In this document: positions 1-64,000 of the stretch, in pieces
Layout: every line of letters begins with the position of its first letter
Numbering within the stretch: the stretch's first letter is position 1
DNA from: a virus
Reading direction: 5' to 3' (one strand)
Virus record (IMG/VR): IMGVR_UViG_3300000115_000005
Length of the DNA: 64,000 nucleotides
The notes under the pieces: model-generated
What the model was told of the DNA's origin: nothing
Databases searched by the model: none
The model's input: the letters and a program-made list of their open reading frames with translations, nothing else
Made by a program: the position numbers and the translations under genes

Positions 1-129
1 AATTGCAAATGGTGTGGGTACTTGATGAATGTGGGGATTTTTTTCGAGTAGGGTTTCTCGGCGAGAATTAGATATAAAATCTTCAAAAAATTCGCCGGTA
101 TCTTCATTGTGAAATAGGTATGTTGGCAT
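1..129 (-). CDS. FmdB-like small protein, 5' part only (runs off window start)
   Basis: Manual translation MPTYLFHNEDTGEFFEDFISNSRRETLLEKNPHIHQVPTPFAI; MPTY start typical of T4-like FmdB-family ORFs. Confidence 0.55.
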   Translation of the reverse strand, partial: MPTYLFHNEDTGEFFEDFISNSRRETLLEKNPHIHQVPTPFAI

Positions 130-679
130 TATATTTATTTAGTCCTTCAGTATACCAAGATGGTATTTCTCTTTTAGTCCACTTGGCGAAATAATTTTTC
201 TTCTCTATGTAATACTTATGATACGATCCTAGAGAATCACCGGTAATTTTACACTCTTCTGGCATCGCTGGTGTAGGCGGTGTAAATTTACCCTTTGGTA
301 TATTCTTTGGTGCCTCTACTAAATCCATCAACAATCTCATGCAAGAATGTATCTTACCATATCTATATGTATATTCTCTATTTAAGTGATACCACATTTT
401 CCAGAGCCACATATAATTTTCTCTTGATTTTCTTAACCAAATATTTGATGGGTGATTTTCATGAACAGCCAACATAAGTTTCTGGTCTCTTTCATCAAGT
501 AATTTAAACCTTCTTAATTTACGACCATTTTTAGACTTATCAAAAAACAACTCACCATCTAATACTCGGTGAGTTGTTGATAAGAGTTGAGCATATTCTA
601 TAATCATCTTTACAACGTGCTTATCACAATGTAATCTAGCACACTCTTGAGGATCTTTGTGTAAATAAAATATGTTCAT
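104..679 (-). CDS. Pyrimidine-dimer DNA glycosylase (DenV/Pyr_excise)-like protein
   Basis: MNIFYL...HCDKHVVKMIIEYAQLLST and HPSNIW motifs; start moved to ATG at 679. Confidence 0.7.
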   Translation of the reverse strand: MNIFYLHKDPQECARLHCDKHVVKMIIEYAQLLSTTHRVLDGELFFDKSKNGRKLRRFKLLDERDQKLMLAVHENHPSNIWLRKSRENYMWLWKMWYHLNREYTYRYGKIHSCMRLLMDLVEAPKNIPKGKFTPPTPAMPEECKITGDSLGSYHKYYIEKKNYFAKWTKREIPSWYTEGLNKYNANIPISQ

Positions 680-680
680 T

Positions 681-1274
681 TTATGTAACATCTCCATTAT
701 TGATCTTTTCAATAGAATTTTCTAACTCTTTAAACTTTTCGGTACTTTCAAGCTTAGCCTTGAGTTTCTTATTGCGGTTGATTTGCTGAAGTATGAGTTT
801 ATTCGATAAAGAAGAATTATACTTGAGCTTTACAAAAGCACGATAACCAGCTTTCTCATGTACCACTTTAAAGCCAGTTCTTTGTACACCAACAAGATTA
901 ACTCTTGATATAACCAACTTAGTAGTTCTGTTTATATCATTGGCGGTTGAAATGTCAACATCACCTAACTCTGATGTAAAATCTTTCATCATTGCTTCTA
1001 CATGGGAAGAAAAGTTTGATGCCAGTTCTCGTTTAGCTGATAACATCGCTTTATCTACTGAAAACTGAAAATCATTTGAAAACTCAGTAGCTACTGCATG
1101 GAGATTATCTTCATCTGCTTCGAGTTTGTCGTACCAATCTGGATAGTTTACTTGATCGCCTTGATCACCACCGCCAAACTCTGGCGCTTTGAATTCTAGA
1201 CCTGTATCATACTTTATACTACTACAAGCAGATAGAGCTAGTATTAGGGGTAAAATTATTAATGCTTTATTCAT
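681..1274 (-). CDS. Lipoprotein (LPP20-like)
   Basis: Signal peptide with lipobox LSAC; YPDWY...A...AKRELA pattern. Confidence 0.6.
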   Translation of the reverse strand: MNKALIILPLILALSACSSIKYDTGLEFKAPEFGGGDQGDQVNYPDWYDKLEADEDNLHAVATEFSNDFQFSVDKAMLSAKRELASNFSSHVEAMMKDFTSELGDVDISTANDINRTTKLVISRVNLVGVQRTGFKVVHEKAGYRAFVKLKYNSSLSNKLILQQINRNKKLKAKLESTEKFKELENSIEKINNGDVT

Positions 1275-1432
1275 CTTATATCCTTTCCAAAAAGGGTTAC
1301 ATCTTCCTTACCAATTTCTTTTATATATTTACCAGCTGCATTTAAATCATCGCCAGCACCATCTACTGCACCACCTATTGTGCCACAACCAATTAAGGAT
1401 AGTGAACACAAGATCATCATAATATACTTCAT
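1271..1432 (-). CDS. Entericidin EcnA/B-like small lipoprotein (53 aa, not in ORF track)
   Basis: MKYIMMILCSLSLIGCGTIGGAVDGAGDDLNAAGKYIKE...; lipobox LIGC followed by a T..G...GAGDD...AG pattern; ATGA overlap with the next gene. Confidence 0.6.
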   Translation of the reverse strand: MKYIMMILCSLSLIGCGTIGGAVDGAGDDLNAAGKYIKEIGKEDVTLFGKDIR

Positions 1433-1434
1433 AA

Positions 1435-2196
1435 TTACCTCACAATTTCAGTTGAATGATAAACAACACGCCTTTGTAATACAGGTATATTTTCTACAAA
1501 TTTCTGTATCTCATTATGAGTATATGCCTGTTTTACTGGAATGTCAACCTCTAAAAACAAAAACATCAATCTTTCTTTAGACAAATCTTTACCTTCAGGT
1601 AATTTTGCGATTATTTTTTTACCATTGTTAGGTATTTTGAATTGACTACCTACTTTGTTTACAGTAGTTTCATAAAACTTTGTATAAACGGTGTCAGATT
1701 GATGAAAAACAATAACCTTACCTTTTTTATTTGCAACACCTACAAATTGTATATCTTCATTATTTTTAAATTGAAAAGAATCATTTTGTATATAAAAGAC
1801 TGTTTGATTTCTTACCTCATCAACTTCAGCTTGAATCGTTACAATACAAGATGATTTACCTTGCTCAATAATTCTTTCAATTTTTCTAGAAATAATCTTT
1901 CGTATAGCACCAGTTAGAGTGTTAGCAAAATCTCTGGTCGTATCACAATTTTCATTGTTACAACTTTGTACTTCCATCAGTTCAACAATCTCACCAACTT
2001 TCCCTAAAATGGCAGCTTCTTTAGCTCTTTCTTCGGCTAATGAACAAGCCAAATTTTCTGAAGTTTCAGGACCAAAATAATAAATGCCTTGAGCTTCAAT
2101 AGAATTTTTTGATTTAGCCATTGGCCATTCTGAATATTCAGAGGCAAGAGCACCTGTAGCTATTGTCATAGCCAGAGCAATAGAAGCTAGTTTCAT
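1435..2196 (-). CDS. Secreted hypothetical protein
   Basis: N-terminal signal peptide (ALA), several Cys. Confidence 0.6.
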   Translation of the reverse strand: MKLASIALAMTIATGALASEYSEWPMAKSKNSIEAQGIYYFGPETSENLACSLAEERAKEAAILGKVGEIVELMEVQSCNNENCDTTRDFANTLTGAIRKIISRKIERIIEQGKSSCIVTIQAEVDEVRNQTVFYIQNDSFQFKNNEDIQFVGVANKKGKVIVFHQSDTVYTKFYETTVNKVGSQFKIPNNGKKIIAKLPEGKDLSKERLMFLFLEVDIPVKQAYTHNEIQKFVENIPVLQRRVVYHSTEIVR

Positions 2197-2648
2197 TATA
2201 TAACCCTCTCTTCTACTGTTTCTACTGTTTCATCAGTTTTCAAAGCATCAGTTAATTGAGCATTCAAATCAGTTAATTTTTCAATCTTTGGACTTTTAGT
2301 CTTAGGTCGAAACTTTTTGTTTGTGGTTACTGGTACGTCAATGAAAGTTTGACTAGCATCCATAATACCCATTACTTTGAGTCTGTCCGCAACCTCATTC
2401 ACATTACATAATTCATAAGCAATAACTTTTCGCTTTGTTTCTGGTGTGTCACCACGAATACTTCTTACAACACCATTCACATTCACTTTAATATGCCAAA
2501 TGTATGTTGATAATCTGTACATATGAATTTGATCAGACATAGTAGCTACTATTTCGTCTACTGTAACTCTGGATCTACCTTTTTCGTTTTTGTTATTAAA
2601 AAACAAAATAAGTAGTTTTTGATACGGTTTGTATTTAACTTTCGCCAT
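2196..2648 (-). CDS. Hypothetical protein, possibly DNA-binding
   Basis: ORF with GAGGTGA RBS, directly downstream of an early promoter. Confidence 0.55.
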   Translation of the reverse strand: MAKVKYKPYQKLLILFFNNKNEKGRSRVTVDEIVATMSDQIHMYRLSTYIWHIKVNVNGVVRSIRGDTPETKRKVIAYELCNVNEVADRLKVMGIMDASQTFIDVPVTTNKKFRPKTKSPKIEKLTDLNAQLTDALKTDETVETVEERVI

Positions 2649-2681
2649 TTAAATCACCTCATAGTTATAATGTATTCTTCT

Positions 2682-2710
2682 ATAATGCAGGTATACTGCC
2701 CAATTGTCAA
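2682..2710 (-). promoter_or_regulatory. Early sigma70-type promoter
   Basis: TTGACA-17 nt (ATTGGGCAGT...)-CATTAT. Confidence 0.6.
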
Positions 2711-2713
2711 GCA

Positions 2714-3010
2714 TTATCTTCTCATATTTGCCTGATCTTTTGCTTCTTCATCCGTAAAAATAGGCACAGCGTTGCTTTTATGCAACGTACCAATGCCTTT
2801 CATATTACTACCAGTATAAACTTGATTGTCTTTTTTAACAGCCACACCTGCACCAGAATTGAGAGATGGATGTCTGTAAGTCTGCCTAGGAGGGCAGATT
2901 GATGTATCAATAGGAGATTTACGAGCTATTAATTTGACTTTTTTAGTCTTGTTTTTTAATAACATCTTTCTAGTCTTTTTAGACCATCTTTGACCTGTGT
3001 GAAACATCAT
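2714..3010 (-). CDS. Conserved T4-like phage hypothetical protein
   Basis: GIGTLHKSNAVPIF motif; start reassigned to ATG at 3010 after GAGG. Confidence 0.65.
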   Translation of the reverse strand: MMFHTGQRWSKKTRKMLLKNKTKKVKLIARKSPIDTSICPPRQTYRHPSLNSGAGVAVKKDNQVYTGSNMKGIGTLHKSNAVPIFTDEEAKDQANMRR

Positions 3011-3029
3011 AATATATTTAATCCTCAAT

Positions 3030-3290
3030 AAAAAATAAAATGTTTGTTGGAGGCTCACCAAGACTAAGAATCGTCATTCAACTTGTATTACTACTCCAAC
3101 AAACAAAAAAAAGTTTCGTAGTTAGGTATTGTCTTGGCCTCTTAAGAAGGAGATTTTTCGTCCTCCGCCGACAACTTTTTATCTCAAACAGTTGTTACTA
3201 CTATGTTTCTACCTAACTACCATTTCGATTTATCTGACTTGATATGCTTGATTTAAGACTTACAATCTTTTAGAACTATCTCAACTGTTA
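3030..3290 (-). ncRNA. Candidate structured ncRNA locus 1 (two stem-closed modules)
   Basis: Perfect inverted repeats at 3118-3128/3210-3220 (11 bp) and 3041-3052/3094-3105 (12 bp), each followed by a U-tract on the minus strand; no credible ORF; promoter directly upstream. Confidence 0.55.
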
Positions 3291-3295
3291 AAACC

Positions 3296-3324
3296 ATTTT
3301 ATAGGCATATTGATGAAATGTCAA
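3296..3324 (-). promoter_or_regulatory. Early sigma70-type promoter
   Basis: TTGACA-17-TAAAAT. Confidence 0.8.
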
Positions 3325-3353
3325 CAGCTAATTTATGTTGTATTTTTGCAACA

Positions 3354-3533
3354 TTACCCTTGCAATAAACCTCTATGGTCAGTCTGTTCAAAAATTTGTC
3401 TACCTTTATCATCAAATTTTAATTTTAATAAATCCGATATTTCATTTTGTAACTCACTTACACCAGCTCTTGATGTAGAGATTTGACTATAAAGTTCATT
3501 TATTCTTTGATCGACCTCGGCTTTAGTTTTCAT
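3354..3533 (-). CDS. Small coiled-coil hypothetical protein (59 aa)
   Basis: Manual translation MKTKAEVDQRINELYSQISTSRAGVSELQNEISDLLK...; AGGAGG upstream. Confidence 0.55.
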   Translation of the reverse strand: MKTKAEVDQRINELYSQISTSRAGVSELQNEISDLLKLKFDDKGRQIFEQTDHRGLLQG

Positions 3534-3659
3534 ACCTTACTTCCTCCTTAAAATTTTTGTATGTTGATTTATCATGATGTTTCATTTTCTCATGTTTTAC
3601 AACTTCAGATTTTTGTGTAAGTTTTGTTCTTTTGGTTTTTAATATTTTTTGTTGACTAA

Positions 3660-4220
3660 TCATTTGTGCCTTCCTAAAATGTGATCTATAACTTTATTCT
3701 CAAATGCTTGTTGAGGTGACATATAAAAGTCACTAGGTAATAAAAATTTTTTATTAATTAATGTTTTATCCACACCAGCATTTTCTAGTATATTATATGT
3801 TCGATCTTTAATACTTTCGTTTTCTTTCACCCAAGATTTTATGTCATGATATTTTGCATTGATTTCATTTGAAAATTCATGACACATTAAAGTTGTTAAA
3901 GGACAAGAGTATCTATGGCCTTTGGTACCTGATATAAGAATATAAAAAGCAGCTGAACAAGCTGAACTAACTGCTATGGTCTTTACGTTATGTGGTGATG
4001 TATACATCATATCAATAATACCAAAAGCGTCAATCAAACTACCACCATCTGAGCTAATGTATATCGACAATTCTTTTTTTATTTTTTTATCTGTATTGTG
4101 GTAAATTAACCAGCGTATTAATTCATTTGCTGAATCTGAAGTTATTTCTCCGTTTAGAAAATATATATTTCTTTCTAATAACGTCTTTTCAATGTCATCA
4201 TTATCTTTATCTTTTGACAT
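3660..4220 (-). CDS. clpP: ClpP-like serine protease
   Basis: RNIYFLNGEI, IYISSDGG, ACSAA (Ser), MCHE (His), DFYMSPQQA (Asp). Confidence 0.85.
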   Translation of the reverse strand: MSKDKDNDDIEKTLLERNIYFLNGEITSDSANELIRWLIYHNTDKKIKKELSIYISSDGGSLIDAFGIIDMMYTSPHNVKTIAVSSACSAAFYILISGTKGHRYSCPLTTLMCHEFSNEINAKYHDIKSWVKENESIKDRTYNILENAGVDKTLINKKFLLPSDFYMSPQQAFENKVIDHILGRHK

Positions 4221-5145
4221 TCTTTTTGTGCCAATCGTATGCTGTTCGTATTATCTCAACAATATCATAATTTGGTCGAAAATTTAAAATATCACTAGCC
4301 TTTGAAATATCTGCGACTAAGTTAGATGGGTCACCTTTTCTTTTTTTACCTATTTCGTATCTTATATCTAACCTGCAATAATCTCTAATTAGTGCTATAA
4401 TTTCTTTTATAGAATACCCAGCACCAAACCCTAAATTAAAAGTGTCAGACTTACCACCTTTATTAAGGTAATCTCTAGCACTTAGATGTGCTTTTGCTAT
4501 ATCAGTTACATGAACATAGTCACGAACACAGGTGCCATCAGATGTATTATAGGTATCTCCGTTTATCACAAAGTTATTTATTTTATTAAAAATTACTGGT
4601 ATTAGATGAGTTTCTGGTTCATGACATTCACCCATTTCACCATCTGGATCTGCACCAGCAAGATTGAAAAAACGAAATATTACATGATTCAGCCCAGAAT
4701 CACGAATAAGACTTTCAGCAGCTATTTTGGTATTTGCATATGGATTATTAAACGCTATATCGTCAGTTTCTTTTAGAGGTCTATCTTTTGCCTTATAGAC
4801 ACCAGCACTTGATGAATAAACTATATTTTTTACACCAAATACCTTCATAAACTTAATTAACTGTATAGTACCATTAACATTATCTTCCCAAAATTGTATA
4901 AGTTGGTCATACGATTCACTAATTTCTATTCGACCAGCTAAATGAAAAACCGTATCAACACCAGATCGTAGAATCGGTACTAATTCTCTTGGTTCTTTAC
5001 TAAGGTCTTGAATAACTTTTCTGTGATAGTATTTACAGTCAGTATTTTCCTTATCTAAACATATAACAAAATGACCAGCTTGATTTAATTCTTTTGCTAT
5101 GTGTTTACCAAGATAACCTGCACCACCTGTAACTAAAACTCTCAT
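4207..5145 (-). CDS. galE: UDP-glucose 4-epimerase
   Basis: TGGAGYLG, YANTK, FFNLAGADP, PETHLIP, DGTCVRDYVHV. Confidence 0.92.
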   Translation of the reverse strand: MRVLVTGGAGYLGKHIAKELNQAGHFVICLDKENTDCKYYHRKVIQDLSKEPRELVPILRSGVDTVFHLAGRIEISESYDQLIQFWEDNVNGTIQLIKFMKVFGVKNIVYSSSAGVYKAKDRPLKETDDIAFNNPYANTKIAAESLIRDSGLNHVIFRFFNLAGADPDGEMGECHEPETHLIPVIFNKINNFVINGDTYNTSDGTCVRDYVHVTDIAKAHLSARDYLNKGGKSDTFNLGFGAGYSIKEIIALIRDYCRLDIRYEIGKKRKGDPSNLVADISKASDILNFRPNYDIVEIIRTAYDWHKKNVKR

Positions 5146-5645
5146 GAGTCCCTAAGTGAAGTAATTGGTTTTTTAACTGGCCACCAAATGTTGTGAGCTT
5201 CTTCATCATTCCAACGAATTGTAAATTGATTATTATAATTATGATAAGAGTCTAATTTATAACTAAACACAGCATGGTCAGACATAACAACATGACCATT
5301 ACCAAATTTAGGTGGTATTAGAACCTGTTTTTTATTTGCATCTGATAATGTGAAAGATGCCCATTGTTTATACTGAGGTGACTCTGGATCATTATTTAAA
5401 ACAACAAGGTAAATAGAACCATATAAACATGAAACAAGTTTAGTTGTACAATCATCACCGTGTATACCACGCAAAACGTGTTTTCTTGATGAACTTATAC
5501 TATCAACAACCCAATCTCTTACTACTATGGTTTCTTCATACACCTTTTTATTAAAAGACTCTATATTGTGTCCTCTAAAATCTTCAAATATAGCTGGTGG
5601 TGTAAGTACAAAAACATTATTTAATTCTGTGAAATCAACTTGCAT
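5142..5645 (-). CDS. rmlC: dTDP-4-dehydrorhamnose 3,5-epimerase family protein
   Basis: FEDFRG, VLRGIH, IPPKFGNGH, IRWND. Confidence 0.85.
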   Translation of the reverse strand: MQVDFTELNNVFVLTPPAIFEDFRGHNIESFNKKVYEETIVVRDWVVDSISSSRKHVLRGIHGDDCTTKLVSCLYGSIYLVVLNNDPESPQYKQWASFTLSDANKKQVLIPPKFGNGHVVMSDHAVFSYKLDSYHNYNNQFTIRWNDEEAHNIWWPVKKPITSLRDS

Positions 5646-5654
5646 AATATATTA

Positions 5655-6449
5655 TCACTTTATAATTGATATTTGTGGTCCAATGTGAGCTATTGTATCA
5701 ACTTCTTTTGTCCAAGGATATTTACCATTATATCTTTTTTTGTTTTGAGAGTTACCTTTATCAAAGAAATCTTTACCAACCGAATTGGGATTAGACTCAC
5801 CTTTACCTGTATTATTATCTAAGCGATAGCATAAGGTATGTTTATTCGTACAGGTATAATTTGGATATTGTAACTTCAAGTTGTGGAAAAATTGTCTATC
5901 AGCACCCCATTGCCCGTACCAAGAGTGTCCAATGCTAGTAGCAATATCACGCTTAACAATAAAAGATGAGGTGTCAATGTGATATACTTGATCATCAAAA
6001 TATACAGGCCATTTACCAAGGGATTCGCAATTATCTTCACATACAAACTTTTCATTCTGATCATAAATTTTTCGTAATGAGTACGCCCAATCTGCTCCAT
6101 CTTTTATTTTCTCCACTAATCGTTTTACATGATCTGGTTCAAACCAGTTATCTTCATCAAGATAACATATTAAATCAGCATTTACAAGAAAAGAACAGGC
6201 AGAATACGCTCTATGCCCATACCAACCTTTTCCAACATTATCTTGTAGTGATATTGTTTTAACTGGTATTTTAATTTCTTTTTTTAATCTTTCTCTATTT
6301 CCTATAGCCCATTCACAGGCGGATTTATGTTCTTCACCATCTATAAAAACATAATGAACTATGTCAAGATACTCTTGATTTTGTATTGATTCTAAACACG
6401 TTGTCAAACAATCTTGACCTATCGTTGGTGTAACTACGGCTACTTTCAT
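5655..6449 (-). CDS. Glycosyltransferase family 2
   Basis: VAVVTPT...SIQNQ, YLDEDNW DxD motif, GADR. Confidence 0.85.
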   Translation of the reverse strand: MKVAVVTPTIGQDCLTTCLESIQNQEYLDIVHYVFIDGEEHKSACEWAIGNRERLKKEIKIPVKTISLQDNVGKGWYGHRAYSACSFLVNADLICYLDEDNWFEPDHVKRLVEKIKDGADWAYSLRKIYDQNEKFVCEDNCESLGKWPVYFDDQVYHIDTSSFIVKRDIATSIGHSWYGQWGADRQFFHNLKLQYPNYTCTNKHTLCYRLDNNTGKGESNPNSVGKDFFDKGNSQNKKRYNGKYPWTKEVDTIAHIGPQISIIK

Positions 6450-6763
6450 AAATATTTTTTTCCTTTATCATCAATATAAATGATTTCATCACTTGGATAC
6501 CAACCTCTAACTTTGATTAGCAAATCCGTGACTGAATCATCATCATCATTAAAAAAATTAACCCCATTTACACTATCTATTTCTCTTACCACCTGAGCTC
6601 TATCATCCCACGGTATATGTGAGTGCTTTGAGTTTCTTTTCAACCAATTATCAGAATATATACCAACTATCAAATATTTACCATGTTTAGCAGATTCATC
6701 AAAAAAAGTAATATCAGCTGATGTGAGTGGATTAAATGCACCTGCAACAACAACTATCTTCAT
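6446..6763 (-). CDS. Cytidylyltransferase-like protein (HIGH motif degenerate)
   Basis: GAFNPL...LIVGIYSD...R..VV. Confidence 0.65.
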   Translation of the reverse strand: MKIVVVAGAFNPLTSADITFFDESAKHGKYLIVGIYSDNWLKRNSKHSHIPWDDRAQVVREIDSVNGVNFFNDDDDSVTDLLIKVRGWYPSDEIIYIDDKGKKYL

Positions 6764-7194
6764 ATAAGAATTTCCGGAAAGGCCTCTTGTACAAGTTTTT
6801 TGGTGAGATGTTTTACTTTTAAATCTTTATCAAATAAATGCACAAGGATTCTAGCTTCATCAGCGTGTAAAGATTCAAGAACAACTACTAAAAGTCTCCT
6901 TTGTTTCTCTTCAGTAAGTCCTGGAGCTCTTGATGGGTGGTTCTTTATAAATCTATAAAGTTTTGGTACCTCTAGATTTAAATAACTAAAATTTAAACCA
7001 GCTGGTTCTACTGCCGGTCTATAAGTTGATGGAAAGGACTCTTTATCGAATTCAATGTTAGGATTAAAAGCATATTCTAAAAAGTTAATAAATATTCTAT
7101 CACCAAATTTTCTAAGTAATCCTATTCTTTCTTTTTTAGTTTCACATTTATCAAAATCTTCAAATATCTCGGAATATAATTTTTCAGAACTCAT
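6760..7194 (-). CDS. Conserved T4-like hypothetical protein
   Basis: KLYRF...LESLHADEA...LVQEAFP pattern, typically found next to rnh. Confidence 0.65.
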   Translation of the reverse strand: MSSEKLYSEIFEDFDKCETKKERIGLLRKFGDRIFINFLEYAFNPNIEFDKESFPSTYRPAVEPAGLNFSYLNLEVPKLYRFIKNHPSRAPGLTEEKQRRLLVVVLESLHADEARILVHLFDKDLKVKHLTKKLVQEAFPEILI

Positions 7195-7215
7195 TTAAAC
7201 CTCTCATATTATACT

Positions 7216-8064
7216 TTAAAATTCATCAATAACTTCCAATAAATTTTTAAGTCTTTTCTTTATCATATAATTCATAAAGTGTTGTTTTGTTTTAACTTGA
7301 AATGTATCATAACTATGTAGTATCTTTTCCTTAAGCTCTTCAGGAACTTTTGATAAATCTATTAAAGTTTCATTTCTTGTATAATTACGATACATATCTT
7401 CATTGCAAAAATCTTTAGGATTTTCATTCAACCAATTAATAATCTTTTTATTTGTAATTGGCTTTTGGCGACCACCTGTAACAAATACATCATCAGCTGA
7501 AAGTATATTTGGTATACCATCAGTTTTATCACCACGAATAATCAACTGTTTTAATTGTAACTTAGGTAACTCTTCTTTAATATGTTTTTTTAATATTGGT
7601 GAAAACTGATCGACATTTTTAAATTTCTGTAATTGAGCAAAGTCTTTATCACTTGATAAAATCATGACCTTTTCATTAGATGAATATTTTGTAGCAAGTG
7701 TAGCTATAATATCATCTGCTTCACAGGTATCAATCTCAATTACTTTATATGGTGCATTTTCTTTCAGTTCATCACGAATTTTATTTAAACATTCAAATAT
7801 CATATTCCAATCATGGCCTGATGCTTCTCGAACTTTTTTTCTTGATGCCTTATAATTAGGAAATATTTGTTTACGCCAATAATTTCTATTATCGCAGGCA
7901 ATTATTATTTCAGGTCCATATGTTTTTTTAAATTTTTTCACATAAGTTCTAATTGTATTAAGTATCATGTGTCGGACAAGACCCTCTTCAACTTCTGTTT
8001 TAGAGTATCCTATTTGTTCCATCAAATTAGAGATGGCAACTTGGTTATAGTCGAATATTATCAT
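7216..8064 (-). CDS. rnh: T4-type RNase H (5'-3' exonuclease)
   Basis: YKASR, EADDII, SSDKDFAQL, GDKTDGIPN. Confidence 0.93.
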   Translation of the reverse strand: MIIFDYNQVAISNLMEQIGYSKTEVEEGLVRHMILNTIRTYVKKFKKTYGPEIIIACDNRNYWRKQIFPNYKASRKKVREASGHDWNMIFECLNKIRDELKENAPYKVIEIDTCEADDIIATLATKYSSNEKVMILSSDKDFAQLQKFKNVDQFSPILKKHIKEELPKLQLKQLIIRGDKTDGIPNILSADDVFVTGGRQKPITNKKIINWLNENPKDFCNEDMYRNYTRNETLIDLSKVPEELKEKILHSYDTFQVKTKQHFMNYMIKKRLKNLLEVIDEF

Positions 8065-8066
8065 TC

Positions 8067-8756
8067 TTATACCTTAACATTGGTTTTCTTAATTGTCAAG
8101 CTTTTTATCTTTGAACAATCTTCTATTACCGAATTATAATAGTCGACCATTTTTTTTAACTTTGATTTAGGCAAACCATATGCCTCTGTTAGTATTTCAT
8201 CTTTACCTAATAAAGCTTCTTCCCATTCTTCTTTTTCATTTTCAGCCCATTTCTTAATAAATCTAGTGTGCATGGATTTCATACCAAATTTTTTAAGAAT
8301 CTCTAAAGCAGATGGTTTTACTTGAAAATCAGAGTCCATTACTTCATCTACTTGGCCTTCTAACTCACCAATGCAATCATCAGCTTTCATTCTTAGTCGA
8401 TCTTGAATTGTTATTTTAGGCTTCTCTGGTTCTAGAATGGGATTGTCTTTTATTTTCTGTAAAAGTTCGTTTACATTACTATCATAATACTTCTGCCAAG
8501 AATCTGGTAGTTCTTTTTTATCTTCAAGCATACAACAAATATAGCCAAATCTTGGTGGCATAGTTTTTGCCTGTTCCGAGGCATTAACCTTATATTTTTT
8601 TTTCATATGTCCTTTGATACGATTAAAGGCAAATTTAGACGATTTTTCGGTGCTGTACCAACTCAAAAGTTGGTCCGCTTTTTTATCATCTAATTTACTT
8701 TGGCTTCTAGGTTTAACGATAGATCGTTTAATTTTTTTCATTTTTAGTGTACTCAT
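8067..8756 (-). CDS. Hypothetical protein
   Basis: Long ORF collinear with its neighbours. Confidence 0.6.
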   Translation of the reverse strand: MSTLKMKKIKRSIVKPRSQSKLDDKKADQLLSWYSTEKSSKFAFNRIKGHMKKKYKVNASEQAKTMPPRFGYICCMLEDKKELPDSWQKYYDSNVNELLQKIKDNPILEPEKPKITIQDRLRMKADDCIGELEGQVDEVMDSDFQVKPSALEILKKFGMKSMHTRFIKKWAENEKEEWEEALLGKDEILTEAYGLPKSKLKKMVDYYNSVIEDCSKIKSLTIKKTNVKV

Positions 8757-8781
8757 ATCAGGTATATAGAAAAAATATTAA

Positions 8782-8789
8782 CATAAATA
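8782..8789 (+). promoter_or_regulatory. Late promoter variant CATAAATA for the plus-strand island
   Basis: One mismatch to T4 TATAAATA, in the divergent intergenic gap. Confidence 0.5.
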
Positions 8790-8862
8790 ACAGCGTTGGT
8801 TGGGCAGAAGTGTTTGTCATGGGTTCATAATATATGACCTAAATTATTTTTGAGAGGCAAAC

Positions 8863-9417
8863 ATGATAGATCCGGTATCAGCGTTAGCGCTGGCAGGAGC
8901 TGCTTTTAATGGAGTAAAGAAGGCTGTACAGTTAGGACAAGATGTTCAAAATGTCTACAACCAGTTAAGTAAATGGGCTGGTCATGTGGCAGATGTACAT
9001 GAACATATGAGTCAAAATGAAACGGAGAATAAACCTGGTTTATTCGAGAAAATAGGTTTTGCTAAATCAGCAACTTCTGAAGCATTTGATCATATAATTG
9101 CAAAACAGAAGTTGCAGGAAATGGAGAAAGAAATTAAGCATATGTTTTATTGGGGAGCTTTACAACATTTAGGGGCTGATGGGTATAAGGAATTTATTTT
9201 TAAAAGGCGCCAGATAAAAGCCAGTAGAGAAAAACAAGTTTATGAACAGTTAAGAAGGCGAAAAAAGTTTCTTAGTATGGTTAAACACTCAGTAATTGGA
9301 GGCACAGCTATAATATTAACAGCATGGGCGATGTGGTGGTCAATAGGATTTATATTAAGTGCTCCAGCTTTTCAAGACCAAGAAAACAAAATTGTAGCAA
9401 GTTCGGAGAATAAGTAA
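8863..9417 (+). CDS. Phage protein with C-terminal TM helix
   Basis: MIDPVSALALA start, coiled region, C-terminal hydrophobic segment. Confidence 0.6.
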   Translation: MIDPVSALALAGAAFNGVKKAVQLGQDVQNVYNQLSKWAGHVADVHEHMSQNETENKPGLFEKIGFAKSATSEAFDHIIAKQKLQEMEKEIKHMFYWGALQHLGADGYKEFIFKRRQIKASREKQVYEQLRRRKKFLSMVKHSVIGGTAIILTAWAMWWSIGFILSAPAFQDQENKIVASSENK

Positions 9418-9762
9418 ATGGTAAAAGCCAAAACAACACAAGGAAAAAGATTACAACCAGGATCAGTATTAGAGAAATATGATATTGATGAAGATGGTGA
9501 AATAACAGACGCTGAAATAAAAGATATAAAAGAGATTGAAGATATTGAAAGAGCTAATAGAAGGCAAAAACATCAAAGAATGATGGCGTGGTATGCTTTA
9601 ATTGGAATGATAAGTTATCCAGCTTGTATTATGTTTTGTGAACTTATAGGTCTAACTAAATCAGCTGACTTACTTGCAACTATGGCTCCAACTTATTTTA
9701 TTGCGGCTGCTGGTGTTGCTGGTGCATTTATGGGTGTTACTGCTTGGATGAATAAAAAATGA
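9418..9762 (+). CDS. Membrane protein with EF-hand-like loop (holin-like topology)
   Basis: DIDEDGEITDAE loop, two TM segments. Confidence 0.55.
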   Translation: MVKAKTTQGKRLQPGSVLEKYDIDEDGEITDAEIKDIKEIEDIERANRRQKHQRMMAWYALIGMISYPACIMFCELIGLTKSADLLATMAPTYFIAAAGVAGAFMGVTAWMNKK

Positions 9763-9908
9763 AGAAGTTAAAAGATTTTAAAAAAGAAATTACACAAAGA
9801 AATTTAGTACATTTAAATGCTCCTAAATCGGGTGCAGGTAAACACTCAGATCGTAAAAGACAAACGAAACAAGGTTATATGAAACATAAAGGAAAAATGT
9901 ATGGCTGA
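9759..9908 (+). CDS. Small basic protein (49 aa, not in ORF track)
   Basis: MKKLKDFKKEITQRNLVHLNAPKSGAGKHSDRKRQTKQGYMKHKGKMYG; overlaps both neighbours. Confidence 0.6.
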   Translation: MKKLKDFKKEITQRNLVHLNAPKSGAGKHSDRKRQTKQGYMKHKGKMYG

Positions 9909-12606
9909 TCAATATGGAAATTTTAGTTTATTCTCAAAAAAAAATATAGCTCGGCCAACAGGTTATCAATATCCTGTAGGATTAACTACTTTTTCAGAAG
10001 GCGGCGTTCCAACTGCAAACGCAGCCACAAATTCAACTGGCGGAACTCAAACAGTTAATGGTTCTATTGCTGTTCACACTTTTGATAGTTCAGCCACTTT
10101 TGTTCCTAAATTTGATGGGTTTGTTAATTTTCTTGTAGTTGGCGGAGGTGCTGGAGGTGCAGGTAACTTAGGTGGTGGTGGAGGTGCAGGTGGTGTTAGA
10201 CAAGGTATACTTTATGTAACAGAAGATACAACATACAATGTTTCTGTTGGTGGTGGAGGAGCTGGCGGAGGAACTGGAAGTGATGGAACAAATGGTGCAA
10301 ACGGAACTAATTCTATGTTCGCAACTGTTAGTTCATCAGGTGGAGGGTATGGTGCTCAAGGAGGCGGTGGTTCTCCAAACTCTGAAAACGGAGCTTTAGG
10401 TGGTTCAGGCGGAGGTGCAGGAGGATATGCAGCTGATAGAGATGGTGGTTTCGGTAATAAAGGTCTTATTTTTCCAGTAGAGGGTCATGATGGTGGTAGA
10501 GGTGATTCAGCTGGAGCAGCTCTTGGAGCTGGTGGCGGAGGCGGAGGTGCTGGAGCACCAGGCGGTGATAGTATTGGAGGTAGTCCTGGAGGTTCAGTTC
10601 CAAAAATGGGTTTTTCTCATGGTGGTGCAGGAGTAAATTCAAGTATAGATTTCACATCTACTGCTTATGGAGGTGGAGGTGGCGGAGGAATATATGGTCC
10701 AGCTAGCAGCTCACCGGCTGGACTTCCAGGATTTCCACAAGGCGGAGCCGGTGGTGGCGGTAATGGAGGATATGCTAGTGTAGCAGGTGTTGCAGGCACT
10801 ACGAATCGTGGTGGAGGCGGAGGCGGTGGAGGATATCCTGGTTCTGCTGGAGGTGCAGGCGGTTCAGGACGAATTATTATAAGTTACAATTCAACACAGG
10901 GTACTGGAACTGCAAACGGTTTTCCAGGATCTACTGGCGGTACAAAAACAACATCAAATGCTTATGCTGTTCATAAATTTACATCATCTGGAACTTTTGT
11001 TCCAGATTTTGATGGTTCGCTTGAAGCTTTAATTATTGCAGGAGGTGGAGGTAGTGGAAATGGTAATGGCGGTGGCGGTGGTGCAGGTGGTGTTTTATTA
11101 AAACAAGGAATAGCAGTTACAGATGGAACATCATATACTATAACAGTTGGTGATGGAGGAGCAGGTTCTTCTCCTGCTACAGCTACCTCTGCTGGAGCTA
11201 ACGGTGCTAATTCAGGTTTCGGTGATACTTACTATGCTCAAGGTGGTGGAGGTGGTGGGGGTGGTTATAATCCAGGTACTCACGGACGTGGTATGAGTGG
11301 AGGTTCCGGCGGCGGTGCTGGATATACCGGACCTAATGTTGGTGGTCTTGGTACTGATCATCAAGGAACAGCAGGCGCTAGTGCTCCAGCTTCCAATCGA
11401 CCTGCTGGTGGAGGTGGTGCAACTCAAGCAGGTCATGAGGGATCTGCTGGTACAGGTGGAAAAGGTGGCGATGGATTTTATTCTAATTTTGAAAATGAAG
11501 CTGTTACTGTTGCTTATGCAGGTGGTGGCGGAGGTGGAGCTGCTACACCTGGTGCAGGAGGTATAGGAGGTGGCGGTGCTGGGGGAGCTGCTGGCACAGC
11601 AAATCGTGGTGGCGGAGGCGGAGGCGGTGCGCCCAGTGCTGTTGGCCAAGCTGGCGGTTCAGGTGTTGTAATTGTAAGATACGCTAGAACTAACCAACCA
11701 GGAATTGTGTCACAAGGTGGTTCATCAACTGGCGGAACTATAAGCCTTCCGGGTGATGGTTATAGAGTGCATACTTTTAATAGTCCTGCAACATTTACAC
11801 CTTCAGAAGATATGGAAGTAGATTATCTAATCGTAGGTGGTGGCGGTGGTGGAGGTGGTAATTATAATGGTGGAGGTGGCGGCGCCGGTGGGTTAGTTTA
11901 TAGAGAACAACAATCAGTAACAGGCGGTACAGGATACCCAGTTGTTATTGGTGCTGGTGGAGCTGCAGGAAACGGACCACCAAATACTGCTGGAGCTAAC
12001 GGATCAAACTCTGTTGCATTTTCAGTAACAGCACTCGGAGGTGGAGGCGGTGGTCACTATGATGGACCAGGAGGTAGAGGTGGTGGTTCTGGAGGTGGCG
12101 GTGTTGGAGGACCAGGAGCCTCTAGACCTGGAGCACTTGCAGGATTAAGTTTTCAAGCTGCTACCGGAATTGGAGGAGCAGGTAGTTCAGGAGGTGGTGG
12201 TGTAATCGTAGATTGGGGTGCTTCAGGTGGCGGAGGCGGTGCTGGTGGAAAAGGTAGTACAGGTCATGCCGCTGCCCGTAACGGACCTGGAGGTGGAGGT
12301 TTAGCTTTCAACATATCAGGAGATATGGTAGGTTATGCCGGTGGCGGAGGTGCTGGTTCAACACCGAATGGTGTTACCGGAGGAATAGGTGGTTTCGGAG
12401 GTGGAGCTAATGGCGCCTCTCAAGCTGCAACCGTAGATGCAATTGCGAATCGAGGTGGTGGAGGTGGAGGTGGTTACACACCAGCTTCACCAGCTGGGGG
12501 ATCAGCCGGAGGTTCAGGTGTTGTAATTGTAAGATATAAACAAAGTAAAGTTCAAACAGCAGAAGAAAAATATTCTATTGGCGGTGCAACGGGAGGTCCG
12601 GTATAA
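9901..12606 (+). CDS. Glycine-rich repeat protein (three domains), probable virion fibre/decoration
   Basis: Three units HxF.S..TF.P...L(V/I)(V/I)GGG ... GGSG.(V/I)I(V/I).Y; 26-nt exact DNA repeat at 11656-11681 and 12511-12536. Confidence 0.75.
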   Translation: MADQYGNFSLFSKKNIARPTGYQYPVGLTTFSEGGVPTANAATNSTGGTQTVNGSIAVHTFDSSATFVPKFDGFVNFLVVGGGAGGAGNLGGGGGAGGVRQGILYVTEDTTYNVSVGGGGAGGGTGSDGTNGANGTNSMFATVSSSGGGYGAQGGGGSPNSENGALGGSGGGAGGYAADRDGGFGNKGLIFPVEGHDGGRGDSAGAALGAGGGGGGAGAPGGDSIGGSPGGSVPKMGFSHGGAGVNSSIDFTSTAYGGGGGGGIYGPASSSPAGLPGFPQGGAGGGGNGGYASVAGVAGTTNRGGGGGGGGYPGSAGGAGGSGRIIISYNSTQGTGTANGFPGSTGGTKTTSNAYAVHKFTSSGTFVPDFDGSLEALIIAGGGGSGNGNGGGGGAGGVLLKQGIAVTDGTSYTITVGDGGAGSSPATATSAGANGANSGFGDTYYAQGGGGGGGGYNPGTHGRGMSGGSGGGAGYTGPNVGGLGTDHQGTAGASAPASNRPAGGGGATQAGHEGSAGTGGKGGDGFYSNFENEAVTVAYAGGGGGGAATPGAGGIGGGGAGGAAGTANRGGGGGGGAPSAVGQAGGSGVVIVRYARTNQPGIVSQGGSSTGGTISLPGDGYRVHTFNSPATFTPSEDMEVDYLIVGGGGGGGGNYNGGGGGAGGLVYREQQSVTGGTGYPVVIGAGGAAGNGPPNTAGANGSNSVAFSVTALGGGGGGHYDGPGGRGGGSGGGGVGGPGASRPGALAGLSFQAATGIGGAGSSGGGGVIVDWGASGGGGGAGGKGSTGHAAARNGPGGGGLAFNISGDMVGYAGGGGAGSTPNGVTGGIGGFGGGANGASQAATVDAIANRGGGGGGGYTPASPAGGSAGGSGVVIVRYKQSKVQTAEEKYSIGGATGGPV

Positions 12607-12923
12607 TTAAGAAACTTTTTCTTCTTCTCATAGTCTTAAGCTTTAGTGTAGGTGCGGTACCACCACCAAGAGGTGTTGATCCTGTTGAAGCAAAAAAACG
12701 TGAAAGAATTAATAAGATACAAAGAGAGAAAGATCGTAGAGATGATATGTGGTGTTATATCAAACAGAAAAAGAAATTATCTGATGGTGGGTTTCAATGT
12801 ATATACACTTGTCCAGCTAGATGGAAAAATGGTAAAAGGCCTGAACCACATATAGAAAGTAATAATGTGGGACCAGGTTTTGGTTGCCCTAGTTCAATGA
12901 ATGTTTTAAGGAGAGGTAGATGA
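12606..12923 (+). CDS. Secreted Cys-motif protein with apparent ATT start (105 aa, not in ORF track)
   Basis: (M)KKLFLLLIVLSFSVGA signal peptide, WC...CIYTC...GCP; GGAGG at 12592-12596; fills the gap exactly with overlaps at both ends. Confidence 0.65.
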   Translation: MKKLFLLLIVLSFSVGAVPPPRGVDPVEAKKRERINKIQREKDRRDDMWCYIKQKKKLSDGGFQCIYTCPARWKNGKRPEPHIESNNVGPGFGCPSSMNVLRRGR

Positions 12924-13291
12924 TTAGGATAATAAATGCAATTGTAATACCAATTTGGTTTATACTTTTTATTTGGATCTTTACATCAACACAAGTATTA
13001 GCAAGTAATAGCGTTCAAGATACTAGCATTGGAGACAAAGTAGCTGGTGAAAAAAGATACAATGTAAATTGTAAGAATTGTCATGGACCTGCCGGTAAAG
13101 GTGCAGCCAGTTATCCTAAAATATCAGGTAAAGAAATGTCTTATATAAAAGATAGATTAGAAACATATAGAAGTGGTAAAGAAATAGGACCTAATTCAGC
13201 TTTAATGATAATGATGGCAAAATCATTGACTGATGAAGAAATAAATAATTTAGCTGCGTATCTTAAAGATGCAAAATATATGGTGAAATAA
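12920..13291 (+). CDS. Monoheme class I c-type cytochrome (c553/c4-like)
   Basis: CKNCHG heme motif, YPKISG, axial Met region ALMIMMA, LTDEEINNLAAY; N-terminal signal/TM. Confidence 0.92.
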   Translation: MIRIINAIVIPIWFILFIWIFTSTQVLASNSVQDTSIGDKVAGEKRYNVNCKNCHGPAGKGAASYPKISGKEMSYIKDRLETYRSGKEIGPNSALMIMMAKSLTDEEINNLAAYLKDAKYMVK

Positions 13292-13635
13292 TGAAACAAT
13301 TATTAGTAATGTTTACAATGTGGTTTGTATTATGTAGTGGTTTAATTTTTATTGCTAATGAAGCAACAGCGGCTTCATGTGGAAGTCCTTTTAGTGGTAA
13401 TCCACAAGCACCAAGATGGGATTTAATTAAAGCAGAAATTGACAAAGCAAATAAACATGAATATTATAGACCAGTACAAGTAAGAGAAAATATATTAGTT
13501 CATGTTTTATATGATGAAGAAAGAGAATATATTGTAATAAGTAAAACTGCTTCAATGTTAGTTCCTGAAGCTAGAGAACAATTCAAAATAGCTGTAAGAG
13601 AATGGATAAAAAAAGGAATCGAATATGGAAGTTAA
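13291..13635 (+). CDS. Secreted hypothetical protein
   Basis: Signal-peptide-like N-terminus; coupled ORF. Confidence 0.55.
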
Positions 13636-14029
13636 TCAAGAAACATTACAATTGATGGATCCTTTAGCAAAAATGCCAGAACAAGAAATGCCGGTTCCAT
13701 TTGTACTTGCTGAGAGTGCAGCTAAAAAAGTAAAAGAATTAATTAGGGAAAGTGGTGAAGAAGCTTCTCGAATGATGTTAAGAGTATTTGTACAAGGAGG
13801 AGGATGTTCTGGATTTCAATATGGCTTTTCTTTTGCTGAAGAGATAGAAGAAGATGATACTAAAGTAGAAAAGTTTGGTGTCACTATGTTAGTAGATAGT
13901 ATGAGTTATGGTTACTTGGTTGGTTCAGAAATCTATTATAAAGATGATCTTAATGGGTCACAATTTGTAATAAGAAATCCAAACGCCAAAGCAACTTGTG
14001 GGTGTGGTTCTAGTTTCGCTGCCGGTTAA
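13625..14029 (+). CDS. erpA: A-type Fe-S carrier ErpA/IscA
   Basis: [17 protein letters not shown] and [14 protein letters not shown]. Confidence 0.93.
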
Positions 14030-14249
14030 CAACTTTTAGAACATCTCTGTATTGGGTGAAGTGTAATTCATTCTCAACAAAATCTAAGAACTCACCAACA
14101 GTCCAATGGCTTATTGACTCACATTGTTTTTTATAATGCACAAATACAGTTAAGTTTTCTATATCTGAGATTGTTCTACTTATAGTAATCTTATCGTCAC
14201 CGTTTAAATTATTTTTAAGTATTGTAATATTTCTATCTCTAATGTTCAT
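14010..14249 (-). CDS. Hypothetical protein
   Basis: ORF coupled to the upstream gene. Confidence 0.45.
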
Positions 14250-15208
14250 TAAAATCCATTCGGTACTATTATGTAATGTATTGAAAGAACTATGCCTACT
14301 GAAGCACCTAATCCAATCATCATCTTAAAAAAATCTTTAGTGATAATAGGAAAGACTACTTTAAATTTACCATTACCTGTAACTGTAGCCATTGCAAGTT
14401 CACGACCACAAAGTAACCCAACAAATACCCATGTTGTTGACATTGGTATATCGTTTAGCTCTTTGAAAAACCATAATATAATAAAGTAAACACCATCAAT
14501 GATTGTTGCACTTCTTACATATCTAGTATTATGTTTTGATAATACTATTTGTTGAATTTTACCCCCACCTTCACGAAACATAAAACCTAAACCCATTACA
14601 AATAATAATGATATAGCAACCATTAAGTCCCATGGAATCACTCTAGGAAGGAATACAGCTATGTTTGCCATATCATGACCAAGCCATGTAAACCATAAAC
14701 AACCTGTGGTAAACCATTGGCCTATTCGCCAGTACCTTTTATGTTCTTCCTTGACATGATCAAACTCATTAAGTATTTTTGAAACTATAATCCAAATAAG
14801 ATAGGCTGCTACAGCTGCAACTGCATATCCCATCATAGACTTCATCAACATTTTTTCTAATACAAATGACGAGGCAAAAGCTGACAATACGAGAAAACTT
14901 GTACTAACTGGAATACCTACTCTGGTTAGTATTAATAGGATACCTGGTGCCATTGCATGATACCATTGAATCTCTTGAAAAGGTATTTTGTTTAATCGGC
15001 CATAACTTATATCACCACCATTAGTATACCAACCAAACCATAATGTATAAAGTAATACTGCACTTGCAAATCCCCAAAGAATTTTCCAATTAAATCTTTC
15101 TTTATTAGAAGCAATCCATGTTCCAAGTGTTTGAACAGAATCATTTGCAATTACAGCGTAACCAGCAAAAATAAAACCTACTGCCATCCAGAGAGTCATA
15201 ACGTCCAT
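14249..15208 (-). CDS. Polytopic membrane protein, PiT/PHO4 phosphate-permease-like
   Basis: About 9-10 TM segments; internally duplicated motifs IANDSVQTLG...PVSTS and HDMANIAV...PMSTT resemble the PiT signatures. Confidence 0.6.
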   Translation of the reverse strand: MDVMTLWMAVGFIFAGYAVIANDSVQTLGTWIASNKERFNWKILWGFASAVLLYTLWFGWYTNGGDISYGRLNKIPFQEIQWYHAMAPGILLILTRVGIPVSTSFLVLSAFASSFVLEKMLMKSMMGYAVAAVAAYLIWIIVSKILNEFDHVKEEHKRYWRIGQWFTTGCLWFTWLGHDMANIAVFLPRVIPWDLMVAISLLFVMGLGFMFREGGGKIQQIVLSKHNTRYVRSATIIDGVYFIILWFFKELNDIPMSTTWVFVGLLCGRELAMATVTGNGKFKVVFPIITKDFFKMMIGLGASVGIVLSIHYIIVPNGF

Positions 15209-15222
15209 ATTGTTTCTATCCC

Positions 15223-15246
15223 AAAAAAAACCCCGCCTAAGCGGGG
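15223..15246 (-). terminator. Rho-independent terminator of pqqA
   Basis: CCCCGC-TTAG-GCGGGG followed by T8. Confidence 0.9.
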
Positions 15247-15264
15247 TATCGTTAGCTAATAATA

Positions 15265-15342
15265 CTACTTAGATGCAACGTACATTGTGATTTCAAATCC
15301 AAATCTTAAATCAGTCGCTGCTGGCTTAGTCCATTTATTCAT
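15265..15342 (-). CDS. pqqA: PQQ precursor peptide PqqA (25 aa, not in ORF track)
   Basis: [25 protein letters not shown]: W-x-K-P leader, R-F-G-F and E-x-x-x-Y core; AGGAGG RBS upstream; terminator downstream. Confidence 0.96.
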
Positions 15343-15442
15343 AATGCCTCCTATATTAAATGGGTTATATAATAATTTAGTAAATGTTAGTGATATATGA
15401 TATAAAGAAAATCATGAGTTTCATATGATCTTAGTATAAACA

Positions 15443-15757
15443 CTAATCCTCTTTATTTTCTAATTTAGTGTCGTATGAATCTTCCCTACTATAATTTGTC
15501 TTTTTATTTAACTCATACATAGTATCTATACCTGTTTTTTCATCAACTTTTGTATAAACATCATTCCAAAATTGTTTTTTTGACAAATAACGAATTTGAT
15601 TCTCATCCATTTCTGAGCAGTTCACTAAAACCGTTGGTAATTGTTCATGCCAGTTGTCCATACCAACTTTTGATGCTTCAATTGCTTGCTTTTCACTATC
15701 AGCTTCAATTACATAGTAGTTTCTTGTGATCTCAAGCGTTTCGATCACATATTTCAT
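15443..15757 (-). CDS. Hypothetical protein
   Basis: ORF in operon. Confidence 0.55.
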   Translation of the reverse strand: MKYVIETLEITRNYYVIEADSEKQAIEASKVGMDNWHEQLPTVLVNCSEMDENQIRYLSKKQFWNDVYTKVDEKTGIDTMYELNKKTNYSREDSYDTKLENKED

Positions 15758-16038
15758 GCTGTTTCCTTTTCTGTAAGTGTAGCTGTAGTGTAATTTCTAA
15801 CAGAATCCCAACGAAATGAGCGCCATTCTTGCTTTTCTAGATCAAGAACGGGTTGAGCTTTCGTATTTGCATCAAATTTTGGCTCAGTTTTCATTTTTGT
15901 GCCAAATTTTGCTACAAGAGCACCCGGATTTAGCGTACATATCATTTTTCTACGCTCTTTATTTAATTTTTCAAAAATAATTTCGACTTTGCCTTCTTCA
16001 AGGTCGTTAAATAGTTTCTTTTTGTTATTTGGACTCAT
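15754..16038 (-). CDS. SH3/WYL-like beta-barrel phage protein
   Basis: F.K...E.R.M.CTL...DLEKQEWRSFR motif. Confidence 0.7.
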   Translation of the reverse strand: MSPNNKKKLFNDLEEGKVEIIFEKLNKERRKMICTLNPGALVAKFGTKMKTEPKFDANTKAQPVLDLEKQEWRSFRWDSVRNYTTATLTEKETA

Positions 16039-16486
16039 TTATTTTATCTCCAAGAATTGATTTCAACATATTTGTTACTTTTTTATTATACATTCTTAGT
16101 TTAATGTTTGTCAAGTAGGTTTCAAACCATTTGCCTGAAGTTTTTGTCTTACGAATGATTGCTCCGTAGACTCCGTGACCTGTAAGATTCATTATATAGC
16201 CCACAGGGTCGCCTAAAATTGCTTCAAATGAGCAATCAAACTCTGGATTATTCATTTTACTCGTTTTTAGCAAACAAATGTGATACTTATCGCCTAGTTT
16301 TGTGTTTTCGATTGGTTCGTGCGAGGCGTTTTTTTCAGTTACACTAAAATATTTGAAATCAAAGCCTTCTTCTTCATCATCTATTATTGGTAAAAAATAG
16401 AATCCATCATATTTCTCTGGAGCATCACTTTTATTCATCATATAATTTTTCTTATAAAGCTTTTTTGTAAAAAATGTGTGTGTCAA
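16025..16486 (-). CDS. Hypothetical protein
   Basis: ORF in operon; true start may be internal. Confidence 0.55.
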   Translation of the reverse strand: MTHTFFTKKLYKKNYMMNKSDAPEKYDGFYFLPIIDDEEEGFDFKYFSVTEKNASHEPIENTKLGDKYHICLLKTSKMNNPEFDCSFEAILGDPVGYIMNLTGHGVYGAIIRKTKTSGKWFETYLTNIKLRMYNKKVTNMLKSILGDKINESK

Positions 16487-17078
16487 TTTTATCTATTCTA
16501 TATTTTGGCGCCGCCCAATTTGGACTTACATAATCAGCGTGATAATATAGTGCGTGTTGAAAGTTTTTCAACTCAAGACCACGGCTTAAAATTTTATATG
16601 CCATTTGTTTCGATTTTTTCCAAAGAGGACCTTTAGGATGTTTCCAACGAATTGAACGATTATTTGCCCATGAGAATTGATGGTGAGCCATAACAACTTT
16701 ACAGATTGAATCGCCCCAACGTCCACTTCTAAGTCTATTAAGAGTAACTTGTGCTACAGCTATTTTACCAAAGTCACTTTCTACGCCTGCTTCATGGTAA
16801 ATATTTTTTGCTAAACAGAATAAATCAATTGATTTGTATGTTACTGGATCTGGAACTGTGATCAACTCGTACTTGTCTTTTAAATCATCTATTTTATCTT
16901 GTTGTTCAATATTCAGCTCTTTGATTTTAACAATACTCTCTCTAATCTGATTTATTTCAACAAAGACTTGTTTGTCTCTTTGATATTTTATATCAAAATA
17001 AAGATAAAAAATTAAAATAGTAAGTAGGCTTAGAGATATAACTGCACCTAAGATTGTATGATACTGTTTCTTTTCCAT
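16452..17078 (-). CDS. SleB/Hydrolase_2 cell-wall hydrolase with N-terminal TM anchor
   Basis: CLAKNIYHEA, AVAQVTLNR, QFSW, YYHADYV.P.W, IDTHIFY. Confidence 0.9.
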   Translation of the reverse strand: MEKKQYHTILGAVISLSLLTILIFYLYFDIKYQRDKQVFVEINQIRESIVKIKELNIEQQDKIDDLKDKYELITVPDPVTYKSIDLFCLAKNIYHEAGVESDFGKIAVAQVTLNRLRSGRWGDSICKVVMAHHQFSWANNRSIRWKHPKGPLWKKSKQMAYKILSRGLELKNFQHALYYHADYVSPNWAAPKYRIDKIDTHIFYKKAL

Positions 17079-17079
17079 A

Positions 17080-17295
17080 TTAGACCCTTATGAAAACTCC
17101 TACACCATAAACTAAAAACAAAAACATATTCATAATAAACAATGCCCAATCTTTTACGATATAAGCATATATCAAATATAAGAATGTTCCTAAACTAAGA
17201 AAAATAACACTAAAAGGTTGTATGTTGAAGGTAACAAATGTTGCACCTAACATAATGCAAAAGACACCACCCCAACGTAGTATTATATTTATCAC
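17080..17295 (-). CDS. Small three-TM membrane protein
   Basis: Hydrophobic; KD.AL..MN pattern. Confidence 0.55.
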   Translation of the reverse strand: MINIILRWGGVFCIMLGATFVTFNIQPFSVIFLSLGTFLYLIYAYIVKDWALFIMNMFLFLVYGVGVFIRV

Positions 17296-18518
17296 GCAAT
17301 CTTTTTCTGTATTTCAATCACATTATCTAAAGGATGAACTTTATTGAAAGAGTGGCCTTTCTGGTACTTTTTATATTGTCTGTCAACCTCAGAAGCAGAG
17401 ATAAACTTAGATACATCATCAAACTCTGTATCTTGCACAAAAAAATTGATACTGATAATCATATCCCAAAGACCATTAGTTGTATTCCATTTACATCTAT
17501 TTTTATTACCTAATTTATTCCTGTTTAATGACATCCTGTCTAGTGCTTTATGAATTGATTCCAAAAGATTGTATCTTTTTTTCACTAAATCATCATTATT
17601 TTTAGGCCTCTCACCTAAATGAACATACAATCTACTTCTACAACCAAATTGAAATTCATTTCTGGCAACAGCTGCAATTACATCTCTATCAATCATATTA
17701 CCTCTCATGACAATATTGACTATTCTTTCACCATTTGGATAATCTCTCGTTTTAACAACATCTGTCGAATTCTCGGGTTTACCATTAACCCACTCAGGTG
17801 CATTTGTATATCTTTTACCTGCTTTGTTAGGACCCTCACCATATAAGTGTTGTTTGATTAATTTTGCATCTAAGAGTTCAAACTTTACTTTTTTATTTAA
17901 CGCACCAAAAACTCTTTTTAAAATTTTGGTTCTACCAGCTTCTTTAGAAGAGGGACTCATATCTTTGATAATTTTAAGTACGTCATTTTCATCATTGGGT
18001 AATTTACCTTGAATATGTAAATCAATCAAACAAGATTCGATATCCTTTTCTTCTTGTTTAACATGAGGTTTTTCATCATTAGTTCGACCTCCAACAACAG
18101 CTTTTGCTACTGCATTATCGAACTCAAAAACCTCAAACCAAAACTCAAAATCTGGATTGTCCTCTATGTACATTGTGTATAGAGCATCTATTCTGTGGTG
18201 CCCTGCTACTAAACACCACCTCTTACTTGATTCACACCAATGTATGATTGGTAATTTCTCAGCTGTGTCCCAACCATGCTGTTCAAGATAGTCTTTCAAC
18301 TTTTGTCTATCTGAAGGTGAAATGACTTTTTCTCTATTGTGATTACCATCTTTATCAGATGATGGATTGTAAACATCACTAAGTTTTAATTTTTTACGCC
18401 CTACAAAATGAATTGCAGCTGCGTGTTCTGTATTTACGAAATCTAAATTAGAAGATGGTGTTAATTCATTTATCTTCTTCAACTTATATTGCGAATATTC
18501 TATTGGTGGTAAAAACAT
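17292..18518 (-). CDS. ParB/Srx N-terminal-like domain protein
   Basis: LPII...LVAGHHRIDA motif; has its own early promoter. Confidence 0.6.
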   Translation of the reverse strand: MFLPPIEYSQYKLKKINELTPSSNLDFVNTEHAAAIHFVGRKKLKLSDVYNPSSDKDGNHNREKVISPSDRQKLKDYLEQHGWDTAEKLPIIHWCESSKRWCLVAGHHRIDALYTMYIEDNPDFEFWFEVFEFDNAVAKAVVGGRTNDEKPHVKQEEKDIESCLIDLHIQGKLPNDENDVLKIIKDMSPSSKEAGRTKILKRVFGALNKKVKFELLDAKLIKQHLYGEGPNKAGKRYTNAPEWVNGKPENSTDVVKTRDYPNGERIVNIVMRGNMIDRDVIAAVARNEFQFGCRSRLYVHLGERPKNNDDLVKKRYNLLESIHKALDRMSLNRNKLGNKNRCKWNTTNGLWDMIISINFFVQDTEFDDVSKFISASEVDRQYKKYQKGHSFNKVHPLDNVIEIQKKIA

Positions 18519-18549
18519 AAAAACCTCATAATTTAATTAATATAATATC

Positions 18550-18578
18550 ATTTTAACAAGTAAACACTCAAATGTCAA
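18550..18578 (-). promoter_or_regulatory. Early sigma70-type promoter with adjacent palindrome at 18582-18599
   Basis: TTGACA-17-TAAAAT; TGTTG-N8-CAACA. Confidence 0.8.
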
Positions 18579-18599
18579 GCCTGTTGTTTTTATACAACA

Positions 18600-19085
18600 T
18601 TAATAATAATTGAAATTCATCACGATTCGAGGCAAATCTGTGCTTTCAATAGCTGCGTGTTTTAAATGTGATGGGAAAGTTACCAATCTATTTTCAACTG
18701 ACTCGATCTTTTGCCCACTCTCTTCAAATATTGTATAACCATTATTTGTATTCATATAAAGTATAGATGTTGTATGACCTGGATATAAAGCCATATCATT
18801 ATGAAATCCAGATTGAGCACCACGATTAATATCTGGTTGTAGATTGACTTTTATACGAACATATATTGGATTTTTATTTGCTAGAACTTTAGCTACATTA
18901 GGAAACCAATTAGACGTTGGCACATTTATTTCATATAAAACATGAACAAACTGGTAAAGACCATCATCTGGTTGAGTAGTTTTATTTTCATGATAGTACC
19001 ATGGGAAATAGTTGTCTGCAAATATTTTTTTTAAATCTTTTAAAACTTCTTCACTACAATAATTATCTTCAATTTTTATATTCAT
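18600..19085 (-). CDS. 2OG-Fe(II) oxygenase family protein
   Basis: FHND, ILYMNTNNGYT, ENRLVTF...H, RIVMNFNY. Confidence 0.8.
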   Translation of the reverse strand: MNIKIEDNYCSEEVLKDLKKIFADNYFPWYYHENKTTQPDDGLYQFVHVLYEINVPTSNWFPNVAKVLANKNPIYVRIKVNLQPDINRGAQSGFHNDMALYPGHTTSILYMNTNNGYTIFEESGQKIESVENRLVTFPSHLKHAAIESTDLPRIVMNFNYY

Positions 19086-19366
19086 TATGCGTATTGATCA
19101 AATCTGCCTTTTGGTTGACGTTTTGTTTTCTTTTCAATTGGTGTTACTTTTTTCATCTTCTGTGAATACTTTGTTGAGTATTTTGGATCAGTTGTAGAAA
19201 CTGGTGATGGAAAGAATTTGAAAGGTATCATTTTAAGACCACACATTTATAAGAATGATACCGATTAAACCAATAGTAATTGAATTAAAAATAATTGTGC
19301 CCCATACTAATCTATCAATTTGTTTAATACATTCTTTGTATGAATCAATTGGTGGTATTACTGTTT

Positions 19367-19798
19367 TCATATTGAGTTCCTTTTCTTCTCTGGATTTTTT
19401 TCATAATAATCATTTAATCTTTTTAAGTAAATTGGATCTTCAAATGGGTCACGATTTTCATCAAATGCTTTTATTATTTCTTCATCAGTAGGGTATGGCA
19501 ATTCCATTTGATCATCCATCCATTTCGCTATCATTCTACGTTCACCAGCTTTATCAAACTTTTTCAAATGTATTGAAGCTTCTGGAAACTCTTCCTTTTC
19601 TTCCAGTTTCCATTTGTCTTCCATAGATTCTAGGTGTAAAAGTAAAAGTATACTATCAGCGACTTCTTGATCACTTTTTGGCAAGTTTGATATGAACATT
19701 GCCATCTCTTCAGCATTCACGCAACTAATTAGAATGTTTAATATCGAAGCCTGTTTTATCGAGAGCCCTTGCATCAATTTCCTTTTTTGCTTCTTCAT
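19367..19798 (-). CDS. Hypothetical protein
   Basis: ORF. Confidence 0.5.
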   Translation of the reverse strand: MKKQKRKLMQGLSIKQASILNILISCVNAEEMAMFISNLPKSDQEVADSILLLLHLESMEDKWKLEEKEEFPEASIHLKKFDKAGERRMIAKWMDDQMELPYPTDEEIIKAFDENRDPFEDPIYLKRLNDYYEKNPEKKRNSI

Positions 19799-19957
19799 AA
19801 CTTTTAAATTCCCTTACTAAACTGTGATTAGGTATTTCGTTCAAATCAGTTGTAATTGCTAAACCGTTATACCGACTTGTGTAAACCATAAAAATTCCAG
19901 AATCTTTTGAAATTTTCCTTTTGTTTTCCATATAGAGTATCTATAAGAATAGTGTAT

Positions 19958-20034
19958 TGGTCGGAGTGAAATGATTTGAACATTTGATCTCCTGCTCCCA
20001 AAGCAGGCGCCTTACCAGACTAGGCCACACTCCG
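19958..20034 (-). tRNA. tRNA-Pro(TGG)
   Basis: CGGAGTG...CCTGC-TTTGGGA-GCAGG...TTCAAAT...CACTCCG-A-CCA; complete cloverleaf with encoded CCA. Confidence 0.93.
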
Positions 20035-20204
20035 TATTATACTAAGTAAAAAGATTAAATAAAACTATACAAAAGCAAAACCAATAAAAAGCAATCCATA
20101 TAAAAACTTTTTCAGTTCTCCATGGGTGTACCAACAATAATAAAAAGTTTGTTCTTTTGTAAAAATTAAATAAACGAATTTTGTTTCTCAAATCAATCTC
20201 CTAA

Positions 20205-20675
20205 TTAACATCTTTCAGCATTTGCATAGTATTGAATAATAGACTTTTTCATCCAATGGCTTATATTTTTAGAGTCATCTGATGGTATCAAAGAACCTCG
20301 TATTGTTATTCCTTTAAAATGCCTCATTGCAATTAAATAGTCCCAACCAAAACGTGTTGCAGCTACCAGTTTTTCATCTTCAACCCATTGCCTAATAAAT
20401 TCTTCAAATATTATATATTCTTTTGAATCGAAAGACTTGGGTAATTTAAAATATGGTTGTAACACCAAGAAATCATAATCTTTAAAAGTCGGTAGTTCTT
20501 CATACTCACTCATAGGTAAACGAATTACATCATCAGTTTCCTCTTGAAGCCTATAATAAGGGTAGTGAACAAGTTCATCATAGTCAGTTCGATCCGCTCT
20601 TTTTCTTTTCAACTTCTTTGAAAAATCACTAGGCGTAAGTATTAAAGCTTTCATCTGGCCATTATCTATTTTCAT
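20205..20675 (-). CDS. Hypothetical protein
   Basis: ORF coupled by ATGA overlap. Confidence 0.55.
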   Translation of the reverse strand: MKIDNGQMKALILTPSDFSKKLKRKRADRTDYDELVHYPYYRLQEETDDVIRLPMSEYEELPTFKDYDFLVLQPYFKLPKSFDSKEYIIFEEFIRQWVEDEKLVAATRFGWDYLIAMRHFKGITIRGSLIPSDDSKNISHWMKKSIIQYYANAERC

Positions 20676-20947
20676 CTATCTATCTCCGTAAAATCTTTTT
20701 CGCCCAGCAAGTAAACGATAGAGTTTGTTTCGAGCCATACATGAGCTCCACATGATAAAGGTTTTTTCGGATTATACACCAATTCACTTGGCCCATCTAT
20801 AATGACCTTTTTCGCATAACGATTACTCTTACCTTGCTTGACTGTAAAAACTGGTTCTTCCAAACCTTTCTTTTTATTTGATCGAATGATATGTTGATTA
20901 ACGTGTATTTTAGTTTTCATATTCCGCATCCCAATCATAATCTTCAA
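20672..20947 (-). CDS. Conserved phage hypothetical protein
   Basis: IHVNQHII...TVK...PLSCGA.VW.ET motif; true start probably near 20920. Confidence 0.65.
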   Translation of the reverse strand: MKIMIGMRNMKTKIHVNQHIIRSNKKKGLEEPVFTVKQGKSNRYAKKVIIDGPSELVYNPKKPLSCGAHVWLETNSIVYLLGEKDFTEIDR

Positions 20948-21245
20948 CTATACTACACCCACACCATGGATCGCCCCATTTACAATCGGGAGTCTCTTCA
21001 TGATCCGGATACCAATTTTCCCAACCTTCTTCAGCTGGAGGTATTTCTGATCTTTTAGGATTCATAAACCATTCTTCATACCAATCATGATGTCTATCGA
21101 GCCTGCTATCATATAAAAGATATTCTATTTCAGAAGCCTTGGCTTTACCTTCATTCACCATTTCACAGAATAGAATATCATCATCAGTTAAGTTAGCTAT
21201 ATCTCTACTTCTCATTTTCCATTCTTTCATTAATCCATTTTTCAC
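20910..21245 (-). CDS. Acidic Trp-rich hypothetical protein
   Basis: ORF. Confidence 0.5.
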   Translation of the reverse strand: MKNGLMKEWKMRSRDIANLTDDDILFCEMVNEGKAKASEIEYLLYDSRLDRHHDWYEEWFMNPKRSEIPPAEEGWENWYPDHEETPDCKWGDPWCGCSIVEDYDWDAEYEN

Positions 21246-21355
21246 AATTCTTTATCTCATCACTTTCGTATAAAGAACCAGCTTCTGTATTTTCATATTC
21301 CCATACATGAAAAGTATTATCATATTTTGCAATGAAGTATTTAACTCCATTAAAA

Positions 21356-21610
21356 TCACCTACGGTTGCTGGGATCTCTTCTCGACTCATGTACTATCTC
21401 ACCTCTTATAAATTTAATTGTAAACTCTATACCAATCGCCGCAAAAATGGCTATGACAGTTGCCAGAATAAATGTAAACCAATACATAAAAGTATCTAAC
21501 CAATCACTTGGTGATGATCCAACACCCACTATATCTATCTTTAAAGATTGATTCGCTATATCATAAGAATGATCCACTATGATCGGTAAAAAATTCAGTA
21601 TCAATTCCAT
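21356..21610 (-). CDS. Single-TM hypothetical protein
   Basis: Hydrophobic segment. Confidence 0.5.
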   Translation of the reverse strand: MELILNFLPIIVDHSYDIANQSLKIDIVGVGSSPSDWLDTFMYWFTFILATVIAIFAAIGIEFTIKFIRGEIVHESRRDPSNRR

Positions 21611-21613
21611 AAT

Positions 21614-21724
21614 TTAAAAAATCCCATAAGTTTTCAACATAATTAAAGTAGTGCTTGTTGCAATTGTACTAATCGCAATTGTATGAACTATTTGACAGAT
21701 TTTATCTCTCGTATCCTTCTTCAT
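21614..21724 (-). CDS. Small TM peptide B (36 aa)
   Basis: MKKDTRDKICQIVHTIAISTIATSTTLIMLKTYGIF; GGAG RBS; paralog of the upstream peptide. Confidence 0.65.
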   Translation of the reverse strand: MKKDTRDKICQIVHTIAISTIATSTTLIMLKTYGIF

Positions 21725-21819
21725 AAAACTCCATAAGTCCTTAACATAATGAGTGATGTATTGATAGCCACACAGGTGACTGAAAATGCACTAATTGTTA
21801 AACATATTTTCTGATACAT
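21721..21819 (-). CDS. Small TM peptide A (32 aa)
   Basis: MYQKICLTISAFSVTCVAINTSLIMLRTYGVL; GGAGA RBS. Confidence 0.65.
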   Translation of the reverse strand: MYQKICLTISAFSVTCVAINTSLIMLRTYGVL

Positions 21820-21836
21820 AATTTCTCCAAAATAAG

Positions 21837-21876
21837 TGAGAGTTTTATTTAAAAAGTCCACTACTCTCAAAGGACT
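21837..21876 (-). ncRNA. H-type RNA pseudoknot
   Basis: Stem 1 AGUCC/GGACU and stem 2 UGAGAGU/ACUCUCA are interleaved, with an A/U-rich last loop. Confidence 0.65.
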
Positions 21877-22091
21877 CGCACATTTGGTTTTTTAAAGAAA
21901 CCGACCACGCACCGTGGGAAAACTTCTTGTTATTAGAGTTTATTCTTTCTGAAGAAAAACCCTGCCATGATAGGCTAAAAACGACAATAGGCTTGAGTTG
22001 TTACTACTGTTCTGCATTTGCGTTTTACAGAAGCTCTTTGTATCAAGGTATCTCGGATATCGCACATTACCTCTGACCCTTAAAATTAGAT

Positions 22092-22208
22092 TCGTCTATA
22101 AGGGGATTTGAACCCCCATCTTCAAAGCGATCAACTTTGACGTTTTAATAGCTAAAGAACCACTATTCTAGGAAGTATTACTACTTCATCATTAAACTAT
22201 ATACAACG
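22092..22208 (-). ncRNA. tRNA-like RNA (GAU anticodon loop) with 48-nt D-loop
   Basis: T arm GGGGG-UUCAAAU-CCCCU; anticodon arm UCAAAG-UUGAUCG-CUUUGA; D stem GUUU/AAAC; imperfect acceptor stem; no encoded CCA. Confidence 0.65.
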
Positions 22209-22368
22209 TTTTTTTACACCGAGTTTTCCCTATCATGTTTCGGATAGATGCTTGATGCTGAATCTAATACAATCATAACAACTCAAATTCTTAAAATCTT
22301 TATAAATTAAGACTGATGCACCAGTTCTATTCTCTTACGAGGTAGACGTTTTCTTAATCTATGAGTCC

Positions 22369-22397
22369 ATTCTATATGAGTATGTATAAAATGTCAA
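22369..22397 (-). promoter_or_regulatory. Early sigma70-type promoter
   Basis: TTGACA-17-TAGAAT-GGACTCATAG. Confidence 0.85.
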
Positions 22398-22734
22398 CAG
22401 CTAATTTCAATTACTTCTAGTACCTGTTGTTGTTGTAAAAGTACTACAAGTACCACGAAAACCATGAAGTACCATCATAACATAGAGTGGCCTAAGTGTG
22501 AGGTAAAGTCCCAAAGATACTACGAAAAAAGGTACCGAGTGATTTTTCCACCGGAAAAAAATTAAGTGGTGCTTTAGTGGAGGGAATCAATTTTCGACCA
22601 GAGTAAAACAAAATCTAAGGATCACTAGGGGGTCTGTCGTGCTGGGGTGGGTAACTCTGCCAACTGTATATGGGGGGCTGCAGCGACCATGTAGCTTGCC
22701 TACCGACCGAAAAAAGACTCTTCGGCCGAAGTAT

Positions 22735-23007
22735 TCAGGATCTATTTTGAACACCGTAGTCCATGAATCCGTTTGTACCACACCACCAGTCCCAAGCTTG
22801 GGTCTGTGTCTTGAATGGGCCATGTGGACCTGGATCGGCATCTTGACCGGCATCTATGATCCAATAATCGCCGACCGCATGGTCTTGGACAATGATTGGA
22901 TTCCATGGACCGGAATCTTTAGATGGTTGGTAGACCACATCATGGTCACCTAGTTGATCTTGAATGAAACCACTGGTAGGTAATGTTGGATGGTTAATCT
23001 GTATCAT
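22735..23007 (-). CDS. Hypothetical early protein (GC-richer segment)
   Basis: AGGA RBS; HGPF.T...A motif. Confidence 0.55.
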   Translation of the reverse strand: MIQINHPTLPTSGFIQDQLGDHDVVYQPSKDSGPWNPIIVQDHAVGDYWIIDAGQDADPGPHGPFKTQTQAWDWWCGTNGFMDYGVQNRS

Positions 23008-23082
23008 TATATCTGTCCTAGTAAAATTAAGAGAGCCTGTAAGGCATCGGTGTTTTGTATAATTAAATCCATGTTTATCTCC

Positions 23083-23415
23083 TCAAGCGCTAACTATGGC
23101 TTCCCTATAAGTACATCTTTCAAGTATTTCACAAAATCTATCATAGCGGATTAGATTTTCATCATCCGTATCAGCACGGAAATCTTCCGCATTTAAAGCT
23201 CTAGGGTCAATTAAATCAAATAAAAAGTCCTCAAGGCCTCTGAGGGTCAAGCAAGTGATTTCATCTTCGGTATAAATTGCCTCTCCGGATCCTTCTGCAA
23301 ATACATTTACAACATCAAGTGATTCAGCAATAATATCACCCAACATTGTGGCATCATTTAATGGAAGATTTCTAATTAAGTAATCTACGGAGGTGAGGTT
23401 TGTAACTGTAAGCAT
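23083..23415 (-). CDS. Acidic early hypothetical protein
   Basis: AAGGA RBS, own promoter. Confidence 0.65.
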   Translation of the reverse strand: MLTVTNLTSVDYLIRNLPLNDATMLGDIIAESLDVVNVFAEGSGEAIYTEDEITCLTLRGLEDFLFDLIDPRALNAEDFRADTDDENLIRYDRFCEILERCTYREAIVSA

Positions 23416-23448
23416 TTAGTGTTTCCTTTTATGTTTGACTATGATTCC

Positions 23449-23477
23449 ATCCTAATGGACATTGCCCCAATTGTCAA
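23449..23477 (-). promoter_or_regulatory. Early promoter
   Basis: TTGACA-17-TAGGAT-GGAATCATAGTCAAAC. Confidence 0.85.
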
Positions 23478-23482
23478 GCGTT

Positions 23483-23587
23483 TTATACTATAATAAGAGC
23501 ATATAAAAAGCTTAATACTGTAACATATACAGGCCAATAAAAATAAAGGGAAGCACAGAATGTAGCAAATACAATTAACTTAAACAT
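23483..23587 (-). CDS. Hydrophobic 34-aa peptide with its own promoter
   Basis: MFKLIVFATFCASLYFYWPVYVTVLSFLYALIIV; GGAG RBS. Confidence 0.6.
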   Translation of the reverse strand: MFKLIVFATFCASLYFYWPVYVTVLSFLYALIIV

Positions 23588-23619
23588 TTAAAACTCCATA
23601 TTTGTTTGACTATGGGTCC

Positions 23620-23648
23620 ATCCTAGAGGACATTGCCTGAAATGTCAA
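23620..23648 (-). promoter_or_regulatory. Early promoter
   Basis: TTGACA-17-TAGGAT-GGACCCATAGTCAAAC. Confidence 0.85.
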
Positions 23649-23651
23649 GCA

Positions 23652-24110
23652 TTAACCTCCTTTTTGGTCGAACTTATAATCAACAATATCATGGAATGCT
23701 TCTCGCATCACATCAAGTTGTTGGCCAAAAAATTCACGCTGTTTGGTTAAACGGGTGAGCCTCTTTTGGTCTTTTACAGAATAACGAGAGCGGCCGCTAT
23801 AACAATCATCAATTCGTTTAGTGAGGCGGTTATAGTTAGCCTCTAAATGGTCGACCACATCATCCCATGTAGCTTTATAAAAACTAGCTTTAGGCTCTGG
23901 AAAACCATTGTCTACTCCATGAACCACTTGGCTGGCGATTTGTGCTACAGCTGTTGATCTTTCACGGATTTGAGTCAAATGACCATTATATGGCAAAGCA
24001 ACTATAGCATTAGCTGTGTCAGTATGCTCACGAATGAAGTTGCTAATTGTTGATGTACCAACCTCTACCGAGAGATTGTCCAAGATTTGATCGTTAACAG
24101 AATGACTCAT
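23652..24110 (-). CDS. Early hypothetical protein
   Basis: AAGGAG RBS. Confidence 0.65.
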   Translation of the reverse strand: MSHSVNDQILDNLSVEVGTSTISNFIREHTDTANAIVALPYNGHLTQIRERSTAVAQIASQVVHGVDNGFPEPKASFYKATWDDVVDHLEANYNRLTKRIDDCYSGRSRYSVKDQKRLTRLTKQREFFGQQLDVMREAFHDIVDYKFDQKGG

Positions 24111-24124
24111 TTATTGCTCCTTAA

Positions 24125-24258
24125 AATAAAAAAATGAGAGAAAGTGCCAGTTTAAATTCCAGTTGATGTTTCCAGATATCCTAAGATAAGCAGTTAATCT
24201 AAACATCATTCAGTTAAATTCTAATCTAATTCAGTTAATCTAACTTTCTCTCTACTGT
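24125..24258 (-). ncRNA. Candidate sRNA locus 3 with five AACUG repeats
   Basis: 10-bp closing stem 24136-24145/24243-24252, U-tract, promoter immediately upstream. Confidence 0.6.
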
Positions 24259-24264
24259 GGAACC

Positions 24265-24293
24265 ATTGTATCTGAGTATTGCCCAATTGTCAA
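24265..24293 (-). promoter_or_regulatory. Early promoter
   Basis: TTGACA-17-TACAAT-GGTTCCACAG. Confidence 0.85.
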
Positions 24294-24406
24294 CCACTAT
24301 TTTAATCTTTTTTGCCTCTGTTGTAAAATAACAACGCAGTCAGTAAACACTAACACCAACACTCAATGACACCCGCCACATTAGTGCGATTCCCCACGAA
24401 TAAACA

Positions 24407-24601
24407 CTATACCCCACAAGCATCTAATCTATCACGATTTAAGAACTTAATTTGTTTTTTTAGCTTCTTCTTAATTTGATTATGACTATTTCTCACAATA
24501 GAATATCTAATGACCCTTACTTCTTCTTCATAGTATATTTTTTTAAATTTTTTAATAAAATTTTGATCTCTGATTCTACTAAACATGAATTGCCCTTTCA
24601 A
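24407..24601 (-). CDS. Small basic hypothetical protein
   Basis: ORF. Confidence 0.45.
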   Translation of the reverse strand: MKGQFMFSRIRDQNFIKKFKKIYYEEEVRVIRYSIVRNSHNQIKKKLKKQIKFLNRDRLDACGV

Positions 24602-24606
24602 GGTAA

Positions 24607-24978
24607 TTAATATGGGTAAATAGTGAAATTCGTAGCATTATGAATTGTGCAATGTTGAGGTGCTCTCGAAACGGATTTTGTTTTTCCACGATAACGAATA
24701 CGAGCACGGCCTCTTGTAAAACTTATCACTCTTTTAGAGAATCGAGCAAAGATGGAAATATGTTCTAATTCAAATTGACTTTTTAATTTAGGTTTTGTCT
24801 CAAAATGCTCTTGATACTCTTTTGAAAATCCAAAGATTTCTACATTTGCTCTAACAGCTTGAGCAATATTTTTGAATAACTCAAACTCTGACTTATTTAA
24901 ATAATCTAGATCAACATCAAAGCGATCATCACATTTAATGCCTGCTTTGTGTACACTTGAATATAAAATTTTGTTCAT
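24607..24978 (-). CDS. Early hypothetical protein
   Basis: AAGGA RBS, own promoter; RIRYRG motif. Confidence 0.6.
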   Translation of the reverse strand: MNKILYSSVHKAGIKCDDRFDVDLDYLNKSEFELFKNIAQAVRANVEIFGFSKEYQEHFETKPKLKSQFELEHISIFARFSKRVISFTRGRARIRYRGKTKSVSRAPQHCTIHNATNFTIYPY

Positions 24979-25008
24979 TTCTGTCCTTGTTTATTTGACT
25001 ATGAAACC

Positions 25009-25037
25009 ATTATATGGGCACATTGCCCAAATGTCAA
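25009..25037 (-). promoter_or_regulatory. Early promoter (perfect consensus)
   Basis: TTGACA-17-TATAAT-GGTTTCATAGTCAAA. Confidence 0.92.
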
Positions 25038-25040
25038 GCT

Positions 25041-25271
25041 CTATCGAGCCTTCTTATAAAAGAGTTTACGAACGGTGCCAATTTTAACATGGCCCACTTT
25101 TTTTACAGCCTTTACCTGTGCCTTAGATGTAACAGATCCACCAAAAGCAATAGCTTTAATAATGTCATTACTACCAGCATTTTCCAACTTACGAACCATC
25201 TGAATTAAGAGTTTCTCTCTTAATGTTACCTCAAATTTCAAGGTGTTGTTTAAATTTCCTGTTCTTTTCAT
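25041..25271 (-). CDS. Small basic early protein
   Basis: ORF behind promoter. Confidence 0.55.
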   Translation of the reverse strand: MKRTGNLNNTLKFEVTLREKLLIQMVRKLENAGSNDIIKAIAFGGSVTSKAQVKAVKKVGHVKIGTVRKLFYKKAR

Positions 25272-25302
25272 AATTTCTTTCTATTTGATTAACTATGAAA
25301 CC

Positions 25303-25331
25303 ATTGTATAAGTTGGTTGCCTAAAAGTCAA
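25303..25331 (-). promoter_or_regulatory. Early promoter
   Basis: TTGACT-17-TACAAT-GGTTTCATAG. Confidence 0.85.
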
Positions 25332-25353
25332 GCGTGTTGTGAAAATGTTACAC

Positions 25354-25389
25354 AAAAAAAATGCTTGACAATTCAGTAACTGTCAAGCA
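25354..25389 (-). terminator. Terminator-like hairpin whose arms are TTGACA boxes
   Basis: TGCTTGACA-N10-TGTCAAGCA followed by T8. Confidence 0.6.
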
Positions 25390-25411
25390 AGATGGTAGTG
25401 TATTAGCAGTA

Positions 25412-26346
25412 TTATACTTTTGTATTATATCTTTGAGTAGTTTGAGTATTTGGTATTTCTCTTTCAGTTGTCATAAAAGGAATATCTAAAGGTGCATCCC
25501 TATCACGTTTTCTACGCCATAAAAAATATGTAATGATTGCTGATAGAATACTAAGGCATACTAATACAATTACGATTGTATAATCCAGAGTAAAATCATA
25601 ATCAGTAAGTAATGAATTCATGACATTTCCATTTCTTGTTGATCGGCATCATTTGCCATTTGTTGTAGGGTTAATTCAAATTCTTCATTTCGGATAAATT
25701 CTATTTCAGCAATCATTGTGGCGAAATCAGCCTCAATTTGATCCGTACGATTTTCTTCCGCAATTACATTCAGTTCCTGATTAATCTTGGATATGTCAAG
25801 GGATTTCTTTTGAGGAGTTTCAACATTTTCGCTGGTTCTCGCTTTTTGTATTTTCATGGTTCTCACTTTTTACTGGTTCTCACTTTCTTCCACCACTCTG
25901 CATTTTCCTGACCTATTTCGCTGAGCTTATAATTTCTAGTTATCATTTTACCATTAAAATCCACATAAGAAATGGTTTCATATTCTTGCTCTGGCTCGGT
26001 TCTCGCTTTTTGTGAGTTCTCACTTTTTGTATTACCTGTATTCTCGCTCATTGTACAAATTTCTTATCAATGGCTGAAATATCTACCCAAGCGTGGAACA
26101 ATTCAATTGCTTCTCTTAATGGCATATTAAAAGCATTTGATACTGTAGCTGGTGTCTTAGCTAAATGAATCTCACCGAGATCATCTACCTTGTTTAAAAA
26201 CTGAAATACATCATTTACGGTGTAATGATTGTTAGATTTACTGATCATTTTTTCTCCTGAGTAATGAAAAATGTTAAACATAATGATATGAAAACAATTG
26301 CAAATCCTACGATCAATCCTGATAATGCGGAAAATAAAAATTCCAT
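25412..26346 (-). other. Run of small early ORFs (25412-25621 TM, 25618-25866, 25863-26051, 26048-26248, 26245-26346 TM)
   Basis: Chain of ATGA-coupled ORFs. Confidence 0.55.
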
Positions 26347-26355
26347 TTTAACTCC

Positions 26356-26739
26356 TTATCTTAAATAAGCTGGGCCAGTCCAGCGAACACCATTAAAATT
26401 ACCATCAAGAACATTTCCTCGTGGTGCGTTTCTAGCTGGTTTTGACCAACCTGCGGCTTTGAGAATGTCACCTTTTTTGAATAGTTTATCATCACCTGTA
26501 GCAACAATAAAACCCCAGCAAGAATGGCCTGCGATAATTTTCCAATACTTCTTGCCTTTTGCAACTGATAGTCTGCTTTTAAATTCTGCTCTTTTATCTT
26601 CGATTTGATCATCATGAATGTCATATCTATTTGTCCAACCAACATAATCATCAGCAATTACGTCTTTAAGATTTTCAACAGCACCATCTAAAAGACCTTT
26701 TGCTACTTCATTTAATTCAGCTTCATTTATTATCTTCAA
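26356..26739 (-). CDS. Conserved phage early protein
   Basis: GDILKAAGWSKPARNAPRGNV motif, widespread in phages; GGGAG RBS and TTG start. Confidence 0.7.
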   Translation of the reverse strand: MKIINEAELNEVAKGLLDGAVENLKDVIADDYVGWTNRYDIHDDQIEDKRAEFKSRLSVAKGKKYWKIIAGHSCWGFIVATGDDKLFKKGDILKAAGWSKPARNAPRGNVLDGNFNGVRWTGPAYLR

Positions 26740-26772
26740 TTTAAAACTCCCGTTTGTTTAGTCTATGAAACC

Positions 26773-26801
26773 ATTGTATAAGCTGGTTGCCCAAATGTCA
26801 A
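26773..26801 (-). promoter_or_regulatory. Early promoter
   Basis: TTGACA-17-TACAAT-GGTTTCATAG. Confidence 0.88.
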
Positions 26802-26820
26802 GCACAAAAAAAAGACTGTA

Positions 26821-26946
26821 TCATTTATGCAACACAGCCTTTCTTAATCTCTTATTTGATTGCCTTTTCAGACATTTTTTCCATTTTCTCGATAATGTAT
26901 CGGTAACCACTTTTGTCCATCTGCGACTCGAAAAATTCTTTTTCAT
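26821..26946 (-). CDS. 41-aa highly basic peptide with its own promoter
   Basis: MKKNFSSRRWTKVVTDTLSRKWKKCLKRQSNKRLRKAVLHK; GGGAG RBS; terminator-like hairpin over the stop codon. Confidence 0.6.
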   Translation of the reverse strand: MKKNFSSRRWTKVVTDTLSRKWKKCLKRQSNKRLRKAVLHK

Positions 26947-26972
26947 AAAAACTCCCGATTGACTATGATACC

Positions 26973-27001
26973 ATCTTATAGATTGATTACCGAATTGTCA
27001 A
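26973..27001 (-). promoter_or_regulatory. Early promoter
   Basis: TTGACA-17-TAAGAT-GGTATCATAGTCAA. Confidence 0.85.
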
Positions 27002-27006
27002 GCATT

Positions 27007-27330
27007 TTATGGTAGTTTATTTGCTTGAATAAAAAAACCATAAATTTGTTCTGCCTTCTCTACTACTTTTGGATCTTTTAATGGTAAAGCACAACCAGTA
27101 TCTCCGGTCCAATCTGCGAACTCCTTATCATAAAAACCTATTTCACAATGTCCTACATTTTCTTTTTGTAAAACAGCTAATTCATCAGCCCAGCGTTGCC
27201 ATTTAAAATCATCAATGATAGGTTCATCTTTTTCGTAATACAAGTATGAATGAACCAACATTTGACTTCGCCTTTGTCTAATCTTCTCCTTAATTGTTTG
27301 AATTGGATTTATAAATTTCTCTAAACTCAT
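27007..27330 (-). CDS. Stand-alone NAD-dependent DNA ligase subdomain Ia-like protein
   Basis: HSYLYYEKDEPIIDDFKW...EL..LQ resembles LigA H..YY..D.P.ISD.EYD..L. Confidence 0.6.
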   Translation of the reverse strand: MSLEKFINPIQTIKEKIRQRRSQMLVHSYLYYEKDEPIIDDFKWQRWADELAVLQKENVGHCEIGFYDKEFADWTGDTGCALPLKDPKVVEKAEQIYGFFIQANKLP

Positions 27331-28627
27331 TTAGCTTTCACTTTCTTTTTAGGTAGTTGAGGGTATGTTCCCCATGGTTCTTTTAAAAAACAGGGAACTT
27401 CATCAGGTAGCCCGTTCTCAATCCATTTTGCAACCATCATATGCTCACATACTCCCATATAATAGTGGATTCTCATTCCACCAAGATTTCCACCAGTAAA
27501 TTCAACATCATCAAATACACCATGTGTTAAATCACCATTCTCATTATATCTCGGTTTTCCTCGCCATCTTTTTATTCTAGGAAACCAGTTCTCAATATTC
27601 ATAGAATGATGCCAATTAGAAAACCAATGTTAAACGGTATGAAAAATAATATTAAAAGTATCCAAACAGGTAATAAATCAACCCATATTTTTGTTTCCAT
27701 AAAATGTTTAATTAAAAAACATTTCATTTTAATGTAAAGAGAATATTTATTATTCATAATAAATACACCGCCATTTGCTACATTTTTTTTATTTGACATA
27801 ACCATTATCCCATTTATCTGGACCTGTGTATTGGTCCTCATTACTCATTTTAAAAAACTTACCAAAGAGGCGGTCGCTTATTCTTTTACGTTCAATATTT
27901 AACCTTCTATAAAAGGCATGATATCCATCCCAGTTCTCCCAATCATCTGTATCACCTTTTAATGATTTTAAATTAAAAAGGCGTAAAAGTAAATCATCTA
28001 TGGTTTTAAGCCACTCACGGTGAGCTAATTCATTAAACTTACCATCAATATATAACAATCGTTTTAACTTAATCCATTCATATTCCAATTTAAAAGCTTG
28101 CCATGTATCAACTCCATAACCATTTTGCATATAAGCCTCTTTTCTTATTTCCCACTCACTTGTAAATTCTTTAATCACCGCTATGAATTTCCTCTAATAG
28201 ACTCCATACTCTCCACCACTTCTTAAAATCTGGATTTTCATCAAACATTTTTTTTATGTCATTTTCACTCATATTAGGTATTTCTTTGCTTATGTTCACA
28301 TATGCTTTAGGTTTAATGTGACCTCCACACCAAGTTGTTACAGTTTTATTTCTAAGCTGTTCAGAAAAGTCTAAAGCATCTTTATCATCCATTTTTTCTA
28401 GTCAAACTTCCGTTCTTATCTGTTTTGTAATATTCTTGATATCCATCATCAGCTAAAAGATCCAGAGCTTCGACTTGTTTAAGTAAATGCACATAGTTTA
28501 CAATTAGTTTTTGAGCTGACTTGGCTATCATTTGACCGGTCAATCCTAATGTTTGGTGCCTTATATCGGAATCAACGTGTACTAAAAACTTTTCAGCTTT
28601 TTCAAGTTCAGTTTCTTTTTCTACCAT
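27327..28627 (-). other. Run of small hypothetical ORFs (27327-27602, 27599-27841, 27789-28178, 28171-28392, 28385-28627)
   Basis: Overlapping, coupled ORFs. Confidence 0.55.
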
Positions 28628-28935
28628 TTTTCAATCCTTTCAAAATTGTCAAACATTTCATAATCTTCAATATCACCCATTACTGTTGGTATCTCTACTG
28701 CGTAATCTTCTTGACCAACTTCATTGTATTCTAAACCTTTATTGTATGCTGTTCTACTGCGTGATGCTTTCTCTCTCGTAGCGGCCGATTCGGGTGTCTT
28801 ATGATAATCTAAAAGCTTCTCTCTGCGAATATCTTTGTCTGCTTGTGTATGAGTTCTCACATTTGCACAGGATCGGGAACAATAAGTACCTTTCTTTCGG
28901 TGATCTTTTTGACACCTAGGGCACTTTTTAATCAT
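28621..28935 (-). CDS. Zn-finger protein
   Basis: CPRC...YCSRSCAN. Confidence 0.65.
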   Translation of the reverse strand: MIKKCPRCQKDHRKKGTYCSRSCANVRTHTQADKDIRREKLLDYHKTPESAATREKASRSRTAYNKGLEYNEVGQEDYAVEIPTVMGDIEDYEMFDNFERIEKW

Positions 28936-29174
28936 TGTAGGGTGGACTTTTTCTCAAAATCACCTGAGATAACATCATTTAAAAATTCTTTGAATTCTTT
29001 TTCTTGATTGTTAGCTTTGGAGTGCATCATTAATCTTCCCATCATTATGGCATTTACCATTGTCATGGGTATTGATTCATATAGATCCATTAGAAAATTG
29101 TCTGTCTGACTCACTAATTGTTCTATCTCTTCTAATTGTTTAGACGATATTTCTTCATCATTCTTTTTTTTCAT
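28932..29174 (-). CDS. Hypothetical protein
   Basis: ORF. Confidence 0.5.
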   Translation of the reverse strand: MKKKNDEEISSKQLEEIEQLVSQTDNFLMDLYESIPMTMVNAIMMGRLMMHSKANNQEKEFKEFLNDVISGDFEKKSTLQ

Positions 29175-29583
29175 TTTTCACCCTAATATTATTTAATTCT
29201 GAATAAACATTTATAGCAAAATCTTCTGCCTCTATTTCCCAAGGTTCATCTTTTACATAAATGCCACGCCAAGTATTTAGAGAGGCGGTTATTTCATGAT
29301 TTACATATTGTTTTATATGGCACATTTCATGAGCTATAGTTTCTAATAGTGATTGATTGTCTTGACCTGTTTTTAATTGAACACAATAAATTGGCACTCT
29401 GGAAAATATACTTTCATCACTTTCCCAACAATGACCTAGCATAGGTATCTTTCTCGAATATGAGAATTCAAGTATAATATCTTTTGGTAATTTTAACTTA
29501 TCACCGAAATAATCTATAGCTTTAAAATACTTTTGGCTAATACCATGAATTATCATTTTCAAGATCCACCATAATTTTTTCAT
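29158..29583 (-). CDS. Zincin metallopeptidase-like protein
   Basis: TIAHEMCHIKQY and PWEIEA. Confidence 0.75.
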   Translation of the reverse strand: MKKLWWILKMIIHGISQKYFKAIDYFGDKLKLPKDIILEFSYSRKIPMLGHCWESDESIFSRVPIYCVQLKTGQDNQSLLETIAHEMCHIKQYVNHEITASLNTWRGIYVKDEPWEIEAEDFAINVYSELNNIRVKNEKKE

Positions 29584-30298
29584 ATTTGTTGGTGATAACC
29601 CGTAGACTCATAATAGTAGAATTATATCCTTCTTCTCGGTATAAATCTTTATCCATACTCTCTTCAGTATCTTTTACCCAGAGTCTACAGCCATCAGGAG
29701 TTATTTCATCAGCGATTAATATTCGGCCTTCTGAATCGAATCCAAATTCTAATTTAAAATCAATTAAGTTAAGGCCGATATTACTAAAAACTTTTTCTAT
29801 AACTTTATTTACATTTAATGCTTGAACTTTTAAAAAACTGGTTGCATACCTCTCCTCAAAACCCATCAATGATAATCTTTCTTGAGTTAAAAGAGGATCA
29901 TTTTTACTATCATCTTTCAAATAAAATTCTACTATTGGTCTAGAAAACTTATAACCTTTCTCTATGTTAGTTTCTCTAACAATTGAGCCAGCGGCTACAT
30001 TTCTTACAACAACTTCGAGAGGTATAATATCTACTTTTTTACACCTCATAATATTCCAAGGATTACTTTCATCTAATTCTATAAAATGTGTGCTTAAGCC
30101 AGCTTCCTCTAAATGCTTAAACATAATAGAGGAAATCTTGGCATTAATATTACCTTTACCCAACATACAGTCTTTATAAAGACCGTTGCCTGCTGTTACC
30201 TTGTCTTGGTGATTAATCAAAACTTCATTTGTTTTCTCACTTTGATAAACTTTTTTTACTTTGCCTTCAATAATAAGATTTTTAGCTGGTAAATTCAT
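29537..30298 (-). CDS. purC: SAICAR synthase
   Basis: EGKVKKVY, IPLEVVVRNVAAGS, LIDFKLEFG, ADEITPDGCRLW, DKD. Confidence 0.93.
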   Translation of the reverse strand: MNLPAKNLIIEGKVKKVYQSEKTNEVLINHQDKVTAGNGLYKDCMLGKGNINAKISSIMFKHLEEAGLSTHFIELDESNPWNIMRCKKVDIIPLEVVVRNVAAGSIVRETNIEKGYKFSRPIVEFYLKDDSKNDPLLTQERLSLMGFEERYATSFLKVQALNVNKVIEKVFSNIGLNLIDFKLEFGFDSEGRILIADEITPDGCRLWVKDTEESMDKDLYREEGYNSTIMSLRVITNKYEKIMVDLENDNSWY

Positions 30299-30328
30299 TT
30301 AATTTTTTTCCCATTTAATATTACTATT

Positions 30329-31375
30329 CTACTTTATAATGTCTAAAAAGTCAAGCATTGAGCTCTCCCATGTCCACTTTATTGCCGATTTACGGGTAGC
30401 TTCTCTTGAAACTTCTAGTACCTTTTTAATTTTAGTATCTAATGTATTATCAAAACCATAGGTTTTATCATTATGTACAATACATCCATTGATATTTTCT
30501 ATTATCACCTCTTTTGGTCCAGGTTGATCATATGCCAATACAGGTGTACCACATGAAATACTTTCAAGTAATGTGATACCAAAAGTATCACTTTTTGATG
30601 GAAATATAAAAGCATCAGCACTTGCAAAATATCTGGCTAATTCGAGACCTTCTAAACTACCAGTAAATTTTATAAATGGATATTTTTGCTTCAGTTCTTC
30701 CAAATATGGCCCATCACCAACAAAAACTTTATTTGGAAATTGTAAATTACAAAATTCATCTACGTTTTTTTCTTTTGAAGCTCTAGATACACAAAGAATA
30801 AAACCTTGACCCCATGGCTTTCTATATTTGGGACTGAATAATGCTTGATTTACACCTTTTTTCCAAACTTTTACATTTTTAAAACCTTTATCAACCAAAA
30901 GGTTTTTAGTGCCTTCAGTTGATACCATCACACTCTTTGATTTACGGTGAAACCACTTAAAATACTTATACAATAATTTTGATGAAAATCCTGTATATGA
31001 TTCAAATAATTCTGGAAACTTAGTGTGATATGATGTTGTATAAGAGAATTTGCGTTTGTCTAAAATATATTTCGCATATAATCCTAGAGGGCCTTCTGTT
31101 GTAATATGTATTTTATAATTCAGAAAAGCAAAAGAGTCGATTAAGTCTTTATAGAGCCATGGATTTACAATTACTTTTATATCTCTGTAAAATGGTAGTT
31201 TAATCATACACCATTTTGGTAATGGCGACCTATCATTATAATGTAGATAGGTCGGGTGTAATATTGTTACATCATAGTCTTTTTTTTCTAGTTCCTTTTT
31301 AAGATTTTGGTATGTTCTTACTATGCCGTTGGCCTGTGGCTCCCAGGAATCTGTTATGATTACTATTTTTTGCAT
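30329..31375 (-). CDS. GT4 glycosyltransferase (Agt-like glycolipid synthase type)
   Basis: ITDSWEPQANGIVRT, HITTEGPLG, YHTKFPE, FPSKSDTFG..LE...CGTPV. Confidence 0.8.
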   Translation of the reverse strand: MQKIVIITDSWEPQANGIVRTYQNLKKELEKKDYDVTILHPTYLHYNDRSPLPKWCMIKLPFYRDIKVIVNPWLYKDLIDSFAFLNYKIHITTEGPLGLYAKYILDKRKFSYTTSYHTKFPELFESYTGFSSKLLYKYFKWFHRKSKSVMVSTEGTKNLLVDKGFKNVKVWKKGVNQALFSPKYRKPWGQGFILCVSRASKEKNVDEFCNLQFPNKVFVGDGPYLEELKQKYPFIKFTGSLEGLELARYFASADAFIFPSKSDTFGITLLESISCGTPVLAYDQPGPKEVIIENINGCIVHNDKTYGFDNTLDTKIKKVLEVSREATRKSAIKWTWESSMLDFLDIIK

Positions 31376-31384
31376 TTGTCTTTT

Positions 31385-31771
31385 TCATGGGGTGCAATCA
31401 CATTTAAATATTTTAGATTCGACCTTATCGGTGTGTACACGATATTTTTTTTCGGGAATCTTTTCTAGGTGAGTACCCCATATCTCCGTTTGGTAGATTG
31501 TTCGATTATACTTACAACCCTTTACCTCTTCTATCTCGGCTATGTACTCGATTGAATTACTGCATTTATAAACGCAATAATTTTTTAATGGTTTTTTGCG
31601 ATCTGATTTTATGAAATCTAACCAATTTTCTTGAATTCCTATCAAGTGACATTCAAGGGTTGGATCTTTTAATACTTTTTGATTAGCGTGTAGAGGAGAC
31701 CACCATAGTAACCCTGCTATGAGGGTCACTAGAGTAATTTTAATTATAAAAATATATCTCATTTCATCCAT
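31385..31771 (-). CDS. Secreted Cys-motif protein
   Basis: Signal/TM then C...CVYKC...GC. Confidence 0.6.
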   Translation of the reverse strand: MDEMRYIFIIKITLVTLIAGLLWWSPLHANQKVLKDPTLECHLIGIQENWLDFIKSDRKKPLKNYCVYKCSNSIEYIAEIEEVKGCKYNRTIYQTEIWGTHLEKIPEKKYRVHTDKVESKIFKCDCTP

Positions 31772-31888
31772 TTAGATGCAACGCAAAAGGCTATTACTGG
31801 TGGTAAACTTAATAATAAGTATAAAGCTAAACCCATTTTTTTCTCCTAAAAGTATTATACTTTGATAATCTATTTAGGAGTTCTGTGT

Positions 31889-32143
31889 TTAGACCTTCTC
31901 TTGAAAAGTATTTGAATCTAATTCTATTATAAGATTTAAAAAAGAGCAAGCTAAATCTTCATTCTTAAAAAATCTTATGAGAGTCTGGCCTGTGTCTTTT
32001 GATATAACGATCAATAAAATTTCTCTTCTATTGTAAATGGAGAATTTTATTGTCCAGTTATTTTTTTCTACGGCACTCCAAGTTCTTACTTTACTTGCTG
32101 TTGTTAAATAGTTTGATGTTAGTTTCAAGAATCTCTTTTGCAT
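31889..32143 (-). CDS. Hypothetical protein
   Basis: ORF. Confidence 0.5.
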   Translation of the reverse strand: MQKRFLKLTSNYLTTASKVRTWSAVEKNNWTIKFSIYNRREILLIVISKDTGQTLIRFFKNEDLACSFLNLIIELDSNTFQEKV

Positions 32144-32297
32144 ATTTGGACATTTCTGTTACAGTTTCAACGGTCTTATCCATGTATGTATGTAATTCTT
32201 TAACTGAATTCTTTTTAGCAATATCATTTAATTGATTTAAAAACTTGACTTGGCTATCAATTGTTGTTGATACTAAGTTGATTGGATTAATAAACAT
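32091..32297 (-). CDS. Amphipathic helical small protein (phasin-like?)
   Basis: AAGGAG RBS; late promoter upstream. Confidence 0.5.
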   Translation of the reverse strand: MFINPINLVSTTIDSQVKFLNQLNDIAKKNSVKELHTYMDKTVETVTEMSKYAKEILETNIKLFNNSK

Positions 32298-32317
32298 ATA
32301 AATCTCCTTAAAATAAT

Positions 32318-32325
32318 TATTTATA
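32318..32325 (-). promoter_or_regulatory. T4-type late promoter
   Basis: TATAAATA. Confidence 0.7.
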
Positions 32326-32430
32326 AATTTTATATTGTGCGTTGCAATAATTGGGGCAAATCTATTAAATTACTACCCATATTAAAGTAAACTCATTATA
32401 CATATTGGTGTGCTTTTTCAGGTGTTACTA

Positions 32431-32859
32431 TTATAGATCACCTTCTTTTCTATTTTCACTATAATGAGCATCAAACTTACCTCCAGGATATCTACTCTCG
32501 AGCTTTTCAATATTTTCTTGTATTACTTCATCTGGTTTTAGTCCCATTGCGGTACATGAATTTACCCAATACCAAATAATATCACCTAACTCTCTCTTGA
32601 TATGAAATTGTGTTTTTTCACTCATAGGTTTATCTTGAAATAAACACTTCTTTACAATTTCAGCTAATTCACCACCTTCTGATGCAATACCAATGGCACC
32701 TGTTAATAATCTGGCTGTATTCACACCACTTTTAGAATCAATTGCAGCCATTCTTTCATGTAACTTATTTGTTGAGCCAGAGGTTTCAGAGGTCACCTTA
32801 GTAACAAACTCTTGATATTTTTTTAAATCTATCAATTTATCACCCTTTCTTATTTTCAT
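32431..32859 (-). CDS. mazG: MazG-like nucleoside triphosphate pyrophosphohydrolase
   Basis: GIASEGGELAEIVKK, RELGDIIWY, NIEKLESRYP. Confidence 0.88.
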   Translation of the reverse strand: MKIRKGDKLIDLKKYQEFVTKVTSETSGSTNKLHERMAAIDSKSGVNTARLLTGAIGIASEGGELAEIVKKCLFQDKPMSEKTQFHIKRELGDIIWYWVNSCTAMGLKPDEVIQENIEKLESRYPGGKFDAHYSENRKEGDL

Positions 32860-33259
32860 TTAAAATTCTTATGTTTTTACCTGATACTTTTACCATAATC
32901 CAGTCATTGTAATAGTCCTCCCGTTCAAGGACACGCCTCTCCATCTGTTCCTTCAACTCTAAGTAAGCACAATCAGACCTATTAGAGCAAAGATATAATA
33001 TCTCTCTAATAAATTTATCTTCTCCGTGTTTTTTGACATCATCAATAAGAGTATTGTTTGAGCCCCAATACTTTTTCCAATCTGATGGTTTTCTAATCTT
33101 CTTTTTTTTACCTTTTACTTGTTTGTAACCGGCTTTAGTGAAGAATTTCTTTCCAATGTATCGTTTTTTATCTACAAGATTATGTATGCAATAAACGAAA
33201 CCAAAAGAATTGCCAATATCTGATTCATTAAATTCATGTCCATTGTAAGTCCAATTCAT
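32840..33259 (-). CDS. GIY-YIG nuclease family protein
   Basis: GFVYCI.N...RYIGKK, SDWKKYWGS, LE, YYN. Confidence 0.75.
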   Translation of the reverse strand: MNWTYNGHEFNESDIGNSFGFVYCIHNLVDKKRYIGKKFFTKAGYKQVKGKKKKIRKPSDWKKYWGSNNTLIDDVKKHGEDKFIREILYLCSNRSDCAYLELKEQMERRVLEREDYYNDWIMVKVSGKNIRILNENKKG

Positions 33260-33402
33260 TCATCTCCAATCTTCGCTTCTTCTAAATCAATGTAACTGGA
33301 ACAGAAAGGACAATACATAGGGTCCGTTTCTGTTCCTTCTACGTCATATTCTATTGTATATGATGATTCACAAGTATCACAAGTATATTGTATAGTTTTC
33401 AA
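33256..33402 (-). CDS. Small Zn-ribbon protein (48 aa, TTG start, not in ORF track)
   Basis: CDTC...YCPFC. Confidence 0.65.
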   Translation of the reverse strand: MKTIQYTCDTCESSYTIEYDVEGTETDPMYCPFCSSYIDLEEAKIGDE

Positions 33403-34374
33403 TTAGGCAGCTTTTCCCCACACATCTCCCCATTTTCCTTTCATAGCACCTTTAGCATAATCAGTTGCTCTGTTTTCAAAAAAGTTCGTGTGTGTGGGTG
33501 CATTAATCATACCTTCGACCCATAATAATGGATTTCTTTTCACCTTAAATATACCTTTTAGTCCTAAGCTGATTAATCTTCTATCAGCTATGTACCGTAT
33601 ATATTGTTTTACATCTTCTGGTTTAAGATCATCCATTGGCCCCATTTTAAAAGCTAAGTCAATAAATTTATCTTCTAGTTCGACCATCTTTGTTGCAATC
33701 GTATAAATTTTACCTTTCAGATCATCATTCCAGATTTCTCTGTTTTCTTCTATGTATGTTCTGAATAATTTAATCATTGATTCGGCGTGTTGTGTTTCAT
33801 CAACAATTGACCAAGTAACGATTTGACCCATACCAACCATTTTACCATGTCTTGGAAAATTTAATAACATAATGAATGACGAAAATAATTGCATACCTTC
33901 AGTAAAAGCTGAGAACACAGCAATATGTGTTGCTGTTGATTCTTTTGTACCATTCTTTGATGATAACTCCATTACATAATCATGTTTAGCTCTCATCTCT
34001 TCATAGTCGGCAAATTCTGAATATGTTGATTCAGGCATACCAAGTGTTTCAATCAAATGAGAATAAGCTGCGATATGTAATGCTTCACGAGCCGCAAACC
34101 CAGCTAACATCATTCTTACTTCTGGTTGTGGGAAATGTGGTAAATAATTCTTTACATAACCACCTGCAACATCAATATCACCTTGAGTGAAAAATCTAAA
34201 AATATTTGTAAGAAAAGCTTTTTCTTCTTCAGAAAGCTTATTCTTCCAATCTTTTACATCTTCATTCATTGGCACTTCTGTGTGCATCCAATGTGATTGT
34301 TCATGTTTCAGCCACGCATCATAAGCCCATGGATAATTAAATGGTTTATAATATGTTCTTTCGTCTTTTAGCAT
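33403..34374 (-). CDS. nrdB: Ribonucleotide reductase class Ia beta subunit
   Basis: FFTQGD, EALHIAAYS, TEGMQLFSSF, DETQH, NFFE. Confidence 0.96.
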   Translation of the reverse strand: MLKDERTYYKPFNYPWAYDAWLKHEQSHWMHTEVPMNEDVKDWKNKLSEEEKAFLTNIFRFFTQGDIDVAGGYVKNYLPHFPQPEVRMMLAGFAAREALHIAAYSHLIETLGMPESTYSEFADYEEMRAKHDYVMELSSKNGTKESTATHIAVFSAFTEGMQLFSSFIMLLNFPRHGKMVGMGQIVTWSIVDETQHAESMIKLFRTYIEENREIWNDDLKGKIYTIATKMVELEDKFIDLAFKMGPMDDLKPEDVKQYIRYIADRRLISLGLKGIFKVKRNPLLWVEGMINAPTHTNFFENRATDYAKGAMKGKWGDVWGKAA

Positions 34375-34497
34375 TTATACTTCCTTCTTTTGAAATAGTC
34401 CTGAAATCTTTGATTGTATCACTTTCGCCCACCAAGGTTGAGGAAAGTTCCAACCAATTAAAGCACCTAAAAATAACCATAAAAGTGTATCAAACAT
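34375..34497 (-). CDS. Small membrane peptide (40 aa)
   Basis: MFDTLLWLFLGALIGWNFPQPWWAK...; AAGGA RBS. Confidence 0.55.
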   Translation of the reverse strand: MFDTLLWLFLGALIGWNFPQPWWAKVIQSKISGLFQKKEV

Positions 34498-34511
34498 TTA
34501 TTTTTCCTTTT

Positions 34512-35708
34512 TTAAGCCTTATACTCGGCAGCTTCCTCTGAACCGCTTGTTGCTGAACCTTCAGTATAAGAATGTTTACCTGTTCCTGCTAATGCACCAT
34601 CTTTAACAATAGTGTATTCAGTTCTTTGCTCTTCACCATCAAATAATTTTTCAAGTATTTCTCTCGTACCAGCTGCGTATCTAGCTTGAGCTGTGAGTGA
34701 GGTACCTGATGTATGAGGTGTCATACCATGATGAGGCATACTTCTCCAAGAATGGTCATTTGGTGCAGGTTGTGGGAACCAAACATCACCGGCATAACCA
34801 GCTAATTGACCTGATTCAAGTGCATCAACAATTGCTTGTCTATCACAAATCTTACCACGAGCCGTGTTTACTATGTATGCACCTTTTTTCATTTTTGAAA
34901 TTAATTCTGCATTAAATAGATTTTCGGTTTCAGGGTGTAGTGGGCAATTAATTGTTACAACATCTACCGTGGAAACTAAAGATTCGACATTATCATGATA
35001 AACTAAATTTAACTCTTCTTCTACTTCATCTGATAATTTATGCTTATCAAAATAATGCAATTCAACATCAAAAGCTTTTAGTTTTCTAAGTGCATCTAAT
35101 CCAATACGACCAGCTGCAACTGTACCAACTTTCATACCCTCTAAATCATAAGACCTTGAAACTGCATCAGCAATGTTCCAACCACCTTCATTTACAATCT
35201 TATGTTGAGTATGATAATCTCTAACCAATGCAAGAACCATCATTACAATATGTTCTGCAACTGACCTTGAATTACAGTATGTTACTTCCATCACGTCCAC
35301 GCCATTGTCCATGGCGGCCTGCAAGTCAACGTGATCTGAACCTATACCTGCTGTAATCGCCATTTTTAAGTTTGGTGCTGATTCCATTTTTTCTCTTGTG
35401 AGATAATATGGCCAGAATGGTTGAGATATAACAACATCTGCATCAACTAATTCTTTGTCTGCTGTACAACCTTCTCCATCTTTATCTGAGGTAACGACCA
35501 ACTCATGGCCATTTGATTCTAAAAATTCTCTAAGACCCAATTCACCTGATACACAACCAAGTAATTCACCGGGATTAAAATCAATAGCTTTTGGTGATGG
35601 TAATGTTTGACCATCAGGATATTTTTCAATTACTGGTAGATTTTCTATTGCATAATCTTTTGGCATACCACCAGTTGGATCGTCATATAAAATACATAAA
35701 ACTTTCAT
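34512..35708 (-). CDS. fdh: NAD-dependent formate dehydrogenase (metal-independent)
   Basis: KVLCILYDDP, LLGCVSGELGL, ISQPFWPYY, AGIGSDHVD, AAGRIG, NTARG, GDVWFPQPAP, PHTSG; Asp in YFDKH indicates NAD preference. Confidence 0.96.
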   Translation of the reverse strand: MKVLCILYDDPTGGMPKDYAIENLPVIEKYPDGQTLPSPKAIDFNPGELLGCVSGELGLREFLESNGHELVVTSDKDGEGCTADKELVDADVVISQPFWPYYLTREKMESAPNLKMAITAGIGSDHVDLQAAMDNGVDVMEVTYCNSRSVAEHIVMMVLALVRDYHTQHKIVNEGGWNIADAVSRSYDLEGMKVGTVAAGRIGLDALRKLKAFDVELHYFDKHKLSDEVEEELNLVYHDNVESLVSTVDVVTINCPLHPETENLFNAELISKMKKGAYIVNTARGKICDRQAIVDALESGQLAGYAGDVWFPQPAPNDHSWRSMPHHGMTPHTSGTSLTAQARYAAGTREILEKLFDGEEQRTEYTIVKDGALAGTGKHSYTEGSATSGSEEAAEYKA

Positions 35709-35729
35709 TAGTTTTCCTTTCTTATTGGT

Positions 35730-35936
35730 TTATTTTACAATACATAAATCTTTTGAGGCATCTAGAATATCTCTACCATCATAGAACCAAACATAACTTG
35801 TAATTAAAACACCATTGTCTGTTACATCACATTTTTTACCTAATGATATAGCCAAATGGCCTTTAAACATTTCTGGTACTGATGCACAACCAATTAAAAA
35901 AATTGGCATTAATAATAATAATAATCTTTTAAACAT
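35730..35936 (-). CDS. Small lipoprotein
   Basis: Lipobox LIGC; start reassigned to 35936. Confidence 0.6.
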   Translation of the reverse strand: MFKRLLLLLMPIFLIGCASVPEMFKGHLAISLGKKCDVTDNGVLITSYVWFYDGRDILDASKDLCIVK

Positions 35937-35940
35937 TTCA

Positions 35941-36735
35941 TTAGCCTCTTGTTGTATTTGCAAGGTCTTCCATCATCTCTTTTTGTTTTAGATCAAGACT
36001 TGCAAGTTTCTTTTCATATTCACCGATAGGGTGATCATATACACCTCTAAAAAATTGAAGTTTTTTAAAAGCGGTAAATCTACCTCTTAAACCATCTTTA
36101 ATTCTTTGCCATGGGCTTAAACCATCACGAATATTTCCATAATAGTTTAAATATTCCAATGTACCATGGTGCTTGAAAAACAAGAAAGATGGGGGTACTT
36201 TTGTAACAGCATCATTGTTGTTTACCCAACGGTGATGATCGAAGCTAAGACTATTTACAAATCTTTTATTACCAACTCTAGGTGAACCAAAAGTGTATAG
36301 TGTTAATGATTTAAAAATGCCTTGTAATCTGGCGGCACAAATAGTGGCCATTGCGGCTCCTAAACTATGACCAGTTATAGTACAAACTTTACCTTTATGC
36401 TCATCAACATAAGTTTCAATTTGATCCCATAATTTTTCAAGTTCACCATAAAATCCATCATGAACTCTACCAGCAACCTGACTCTTTTGTTTCCATGCCT
36501 TTAAGTCAGCAACAACATCACTTGCTACATCAGGTTCAGTACCTCTGAATACAAATGTTATCTCATTATCACTTGTGCAAACATAAGCTTGAGCACCATC
36601 GTGGTCAAGAAAGTCAACTGTTTTATAGTTCATTTCTTTCATAATTTGACTTTGTATATTAGTAGTCAAATCTTCATAAACGAGGCTAGATAATTCACAA
36701 TATTTTAAATCGTTATATCTCAAATCGGTTTTCAT
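35941..36735 (-). CDS. Lipase class 3 (alpha/beta hydrolase)
   Basis: FRGTE, VHDGF, TGHSLGAA, TFGSPRVGN, D.V..VP, DH..EY. Confidence 0.9.
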   Translation of the reverse strand: MKTDLRYNDLKYCELSSLVYEDLTTNIQSQIMKEMNYKTVDFLDHDGAQAYVCTSDNEITFVFRGTEPDVASDVVADLKAWKQKSQVAGRVHDGFYGELEKLWDQIETYVDEHKGKVCTITGHSLGAAMATICAARLQGIFKSLTLYTFGSPRVGNKRFVNSLSFDHHRWVNNNDAVTKVPPSFLFFKHHGTLEYLNYYGNIRDGLSPWQRIKDGLRGRFTAFKKLQFFRGVYDHPIGEYEKKLASLDLKQKEMMEDLANTTRG

Positions 36736-36742
36736 AATACTC

Positions 36743-37153
36743 CTAATTTAGTTTTTCAATTCTAACTTTTACATCATTAGTTTTATCTTTATAGTTCTGA
36801 ACAGCAGCTTTGATGGCATCTTCAGCTAAAATTGAGCAATGTATTTTTACTGGTGGTAAACATAGTTCTTTTGCAATCTCAACATTCTTAATTGATTCTG
36901 CATCATCAATCGTTCTACCTTTTACCCATTCAGTCATTAAACTACTGCTTGCTATGGCTGAACCACAGCCATATGTTTTAAATTTTGCATCTGTAATGAT
37001 ACCATCATCATTTACTTTTATTTGTAATTTCATTACATCACCACAGGCCGGTGCACCGACCATACCCGTACCAACATCTGAGTCATTCTTATTCATTGAT
37101 CCTACATTTCTAGGATTTTCATAATGATCTATAACTTTTTCGCTATATGCCAT
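36743..37153 (-). CDS. iscU: Fe-S cluster scaffold IscU
   Basis: MAYSEKVIDHYENPRNVG, APACGDVM, FKTYGCGSAIASSS, LPPVKIHC. Confidence 0.96.
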   Translation of the reverse strand: MAYSEKVIDHYENPRNVGSMNKNDSDVGTGMVGAPACGDVMKLQIKVNDDGIITDAKFKTYGCGSAIASSSLMTEWVKGRTIDDAESIKNVEIAKELCLPPVKIHCSILAEDAIKAAVQNYKDKTNDVKVRIEKLN

Positions 37154-37294
37154 CTTCTTTCTCCCATTTTTCTTTTAAATAATGTCTATATTTTTGAGCA
37201 TCTATATCGGTATTAAAAGGTCCACCAAAAACTTTGATGTAACCAATAACCCAGTAACCTGTTTTACCTTCTATAATTTCTAACCAGTCATACA

Positions 37295-39316
37295 TTAACC
37301 TTCACAAGCGGTACATTCATCTGATTCTGGCTGTTGGTTGAGGTGTATCATCAACTCACTATATCCTCCAATATATTCATTCTCCAGATAAATCTGTGGT
37401 ACTGTTGTAACAGGTCGACCTGTTACTTCAGCTGCTGTTTTACCTAGTTCTTTAATATTAACAAAATCAAAAGTAATACCTCTTTCAGAAAACTCATCTT
37501 TAGTTTTTTGACACCAACCGCAAGTTAAAGTTCCATAAATGATTGCTTGTGTCCTTGTTTCACCTTCTGCGATTGCTTTTAAATCTAAACCTTTAATTAC
37601 ATCTCTTTCAACTTTTCTTGATATTTTATCGGCTTTACCAATCTTTTCTGAACGACAATAGTAAAGAGTTTTAAGCCCTTGCTTCCATGCCATAAAATGT
37701 GTTGCGTGTAAATATTTTACATTTACGTCCGGCCGAAAGAATAGGTTAACGGATTGAGCCTGGTCAATGTAATTTTGTCGGTCAGCTGCGTGCTCCACAA
37801 CCCATCTTTGGTCAATTTCCATACTCGTTTTGAAGATGTCCTTTTCCCGGTCATTGAGTAAATTAAGGTGTTGTACGGATCCATCGGTAGCGATAATGTT
37901 GCTCCAGATTTTCTGATAGTCAAGATCATTTTTTGCTCTTTCTGTAATTATTTTATCAAGAAATTTGTTTTTATGTAGATATGCACCAGATAAAGTATCT
38001 TGCCTATAAGCATTTGCACGATATGGTTCTATACTAGGGCTTGTATTACCCATAATAATACTACTAGAAGCATTGGGAGCAATAGCCATAAGGTGAGAAA
38101 ACCTACGGCCAGTACCAGCAGCATCAGGAGCTTCTCCTCTAATTTTACCGAGATCCAAATTTGCTTCATCTAATCCCCTCCTAATATGTCTAAAGATTTC
38201 CACGTTTCTTGACTTTGCAAGTGCGGATTCATAAGGTATTCCATGATCTTGTAAATGAGCATGGAAACCAAGAGCACCAATACCAATGCTACGTTCATTT
38301 ATAGCACTATATTTTGCACGGTGTACAGCATCAGGACTATTATCAATAAAATACTGAAGCACATTATCTAGCATCTCCGCTACGTCTTTAAGAAAAAGAG
38401 TATTATCTTTCCATTTATCAAAATATTCTAGATTGAGTGAAGATAAACAACATACAGCTGTTCTTTCTTCGTTAGTAGGTAATATAATTTCTGAACAAAG
38501 ATTTGATTGTCTAATACTTAATCCTTTTTTCTTTTGAAACTCTGGCATTTCTCTATTACTCGTATCAATAAAATGTAAGTATGGTTCGCCAGTCATCATT
38601 CGTATTTCAAGTATTTTTTGCCATAACTTTTTAGCCGATATTTTTTCTTTTATTTCTCCCGAATGTGGATCTATTAGTTCCCATGTATCATCAAATTCTT
38701 CATCAACCATGGCATTTTCAATAAGATTCATAAATTTATCGGTAATGTTAATACCATGATGCAAATTCATTGTTCTCATATTAGGATCGCCAGTTGGCTT
38801 TCTTATATCTAAAAACTGTATAATATCAGGATGAGATACATCAAGATAAGCTGCATAAGAACCTCTGCGAGTTCTACCTTGTCTATATGCTAAACTTGAA
38901 GCATCATATGTTTTTAAGTGTGGCATTACACCAGTTGATTTATCATCGCTGGAACGTATTCCTAGACCAATCCCGACACCACCACCTAACATTGATAACC
39001 AGTTCACCTCGGAGAGAGTGTCAACCAAACCTTCTCTACTATCATGAAGATAAGGGAGGAAACAAGAAATAGGAAGGCCACGCTTACTACGACCAAAAGA
39101 TAAGATAGGAGTAGAATAAGACAACCAATGACTACTAGAATATTCATATAGACGTTGTGCATGAGCATCATCAGTTCCGAAAGCTTTTGATACATAAGCA
39201 AATCTCTCCTGTGGTGAAACTTCTTCCTCTTTCATGTAAGATTCTTTTAATCTTCTTAAACCTAGAGTATCGAATAGTTTATCTTTTTCTACATCTATTG
39301 AAATTTTGTGATTCAT
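37295..39316 (-). CDS. nrdA: Ribonucleotide reductase class Ia alpha subunit (no ATP cone) with glutaredoxin domain in the C-terminal tail
   Basis: PISCF, SNLCSEI, VCCLSSLN, APNASSS, KTLYY; then IYG...CGWC...TVPQIY...YIGGY, then terminal CTACEG; start may be 39316 or 39355. Confidence 0.95.
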   Translation of the reverse strand: MNHKISIDVEKDKLFDTLGLRRLKESYMKEEEVSPQERFAYVSKAFGTDDAHAQRLYEYSSSHWLSYSTPILSFGRSKRGLPISCFLPYLHDSREGLVDTLSEVNWLSMLGGGVGIGLGIRSSDDKSTGVMPHLKTYDASSLAYRQGRTRRGSYAAYLDVSHPDIIQFLDIRKPTGDPNMRTMNLHHGINITDKFMNLIENAMVDEEFDDTWELIDPHSGEIKEKISAKKLWQKILEIRMMTGEPYLHFIDTSNREMPEFQKKKGLSIRQSNLCSEIILPTNEERTAVCCLSSLNLEYFDKWKDNTLFLKDVAEMLDNVLQYFIDNSPDAVHRAKYSAINERSIGIGALGFHAHLQDHGIPYESALAKSRNVEIFRHIRRGLDEANLDLGKIRGEAPDAAGTGRRFSHLMAIAPNASSSIIMGNTSPSIEPYRANAYRQDTLSGAYLHKNKFLDKIITERAKNDLDYQKIWSNIIATDGSVQHLNLLNDREKDIFKTSMEIDQRWVVEHAADRQNYIDQAQSVNLFFRPDVNVKYLHATHFMAWKQGLKTLYYCRSEKIGKADKISRKVERDVIKGLDLKAIAEGETRTQAIIYGTLTCGWCQKTKDEFSERGITFDFVNIKELGKTAAEVTGRPVTTVPQIYLENEYIGGYSELMIHLNQQPESDECTACEG

Positions 39317-39332
39317 CAGTTTTGTTATCCTA

Positions 39333-40007
39333 TTAATATATTGCTTTAGTAACATTTGGAAAGTTATCTCCTATTATAGACCAGCATTGCTTTGCAATTT
39401 CCATATGCTCTTTTTGCGTGCCATTTGACATTCGCAATCCACAATAATGTATCCATGATCTTAAAGTTCCCGACATATAAAGTTTACTCATCATAAGACC
39501 TTCAGGTAAAATACATCTAGCTTGTTCTTTTGCCATACCCTTATCTACTAAATGTTTATAACTATCAATTGCGAACTCTTTAATTTTTTTCTGCCTTTGT
39601 TCAAAGACATATTGTAAATAACTATGAGCTGGATTTTCTTCGTCCATCATAATACTATTTTGTCTATTTTTAGTATCTTGTAATCTTGATTCTCTTTGTG
39701 CAAATTCCAACTCTTTTGTTGGATCTGCGTATCTCTGACTAAACTCTTGAAAAGAAAATGATCTATGTCTCAATATTTGTCTTCCAATATCTCTTGTAGT
39801 GTTTATTTCTAACACAATATGCACCATCTCAAAAGGAGACCAATGTTTGTTATCAATTAAATATTTTATTAATTTGTCAGAACTTTCAAAATTATTTTGA
39901 TTACTTGGATTAGATACTCTAGCCATATAGATTATTGCATCTTCTGGAGTTTTACCTTTCAAATCGCCAAAGAATGACGAAATGCCAACTAAATGTACAT
40001 TTTTCAT
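39333..40007 (-). CDS. thyX: Flavin-dependent thymidylate synthase
   Basis: HWSPFE, QILRHRSFSFQEFSQRY, KEQAR. Confidence 0.95.
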   Translation of the reverse strand: MKNVHLVGISSFFGDLKGKTPEDAIIYMARVSNPSNQNNFESSDKLIKYLIDNKHWSPFEMVHIVLEINTTRDIGRQILRHRSFSFQEFSQRYADPTKELEFAQRESRLQDTKNRQNSIMMDEENPAHSYLQYVFEQRQKKIKEFAIDSYKHLVDKGMAKEQARCILPEGLMMSKLYMSGTLRSWIHYCGLRMSNGTQKEHMEIAKQCWSIIGDNFPNVTKAIY

Positions 40008-40008
40008 A

Positions 40009-41049
40009 TTATACTTTCTTCCAGAATGTTAATTTACTAAGAGCTCTTAAGCAACAAAACGTATTTGTACTTATAATCTTCTTGAGTTCGTTTTGCGTAT
40101 ATCCAGATAAAATCATCTCATTTATATCTTTTTCTTTTATTGATTGCGGCCAAATAACAATGTGATGTCCACGCTTCACAGCATCATACATTAGTTTACA
40201 TACCTCTACATTTCTTGGTTCATTGTCAAAGATTAGTATTTTATCTTGTTTATCTACATTTGTCAAGTCCTCCGCAATAATTGATAAATTAGCATCGCCT
40301 GATGCAATACAATTGTCTAAGAACAACGAATCAAGAGGACCTTCAACAATATAAACTATATCATCTAAATCCACACGGTCAAGCCCATAAACTAATTTAT
40401 TTTCAGATTTATTTGTTCTTAGTGTTACATATCTTAATCTACTATCACCTGATTCAAGAGCTCTTCCTGAGATCGCAAAAATCTCATCATTCTCATCATA
40501 GAATGGTATTACAAGCCTTGCATCTGGTGTGAGTTTCATATCATTATCTGGCATCATACTCTGAACAAACATTTTATAATCAGGTGTAAACAATAATTTA
40601 CTAAAATACTTGTTCGGTATTTTTCTTTGCTTTGCATATGACTTACAAAAGTGATTATCTGGTAAATCTGATAACCACTCACCATGTTCAAAGTTTTGTT
40701 TTTTTACTTTTCCAAATTTTGGTGGCTTGATATTTTCAAATTTCGGCTTCTGGTAATTTGAAAATCCCGACTCACCTGACTTATATCGCTCGAGTATGAA
40801 CTCTTTGTATATCTCTGCATCAAACTGTTTAATGAAATTGCCAAGACTGAGGCTAGAGCCACAGTTATGACAACGGTAGAATAAATTATTTCCTTTAGAA
40901 TAGACATAGCCCCTTGCTTTTAATAAATTTTTCTTACTATCACCACAAATTGGGCAAGAAAAATTCCACAAGTAGTCTTTCTTCTGTTTGAAGTTTCTTA
41001 ATCTATGTGATAGTAAACGGATGTATTTTGATTCAACTGATAATGACAT
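40009..41049 (-). CDS. gp61: DNA primase (T4 gp61)
   Basis: CPICGDS...CHNC Zn finger, VEGPLDS, FDNEPRN, KDINEM. Confidence 0.95.
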   Translation of the reverse strand: MSLSVESKYIRLLSHRLRNFKQKKDYLWNFSCPICGDSKKNLLKARGYVYSKGNNLFYRCHNCGSSLSLGNFIKQFDAEIYKEFILERYKSGESGFSNYQKPKFENIKPPKFGKVKKQNFEHGEWLSDLPDNHFCKSYAKQRKIPNKYFSKLLFTPDYKMFVQSMMPDNDMKLTPDARLVIPFYDENDEIFAISGRALESGDSRLRYVTLRTNKSENKLVYGLDRVDLDDIVYIVEGPLDSLFLDNCIASGDANLSIIAEDLTNVDKQDKILIFDNEPRNVEVCKLMYDAVKRGHHIVIWPQSIKEKDINEMILSGYTQNELKKIISTNTFCCLRALSKLTFWKKV

Positions 41050-41074
41050 AGTTACTACTATATCATGTATAAAA

Positions 41075-41584
41075 CTATATTACAAGTGATAATATGGTGG
41101 ATAAGTCTAGTTTACCCAAGAAAAATGAAGCCGTAACTGCTACACCTAAAACAAGCCATTTATATTTTTCTATTTCACCTACAGCTTTAGACCACCTACT
41201 TTTATCTATTTTTTTATGGTCTAATAAATCTTTTCTGAGAGAATCGAGTCTTAAATTAATAGATGATTCTATTTGATCTATTCTCTCATGTACAGATGTG
41301 ATTTGAATAGGCACTTGGTCTATTCTATCATGAACTTCTCTTGAAACTGAGGTAACTCTAGAATGTAATTCTTTTATGTCATTCTTTACATTACCTTTTT
41401 GCTTCTCATTTTGATCTAGCTTTTCTTCATGTAGTGATAACATTTGTAAAACATTGACGTTTAACTCCTGTATCTTATCAATGGATATGGATAGTTTTTC
41501 TAATAGTTTATTGGTTTGATTTATATCTCTTTTCAATAAACCAACATCAAGCTTTAGTTCTTGTATTTCTCTAGTGTCTGGCAT
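41075..41584 (-). CDS. Coiled-coil protein with C-terminal TM
   Basis: Heptad pattern, hydrophobic C-terminus. Confidence 0.6.
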   Translation of the reverse strand: MPDTREIQELKLDVGLLKRDINQTNKLLEKLSISIDKIQELNVNVLQMLSLHEEKLDQNEKQKGNVKNDIKELHSRVTSVSREVHDRIDQVPIQITSVHERIDQIESSINLRLDSLRKDLLDHKKIDKSRWSKAVGEIEKYKWLVLGVAVTASFFLGKLDLSTILSLVI

Positions 41585-41859
41585 TACAAAATCGCTGAAA
41601 TTGTTGCAATGGATTTCTCTATTGTCCTTTGTAGTTCTTGTTTACGAAATAACTCATCAGATGTTTTAGTTATGGCATTAGAAGCTTCCAAGCCCTCTAA
41701 AAGGTCTTTATATTCAGATGGACTAATATTACCATCTACATATTCTTTTTCTATTTCTTTAAATGCAATTTCAGCTTCTGTAAGAGTAATTGTATCTTCT
41801 TTCATCTTCATATTTTCCTTAACTGAGTTTAATTGGTGCAAATGCCCAAGCACCCGCAA
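41584..41859 (-). CDS. Hypothetical protein
   Basis: ORF; start probably internal. Confidence 0.5.
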   Translation of the reverse strand: MRVLGHLHQLNSVKENMKMKEDTITLTEAEIAFKEIEKEYVDGNISPSEYKDLLEGLEASNAITKTSDELFRKQELQRTIEKSIATISAIL

Positions 41860-41979
41860 CTATTAAGAGTATGGTCAAAATAGCTATACCATATATCCAA
41901 AATTTAATTATTGGTCCCCATTCTGCACTTCCTGATTGCTTTTTGGGATCTTTTTCCCAACTCAACCATTTTAGCCATT

Positions 41980-42387
41980 TCATCTGGTTTTGCTCCCGAT
42001 AACTCGTTGCATTTGTTCAGCAGCTGCTGAAATTTGTTTCAATTTTAATCTACAATAGGTATTTGAAACATTACCTCCGGTATCATATCGAGATTTAAAA
42101 TCCAAAATTAAATTATGTAAATCTACTAAAAGATTATGTGTATCTTCATTTCTTGGTATGTGCTGTGTATAATTAACAGCAAACATTGAACTATTATATA
42201 GTTGATCAACAAGTGCATAATTAAAAACTCTAGCATCACAAAATGGTATTGAAATCTGTGATATAGTTTTAATTTGAGTAACACTCATATATTCATTATT
42301 ATCATATTTTGATGTTCTATAAGCATCAATCACACTACAACCAGATAAGATTAATATTACACTAATTAACGCTATCGTCTTTTTCAT
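41980..42387 (-). CDS. Lipoprotein
   Basis: Lipobox LSGC. Confidence 0.65.
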   Translation of the reverse strand: MKKTIALISVILILSGCSVIDAYRTSKYDNNEYMSVTQIKTISQISIPFCDARVFNYALVDQLYNSSMFAVNYTQHIPRNEDTHNLLVDLHNLILDFKSRYDTGGNVSNTYCRLKLKQISAAAEQMQRVIGSKTR

Positions 42388-42745
42388 AGTAACCCTTATA
42401 CTTTAATATAATTATTCTTTGTGTATTAATAAAGTTTCTTATTTCAGCCATATTGATTGATAATTTTTCATAACCTTCATCTGTAAGGCCGAATAAAACT
42501 AAATCTTCATTTTTCTTTTTTAGTTTCTTCCAAACTTTATCAACATTATCTGGTGTAATTACAACCCATTCTATTTTTTCAGGTTGTAATGGTTTTGGTG
42601 ACTCTATATTTAGTTTAATTCTTTCAACGGCCACCTCTTTTACTTCAATGGGTTGTACATCATCTTCCCAAAATTTAGGTAGTATTGAACACCCGTTAAT
42701 GAAAAATAGGGATGTAAGAAGGATTAGCGATAGTTGGACATTCAC
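42362..42745 (-). CDS. Putative o-spanin lipoprotein
   Basis: Lipobox INGC, Pro-rich linker, overlaps the upstream TM/coiled-coil gene. Confidence 0.55.
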   Translation of the reverse strand: MNVQLSLILLTSLFFINGCSILPKFWEDDVQPIEVKEVAVERIKLNIESPKPLQPEKIEWVVITPDNVDKVWKKLKKKNEDLVLFGLTDEGYEKLSINMAEIRNFINTQRIIILKYKGYYEKDDSVN

Positions 42746-43193
42746 GATTTATTGTACTTTCTGTTTTTGCATTTCGTTCTTTTTCTGTGATAGTTGCACC
42801 TGAAGCTATTTCTAGGCATCTAAGTGCGTTTCTTGTGCCACGATTAATAAGTCTTTCCATTGCTCTAGGTTTTCTCATGGCTATTTTTCCAATATCTCTA
42901 GATTCACCTTTTGCATTTACATTAAACTTATCAAAAAGATTTTTTACTTCATTTCTTTGTCTTTCTAATTCATCACTCACCTCTTGATTGATTTCTTTTA
43001 TCATGTCAATATCATACATCATCTGGTCAATTACATCATTTTGATTAGACAAGGATTCTTCTAGTATTTTATTATTTGATTCAGATGTGGCTAACTGTGC
43101 CTTGAGATTTGTAACATACCAAAGTCCACCTGCAATTATAATAACAATACCAAGATAACATAAAACTTTTATCACACTTAAAACATTAAACAT
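42696..43193 (-). CDS. Putative i-spanin
   Basis: N-terminal TM, long coiled coil, C-terminal Cys residues. Confidence 0.55.
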   Translation of the reverse strand: MFNVLSVIKVLCYLGIVIIIAGGLWYVTNLKAQLATSESNNKILEESLSNQNDVIDQMMYDIDMIKEINQEVSDELERQRNEVKNLFDKFNVNAKGESRDIGKIAMRKPRAMERLINRGTRNALRCLEIASGATITEKERNAKTESTINRECPTIANPSYIPIFH

Positions 43194-43647
43194 TTTTCCT
43201 CTTCATATACATTATGAATGGCATCAATTTTTTCTTTTTTCTTTTTACTGGAACTCCTGGTTCACCTTGAGGGCCAACACCAAGACCTGCGACTTTTCCA
43301 CCACCTACACTATTTACTGGTGCATCTTCGTTTCTTGGTACACAATTAGGCACCCTTTTACCCTTTTTCATTTTAAAACCAACTTGTTTATGTGAATCCC
43401 AACAAGCTTCCTTTTTAAGTGTTTCTTCGTCCATGAAATGTCCACTTTTTGGTATTTTTACGTTTACTGTGTCTGCTGTTTTACCTTGACCAGCCTTTAA
43501 AAGTTCTTTCATATATTTTGCACTATATGGCCTACCAGCTTCTTTCAATGATCTTTTTTTACGACCAGCACAATGAGCCTTTTGACTAAAGCCTTTGGGG
43601 TTGCTACAATCAATACTTCTTTTGTACTTGTCCGACCAACTACTCAT
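43186..43647 (-). CDS. Basic modular phage protein
   Basis: WSDKYKRSIDCSNPKGFSQKAHC and CW...K.K.GKRVPNCVP modules common in T4-like aquatic phages. Confidence 0.65.
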   Translation of the reverse strand: MSSWSDKYKRSIDCSNPKGFSQKAHCAGRKKRSLKEAGRPYSAKYMKELLKAGQGKTADTVNVKIPKSGHFMDEETLKKEACWDSHKQVGFKMKKGKRVPNCVPRNEDAPVNSVGGGKVAGLGVGPQGEPGVPVKRKKKKLMPFIMYMKRKNV

Positions 43648-44035
43648 CTATTTTCCTTAGTTTTTCTGCTGTACTCATATCAATTGATATTGATGATGAA
43701 TATAAATTATTATTTTTTATACCTAATATCTTATCTGGCATAATATTTAAAAATGTTAGATAAGTTTTTAATATAGAATAATCTTCTTTATCTACTTTAA
43801 AAAATAATAATCTACTTGTTACTGATGGTCCAAATACATTAACTAAAACTGTTAAGTGATTTAAAACCAACCTTTCTTTTATATCACTTGGTTTTCTGTG
43901 CCTACGAAAGAGTCTTTTTAAATAATTTATTCTTTTTAAATCATCTTTAAATTCACTCATTACATAGTTTGGTTTCTCATAAGCTTTTATAGCATATAAA
44001 ATCCAGTTTTCATTATTTAAATTTTCAAAAGACAA
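43640..44035 (-). CDS. Conserved T4-like hypothetical protein
   Basis: EF.DDLKRINYLKRLF...ERLVLNHL...NVFG. Confidence 0.7.
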   Translation of the reverse strand: MSFENLNNENWILYAIKAYEKPNYVMSEFKDDLKRINYLKRLFRRHRKPSDIKERLVLNHLTVLVNVFGPSVTSRLLFFKVDKEDYSILKTYLTFLNIMPDKILGIKNNNLYSSSISIDMSTAEKLRKIDE

Positions 44036-44044
44036 ATTATTTTC

Positions 44045-44479
44045 CTATACTCTTTTTCCCTCATCTAATAAAAGTTCAGCTATTCGTTTTTCATCACCAA
44101 CTTCAGCGTAAAACTCAAAGCGACCACTTTCATGAGAGAGATCGAAAATTATGTAAATTTTATATCCTGAATCTTGTCCGTATTGTAGTAAATCAATACC
44201 AAGTTCTTCACCTTCTTGATCTGGCCTATATGTAACTGGTAAATAAGAACCGAATCTTTCAAGTGCTTTATTGATTGATGATATACCTTCCTCTGGCACT
44301 CGAAACCCTACTCGTAAGTAATTAAGTAAATAATAATTGACTTGCGATCTAATTTTAGGGTTGCGGAAAAGTGAGGAGTTCTCACCCCAATCCTTTGCAG
44401 GAAGGTCGTGGAACTCCTCGGCTTGGTCAACTTCCACAGTTGTGGTAGTTTCTTTGAGGAAATCTCTATACTTTTTCAT
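44045..44479 (-). CDS. Hypothetical protein with capsid-targeting-like N-terminus
   Basis: MKKYRDFLKE. Confidence 0.55.
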   Translation of the reverse strand: MKKYRDFLKETTTTVEVDQAEEFHDLPAKDWGENSSLFRNPKIRSQVNYYLLNYLRVGFRVPEEGISSINKALERFGSYLPVTYRPDQEGEELGIDLLQYGQDSGYKIYIIFDLSHESGRFEFYAEVGDEKRIAELLLDEGKRV

Positions 44480-45132
44480 TAACTCTTATCGAAAACCGCA
44501 TTACTAGCAGCTGAATCACCAGACATAGAACCCATTGCAACTAAGGTTTCAGTCTGTATTCTACCTGCACGACCACCAACTGTAATTGAAAACACAGCAT
44601 TTGTGACTGCCTTACCTGTTAGCACAGCGGTATTTTGTTTAAAGTGTGTATCAGTATATACATTAGCGATAGCTGGTGTGTTAGCATATAAACCAAAACT
44701 ATTACCAATTATAATTCCATCAATAAATCCAGTTGTATTGACTGTAATTTCAACATTAGCGGCTATTTGTCCTGAACCACCTTTGCCTCCACCACCAGTA
44801 AAGATTTTAACAAAAGAGTTAACACCTTTTGCACCGGCATTTGCTGTGATAGATGTGATTGGACCTACACCAACTTTACGAGTTATCCAACCAGCGTGTG
44901 TTGGTATTCCAGTACCATCTCCAGTAGCTACATTTGCAACTGCTGATGATGTTTCAACTGTACTTAGACCGAAAATACCTAAAGCGGCTTTATCAATAAA
45001 ATCTCCGATTGCTGTGTTAGCGTAATAGACCTGACCATTACTAGTTACCTGAGGTGTATCACCACCATAACCAGTTGTGTCTGTCTGTTTTGGCGCATTG
45101 TTCCCTGCGTTTAAATTTCCCCAAAGCGACAT
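44479..45132 (-). CDS. Putative virion structural protein
   Basis: MSLWG..., HAGW, GRIQTETLVAM; late promoter upstream. Confidence 0.65.
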   Translation of the reverse strand: MSLWGNLNAGNNAPKQTDTTGYGGDTPQVTSNGQVYYANTAIGDFIDKAALGIFGLSTVETSSAVANVATGDGTGIPTHAGWITRKVGVGPITSITANAGAKGVNSFVKIFTGGGGKGGSGQIAANVEITVNTTGFIDGIIIGNSFGLYANTPAIANVYTDTHFKQNTAVLTGKAVTNAVFSITVGGRAGRIQTETLVAMGSMSGDSAASNAVFDKS

Positions 45133-45160
45133 TTTTTTCTCCTTTTAAAATGTTATATAC

Positions 45161-45168
45161 TATTTATA
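45161..45168 (-). promoter_or_regulatory. T4-type late promoter
   Basis: TATAAATA upstream of an AAGGAG RBS. Confidence 0.8.
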
Positions 45169-46714
45169 TCTTATTATCGTTGTCATTGGAAGGATTATCA
45201 GGTCTCATGATCTGACTTGTTAAGGTCGGATCTGATTCAAATTTATCTTTAACAACTAAATTATTTTCTTTCTTTTTTCTAACTTTTTTAACTTTTTCAA
45301 AAATGCTTGTATTTTCATCTTGCATCGCTAACTTTGTTGCTGTTGCATACATTACATTTTTAGCATCATCACCATATCTGTCTTTAAAACCTTTCATTTT
45401 AGGTTTCATAGACATTACAATTTTTTCACGTTTTTTCATTTGACCATCAGTCATATGACCTTCACTTACACCCATCTTTTGACGTTGCAATATTTTTTTA
45501 GTTTGTATCTTATCATCAGCTTTTTGAATACCTTGCATCCTTTTTTTTGCTTCTGGACTTGTTAATTTTCTACCTTTTCTAGGATCAATTTTATCCTCAT
45601 AATCATCCATTGCTTTATCTCTATAACTTCTTAATGTTCTTACATTAAGTTCATCAATCTGTTCAACTTCTTCATTTGTAGGGTATAAAAGGTAATCTCT
45701 CATACTATCCATATATGCAGCTGCAACGGCAAGTTTATTTGTCCACCAACTTGGTAATGACTCAACTGAACCCATCATAGCTAATCTAGTTTGTATATCA
45801 CCTGCATCTTCCATAATTGTTTTACATTTTCTCATAGCTGATGCTACATCTGTATGTCCATCTTCAAGTATTTCTGTTTCTTCATATTGGCCACTACCTT
45901 GAAAACCACCTTTTTGTATAGCTGTTGACATATCACCAAGTGTTGCTTGATCTTTTGTCATTTTTAAATTTCTTAAAAATTTCTTTTTACCTTTTTTTTC
46001 TGTTCCGCAATGACCTTCACTTACTGATTCAGATGGTGTCATTGTTACGGTTCTACCATAACTATCTTTACCAACTACTTTGGTATTTGGATTCTTTTTG
46101 CCTTGGTGATCATCATATCCTTTATTATAATCAGAAGCGTAAGGCCCGTAGTTGTCAGATGTTTCCCCTCTTTTATCTCCAGCTAATGCTTTTTTCTTGC
46201 CTAAGTTGTAGTGATATTTTGCTTCAGATTCATCAATATATTCTACTGACTCTGGAACTCCACCTTTCATTTTACGGCCTTTATCAACTAACTTACGAGC
46301 AGCTTTTGCTAAACCAGTTTGACGATTGCTGACCTTTCTAAAATCTTTTTTATCATCATATTCATTTTTACTCATGCTTTTGGCACCCATCTTATACGAT
46401 CTTCTAGCCAAATCACCACCAGCTTTTGTTGCGTAGTTACCCAAAGTCTTTGGTGATAGTTCATCAATCTGCTCTATATCTTCATTGGTTTTTTGTGTAA
46501 GTTTATTTGCAGCTCTACCAATACCAACTACTCTTTTCCGCATCTTCTGGCTTCTTTTCTCCCTGTCTGGGTCATTTTTTTTCGCATCACCACCTTTAAC
46601 CACAGACTGTACTATTTTTGCACCATGGTCCACACCTTTATCTCTAAGGTTATCTGCAGCTCCCATTTGATAACGAGCGAGAGTGTATTTACTGAGTTCT
46701 TTTAAAGTTTTCAT
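45164..46714 (-). CDS. Modular internal-head-like protein with EQIDEL repeats
   Basis: Basic modules separated by acidic E.(I/V)E.(I/L)(D/E)E linkers. Confidence 0.65.
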   Translation of the reverse strand: MKTLKELSKYTLARYQMGAADNLRDKGVDHGAKIVQSVVKGGDAKKNDPDREKRSQKMRKRVVGIGRAANKLTQKTNEDIEQIDELSPKTLGNYATKAGGDLARRSYKMGAKSMSKNEYDDKKDFRKVSNRQTGLAKAARKLVDKGRKMKGGVPESVEYIDESEAKYHYNLGKKKALAGDKRGETSDNYGPYASDYNKGYDDHQGKKNPNTKVVGKDSYGRTVTMTPSESVSEGHCGTEKKGKKKFLRNLKMTKDQATLGDMSTAIQKGGFQGSGQYEETEILEDGHTDVASAMRKCKTIMEDAGDIQTRLAMMGSVESLPSWWTNKLAVAAAYMDSMRDYLLYPTNEEVEQIDELNVRTLRSYRDKAMDDYEDKIDPRKGRKLTSPEAKKRMQGIQKADDKIQTKKILQRQKMGVSEGHMTDGQMKKREKIVMSMKPKMKGFKDRYGDDAKNVMYATATKLAMQDENTSIFEKVKKVRKKKENNLVVKDKFESDPTLTSQIMRPDNPSNDNDNKI

Positions 46715-47091
46715 CCTTTTCTCCAGCTTCCGCCTTTTGATTTATACCACTTAGAAGCCCAACCATTTGCATAAGCTGATGGATAAACATCAAACTTTGA
46801 TTTTGCTAATGATTTTGCTCTTGACCATAATTTAGGATTAGTTGGTACATTTTTTTCTTCTATGTACTCAACTTCTTCTTTATAAGAGGATTGACCTGGA
46901 CGACCACCATATAACTGAGCCTTCATTTGAAGTCTACCTTTAGCTTTGTCTATACCCATTGCTCTTTTTTTGGCCTTAGGTGTATTACCTTTCATATCCA
47001 TGGCTCGGTCAACTTGGTCATCTTCAGCTTTACTTTTATAACTTCTTAAAGTTTTAGTATCGAGTTCATCAATCTGCTCTATATCTTCATT
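45648..47091. repeat. Dispersed 29-nt repeat encoding NE(D/E)(I/V)EQIDEL
   Basis: agttcatcaatctgctctatatcttcatt at 46458-46486 and 47063-47091; variant copy at 45648-45676. Confidence 0.8.
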
Positions 47092-48645
47092 TTGTTTTCT
47101 TAACTCTTTTGATACAGCAGGGTGTTGGGCGAGACCTTTATTGACCTTATCCATAGTCTTTACAGCACCGGTCATATTACCTTTTGCGAATCTCTTATCA
47201 CGAGCTATCCCAATAGCCTGCTTAACTTGCTTTTTTGAGGGGGTGCCCTCCTCTAACTGCTCAACTTCCTCATTAGTGGCTTTCTTAACTTCCATATACT
47301 CTATTGCTTCAGCAGTTTGCGGTCTTTTGAATGCTTGATACCCTGCTTTTATTTTTTTACCCAACTTTTTAATACCTTGTTGAGCTTTGTGACCAACTAA
47401 TCCTCCAACAGCTGCACCAACTGGTCCAGCCATCATTGCACCGCCAACTGCCCCAGCAGTAGCACCTAAAGCACCTTCATCTATCTCTTCATTTGCTTTT
47501 TGTTTGCTTAAAGGTAATGACATCTGTTTTGGTTTTGGTTTTTTTATCTTATTCATATCAGCCTGTGCTTTCTTCACAGCTGTATCAAAATCATGGCCAG
47601 CGTCCATGTGACCTGTAACCATATCTTTCATTCTACCTTCTTGAAGAGAAACACTTATTGCCTCTAATGGCGCCTCTTCAAGCATTGTTAGTTTATCAAA
47701 GAAAGAAGCTGACTCATTTACGTCTTTACCACTTACTTTGGTACCACGAACTATGTTTTGTCTAGCGCCATAACTACCTCTTTTCTTTGGCTCAGATTTT
47801 CTTGTCATTGCTTTTTTCATTGTTTGCTCTTCTTCACCACCTCTACCATAATCACTCGCACCATATTTGGCACCTTGAGCTAGTTTAGCCTTGTGTCTGG
47901 TAACTCCTTTTGGTAATACTTCAACTTCATTGACATATTCAACAGCTTCTTTAGAAACTTTCATACTGACTAAACGATCAGGTTTATCCATGGTCACGGT
48001 GCGTTTTGCAGGTTTTTTCTTTGCACGAAGCATCTTTAAATCTTCGGCATCTACTTTATTATTTTTATTCATGTCTAGTTTCTTTTGACCTCCGTGTAAT
48101 TCACCATGAGCCTCATCTACTGATTTGACATCTGGTAACATTTTTTCTATTCTTTCAGATTGGCTTTTGTGCATCTTTGAAGCACCAGCCAGTTCTTTAG
48201 AAATCTTTTTAAGTTTTTCTTTATCTTCACCTATTTGATTTCTATTATTTAAAGTTTGTAAAGGTACCATTCCATATTTTTCACGAATCACATTAATTTT
48301 TTCAACTATATCCGATTGTTCATTGGATAAAGGGGTGGATTGCATAGCATCTTGTGTTAGAGATTTGAGAGATTCGACATCTTCTTCACTCATAGTGTCT
48401 AAGGGTAGATCAAACACGTTTACATTTTCAACTTTAACTGCTTGTTGAAGTCCTTTAGCAACACCAGCTTCCTCTTCAGGTGTTTTCTTTTTTGAGGCTT
48501 TAGTTTGTGTTTTTTTCAACTCTTGGTCAAATTCTGTATTAGTAGGTTCTTCACTAAGCACTTGTGATACTGGTTGAACACCATACATAATCTTATTGAC
48601 CTCGTCTGTGACACTTTTAAGTGCCTCCGAATCTTTCGATTTCAT
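46711..48645 (-). CDS. Modular internal-head-like protein with EQIDEL repeats
   Basis: Same linkers; EF-hand-like DMNKNNKVDAED; C-terminal KFDVYPSAYANGW module. Confidence 0.65.
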   Translation of the reverse strand: MKSKDSEALKSVTDEVNKIMYGVQPVSQVLSEEPTNTEFDQELKKTQTKASKKKTPEEEAGVAKGLQQAVKVENVNVFDLPLDTMSEEDVESLKSLTQDAMQSTPLSNEQSDIVEKINVIREKYGMVPLQTLNNRNQIGEDKEKLKKISKELAGASKMHKSQSERIEKMLPDVKSVDEAHGELHGGQKKLDMNKNNKVDAEDLKMLRAKKKPAKRTVTMDKPDRLVSMKVSKEAVEYVNEVEVLPKGVTRHKAKLAQGAKYGASDYGRGGEEEQTMKKAMTRKSEPKKRGSYGARQNIVRGTKVSGKDVNESASFFDKLTMLEEAPLEAISVSLQEGRMKDMVTGHMDAGHDFDTAVKKAQADMNKIKKPKPKQMSLPLSKQKANEEIDEGALGATAGAVGGAMMAGPVGAAVGGLVGHKAQQGIKKLGKKIKAGYQAFKRPQTAEAIEYMEVKKATNEEVEQLEEGTPSKKQVKQAIGIARDKRFAKGNMTGAVKTMDKVNKGLAQHPAVSKELRKQNEDIEQIDELDTKTLRSYKSKAEDDQVDRAMDMKGNTPKAKKRAMGIDKAKGRLQMKAQLYGGRPGQSSYKEEVEYIEEKNVPTNPKLWSRAKSLAKSKFDVYPSAYANGWASKWYKSKGGSWRKG

Positions 48646-48661
48646 TTCTTTTTCTCCTTGT

Positions 48662-48970
48662 TTAGCAGTTCCATTTTCTTAAAGCTTTATTAATTCGGCT
48701 ATCTGGATCTCTAGCTGTTTTAGCTGAGGTTAGCTTCTTTTTCATGCCTTTCATTCTCCGGCAGAATGATAATCTTCTCTTAGCAGACTTTGAACCTTTT
48801 TTTAATTTACTTGGTTTTGTTGTAACTGCTGTTTGTAACTTTGATCCTGGATTTTCACGGCGATATGAGTCAACACCTTTTTGGTTTAAACCACCATCTG
48901 GATCTTTGCCAGCGGACCTTGTCCATGCAGGTGATTTATCTTCCTCTATAAACTGTATAAATTTTTTCAT
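48662..48970 (-). CDS. Conserved basic phage protein with capsid-targeting-like N-terminus
   Basis: MKKFIQFIEE; KSPAW.R..GK...GGLN.KG...RRLSFC.RM...ALRKWNC. Confidence 0.7.
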   Translation of the reverse strand: MKKFIQFIEEDKSPAWTRSAGKDPDGGLNQKGVDSYRRENPGSKLQTAVTTKPSKLKKGSKSAKRRLSFCRRMKGMKKKLTSAKTARDPDSRINKALRKWNC

Positions 48971-50853
48971 TACCCTGTTCCTGGAAATCGTTTTGCTCTA
49001 AAAGTTTTTAAATTAATACCAACTTTTTTAAGTTCATCTTCCTTTTGTGCTGAAATAGAAGCCGTAGTAGTATCACCTGTAAGTTCTTTAAACGGTATTA
49101 CTACACCTTTTTTTAATCGACCTTTATTGGTCAAACTATTATATTCTTTAGAATATGAATTAAGAGCCATTCCAGGTTCTATACCTTTGTCTATGGATTC
49201 ATATTGCGTGGTTTTCTCGGACGCCTTCTTTTCCGAGAGTTCGTTTGGTTTGTAGTATTCGCTATCTTGTGACCCGAAGTACCATGCGTTAAATGTGTTG
49301 TTGACATTCTTGGTTCCGAGTTTGCTCTTTTTTGTTTTATGTGATACTGCCTCGGAAAATTCTCTCTCAAGAACTCGTCCAAAGCTTTGTCTATTTCCTC
49401 TTTGATCACTTTCCTTATCATATTTCCAATCATATTCATTACTTAAATCCTCCTTCGTTATTTTACCTTTACCAAAATTAGAGACCATTACAGGTTTACC
49501 ACCTTTTCCTGGTCTATTTGCAACTGGGTCATGTTTACGCTTCACACGAACAGCAGCTGCACGTTCTTTTTTAGAAAGCTTAGCTCTCTTTTCTTTTGAC
49601 ATACATTTTGGTTTTGGCTCACCTGGCTTTCTTGCACATGGTCCAGCTACATTACCTTTTGAGTCGATTCTTTTCCAATCACCTTGTGGATGATCTTTAG
49701 AAAACCATTGCCTCAAATCTTCATCAAATGTATCTTCAAATAATTCATCAATACCTTTTATGTTATTGGACATTTTATCCTCTAACCATTCTTTTAAATC
49801 AAATATTCTTTGTTGAAAGTGGTACTCTGTTAAATCTTCTGAGTTATCAAATTCAATGTAATCTTCTTTAAAAACATCTTCAAAATATGGCTTCACCATA
49901 TTTACTAATTCCCATTTTTGATGTCTTAGTTCCTCGTTCATGACTCTTTTTCTAGACTCATTTCTTAATTTTGAAACGTCATTTGTTGTAGAAACAAGAA
50001 CCATTGTTGTTTTATAATTTTGTTCTTCTAATTTTTCTTTTATTTTACTTAAAGTTTTAATCTCATGAGCATTACCATTAATTACAAGGTTTGATCTTTC
50101 ATGAGTATCATATCTTTTTTCCATGATATATTCAAAAGCTTTATCCGTATTCACTTCTCTAAGATTAAAATCTTCTAATACACTTTTGAATATGTAATCT
50201 TTACCAGAACCAGGACCACCAATTAAAAATACTGCAACATCTTCTGCAATCTTCATGCCTTTGCGAGTATCATTGTACATATGTTTTACATGAGAATCAC
50301 TCATTTTTGATGGAGCCCCTGATTTAAATGACTTGTAATCACCTTTAACTGCGTGTCCTCTCATCTTAGTGCCTGACATACCAGATGTAGTTTGACTATC
50401 TGGATCTCTATCACCAGATGAATGTATTGTTATCTTTTTAAAGTTGTATAATGCTTTTGAATGTGTACCATTATATCTATCGAGAGTGTTTTTAAACTCT
50501 GAGACACGGTCTGAACCTGCAACAACGTGTAGGTGTGATACACCTTTTTTATGTAACTTAGCTGCTTGTTTTAAATAATTTGGATTTTCTTTATCTGAAG
50601 TGGATAAATTGGCACGTGGAAATGCCTTCTTAGCGTGTTTTAACTTATCAGTTGGTGAAAGTGGATTTTTATTTTTGTCTTGACTATGAGATAATACAAC
50701 ATGGTGTGAACCACCAACTTGTCTTGCGACTTGTTGCACTTTATTTACAAGTTTTTCATGGCCTTTTGTAATCGGGTTCATTCTACCGAATGACATTACG
50801 GCATGATTATCTTTTTTTGATAGATTTTCATCTATGTAGTCTAGAAATTTCAT
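48970..50853 (-). CDS. HxGH-type nucleotidyltransferase fused to a P-loop kinase and basic C-terminal modules
   Basis: FGRMNPITKGH, VAGSDR, MSGTKMR; IGGPGSGKD Walker A. Confidence 0.75.
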   Translation of the reverse strand: MKFLDYIDENLSKKDNHAVMSFGRMNPITKGHEKLVNKVQQVARQVGGSHHVVLSHSQDKNKNPLSPTDKLKHAKKAFPRANLSTSDKENPNYLKQAAKLHKKGVSHLHVVAGSDRVSEFKNTLDRYNGTHSKALYNFKKITIHSSGDRDPDSQTTSGMSGTKMRGHAVKGDYKSFKSGAPSKMSDSHVKHMYNDTRKGMKIAEDVAVFLIGGPGSGKDYIFKSVLEDFNLREVNTDKAFEYIMEKRYDTHERSNLVINGNAHEIKTLSKIKEKLEEQNYKTTMVLVSTTNDVSKLRNESRKRVMNEELRHQKWELVNMVKPYFEDVFKEDYIEFDNSEDLTEYHFQQRIFDLKEWLEDKMSNNIKGIDELFEDTFDEDLRQWFSKDHPQGDWKRIDSKGNVAGPCARKPGEPKPKCMSKEKRAKLSKKERAAAVRVKRKHDPVANRPGKGGKPVMVSNFGKGKITKEDLSNEYDWKYDKESDQRGNRQSFGRVLEREFSEAVSHKTKKSKLGTKNVNNTFNAWYFGSQDSEYYKPNELSEKKASEKTTQYESIDKGIEPGMALNSYSKEYNSLTNKGRLKKGVVIPFKELTGDTTTASISAQKEDELKKVGINLKTFRAKRFPGTG

Positions 50854-50887
50854 AAGCCTCTGCAGCTAATAAGTTAATTATTTCTGT

Positions 50888-50895
50888 TATTTATA
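50888..50895 (-). promoter_or_regulatory. T4-type late promoter
   Basis: TATAAATA. Confidence 0.75.
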
Positions 50896-50898
50896 CAT

Positions 50899-51657
50899 TT
50901 AAGTTTTTATGGTTAGCACATCTCCATCAACAAATTGTTCTACTCCTGCTTTTTCATCAACTGGTCTAGATGCAGGTACAAATGGTGTATTATCAGAACT
51001 TCCACCACCTTGATTTCTGCCAAACTCTAAAGGTTGTTTCCAATGTATTTCACCTCTTTCAAATACAATTACACTATCATAAAATGTAATTGATTGTGTG
51101 GATCTAGTGAAATCATCTGGTTCTACCTGACCTTTTGTATGATCTGCATTGAGTTTATCAACCAAGTTTTTAGATACATTTACAATTGATTCTGGTTCAT
51201 TTAGACCACCACCATGAGTATCTTTCCAATAAGCTGCGTGTGTATCTTCAACAAGATAAACTCCGTTCTTAGACATCTTTGAGTACAAATACTGGAATGT
51301 TTTGTTTACATGAGCGACTTGATGACTACCATCATCTATGATAATATCAAATTCACCAAATTCATCTACTAACTCTTGTAAAAATTTTTCATCTGATTGA
51401 TCACCGATACGAATAATAGTACCTGGTATTTCATAGTTTGAACAAGATGGTGTTATATCAATTGCAACTATCTTTGAAAGTGGGCCAAAATATTTCTGCC
51501 ACATAGGTAGAGAACCACCATTTAAAACACCAATCTCTAATATCTTTACTGGTTTATTTCTAAACCTTTCAAAATGTTTTTCATATATTGGAAAGTAATG
51601 TGTCCATCTTGTAATTTTATTACCATCATTCTCTAAAAAGTATTTCCATAAATTCAT
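50899..51657 (-). CDS. Class I SAM-dependent (sugar O-)methyltransferase
   Basis: LEIGVLNGGSL, IGDQSD, DIIIDDGSH, YLVED. Confidence 0.85.
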   Translation of the reverse strand: MNLWKYFLENDGNKITRWTHYFPIYEKHFERFRNKPVKILEIGVLNGGSLPMWQKYFGPLSKIVAIDITPSCSNYEIPGTIIRIGDQSDEKFLQELVDEFGEFDIIIDDGSHQVAHVNKTFQYLYSKMSKNGVYLVEDTHAAYWKDTHGGGLNEPESIVNVSKNLVDKLNADHTKGQVEPDDFTRSTQSITFYDSVIVFERGEIHWKQPLEFGRNQGGGSSDNTPFVPASRPVDEKAGVEQFVDGDVLTIKT

Positions 51658-51658
51658 A

Positions 51659-52363
51659 TCAATATTCCTCTGTTTTTCCTGTTCCAGCCATAATACCTTC
51701 AACATACAATCTTTTAAGTTCTACCACATATTTTTTATTCAATTCTCTAAAATGTGCGTGTTCTGTATCTATATTATAAGCCATGCAAGAGTTTAGTGCT
51801 TTGTTTAAAGTTCTAATATAATCATCAATCAAAGAAGGACAAAGTGAAAAAAATCTAGTAATAAACAAGTGATCTGTTACACTTTTATCTGGCATCCAAG
51901 TTTCAATTCTTTCTTTAAAAACGTATTTACCAAATAAATTAGAGTTGTCATATATTCCAATATTAAACTTATCTTGTAATAACGATCTAGCTGAATATTT
52001 GAAAATTCTTTTTACAGAGTATAACAGTTTAGCTAATTCTGGGTGTTGTTTCAATAAAAAAAGTGTCTTAAGCAACAAAGTAATTTCAGCTTCACTCTTT
52101 CTACCAGTCTTAGATAATTCTCTCACTTGTTCATCATGAGCCCAATATACTTGTCCATTAACTAACTTGTCTATTTGATTACTTTTTTCATCTTCTATCC
52201 CTCCAGGTGATCCATCAGAGAGTAGAATATAAGCATTAGGTAGTTTTTCTCTCAGGTTTTTAAGACCATCTAAAGTTTGTTTAAGTCTATCATCTTTACT
52301 AATTACACCGATTGTAGGCTCTAAAGCTGATGTTACAATAAATAAATTTTTATCGGGTATCAT
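51659..52363 (-). CDS. Glycosyltransferase-like hypothetical protein
   Basis: FIVTSA...R..QT, IFKYSAR motif; located in glycan cluster. Confidence 0.5.
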   Translation of the reverse strand: MIPDKNLFIVTSALEPTIGVISKDDRLKQTLDGLKNLREKLPNAYILLSDGSPGGIEDEKSNQIDKLVNGQVYWAHDEQVRELSKTGRKSEAEITLLLKTLFLLKQHPELAKLLYSVKRIFKYSARSLLQDKFNIGIYDNSNLFGKYVFKERIETWMPDKSVTDHLFITRFFSLCPSLIDDYIRTLNKALNSCMAYNIDTEHAHFRELNKKYVVELKRLYVEGIMAGTGKTEEY

Positions 52364-53415
52364 TTACCACTCTTCAACAATGTTAAGTATTGGTCTAAGT
52401 CATCTTTATCTCTTTTAAGATTGATTGCTGTTGCTCTAGGGTATGGGTTTTGATTGTGAAAATCATTTATTAATATCCTATCTGCATTTGGTAACCCAAT
52501 CAATAATTCATAATCTTTAAATCCTAAATTATCAAGTGTAGCTCGTGTATATTCTTCAACTTCTTTTTCTCTTGCTGTAGTAAAAACAAACTTAGATCCA
52601 TTTTTCTGTAAGTCTAAAAGTACCTTTACATTTTTTTCAAGAGGCTTACCTAGTACAGACATTGCATTATTACCGACTCTGCTCTGCGATTTCACAACGG
52701 TGCCATCTATATCACAAAATATAACTGGTTTATTATTCCATTCAAACCAATCATTAGCAGTTCCAACATCTACATAATCTTCCACATATTTTGTGTAGAA
52801 TACTTCTTCGTTATATAAAGCTCTTGCAATTACATCTGATACAAATATTTCACCATCAGTAAGAATTTCTCTATAATTATCTAAGAATACTTTGGCTGAT
52901 TCAAACTTATAACCACCAACACAAAATATATCAGATACAACTTTCTTTTCTATAATTTGGTTTATGATACCTTGTTCATTTGAAATGATAAAACTTTTAG
53001 AGGATAACTTTTTCAATACTTCATGAAATGATATATTAGAAACACAAACATAGTTACCCTCAGTACATTTATGTTTGAAAAAACTATCACAATCCTTGAT
53101 AAAAATTTCATCATTTTCATCTATGGGCATTTTTTCTAATATTTGATAAACAGTTTCAGCAGGTCCTCTTGTAGGATTATCTAAGATTACAATGTTTATT
53201 CTAAATCCATATTGTTCACGAATAAACTCTGAAGCTTGATATGCCTTATCATGTTCTTTTAAAATACCAATTGTAATATTATATTTCTCATCATCTAAGA
53301 ATTGTTCTATCGCATTATGAAACATCATCTTATTGTGTCGGCCAAATAAAAGAAATTTTGGTTTCATATTAGGAAATCTGGAAGAAGCCCCAGCGGCTGG
53401 TATAATTATTTCCAT
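52360..53415 (-). CDS. Sugar nucleotidyltransferase fused to a HAD phosphatase
   Basis: IIPAAGASSRF..KP, DCD; FCDIDGTV, TTAR, LIND. Confidence 0.8.
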   Translation of the reverse strand: MEIIIPAAGASSRFPNMKPKFLLFGRHNKMMFHNAIEQFLDDEKYNITIGILKEHDKAYQASEFIREQYGFRINIVILDNPTRGPAETVYQILEKMPIDENDEIFIKDCDSFFKHKCTEGNYVCVSNISFHEVLKKLSSKSFIISNEQGIINQIIEKKVVSDIFCVGGYKFESAKVFLDNYREILTDGEIFVSDVIARALYNEEVFYTKYVEDYVDVGTANDWFEWNNKPVIFCDIDGTVVKSQSRVGNNAMSVLGKPLEKNVKVLLDLQKNGSKFVFTTAREKEVEEYTRATLDNLGFKDYELLIGLPNADRILINDFHNQNPYPRATAINLKRDKDDLDQYLTLLKSGK

Positions 53416-54152
53416 AAACGATTTATCTCCTTCAATATAAACTTTCTATTACTATCTCCATTTTCAGTATGTAAATAAACTCTTAACAACATAAGAATTA
53501 AAAGATAATCATTTTTTGCAAAACCAAATTTACTAAAAACTTGGTCTTCCAGATTTTGTAACTTAACATCTAACTTAATATTTTTGTTTCTTAAAAACCA
53601 CCTACAAGTTAAATCTTGCCTTAATTTGGCTAGGTCGAATACATACGAATCATATTCAATTGTAACTGGATCTATCATTGTAAAGGATTCTTCATTAAAA
53701 ATCAAGTTTTCTAGGGTAAAGTCGCCATGATATGTTGACCTTGGCAAGTGACTTGGCAATCTATCAATGAGTTCCTTTTTTATAAAAGGTAAATCATCTA
53801 CTGAATCAATCCAATCAAGCTTTGTGTCATAGACATTACTATAATCCACTTTTATAGCGTCTTTAGCAAATGAATCTATTGTTTGAATTATAAAATTACC
53901 TAATCTCTTTGTACTTCTAGTTTTTAGGTACTCCAAAATATCAAGACCATGAATATACTCCATCTCAATATAGTTTTCAGATGAGTCATATATTGCTGGA
54001 ACATTGTAACCTTTTTCATTTAGACCTATTAACCTTTCAATATTTCTTTCCACATTGCCATTCTTTCTTACAAAAAATTCTTTATCGTCTTTTATAAGTA
54101 ATATTTCAGAACCCGAATGTCCAATAAATTCTTTTACTATCTTTTTTTCCAT
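53406..54152 (-). CDS. APH/choline-kinase-like phosphotransferase
   Basis: GHSGS, HGDFTLEN, MIDP, DLAKLRQD. Confidence 0.8.
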   Translation of the reverse strand: MEKKIVKEFIGHSGSEILLIKDDKEFFVRKNGNVERNIERLIGLNEKGYNVPAIYDSSENYIEMEYIHGLDILEYLKTRSTKRLGNFIIQTIDSFAKDAIKVDYSNVYDTKLDWIDSVDDLPFIKKELIDRLPSHLPRSTYHGDFTLENLIFNEESFTMIDPVTIEYDSYVFDLAKLRQDLTCRWFLRNKNIKLDVKLQNLEDQVFSKFGFAKNDYLLILMLLRVYLHTENGDSNRKFILKEINRLWK

Positions 54153-54835
54153 TTAGCACAATCATCACGAATTAAACTATGCCAGGTTCCATTAAAATCA
54201 CCTGGAGGGAATGGATTATTCATATCCACATATGTCAAAAATTTACCATGTAACCCATACTCATGTAAATGGGCTTTCATCATATCTTCACCGATCATTG
54301 AAACCTTTTGATCGTAATAGTGGTTCATATTATTGTAAATAGTCATTCTCTTATTCATAATATTAGATGAGCTAAATGCAAATTGATCGTTACCAAAATC
54401 TTTTTCTGGAACCATTCTACAATTTGGTATATAAAGTACCCATGGATTCATTTTATAGAATGGTATAACAATATTTAAAGCATAATCAGGCCTCGATTTA
54501 ATCACCCAATCATAATTCTTTTTTAATTCCATTTCTTTTTTAATTTTTAATTCACAGGACCTCTGCATACTATAAAGCATTGACACCGTAAAACGAGGTG
54601 GGTGGTTTATAGCATCTGGAGTATTTTTATATCTTTCATCATAATCACCTTTAAGTTCATTTTCTAGAAGAGATGAAACTGGTTTATATAATTTTATATA
54701 CTCTTCAGCTTCATCAGAATTCCATGAATGTATAAATGTATCAACATCATAGTGATCTAGTAAATTCTTCTTGTGATATTCATAACCTTTTTCAAAACTT
54801 CTAGGTTGACCGGATAAACATAGGGCTATTTTCAT
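54137..54835 (-). CDS. Putative glycosyltransferase
   Basis: KIALCLSGQPR, YDWVIKSRPD, NDQFA. Confidence 0.65.
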   Translation of the reverse strand: MKIALCLSGQPRSFEKGYEYHKKNLLDHYDVDTFIHSWNSDEAEEYIKLYKPVSSLLENELKGDYDERYKNTPDAINHPPRFTVSMLYSMQRSCELKIKKEMELKKNYDWVIKSRPDYALNIVIPFYKMNPWVLYIPNCRMVPEKDFGNDQFAFSSSNIMNKRMTIYNNMNHYYDQKVSMIGEDMMKAHLHEYGLHGKFLTYVDMNNPFPPGDFNGTWHSLIRDDCAKWKKR

Positions 54836-55407
54836 TTTGAATACTTTAAATTAATTTTAGAGTGGTGTTGTTCATCAGCTCTAACTTTTTTAATTAAATC
54901 AGAAAGTTTAGCATCTTCTTGCATTTGATAATACTCAATTGCTCTTTTAGGTGCAGGCACGTTTTCAATTTGTCCATTCTCAACCATATAGAGGTATTCT
55001 GTGTAAGACTTAACTGCTTCACGTTCAAAATAAAAAATCATTTTGTGTGCGGTTTTAGGAAAAAATACATAAAGAAAAAAATAAAAGACCCAAAAAGTTG
55101 CCTGTGAAAAAATAACTAACCATCTTTCAAAGAAATTAGGTCTAGCTATTTCTATAAAAAACATTAAATGTTGTCTTTCATTTTCGGCTTCTGCAATTAA
55201 TTCTCTAATCATAGGTCCATGGCCAGTTTCCATTTTTCTTAAACTTCTCAAATGAATCCACATTCCTGCAACAATACCAGGAACTCCAGCTACAGTTTCT
55301 AGAACTACAGCTCTATGACCATATCTCTTAGCAAAAAAAGTGTCTGCCAAAAATCTAAAAAACTTTGTCATTGATTTAGCAAACCAATCTGATATTTTTC
55401 TTTTCAT
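54832..55407 (-). CDS. aox: Alternative oxidase (di-iron ubiquinol oxidase)
   Basis: LETVAGVPG, EAENERQHL, FEREAVKSY, RADEQHH; start reassigned to 55407. Confidence 0.92.
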   Translation of the reverse strand: MKRKISDWFAKSMTKFFRFLADTFFAKRYGHRAVVLETVAGVPGIVAGMWIHLRSLRKMETGHGPMIRELIAEAENERQHLMFFIEIARPNFFERWLVIFSQATFWVFYFFLYVFFPKTAHKMIFYFEREAVKSYTEYLYMVENGQIENVPAPKRAIEYYQMQEDAKLSDLIKKVRADEQHHSKINLKYSK

Positions 55408-56276
55408 GTAGAATACTTCATTTGTATGATGTGTCGCCAAGCAGGAACTCTATCGTATTGGTGTACAATACAAAAGTCTTTACTACCATCAGATGTTTTA
55501 ACAGATCCACTTTCCATAATAGGGCTTGATTCTAACAAGTGTGACTTAAATTCTTGTATCTTAGCTGGATCTGCCGTTGTACCTAATTGACAAGCCCAGC
55601 CATCTTCTGACTTAAAATATTTTGATTTTTGTTTGTAGGGGGATTGTGAAACCATAAAGTTAAATGTAGATTGGTCACATATTGGTATAGGTTTACCCAT
55701 GCAAGATGAAAATATATTAATCATTAGAGATTTCATAGCATAACCTGTGCCAGCTAAAACACCTACATTATAGATTTCATTTTCTTTGAAAATTTCATGT
55801 ACATATGGTCCATAAGTTTCAAGAAGATTTTGATTACCCCATGGTTCATTTTTATATAAAATACTTTCAGAGGAGAAAAAATAGTCATAATGATCATTAT
55901 TATTAAAGTAAAAACAATGTTTCTCTTTATACTCTTCTATCCATTTAACTGGATCTTTTTGGAATATAACGTCTTTAACATCTGTTGTAATAACCCAATC
56001 ATACTCTGGTGATTTTTTTAAATAATCATATATGTGTATAAATCTTTCAACATGAGGTGGCATTTTTGAATCATGAACTAAATTACCCTCATCATCTTTA
56101 TTGAAACCTATGATTTTAAAACCAGCTTGTTCAACTTTGATAACTGTTTCTTTATCACAATTTAATAATATTAAAACTTTATCACCTTCAAATCCACTTT
56201 GATTAATTGAATTACACCAATATTGTAGTGTATTCCAATCATAATTACTAGCACATCCTATAATCAAGTTACGCAT
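55404..56276 (-). CDS. GT-A fold glycosyltransferase-like protein
   Basis: TDVKDVIFQKDP, NVGV..G, DQ..FN, IVHQYDR. Confidence 0.7.
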   Translation of the reverse strand: MRNLIIGCASNYDWNTLQYWCNSINQSGFEGDKVLILLNCDKETVIKVEQAGFKIIGFNKDDEGNLVHDSKMPPHVERFIHIYDYLKKSPEYDWVITTDVKDVIFQKDPVKWIEEYKEKHCFYFNNNDHYDYFFSSESILYKNEPWGNQNLLETYGPYVHEIFKENEIYNVGVLAGTGYAMKSLMINIFSSCMGKPIPICDQSTFNFMVSQSPYKQKSKYFKSEDGWACQLGTTADPAKIQEFKSHLLESSPIMESGSVKTSDGSKDFCIVHQYDRVPAWRHIIQMKYST

Positions 56277-56297
56277 TATTTACTCCAATTTAAGTTA

Positions 56298-57386
56298 CTA
56301 TCCTTTTATATATTGTTTAAATTTAACCAGTTGTCCTGGTGTCATTCTCTTATAATTTTTTACTACTTTATCCGTGCCCTCTTCTCCAGCTCCGTATTCT
56401 TCTTCAACACTACCTTTTTTATAATATGGATTTTTTGGGTTAGCATCTTCACTTTCATCTGGCCACCAATCATTAGTGTAAGTTTTACCAGATTCATTCA
56501 TCTTAATCATGTCTTTTATTCTTTTTTCATATTCATCTTTACTAGGTTTCACCCTCTTTGCAACAACATCAAGAACATAATTAAGTGTTACTGCATTTGC
56601 TGTAAGTGAACCACATCTAGCACCAACTTGATTTTTTAGAAAGTCAATTAAAATACTTTCACTACTATTTGCCAAAGGGTCAGCTAAATCATGTGGCACT
56701 TTTAAGTCAACATAACTATACACGAAATCATAGTGTGGTGCAGGTGATCCATGTAAGATGTATTCATCTTTTACAACTATTCTTTGAAAGCCATCTTTTG
56801 CATACCAAACAGCTCTATGATCTGTAAGTTCATCTGGTTGACCAAAAGTTTTTGTTAAATGTTTTGTGTACTTTACTGGTTCTTCATTTTTCCAGTTTTC
56901 TAATGGTGAATTTTTCATTTCGTTTACGCTCTTGTGTAGTTTAACTCCTGTAACATTATGAATCAAATCACGAAATTCTTTATGATTTTTATTTTTAATA
57001 TGTGAATTCAATTTTCTTTTTTGGTTAGGTGTAGCTTTTGAATGAAACTTCACTAACTCCATAACTCCAAGATTACCAGAATATGCAGCTTCATTCATTT
57101 TCTTTGTTTTCTTTTTCATAACATTAATAAAACTACGATACACAGCGGCTGCACCTGTTTTACCCATTACTCTAGCTCTTTGTTCCATAGCTATCGCTGC
57201 TTGAATCTTATGGGCGTGTGATCGTCCGCTTGACTTAATTTTTCGTACTGAAGCTTCTGCATCAGACTTACTTGCGAATTTGAGCCCGTGAATGGTTCCT
57301 TTCGGATCCTCGTCTGTGTAGAGGTCTGAGTGCTTTTTAGATTTTGCTGGTTGACCCGATTTTCTTGAGATTCTTGGATTACTCAT
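56298..57386 (-). CDS. Modular phage protein
   Basis: KHSDLYTDEDPKGTIHGL module plus further modules joined at MNE/VNE/VEE. Confidence 0.6.
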   Translation of the reverse strand: MSNPRISRKSGQPAKSKKHSDLYTDEDPKGTIHGLKFASKSDAEASVRKIKSSGRSHAHKIQAAIAMEQRARVMGKTGAAAVYRSFINVMKKKTKKMNEAAYSGNLGVMELVKFHSKATPNQKRKLNSHIKNKNHKEFRDLIHNVTGVKLHKSVNEMKNSPLENWKNEEPVKYTKHLTKTFGQPDELTDHRAVWYAKDGFQRIVVKDEYILHGSPAPHYDFVYSYVDLKVPHDLADPLANSSESILIDFLKNQVGARCGSLTANAVTLNYVLDVVAKRVKPSKDEYEKRIKDMIKMNESGKTYTNDWWPDESEDANPKNPYYKKGSVEEEYGAGEEGTDKVVKNYKRMTPGQLVKFKQYIKG

Positions 57387-57679
57387 TGACCTCTCGTTAA
57401 TTTTAAAACTCTTTGCATTTGTTTTTCTAATAAATTACCACGATTGGGCCAATGGATATAGGCCTGCTCTCTGGATTTATATAGGTTAGTTAAGAAAGGC
57501 ATAATTAATTGTTCTAGCTCTTTCAGCCTATCTTTGTATGATTCTACTGTTAAATCTTTTTGATAATTAGTTTTTTCTAATTCGTCTTTGACTTTTTCAT
57601 ATTCTGTTTCATCAACAGCAGTAAATCCAAAATCAATGTCTCCATACTCTTGTAATATTTTATCTATATCGTATGCCAT
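57383..57679 (-). CDS. Conserved T4-like hypothetical protein
   Basis: DFGFTAVDE...PFL.NL....YIHWPNR. Confidence 0.65.
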   Translation of the reverse strand: MAYDIDKILQEYGDIDFGFTAVDETEYEKVKDELEKTNYQKDLTVESYKDRLKELEQLIMPFLTNLYKSREQAYIHWPNRGNLLEKQMQRVLKLTRGQ

Positions 57680-57680
57680 T

Positions 57681-58910
57681 TTACTTGTCCCAAGTTTTTT
57701 TAGCCGTGAAATTCTGATGTGAAAATTCTAGTCGATCAACAAGTTTCAATGCACCACCAGATAGCTTATCTACGGCAACAAAACCCTCTGGATTGGTGAT
57801 TCTAAATCCATCATCTGTTCTGACAAATGTATTTGTAACTTGTCGCATCTCTTGTAACTTACGAATGATGATTGTTTTTGATTCAACAATTGAGTTCATC
57901 AAGTTAAATATTTCAATTAGTTGTCTAGCTGAACCTCTTAAAAATCTCATCACTTCATTTTTTTCTTTTTGCCTTTTCTTTTTTGTATCTTCTCTTTTAG
58001 CTTTAATTATTTCTTTGTTCAATTTATTTTCTACATATCTAATTAAGTTTACAGTATGTGTAGAGGTGTTTCTAATCTTTTGGCCTTGTCTGACCATTTG
58101 ATTATTAAATATCTTTATTTCACCAAGTATTTTATCATTAACTGATAGACGATTCAATACTAATGAGTTTATCTTCTGTAATGTTTTACCTGCTTGTGAA
58201 AGTATATTGGTTATTTGTTTTGTTTCTGCTTCTGTAAATGTTGCTGTGCCAGAGGCATTGACAAAAGAAGCATCACGAAACCAAATATCTTTTGTTGGTT
58301 TTAATCTACCAATATCAATATTAAAAGATGGCTTCATTGTGTCTAAACTTCTACCTGAATATGAAGTATGAAAAACAATACCAAGTTGAGCTGCTTGCAT
58401 AGTTTTAGCAAGTGGTGTTGATTCTGGTACAGCGTAGACAATAGTGTTTGGTTGAAATGTGATGTATTTCTCTCCATCTATTTGTTCTTTTTTTATATCA
58501 CCTTTTGTAAACATCATATCGCCTTGCAATACACCTTTGATACCAAGTTTTGGTAAAAATGCCAAGGCTACTTTTAGTTTTTCATTTAAGCCACCACTTG
58601 GGTGATTTCTATCTATGTCTCTATCTGTATAGTTTAATTTTGGTGCTCTGTTAAAAACAGATTTAGTACCAACAAAAAACTTACCATTCTTTGGATTGAT
58701 ACCTGCGAAAACAGCTGGGGCACCATCCCATTTTGTTGTGACATTTATTTTTGATGTTGAACTACCTGCAAGCATATCTCTCAATGATTGTAGAAAGTTA
58801 ATTGATTCTCTGGCGCCAGTAACACCACGATTTAAAACATTATCTTCTAAATGTTCTAAATGAAGATTTTTATCTTGTCTGGCTTCTTCTAAAAATTCTG
58901 TGAAATTCAT
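57681..58910 (-). CDS. Conserved T4-like protein with ligase-type nucleotidyltransferase motifs
   Basis: KNLHLEHLED; TKWDG (KxDG), LQGD, EGFV, LKLV; N-terminus MNFTEFLEE. Confidence 0.6.
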   Translation of the reverse strand: MNFTEFLEEARQDKNLHLEHLEDNVLNRGVTGARESINFLQSLRDMLAGSSTSKINVTTKWDGAPAVFAGINPKNGKFFVGTKSVFNRAPKLNYTDRDIDRNHPSGGLNEKLKVALAFLPKLGIKGVLQGDMMFTKGDIKKEQIDGEKYITFQPNTIVYAVPESTPLAKTMQAAQLGIVFHTSYSGRSLDTMKPSFNIDIGRLKPTKDIWFRDASFVNASGTATFTEAETKQITNILSQAGKTLQKINSLVLNRLSVNDKILGEIKIFNNQMVRQGQKIRNTSTHTVNLIRYVENKLNKEIIKAKREDTKKKRQKEKNEVMRFLRGSARQLIEIFNLMNSIVESKTIIIRKLQEMRQVTNTFVRTDDGFRITNPEGFVAVDKLSGGALKLVDRLEFSHQNFTAKKTWDK

Positions 58911-59998
58911 TTTTTTACACCTGCGTATTGTAACTTTAACATAACTAGTTTACCTAGTTTACCTTTTGGACTACTTCTTCTAAAACCTGCATCACTCCTG
59001 GTTGTCATTTTAAGAGTGAGTTTTTTATTTGCTTTATCCATTAAATCAATAAACCACTCTTGAACAGAATTTTTATTCAAATAAGCTTTAACTTTAGTAA
59101 CTTTATCTATAAAATTAACTAATGGGTCGCCTTTTTCTTCAGCTTTTGCACCAACAGCTTTAACTAAAATTAAAGGTATCTCACCTTTTTGTGGAGCTTT
59201 TTGTAATCTAAATTCAGTCATAATCCATTCTTTGGTAGTTTTTACATCTTTATTTACTATTTTTACTAATTGTTCTCTGCTTATTTTATTTTGTTCAATA
59301 TATAATTCGTCAAATTTTCTAAGATTATTTTCATATAATTTGATTAAAGATTCTTTAAGAGTATCATTCATTTTTATACTCTTACCTCTATATTCATAAT
59401 AATTTTTTTCAGTAACACTTTTTGGAGCACCAACTTTTGAGTAAACATTTTCCCAAAGTCTTTTTTTTAATTTATCTTCTGCTTTAGAATCTATTTTTTC
59501 ATAGTAAGGCTGTTTTAAAGTTGTTCTAACATATGTATTTAATAAAGGTTCAGCTGATTTTTCTGTTCCAGCTTTTAAACTAATACCACTAATTGAGCTA
59601 TCTTTAAACATAAAAAAAATATCACCGGGATGATTAGATGGCACACCTTTTGGTTTAATTCTATAACCCCAAAAAACATTTTTTATTGGATTTGAGTCGT
59701 TTGTTTCATAGATATAATTTGTAATAGCAAAAGCATTATCTAATTTTTCCTTTAACAATCTAGGTTGTATTCTACTAAACGCATCTAATATAAATTTTTC
59801 AGCATTTGGTACATCACCCGGTGTGGTAAAACTTTTTTTAGATTTAGTGCTAGATAGATTTACAGTCTTAATAAATTCACCTAAATCCTCACCATTTTTC
59901 GGTTTAAACCCATTATTAAAAGCTAAAGCTGGGAATAATTCCGTAATCGTAGAATTTATTGTAGTCTGTTGACCGCCTGTTAAATATTTTGCCATCAT
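58907..59998 (-). CDS. PD-(D/E)xK nuclease-like protein
   Basis: TE, PGDIF...GISLK; CATAAATA at 60000-60007 upstream. Confidence 0.55.
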   Translation of the reverse strand: MMAKYLTGGQQTTINSTITELFPALAFNNGFKPKNGEDLGEFIKTVNLSSTKSKKSFTTPGDVPNAEKFILDAFSRIQPRLLKEKLDNAFAITNYIYETNDSNPIKNVFWGYRIKPKGVPSNHPGDIFFMFKDSSISGISLKAGTEKSAEPLLNTYVRTTLKQPYYEKIDSKAEDKLKKRLWENVYSKVGAPKSVTEKNYYEYRGKSIKMNDTLKESLIKLYENNLRKFDELYIEQNKISREQLVKIVNKDVKTTKEWIMTEFRLQKAPQKGEIPLILVKAVGAKAEEKGDPLVNFIDKVTKVKAYLNKNSVQEWFIDLMDKANKKLTLKMTTRSDAGFRRSSPKGKLGKLVMLKLQYAGVKK

Positions 59999-60016
59999 GT
60001 ATTTATGATAACACGA

Positions 60017-61135
60017 TTATCGAATTATGTCAATCTCTTTATCACCTGTCCATACTTCTAAGTCTTTTCTGAGTCTTTTGTCGTTTTTAAGAGACATATA
60101 TCTGCTTGAGGCCTTCTTGACCCACCATTTAAATATATTCTCCAGATAGTGTTTATCGTGGTTATCCTTGTCTGGAATCAACTTATCTGTCTTACCAGTC
60201 ACTACATCAACAAAGTTTGAGAAACCATAATTACAAGCGTAATATCGTTTCTTTTCAGTTAAATTAAGAGCTTTATTGATTGTTTTATTATATCTTTCCA
60301 AATCCTCACCATCTAAATTAGCCTTGATAAGAGCCTGTATTTTTGTAGATATTTTAAGTTTTCTTGATGAGGCATCTTCTGGTACTATCGGTTCACCAAC
60401 AGCTTTTTCCATATAATCTCTTAAATCTTCATATGGTTTGCCGTGCATCAACGGTAAAAAATTAGAATCTGTAAGACCTTTAAATCGTAAAAATGGCTTC
60501 ATGCCATCATACTGTGAACTAGACTTTGATGAACCATACAAACTGGTCGTTTCAAATAAACAAGTATTCATACCTGGATATTTTGTATTCATTCTTTCAC
60601 GAACAAAGTGTGAACAACAAATACCAGCCAATAATTTACCACCAAGGTAATTAAAACCAAATGGTTGTGATGGCACAATTGCAAAACCCATAATTGATGT
60701 TTTATTAAATGATACTGCTGTTTTAGCATCTTGTGTAAAAACACAATCTAATAGTTGATTTCTTGGTTTCATATTAATTACAGGAGAACCAATACGAATA
60801 AAACCAAGCCACTTTTTACTATTCGTTTCTAATACACCTAATCGTAATGATTTTCCTGGAATACTTGTCATATTGGAATGAGATGAAATAATTTTAACAT
60901 AAATGTCCCACATATTTTGGTTCATTTCATGTATTTCTATATTCATATCTTCTGGGTGCATATCAAAGTTATCAAATAAATCTATTTCAGGTCCCATTCC
61001 TGGTAATCCAAAGGACATTTTTTCAACTGTACTTACTTTTTGATCACGAATATAATCTGCAATACCATCAAATTTATCAAAGTAATCTGAGAATACTTTG
61101 GCACCGTGTATAGCTTGTTCTTTAGTTATTTTCAT
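60017..61135 (-). CDS. DUF4338/DruA-like conserved phage protein
   Basis: GFNYLGGKLLA, ETTSLYG..SQYDG. Confidence 0.6.
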   Translation of the reverse strand: MKITKEQAIHGAKVFSDYFDKFDGIADYIRDQKVSTVEKMSFGLPGMGPEIDLFDNFDMHPEDMNIEIHEMNQNMWDIYVKIISSHSNMTSIPGKSLRLGVLETNSKKWLGFIRIGSPVINMKPRNQLLDCVFTQDAKTAVSFNKTSIMGFAIVPSQPFGFNYLGGKLLAGICCSHFVRERMNTKYPGMNTCLFETTSLYGSSKSSSQYDGMKPFLRFKGLTDSNFLPLMHGKPYEDLRDYMEKAVGEPIVPEDASSRKLKISTKIQALIKANLDGEDLERYNKTINKALNLTEKKRYYACNYGFSNFVDVVTGKTDKLIPDKDNHDKHYLENIFKWWVKKASSRYMSLKNDKRLRKDLEVWTGDKEIDIIR

Positions 61136-62541
61136 ATTTTAAAGTCACCGAATTTGTCATCAAATCTTTTCTCATTCTTACCAAATGAATTTAGAGGTTT
61201 ATCAGGACCTTTGTCATCTTGACCAGATTCTATAATGCCATCTTGACCCGATTGTTCTACATCATATAACTTCATTTTAGCTCTATCAACACCAACGATA
61301 AACTTTTTGAAATAACTTGGATCTGCATAACGATTCTTTTGTTGTTTCACAAGTATTTGATTGAGTTGTTCTAGTTCTTCATTTGATACAATAGAAAACA
61401 TAAAGTCTGCTGTTGCAGGTAAACCAAATGATTCTGAAACATCTTCAAGACCTGGATCTGAGTTTGTATAACCAGACCTAGTTGTTTGTGTTGCTGATAC
61501 AACTGGTAACTCATACTCAACTGCAAGGCCTCTTAATTCTTCTGCAATGGCCTTTATGAATGTATATGAATTAATATTATTACCAGGTTTCATTCTTGCT
61601 GAAGTACAAATATTTAAGTAATCAACAAATATTATATCAGGTTTGAATTGTTTTTTCAATGTTAACTCACTTAATAATGCACGAAAATGTAAAGTAGATG
61701 CAGCTGCTGTTGGATATTCTTTAATGATTAATTGGCCTTGTGTCTTTGCTTTTAATACATTAAACTTAGCTTCGTAATCTTCTTTTGAAACTGATCTCAA
61801 ATCATTCAAACTAATATTTAATAAGTTAGCATCAATTCTTTCTGCAATCTTTTCTTCAGCCATTTCCATGGTAATGTATAAAACATTATTACCTTGAGAT
61901 ATACAAGCTGATGCCATATGACACATAAACAAACTTTTACCAACACCTGTACCTGCCATAATTACATTCAAGGTTTTAATTGGTAAACCACCTTTTGTAA
62001 TCTTATTAAATATATCAAGATCAAAGCTCACTCTATTTTCAACTTTATGATAAAAATCAAATCTTTCACTAAAATCATTTATGTAATCATGACCAATGTG
62101 TGTATCAAAAGAAACACCAAGTGCATCACTTAAAAGTTTTGGTATTTCACCTTTAGATTTTTTTGTATTTTTATCATCAAGAATAGAAACAGAGTTCATG
62201 ATGGCATTGTAAATGGCCTTATCTTGACAAAACTTTTCAGTTTGGTCTATAAGCCAATTCAATTCTACTTCTTCATCTTTACTCTTTTTTATTTCTTGTA
62301 GAAGCTCTATTGATTTAGAAACTTCATCTTCTGTAAGATTTTTCTTTTCTGTAAAATTAATTACAAGAACTTCATGTGTAGGAAGATTTTCATATTCATT
62401 TACAAAATCAAAAATTTCACGAAATACTTTCCTTTCTACTGACTCTGAAAAGTAATCAGGTTGTATAAAAGGTAAAACTTTTCGGGTAAACTCTTCATTG
62501 TAAACTAAGTTTTTCAGTATTGTCTGTTCTAGTCTCATCAT
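61132..62541 (-). CDS. gp41: Replicative helicase (T4 gp41)
   Basis: AGTGVGKS, TMEMAEE, IKEYPT, VDYLNI, SATQTTR, SESFGLPATAD. Confidence 0.96.
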   Translation of the reverse strand: MMRLEQTILKNLVYNEEFTRKVLPFIQPDYFSESVERKVFREIFDFVNEYENLPTHEVLVINFTEKKNLTEDEVSKSIELLQEIKKSKDEEVELNWLIDQTEKFCQDKAIYNAIMNSVSILDDKNTKKSKGEIPKLLSDALGVSFDTHIGHDYINDFSERFDFYHKVENRVSFDLDIFNKITKGGLPIKTLNVIMAGTGVGKSLFMCHMASACISQGNNVLYITMEMAEEKIAERIDANLLNISLNDLRSVSKEDYEAKFNVLKAKTQGQLIIKEYPTAAASTLHFRALLSELTLKKQFKPDIIFVDYLNICTSARMKPGNNINSYTFIKAIAEELRGLAVEYELPVVSATQTTRSGYTNSDPGLEDVSESFGLPATADFMFSIVSNEELEQLNQILVKQQKNRYADPSYFKKFIVGVDRAKMKLYDVEQSGQDGIIESGQDDKGPDKPLNSFGKNEKRFDDKFGDFKI

Positions 62542-63562
62542 TGTCTAATATATTCCCATAACCTATTTGATATTTTTCTTGTACGAATGTTTTAAACTGC
62601 TTGTCATTTAATATATCATACCAGAATTCTTTTGTTTGTGTGGCATCAAAGCGTACTTTATCACCAATTTCGCCTGTTGTTCTATCTACTTTTGCATACC
62701 AACCTGGAGAAGGTTTAGCTACATACTGACCTTCAATTGCAATATCAAGTAATCCAGAATACTTTTGAATACCACCATTAAATGATACTGAAACTGGTAT
62801 CTTAGACTTTTCTTTTACAAATCTAGATTTTTCCACATTAATAATAAAATTATAGCCTGTAATATCTTTACCTGTTTTTTCTTGTTGTCTACCAAGAATC
62901 CAAATTGTATCGGCTGAGTAATAAGATCCTGTGCCACCACCAACAATATCTTTAGGGAACATACCAATTTCTTTGTAAGTATGATTAACAACAACTAAAG
63001 GTATATCTTTGATTGTAAGATGTGGTGTTATCATTCTAAACAGAGATTTAATACTTTTAGCTCTTGTCATATCTGCAACTGATCTACCTTCAAGTGAATC
63101 TTCAATTTCTTTTTTAGATGCAAGATTACCAACAGAATCTAAAATAAAAATAACTTTATCTTCACTTGTAATATCACCCAATTGATTCATAATATCATGT
63201 TTCAATTCTTCAACATTTGTAACAGGTGTATGTAATACTCTTTCCATATCAACATCAAATGTTTCAAAATACTTTTGTGGAGTACCAAACTCTGAATCAT
63301 AAAATATGACCACGGCATCTTTATATTTCTTTAGATATGATGATGCCATCAATAAAGCAAAGGCACTCTTAAAATGTTTTGAAGGCCCAGCTAACATAGT
63401 TAAGCCTGGAACAATGCCACCATCAAGTGAACCTGAAAGTGCAACATTAACTATCGGTACACTTGTTTGTACCATATCTTTTTTATTAAAAAATTTTGAC
63501 TTTGATAATATAGCCGAATCTTTAATTGTAGTATTCTTTTTCAATCTATCTAATAAACTCAT
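62495..63562 (-). CDS. uvsX: RecA-like recombinase
   Basis: AGPSKHFKS, YDSEFG, DSVGNLASKKE, VNHTY. Confidence 0.96.
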   Translation of the reverse strand: MSLLDRLKKNTTIKDSAILSKSKFFNKKDMVQTSVPIVNVALSGSLDGGIVPGLTMLAGPSKHFKSAFALLMASSYLKKYKDAVVIFYDSEFGTPQKYFETFDVDMERVLHTPVTNVEELKHDIMNQLGDITSEDKVIFILDSVGNLASKKEIEDSLEGRSVADMTRAKSIKSLFRMITPHLTIKDIPLVVVNHTYKEIGMFPKDIVGGGTGSYYSADTIWILGRQQEKTGKDITGYNFIINVEKSRFVKEKSKIPVSVSFNGGIQKYSGLLDIAIEGQYVAKPSPGWYAKVDRTTGEIGDKVRFDATQTKEFWYDILNDKQFKTFVQEKYQIGYGNILDNDETRTDNTEKLSLQ

Positions 63563-64000
63563 TTAACTATCCTTCATTTTTGTGATTTGATTTCTTGGCA
63601 CTAGCATTTTATCCTTGTCTATAAAGAAGGAGTCTAAACTAGGACTAGGTGGTAAGTCAAGCTTTTTTTTCTTGTTTACCTTTTTTATTATAGTTTTAGG
63701 TTTTTCATTTTTATATTTTCTGTAAGATTGATTTGCGGCTATGAGTAATAATACCGCAAGAGGATCAAAAACAAATATGATTATAAAAATTACAGTTCTT
63801 ACAGCTTTATCTATAAATTGAGGGTCACCTTCACCATATAAAAACTCGGCGATAAACATAATTGGTCCAACTTCTGCTTTTAATATATTCTCTTGCCTCA
63901 GCAGAGGTAATTTTTCTTTTGTAAGTTCTACCAATTGTGCTTGTGCATTTCGTATTTGTCTATCTGTTGTTCTTGCAACTTTCTCAGGATCATCACCTGC
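63563..64000 (-). CDS. Conserved membrane/coiled-coil protein, 3' part (runs off window end)
   Basis: AEVGPIMFIAE...IFVFDPLAVLLLIAA. Confidence 0.65.
   Translation of the reverse strand, partial: AGDDPEKVARTTDRQIRNAQAQLVELTKEKLPLLRQENILKAEVGPIMFIAEFLYGEGDPQFIDKAVRTVIFIIIFVFDPLAVLLLIAANQSYRKYKNEKPKTIIKKVNKKKKLDLPPSPSLDSFFIDKDKMLVPRNQITKMKDS

What the first reader, a model, noticed from the sequence alone, without database searches (positions are those of the whole stretch)
34512..35708. Full-length metal-independent NAD-formate dehydrogenase between nrdA and nrdB
Seen: a 398-aa protein closely following the Pseudomonas sp. 101-type FDH pattern, with catalytic Arg (NTARG), the Gln/His pair (PQP, PHTSG) and the NAD-selective Asp. 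It is co-oriented inside the nrdA-iscU-lipase-fdh-nrdB block. A one-subunit FDH needing no metal cofactor is easily portable. Inference: it supplies reductant timed with dNTP synthesis. ThyX, also adjacent, consumes NAD(P)H and methylene-THF.
Basis: partly seen in the sequence, partly recalled or inferred. Interest (0 to 1): 0.78.

Follow-up and report, generated by a model that had tools for sequence, protein, structure and literature searches.

The report
Phage-borne NAD-dependent formate dehydrogenase gene
An uncultured marine T4-like phage carries an intact, selectively maintained copy of the simple one-subunit enzyme that burns formate to CO2 and makes NADH; relatives of the gene, closest to those of SAR11 bacteria, sit in dozens of other ocean phage fragments, so it is a real but little-described helper gene, and the enzyme itself is ordinary.

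Summary
Window 34512-35708, on the minus strand, encodes a 398-aa metal-independent NAD+-dependent formate dehydrogenase (FDH). It scores 655 bits on NF005750 against a cut-off of 329 and aligns without gaps to Pseudomonas sp. 101 FDH. All catalytic and NAD-binding residues are present. The gene lies between nrdA (with a fused glutaredoxin), iscU and a lipase on one side and nrdB on the other.

It is not a mis-assembly. About 15 IMG/VR contigs from different metagenomes share the arrangement, and dN/dS is 0.07-0.09.

Viral FDHs form at least three clades. A single viral clade is rejected (AU p = 0.00016). The window's clade nests among SAR11-type FDHs.

- The enzyme is of the NAD type, not NADP.
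- FDH sits in other contexts in other phage lineages.
- The nrdA-nrdB gap is a variable cargo slot (-34 to 4722 bp in 68 loci).

My best reading is a helper gene that lets the infected cell draw NADH from formate, the end product of one-carbon oxidation, without the host's molybdenum enzyme.

A 2020 pelagimyophage paper mentions a phage FDH in one sentence, and this scan met a similar gene on another genome. I class it as a new member of a known kind, of moderate interest. The host is unresolved: SAR11 or a PQQ-making methylotroph.

The parts
34512..35708 (-). NAD+-dependent, metal-independent formate dehydrogenase (398 aa)
   Evidence: NF005750 655 bits vs cut-off 329. Ungapped full-length match to PDB 2go1/2nac. 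All catalytic and NAD-binding residues present. dN/dS 0.07-0.09 within its viral clade.
34375..34497 (-). 40-aa hydrophobic small ORF between FDH and nrdB. It accounts for the extra ~120 bp compared with the closest relatives.
   Evidence: Translation. In L001/L003 the FDH-nrdB gap is only 17 bp. Function unknown; whether it is a real gene was not tested.
35730..35963 (-). Small ORF with an internal Met followed by a lipoprotein-type signal (..LIGC..), between the lipase and FDH
   Evidence: Translation. Weak homologues on L012, L034, L042 and L059. No Pfam or NCBIfam hit.
35941..36735 (-). Class 3 lipase-family protein (264 aa)
   Evidence: PF01764 86.6 bits. Present upstream of FDH in L001-L003, L005 and L065, and a 48% relative in L018.
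36743..37153 (-). IscU Fe-S cluster scaffold (136 aa)
   Evidence: TIGR01999 232 bits, PF01592. Adjacent to FDH in 13 V1 loci and 4 V2 loci. Alone in the nrdA-nrdB gap in the nearest FDH-less relatives L160/L161.
37295..39355 (-). Class I ribonucleotide reductase large subunit NrdA with a C-terminal glutaredoxin domain (686 aa)
   Evidence: PF02867, PF00317 and PF00462 at residues 605-662.
33403..34374 (-). Ribonucleotide reductase small subunit NrdB (323 aa)
   Evidence: PF00268 257.7 bits. 98-99% identical in L001-L005, L008 and L013-L014.
39333..40007 (-). Flavin-dependent thymidylate synthase ThyX
   Evidence: PF02511 141 bits.
32840..33259 (-). SegE-like GIY-YIG homing endonuclease just downstream of nrdB
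   Evidence: PF19835 121.7 bits. A relative lies downstream of nrdB in most related loci.

Best explanation
The gene is a working auxiliary metabolic gene. It encodes a single-subunit, cofactor-free NAD+-dependent formate dehydrogenase (formate + NAD+ -> CO2 + NADH). The window's clade of the gene nests among FDHs of SAR11-type marine bacteria, so it was most likely captured from that gene pool. It now sits as cargo in the variable nrdA-nrdB slot of an uncultured marine T4-like myophage.

It is probably transcribed with the replication and nucleotide-metabolism genes around it. In that case the infected cell can keep oxidising formate after host gene expression fails. Formate is the end product of tetrahydrofolate-linked one-carbon oxidation of methylated compounds, and a small amount also comes from peptide deformylation. 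Oxidising it would feed NADH to respiration and, indirectly, to biosynthesis.

The enzyme needs no molybdenum cofactor, Fe-S clusters or partner subunits. It can therefore work in hosts that have only the Mo-dependent enzyme or no FDH at all.

Shown here: the enzyme family, intact active site, viral context, conservation, purifying selection and phylogeny. Inferred: expression timing, direction of flux, source of the formate and benefit to the phage.
For: - Family and active site.
- Viral context: T4-type primase, helicase, UvsX, RNase H, segE and mazG around it.
- The same nrdA-iscU-(lipase)-FDH-nrdB order occurs in about 15 IMG/VR contigs from different metagenomes.
- Flanks of viral FDH loci do not match flanks of cellular FDH loci.
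- Third-position GC of FDH is 0.185, like the neighbouring phage genes at 0.17-0.27.
- dN/dS is 0.07-0.09 at dS up to 1.16 within the clade, similar to the cellular pair compared, 0.076.
- Phylogeny: the window's clade has SH-aLRT support 99 and sits inside a clade of support 97 with Pelagibacteraceae, Fonsibacter and related single-cell genomes.
- Distribution: FDH of this type was found in 53 of 201 Pelagibacteraceae genomes but only 5 of 401 genomes sampled across the phylum.
- In Pelagibacteraceae it never co-occurs with Mo-dependent FdhF (0 overlap, 18.5 expected). The two therefore look like alternative terminal enzymes of the same pathway, which is described for SAR11 in PMC3160333.
- Host THF-oxidation genes, including fdhD, go up during pelagiphage infection (PMC12753301).
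- The same phage carries other energy and cofactor helper genes: pqqA, a cytochrome c, ErpA, IscU and PurC.
Against: - No activity, expression or host data exist.
- The host is not identified. The FDH tree points to SAR11, but the phage also carries pqqA, and PqqC was not found in 201 Pelagibacteraceae genomes (the positive control worked). The FDH may therefore act in a different host from its donor.
- NADH from formate may be a small part of the infected cell's budget. Formate from deformylation alone would be energetically trivial by my own rough estimate.
- The promoter and terminator scans are consensus matches no better than shuffled sequence, so co-transcription is not shown.
Confidence: 0.7

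Rival explanations
1. Dedicated reductant supply for dNTP synthesis. FDH is placed between nrdA and nrdB so that formate-derived reducing power is made exactly when RNR (through its fused glutaredoxin) and ThyX need electrons.
For: - Position inside the RNR pair is conserved in 8 loci that hold both nrd genes and in further partial ones.
- NrdA carries a glutaredoxin domain and ThyX is adjacent.
- No late promoter or convincing terminator was seen inside the block.
- In several V2 loci FDH is also within a few kb of primase or nrd genes.
Against: - Asp221 is invariant, so the enzyme should make NADH, whereas the thioredoxin/glutaredoxin route to RNR runs on NADPH (established biochemistry; residue check).
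- Relatives L011 and L051 have nrdA and nrdB adjacent with FDH elsewhere.
- Most V2 and all V3 loci show no RNR near FDH.
- The gap is a general cargo slot of -34 to 4722 bp, and 53 of 68 loci carry none of the window's gap genes there.
- A homing endonuclease sits next door.
Confidence: 0.12
2. Folate-pool management. By removing formate, the phage FDH pulls 10-formyl-THF -> formate + THF (+ATP) forward. This frees tetrahydrofolate for the methylene-THF that ThyX needs, rather than serving mainly as an energy source.
For: - ThyX and PurC are on the same phage.
- SAR11-type hosts route large one-carbon fluxes through THF (PMC3160333).
- The FDH types are mutually exclusive in SAR11, which ties this enzyme to that pathway.
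Against: - Purely inferential. No folate enzymes (Fhs, FolD, PurU) were seen among the window ORFs scanned.
- It makes the same prediction of formate oxidation as the main reading, so it is hard to separate from it.
Confidence: 0.1
3. Selectively neutral passenger. The gene was dropped into a recombination hot spot, perhaps by homing-endonuclease activity, and has no role for the phage.
For: The nrdA-nrdB gap is hypervariable and flanked by a segE-like endonuclease. The nearest relatives L160/L161 lack FDH.
Against: - dN/dS is 0.07-0.09 while synonymous sites are near saturation.
- All active-site residues are invariant in 57 viral copies.
- Viral copies fall in at least three separate clades.
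Confidence: 0.05
4. Assembly artefact or host DNA wrongly joined to phage DNA.
For: The protein is 78-82% identical to cellular FDHs. IMG/VR contains some non-viral sequence.
Against: - The same gene order appears in about 15 contigs from different metagenome datasets.
- Phage genes lie on both sides within the window.
- Flanks never match cellular FDH flanks.
- The viral clade is distinct from every cellular sequence, with 99 support.
Confidence: 0.01

Closest known systems
NAD+-dependent formate dehydrogenase of Pseudomonas sp. 101 and Moraxella sp. C-1 (PDB 2nac/2nad, 2go1, 2gsd; EC 1.17.1.9)
   Same: Same length. Ungapped alignment over about 396 residues (E about 1e-187). Same two-domain D-2-hydroxyacid dehydrogenase architecture. 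Identical catalytic and NAD-binding residues.
   Different: Encoded by a phage. Position 354 is Lys instead of Cys in 12 viral copies including the window's, and position 222 is Lys instead of Arg in 30 of 57 viral copies. From my own knowledge, Cys354 is one of the oxidation-sensitive cysteines of the Pseudomonas enzyme. I did not test whether the change matters.
Single-subunit NAD-FDH of SAR11 (Pelagibacteraceae) single-cell genomes
   Same: 78-82% amino-acid identity. The window's clade nests among them. Low third-position GC.
   Different: Different genomic flanks. The viral clade is separated by a long, well-supported branch.
'Formate dehydrogenase' noted as unique to the deep-ecotype pelagimyophage PMP-MAVG-4 (Zaragoza-Solas et al. 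2020, PMC7029224)
   Same: An FDH gene in a marine T4-like phage, interpreted as an energy-related helper gene. My V2 clade of viral FDHs lies next to CsgF/CsgG curli genes, which that paper describes in pelagimyophages.
   Different: - That paper gives one sentence, cites the Mo/selenocysteine FDH-H structure, and proposes proton-gradient generation.
- I could not check that its gene is of this family: no GenBank phage record in the collection searched holds a close FDH.
- The window's phage carries mazG, which the paper says pelagimyophages lack. Its FDH belongs to a different clade and sits in a different place.
One-carbon helper genes of T4-like phages of Methylophilaceae (methanol dehydrogenase, pqqA, peptide deformylase; Coutinho et al. 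2020, PMC7678222)
   Same: T4-like phages carrying pqqA and RNR genes, read as boosting one-carbon oxidation. The window also has pqqA.
   Different: No FDH is reported there. Those phages are from fresh water, and the host was predicted rather than shown.
Molybdenum-dependent FdhF/FdsB formate dehydrogenase of cultured SAR11 Ia strains (PMC3160333)
   Same: Same reaction and same place at the end of THF-linked one-carbon oxidation.
   Different: Unrelated protein family that needs molybdopterin, Fe-S clusters and accessory genes. It is mutually exclusive with the NAD-FDH type in the 201 genomes searched.

Membership tests
Metal-independent NAD+-dependent formate dehydrogenase (NF005750 / EC 1.17.1.9) | Full-length match above the curated family cut-off | tested here: met
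   655.1 bits vs 329, model positions 3-385 of 386. The next family, PGDH, scores 168 bits and is below its own cut-off.
Metal-independent NAD+-dependent formate dehydrogenase (NF005750 / EC 1.17.1.9) | Two-domain D-isomer 2-hydroxyacid dehydrogenase architecture (catalytic plus NAD-binding domain) | tested here: met
   PF02826 at residues 155-333 and PF00389 at residues 60-362.
Metal-independent NAD+-dependent formate dehydrogenase (NF005750 / EC 1.17.1.9) | Substrate and catalytic residues Pro97, Phe98, Ile122, Asn146, Arg284, Gln313, His332 (Pseudomonas sp. 101 numbering) | tested here: met
   All present, and invariant in 57 viral, 80 cellular and 5 outgroup sequences. Numbering follows the ungapped alignment to 2nac. 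The roles of the residues come from established literature, not tested here.
Metal-independent NAD+-dependent formate dehydrogenase (NF005750 / EC 1.17.1.9) | NAD-binding fingerprint A198-x-G200-x-x-G203 and the NAD-selectivity residue Asp221 | tested here: met
   GTVAAGRIG and HYFDKH.
Metal-independent NAD+-dependent formate dehydrogenase (NF005750 / EC 1.17.1.9) | Formate:NAD+ oxidoreductase activity | not testable with these tools
   Needs expression and an enzyme assay.
Phage auxiliary metabolic gene | Encoded inside a bona fide phage genome, not host DNA | tested here: met
   T4-type replication and recombination genes on both sides. Synteny repeated in about 15 independent viral contigs. 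Flanks are unlike cellular loci.
Phage auxiliary metabolic gene | Cellular homologue of metabolic function with evidence of transfer | tested here: met
   Nests within SAR11-type FDHs. One viral clade is rejected, AU p = 0.00016.
Phage auxiliary metabolic gene | Maintained by purifying selection in the phage | tested here: met
   dN/dS 0.07-0.09.
Phage auxiliary metabolic gene | Expressed during infection and changes host metabolism | not testable with these tools
   No transcript data and no cultured host.
Dedicated RNR electron-donor system (NrdH/thioredoxin/glutaredoxin plus NADPH-dependent reductase) | Delivers electrons via NADPH or directly to the RNR redox tail | tested here: not met
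   Asp221 predicts NAD+ specificity. There is no thioredoxin-like or reductase domain in FDH.
Dedicated RNR electron-donor system (NrdH/thioredoxin/glutaredoxin plus NADPH-dependent reductase) | Consistent genomic linkage to nrd genes across lineages | tested here: not met
   Linked in the V1 sub-lineage only. Other contexts are seen in V2, V3, L011, L012 and L051.

The most novel reading that the evidence does not exclude
The FDH is one part of a phage-encoded one-carbon respiration kit. The same phage carries pqqA (precursor of the cofactor of methanol/alcohol dehydrogenases), a periplasmic-type monohaem cytochrome c, Fe-S carriers IscU and ErpA, and, according to an unchecked note on the neighbouring window, peptide deformylase and an alternative oxidase. 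On this reading the phage infects a PQQ-making methylovore (an OM43-like methylotroph rather than SAR11) and boosts both the entry step and the terminal formate-to-CO2 step of one-carbon oxidation, using an FDH borrowed from the SAR11 gene pool because it needs no metal cofactor.
Probability: 0.25. Interest if true: 0.7.

Novelty: new member of a known kind. Interest (0 to 1): 0.45.

Why it matters
Formate is the last intermediate when SAR11 and marine methylotrophs burn methylated compounds. These are among the most abundant cells in the sea.

A cofactor-free formate dehydrogenase carried by several lineages of large ocean phages would mean that infection keeps, or even adds, this CO2-releasing, NADH-yielding step. 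That bears on how viral infection shapes marine one-carbon fluxes.

The gene is easy to test: one small soluble enzyme with a simple spectrophotometric assay.

Two by-products may be useful in themselves:
- The single-subunit and molybdenum-dependent enzymes never co-occur in the 201 Pelagibacteraceae genomes searched.
- The nrdA-nrdB gap of these phages is a variable cargo slot.

The enzyme itself holds no mechanistic surprise.

Tried and rejected
- The window's own genome is not held. I could not look beyond the window for deformylase, oxidase or structural genes.
- GenBank phage records: no close FDH. The best hits, 46% in 'Staphylococcus phage' records, look like host DNA. I therefore could not confirm that the FDH of PMP-MAVG-4 is of this type.
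- Giant-virus origin of the large FDH-bearing contigs, suggested by low CheckV completeness: no NCLDV capsid match, though nothing rang in the controls either. One contig has a T4 Gp23 capsid, one has a T4-like helicase, and the neighbours are phage-like. Rejected.
- Cellular contamination of the IMG/VR loci: rejected, because the flanks differ from cellular loci.
- Host identification:
  - FDH phylogeny and RNR nucleotide similarity to pelagiphages point to SAR11.
  - pqqA together with no PqqC found in 201 Pelagibacteraceae genomes points away from it.
  - Only two of the 101 Pelagibacteraceae genomes searched held an IscU above 42% identity to the phage's (72% and 56%), and the 72% copy lies beside an ErpA-like gene on a 116-kb contig and looks cellular.
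  - The host is left unresolved. I had no handle on an OM43 genome to test directly.
- Alternative oxidase on five related FDH-bearing contigs: not found, with no positive control.
- Promoter and terminator scans: counts no better than shuffled sequence, so they do not settle the operon structure.
- Structure prediction and the large representative search were not run. The near-identity to solved FDHs made them unnecessary.

Full report
**What is there**

The ORF at 34512-35708 is on the minus strand; the plus strand there is full of stops. It encodes 398 residues with an ATG start and an AAGGA-type ribosome-binding site.

- Pfam finds the two domains of D-isomer 2-hydroxyacid dehydrogenases.
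- NCBIfam places it in NF005750, NAD-dependent formate dehydrogenase, at 655 bits against a cut-off of 329. Every other family of the superfamily falls below its own cut-off.
- Against solved structures it aligns without a gap over about 396 residues to the FDHs of Pseudomonas sp. 101 and Moraxella C-1, E about 1e-187.
- With that numbering Pro97, Phe98, Ile122, Asn146, Arg284, Asp308, Gln313, His332, Ser334, the A198-x-G200-x-x-G203 fingerprint and Asp221 are all present. They are invariant in 57 viral, 80 cellular and 5 outgroup sequences.
- Two surface-type differences mark viral copies: Cys354 is Lys in 12 viral copies including the window's, and Arg222 is Lys in 30 of the 57 viral copies.

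The only addition is that the gene is on the minus strand.

**Surroundings**

All genes from 41049 down to 32431 are on the minus strand and tightly packed. In order they are:

1. gp61-type primase
2. ThyX
3. NrdA with a fused C-terminal glutaredoxin
4. IscU
5. a class 3 lipase
6. a small ORF with a lipobox
7. FDH
8. a 40-aa hydrophobic ORF
9. NrdB
10. a SegE-like GIY-YIG endonuclease
11. MazG

The rest of the window holds T4-type helicase, UvsX, RNase H, sugar-nucleotide and glycosyltransferase genes, PurC, ClpP, pqqA, a cytochrome c and an ErpA-like carrier. The helicase is about 60% and the primase about 43% identical to those of cyano- and pelagimyophages. The window is thus part of an uncultured marine T4-like myophage.

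No TATAAATA late promoter lies inside the block, and no convincing minus-strand terminator either. These scans are no better than shuffled sequence, so co-transcription is plausible but not shown.

**Is it really viral?**

A scan of IMG/VR found 69 loci encoding a relative. About 15 of them, from different metagenome datasets, repeat the order nrdA-iscU-(lipase)-FDH-nrdB-segE with FDH 87-97% identical.

- The flanks of viral FDH loci do not resemble the flanks of cellular FDH loci.
- Third-position GC of the gene matches the neighbouring phage genes.
- Within the window's clade, dN/dS is 0.07-0.09 while dS reaches 1.16, about the same as between two SAR11 copies.

Mis-assembly and a decaying passenger are both ruled out for practical purposes.

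**Where it came from**

The nearest cellular proteins (78-82% identity) are from Pelagibacteraceae single-cell genomes and a few Rhodobiaceae/Hyphomicrobiales MAGs.

This FDH type was found in 53 of 201 Pelagibacteraceae species genomes, against 5 of 401 genomes sampled across the phylum. One of the 53, G473, is an unpublished genome; without it the count is 52 of 200.

In trees rooted on four distant genomes, viral sequences fall into at least three clades:

- **V1:** the window plus L001-L012, SH-aLRT 99. It lies inside a clade of support 97 with SAR11, Fonsibacter and related single-cell genomes.
- **V2:** 31 loci, sister to one SAR86 single-cell contig.
- **V3:** 11 loci, next to another SAR11 group.

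Holding all viral sequences together costs 129 log-likelihood units and is rejected (AU p = 0.00016). The gene has therefore moved between cells and phages, or between phages, several times.

The neighbours differ between clades:

- V2 neighbours include CsgF/CsgG curli genes, CHASE2, a peroxiredoxin-like redoxin and PTPS. The curli genes are those Zaragoza-Solas et al. describe in pelagimyophages.
- One V2 locus has NadE, a phosphoribosyltransferase, a ligase and a clamp loader beside FDH.
- V3 neighbours are UvdE, clamp loader and Cpn10. One 196-kb V3 contig has a Gp23 capsid gene.

**Does the position mean coupling to RNR?**

I collected 68 IMG/VR loci that hold both nrdA and nrdB at 50% identity or more to the window's. 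The distance between the two genes runs from -34 to 4722 bp, with a median of 922 bp.

| Content of the nrdA-nrdB gap | Loci |
|---|---|
| FDH with IscU | 8 |
| IscU alone | 7 |
| None of the window's gap genes | 53 |

- The nearest FDH-less relatives (L160, L161) have nrdA-iscU-nrdB.
- L011 and L051 have nrdA next to nrdB, with FDH further downstream.
- A SegE-like homing endonuclease nearly always follows nrdB.

The slot thus behaves as a recombination hot spot that collects cargo, and FDH is one such cargo in one sub-lineage.

The invariant Asp221 predicts NADH, not NADPH, as the product. By established biochemistry, class Ia RNR is reduced through thioredoxin or glutaredoxin from NADPH. 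A direct, dedicated link to dNTP synthesis is therefore not supported. Indirect benefit through general reducing power remains possible.

**Most likely function**

In cultured SAR11, methyl groups are oxidised through tetrahydrofolate to formate, and then to CO2 by a molybdenum-dependent FdhF/FdsB enzyme (PMC3160333). Among the 201 Pelagibacteraceae genomes, 70 have FdhF and 53 have the single-subunit FDH, and none has both. The expected overlap is 18.5, and the hypergeometric P is 1e-12, uncorrected for phylogeny. The two enzymes look like alternatives for the same step.

A phage copy of the simple enzyme would secure or add that step during infection without molybdopterin, Fe-S clusters or partner subunits. 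It would yield NADH for respiration. Host THF-oxidation genes, including fdhD, are reported to rise during pelagiphage infection (PMC12753301).

Peptide deformylase, another source of formate, is on three of five FDH-bearing viral contigs tested and is core in pelagimyophages. By my own rough estimate, one formate per protein chain is a tiny fraction of the cost of making that chain. Deformylation alone is therefore unlikely to explain the gene.

**Host**

The host is unresolved.

- The FDH tree and the similarity of the RNR genes to those of pelagiphages favour SAR11.
- The phage also carries a genuine pqqA (PF08042, 41.9 bits) and a monohaem cytochrome c. PqqC was not found in 201 Pelagibacteraceae genomes, while the same search found it in three of five other FDH-bearing genomes.
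- pqqA also occurs on the contig of L012, which belongs to the same FDH clade.
- Methylophilaceae use a multi-subunit FDH (PMC4109929), and T4-like phages predicted to infect them carry pqqA (PMC7678222).

A PQQ-making methylotroph is therefore a serious alternative host. The functional reading holds for either host.

**Prior knowledge and novelty**

- Zaragoza-Solas et al. (PMC7029224) list 'a formate dehydrogenase' among genes unique to one deep-water pelagimyophage. They cite the Mo/selenocysteine enzyme and suggest proton-gradient generation.
- Further full-text searches found no paper that describes a phage NAD-type FDH.
- No close FDH is present in 50,697 GenBank phage records.
- This scan has already met a similar gene on another phage genome (note e1-5863036) and reached the same general conclusion.

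The finding is therefore a new member of a known kind. The enzyme is ordinary. Its presence in phages is known in passing but under-described. The nrdA-nrdB placement is a lineage-specific accident of a cargo slot rather than a new mechanism.

Noticed in passing
window 37295-33403 (nrdA to nrdB) and IMG/VR loci L001-L069, L158-L235: The nrdA-nrdB intergenic space of this phage family is a hypervariable cargo slot: -34 to 4722 bp in 68 loci, median 922. A SegE-like GIY-YIG endonuclease almost always lies just downstream of nrdB. I did not look at what fills the larger gaps in other loci.
   Followed up: partly
Pelagibacteraceae genomes G001, G406-G604 (not the window): Single-subunit NAD-FDH (53 of 201) and Mo-dependent FdhF (70 of 201) never co-occur in the genomes searched (18.5 expected; P about 1e-12, uncorrected for phylogeny). 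Many of these genomes may be incomplete, and one (G473) is unpublished.
   Followed up: partly
window 12920-13291 (+): Phage-encoded monohaem c-type cytochrome (123 aa, CKNCH motif, hydrophobic N-terminus; PF00034 47.6 bits). It lies next to an ErpA-like Fe-S carrier at 13625-14029 (+) and about 2 kb from pqqA.
   Followed up: partly
window 15265-15342 (-): A 25-codon pqqA (PF08042, 41.9 bits) followed by a GC-rich hairpin and T-run. PqqC was not found in 201 Pelagibacteraceae genomes, which argues against a SAR11 host. pqqA is also on the contig of L012 (G611), which belongs to the same FDH clade.
   Followed up: partly
window 35730-35963 (-) and 34375-34497 (-): Two small ORFs flank FDH. One has an internal Met followed by a lipoprotein signal (..LIGC..). 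The other is a 40-aa hydrophobic peptide. Both are absent from the closest relatives L001/L003. Another genome in this scan has FDH beside lipase and spanin-like genes, so a lipase/small-membrane-protein/FDH cassette may travel together.
   Followed up: no
window 9901-12606 (+): A 901-aa ORF with a glycine-rich domain (PF21722; phrog_2295). It causes a local GC rise to 0.49 with strong positive GC skew in a 32% GC genome, and it lies on the opposite strand to almost everything else.
   Followed up: no
window 29537-30298 (-), 3660-4220 (-), 4207-6449 (-): Further helper-type genes: PurC (SAICAR synthetase), a ClpP-family protease, and a dTDP-sugar epimerase / NAD-epimerase / GT2 cluster.
   Followed up: no
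L017 5493-7546 (IMG/VR contig of 127 kb): In one V2 phage contig FDH lies directly downstream of an NAD synthase (NadE) and a phosphoribosyltransferase. That places an NAD-using enzyme next to genes that may take part in NAD synthesis.
   Followed up: no
L157 (G486 contig 11, 14.6 kb, in a Pelagibacteraceae genome): A short contig in a Pelagibacteraceae genome carries an IscU 54% identical to the phage's, an ErpA-like gene, and fragments similar to two phage ORFs of the window (46711-48645 and 56298-57386). It may be phage DNA inside that genome assembly and so a possible host link.
   Followed up: no
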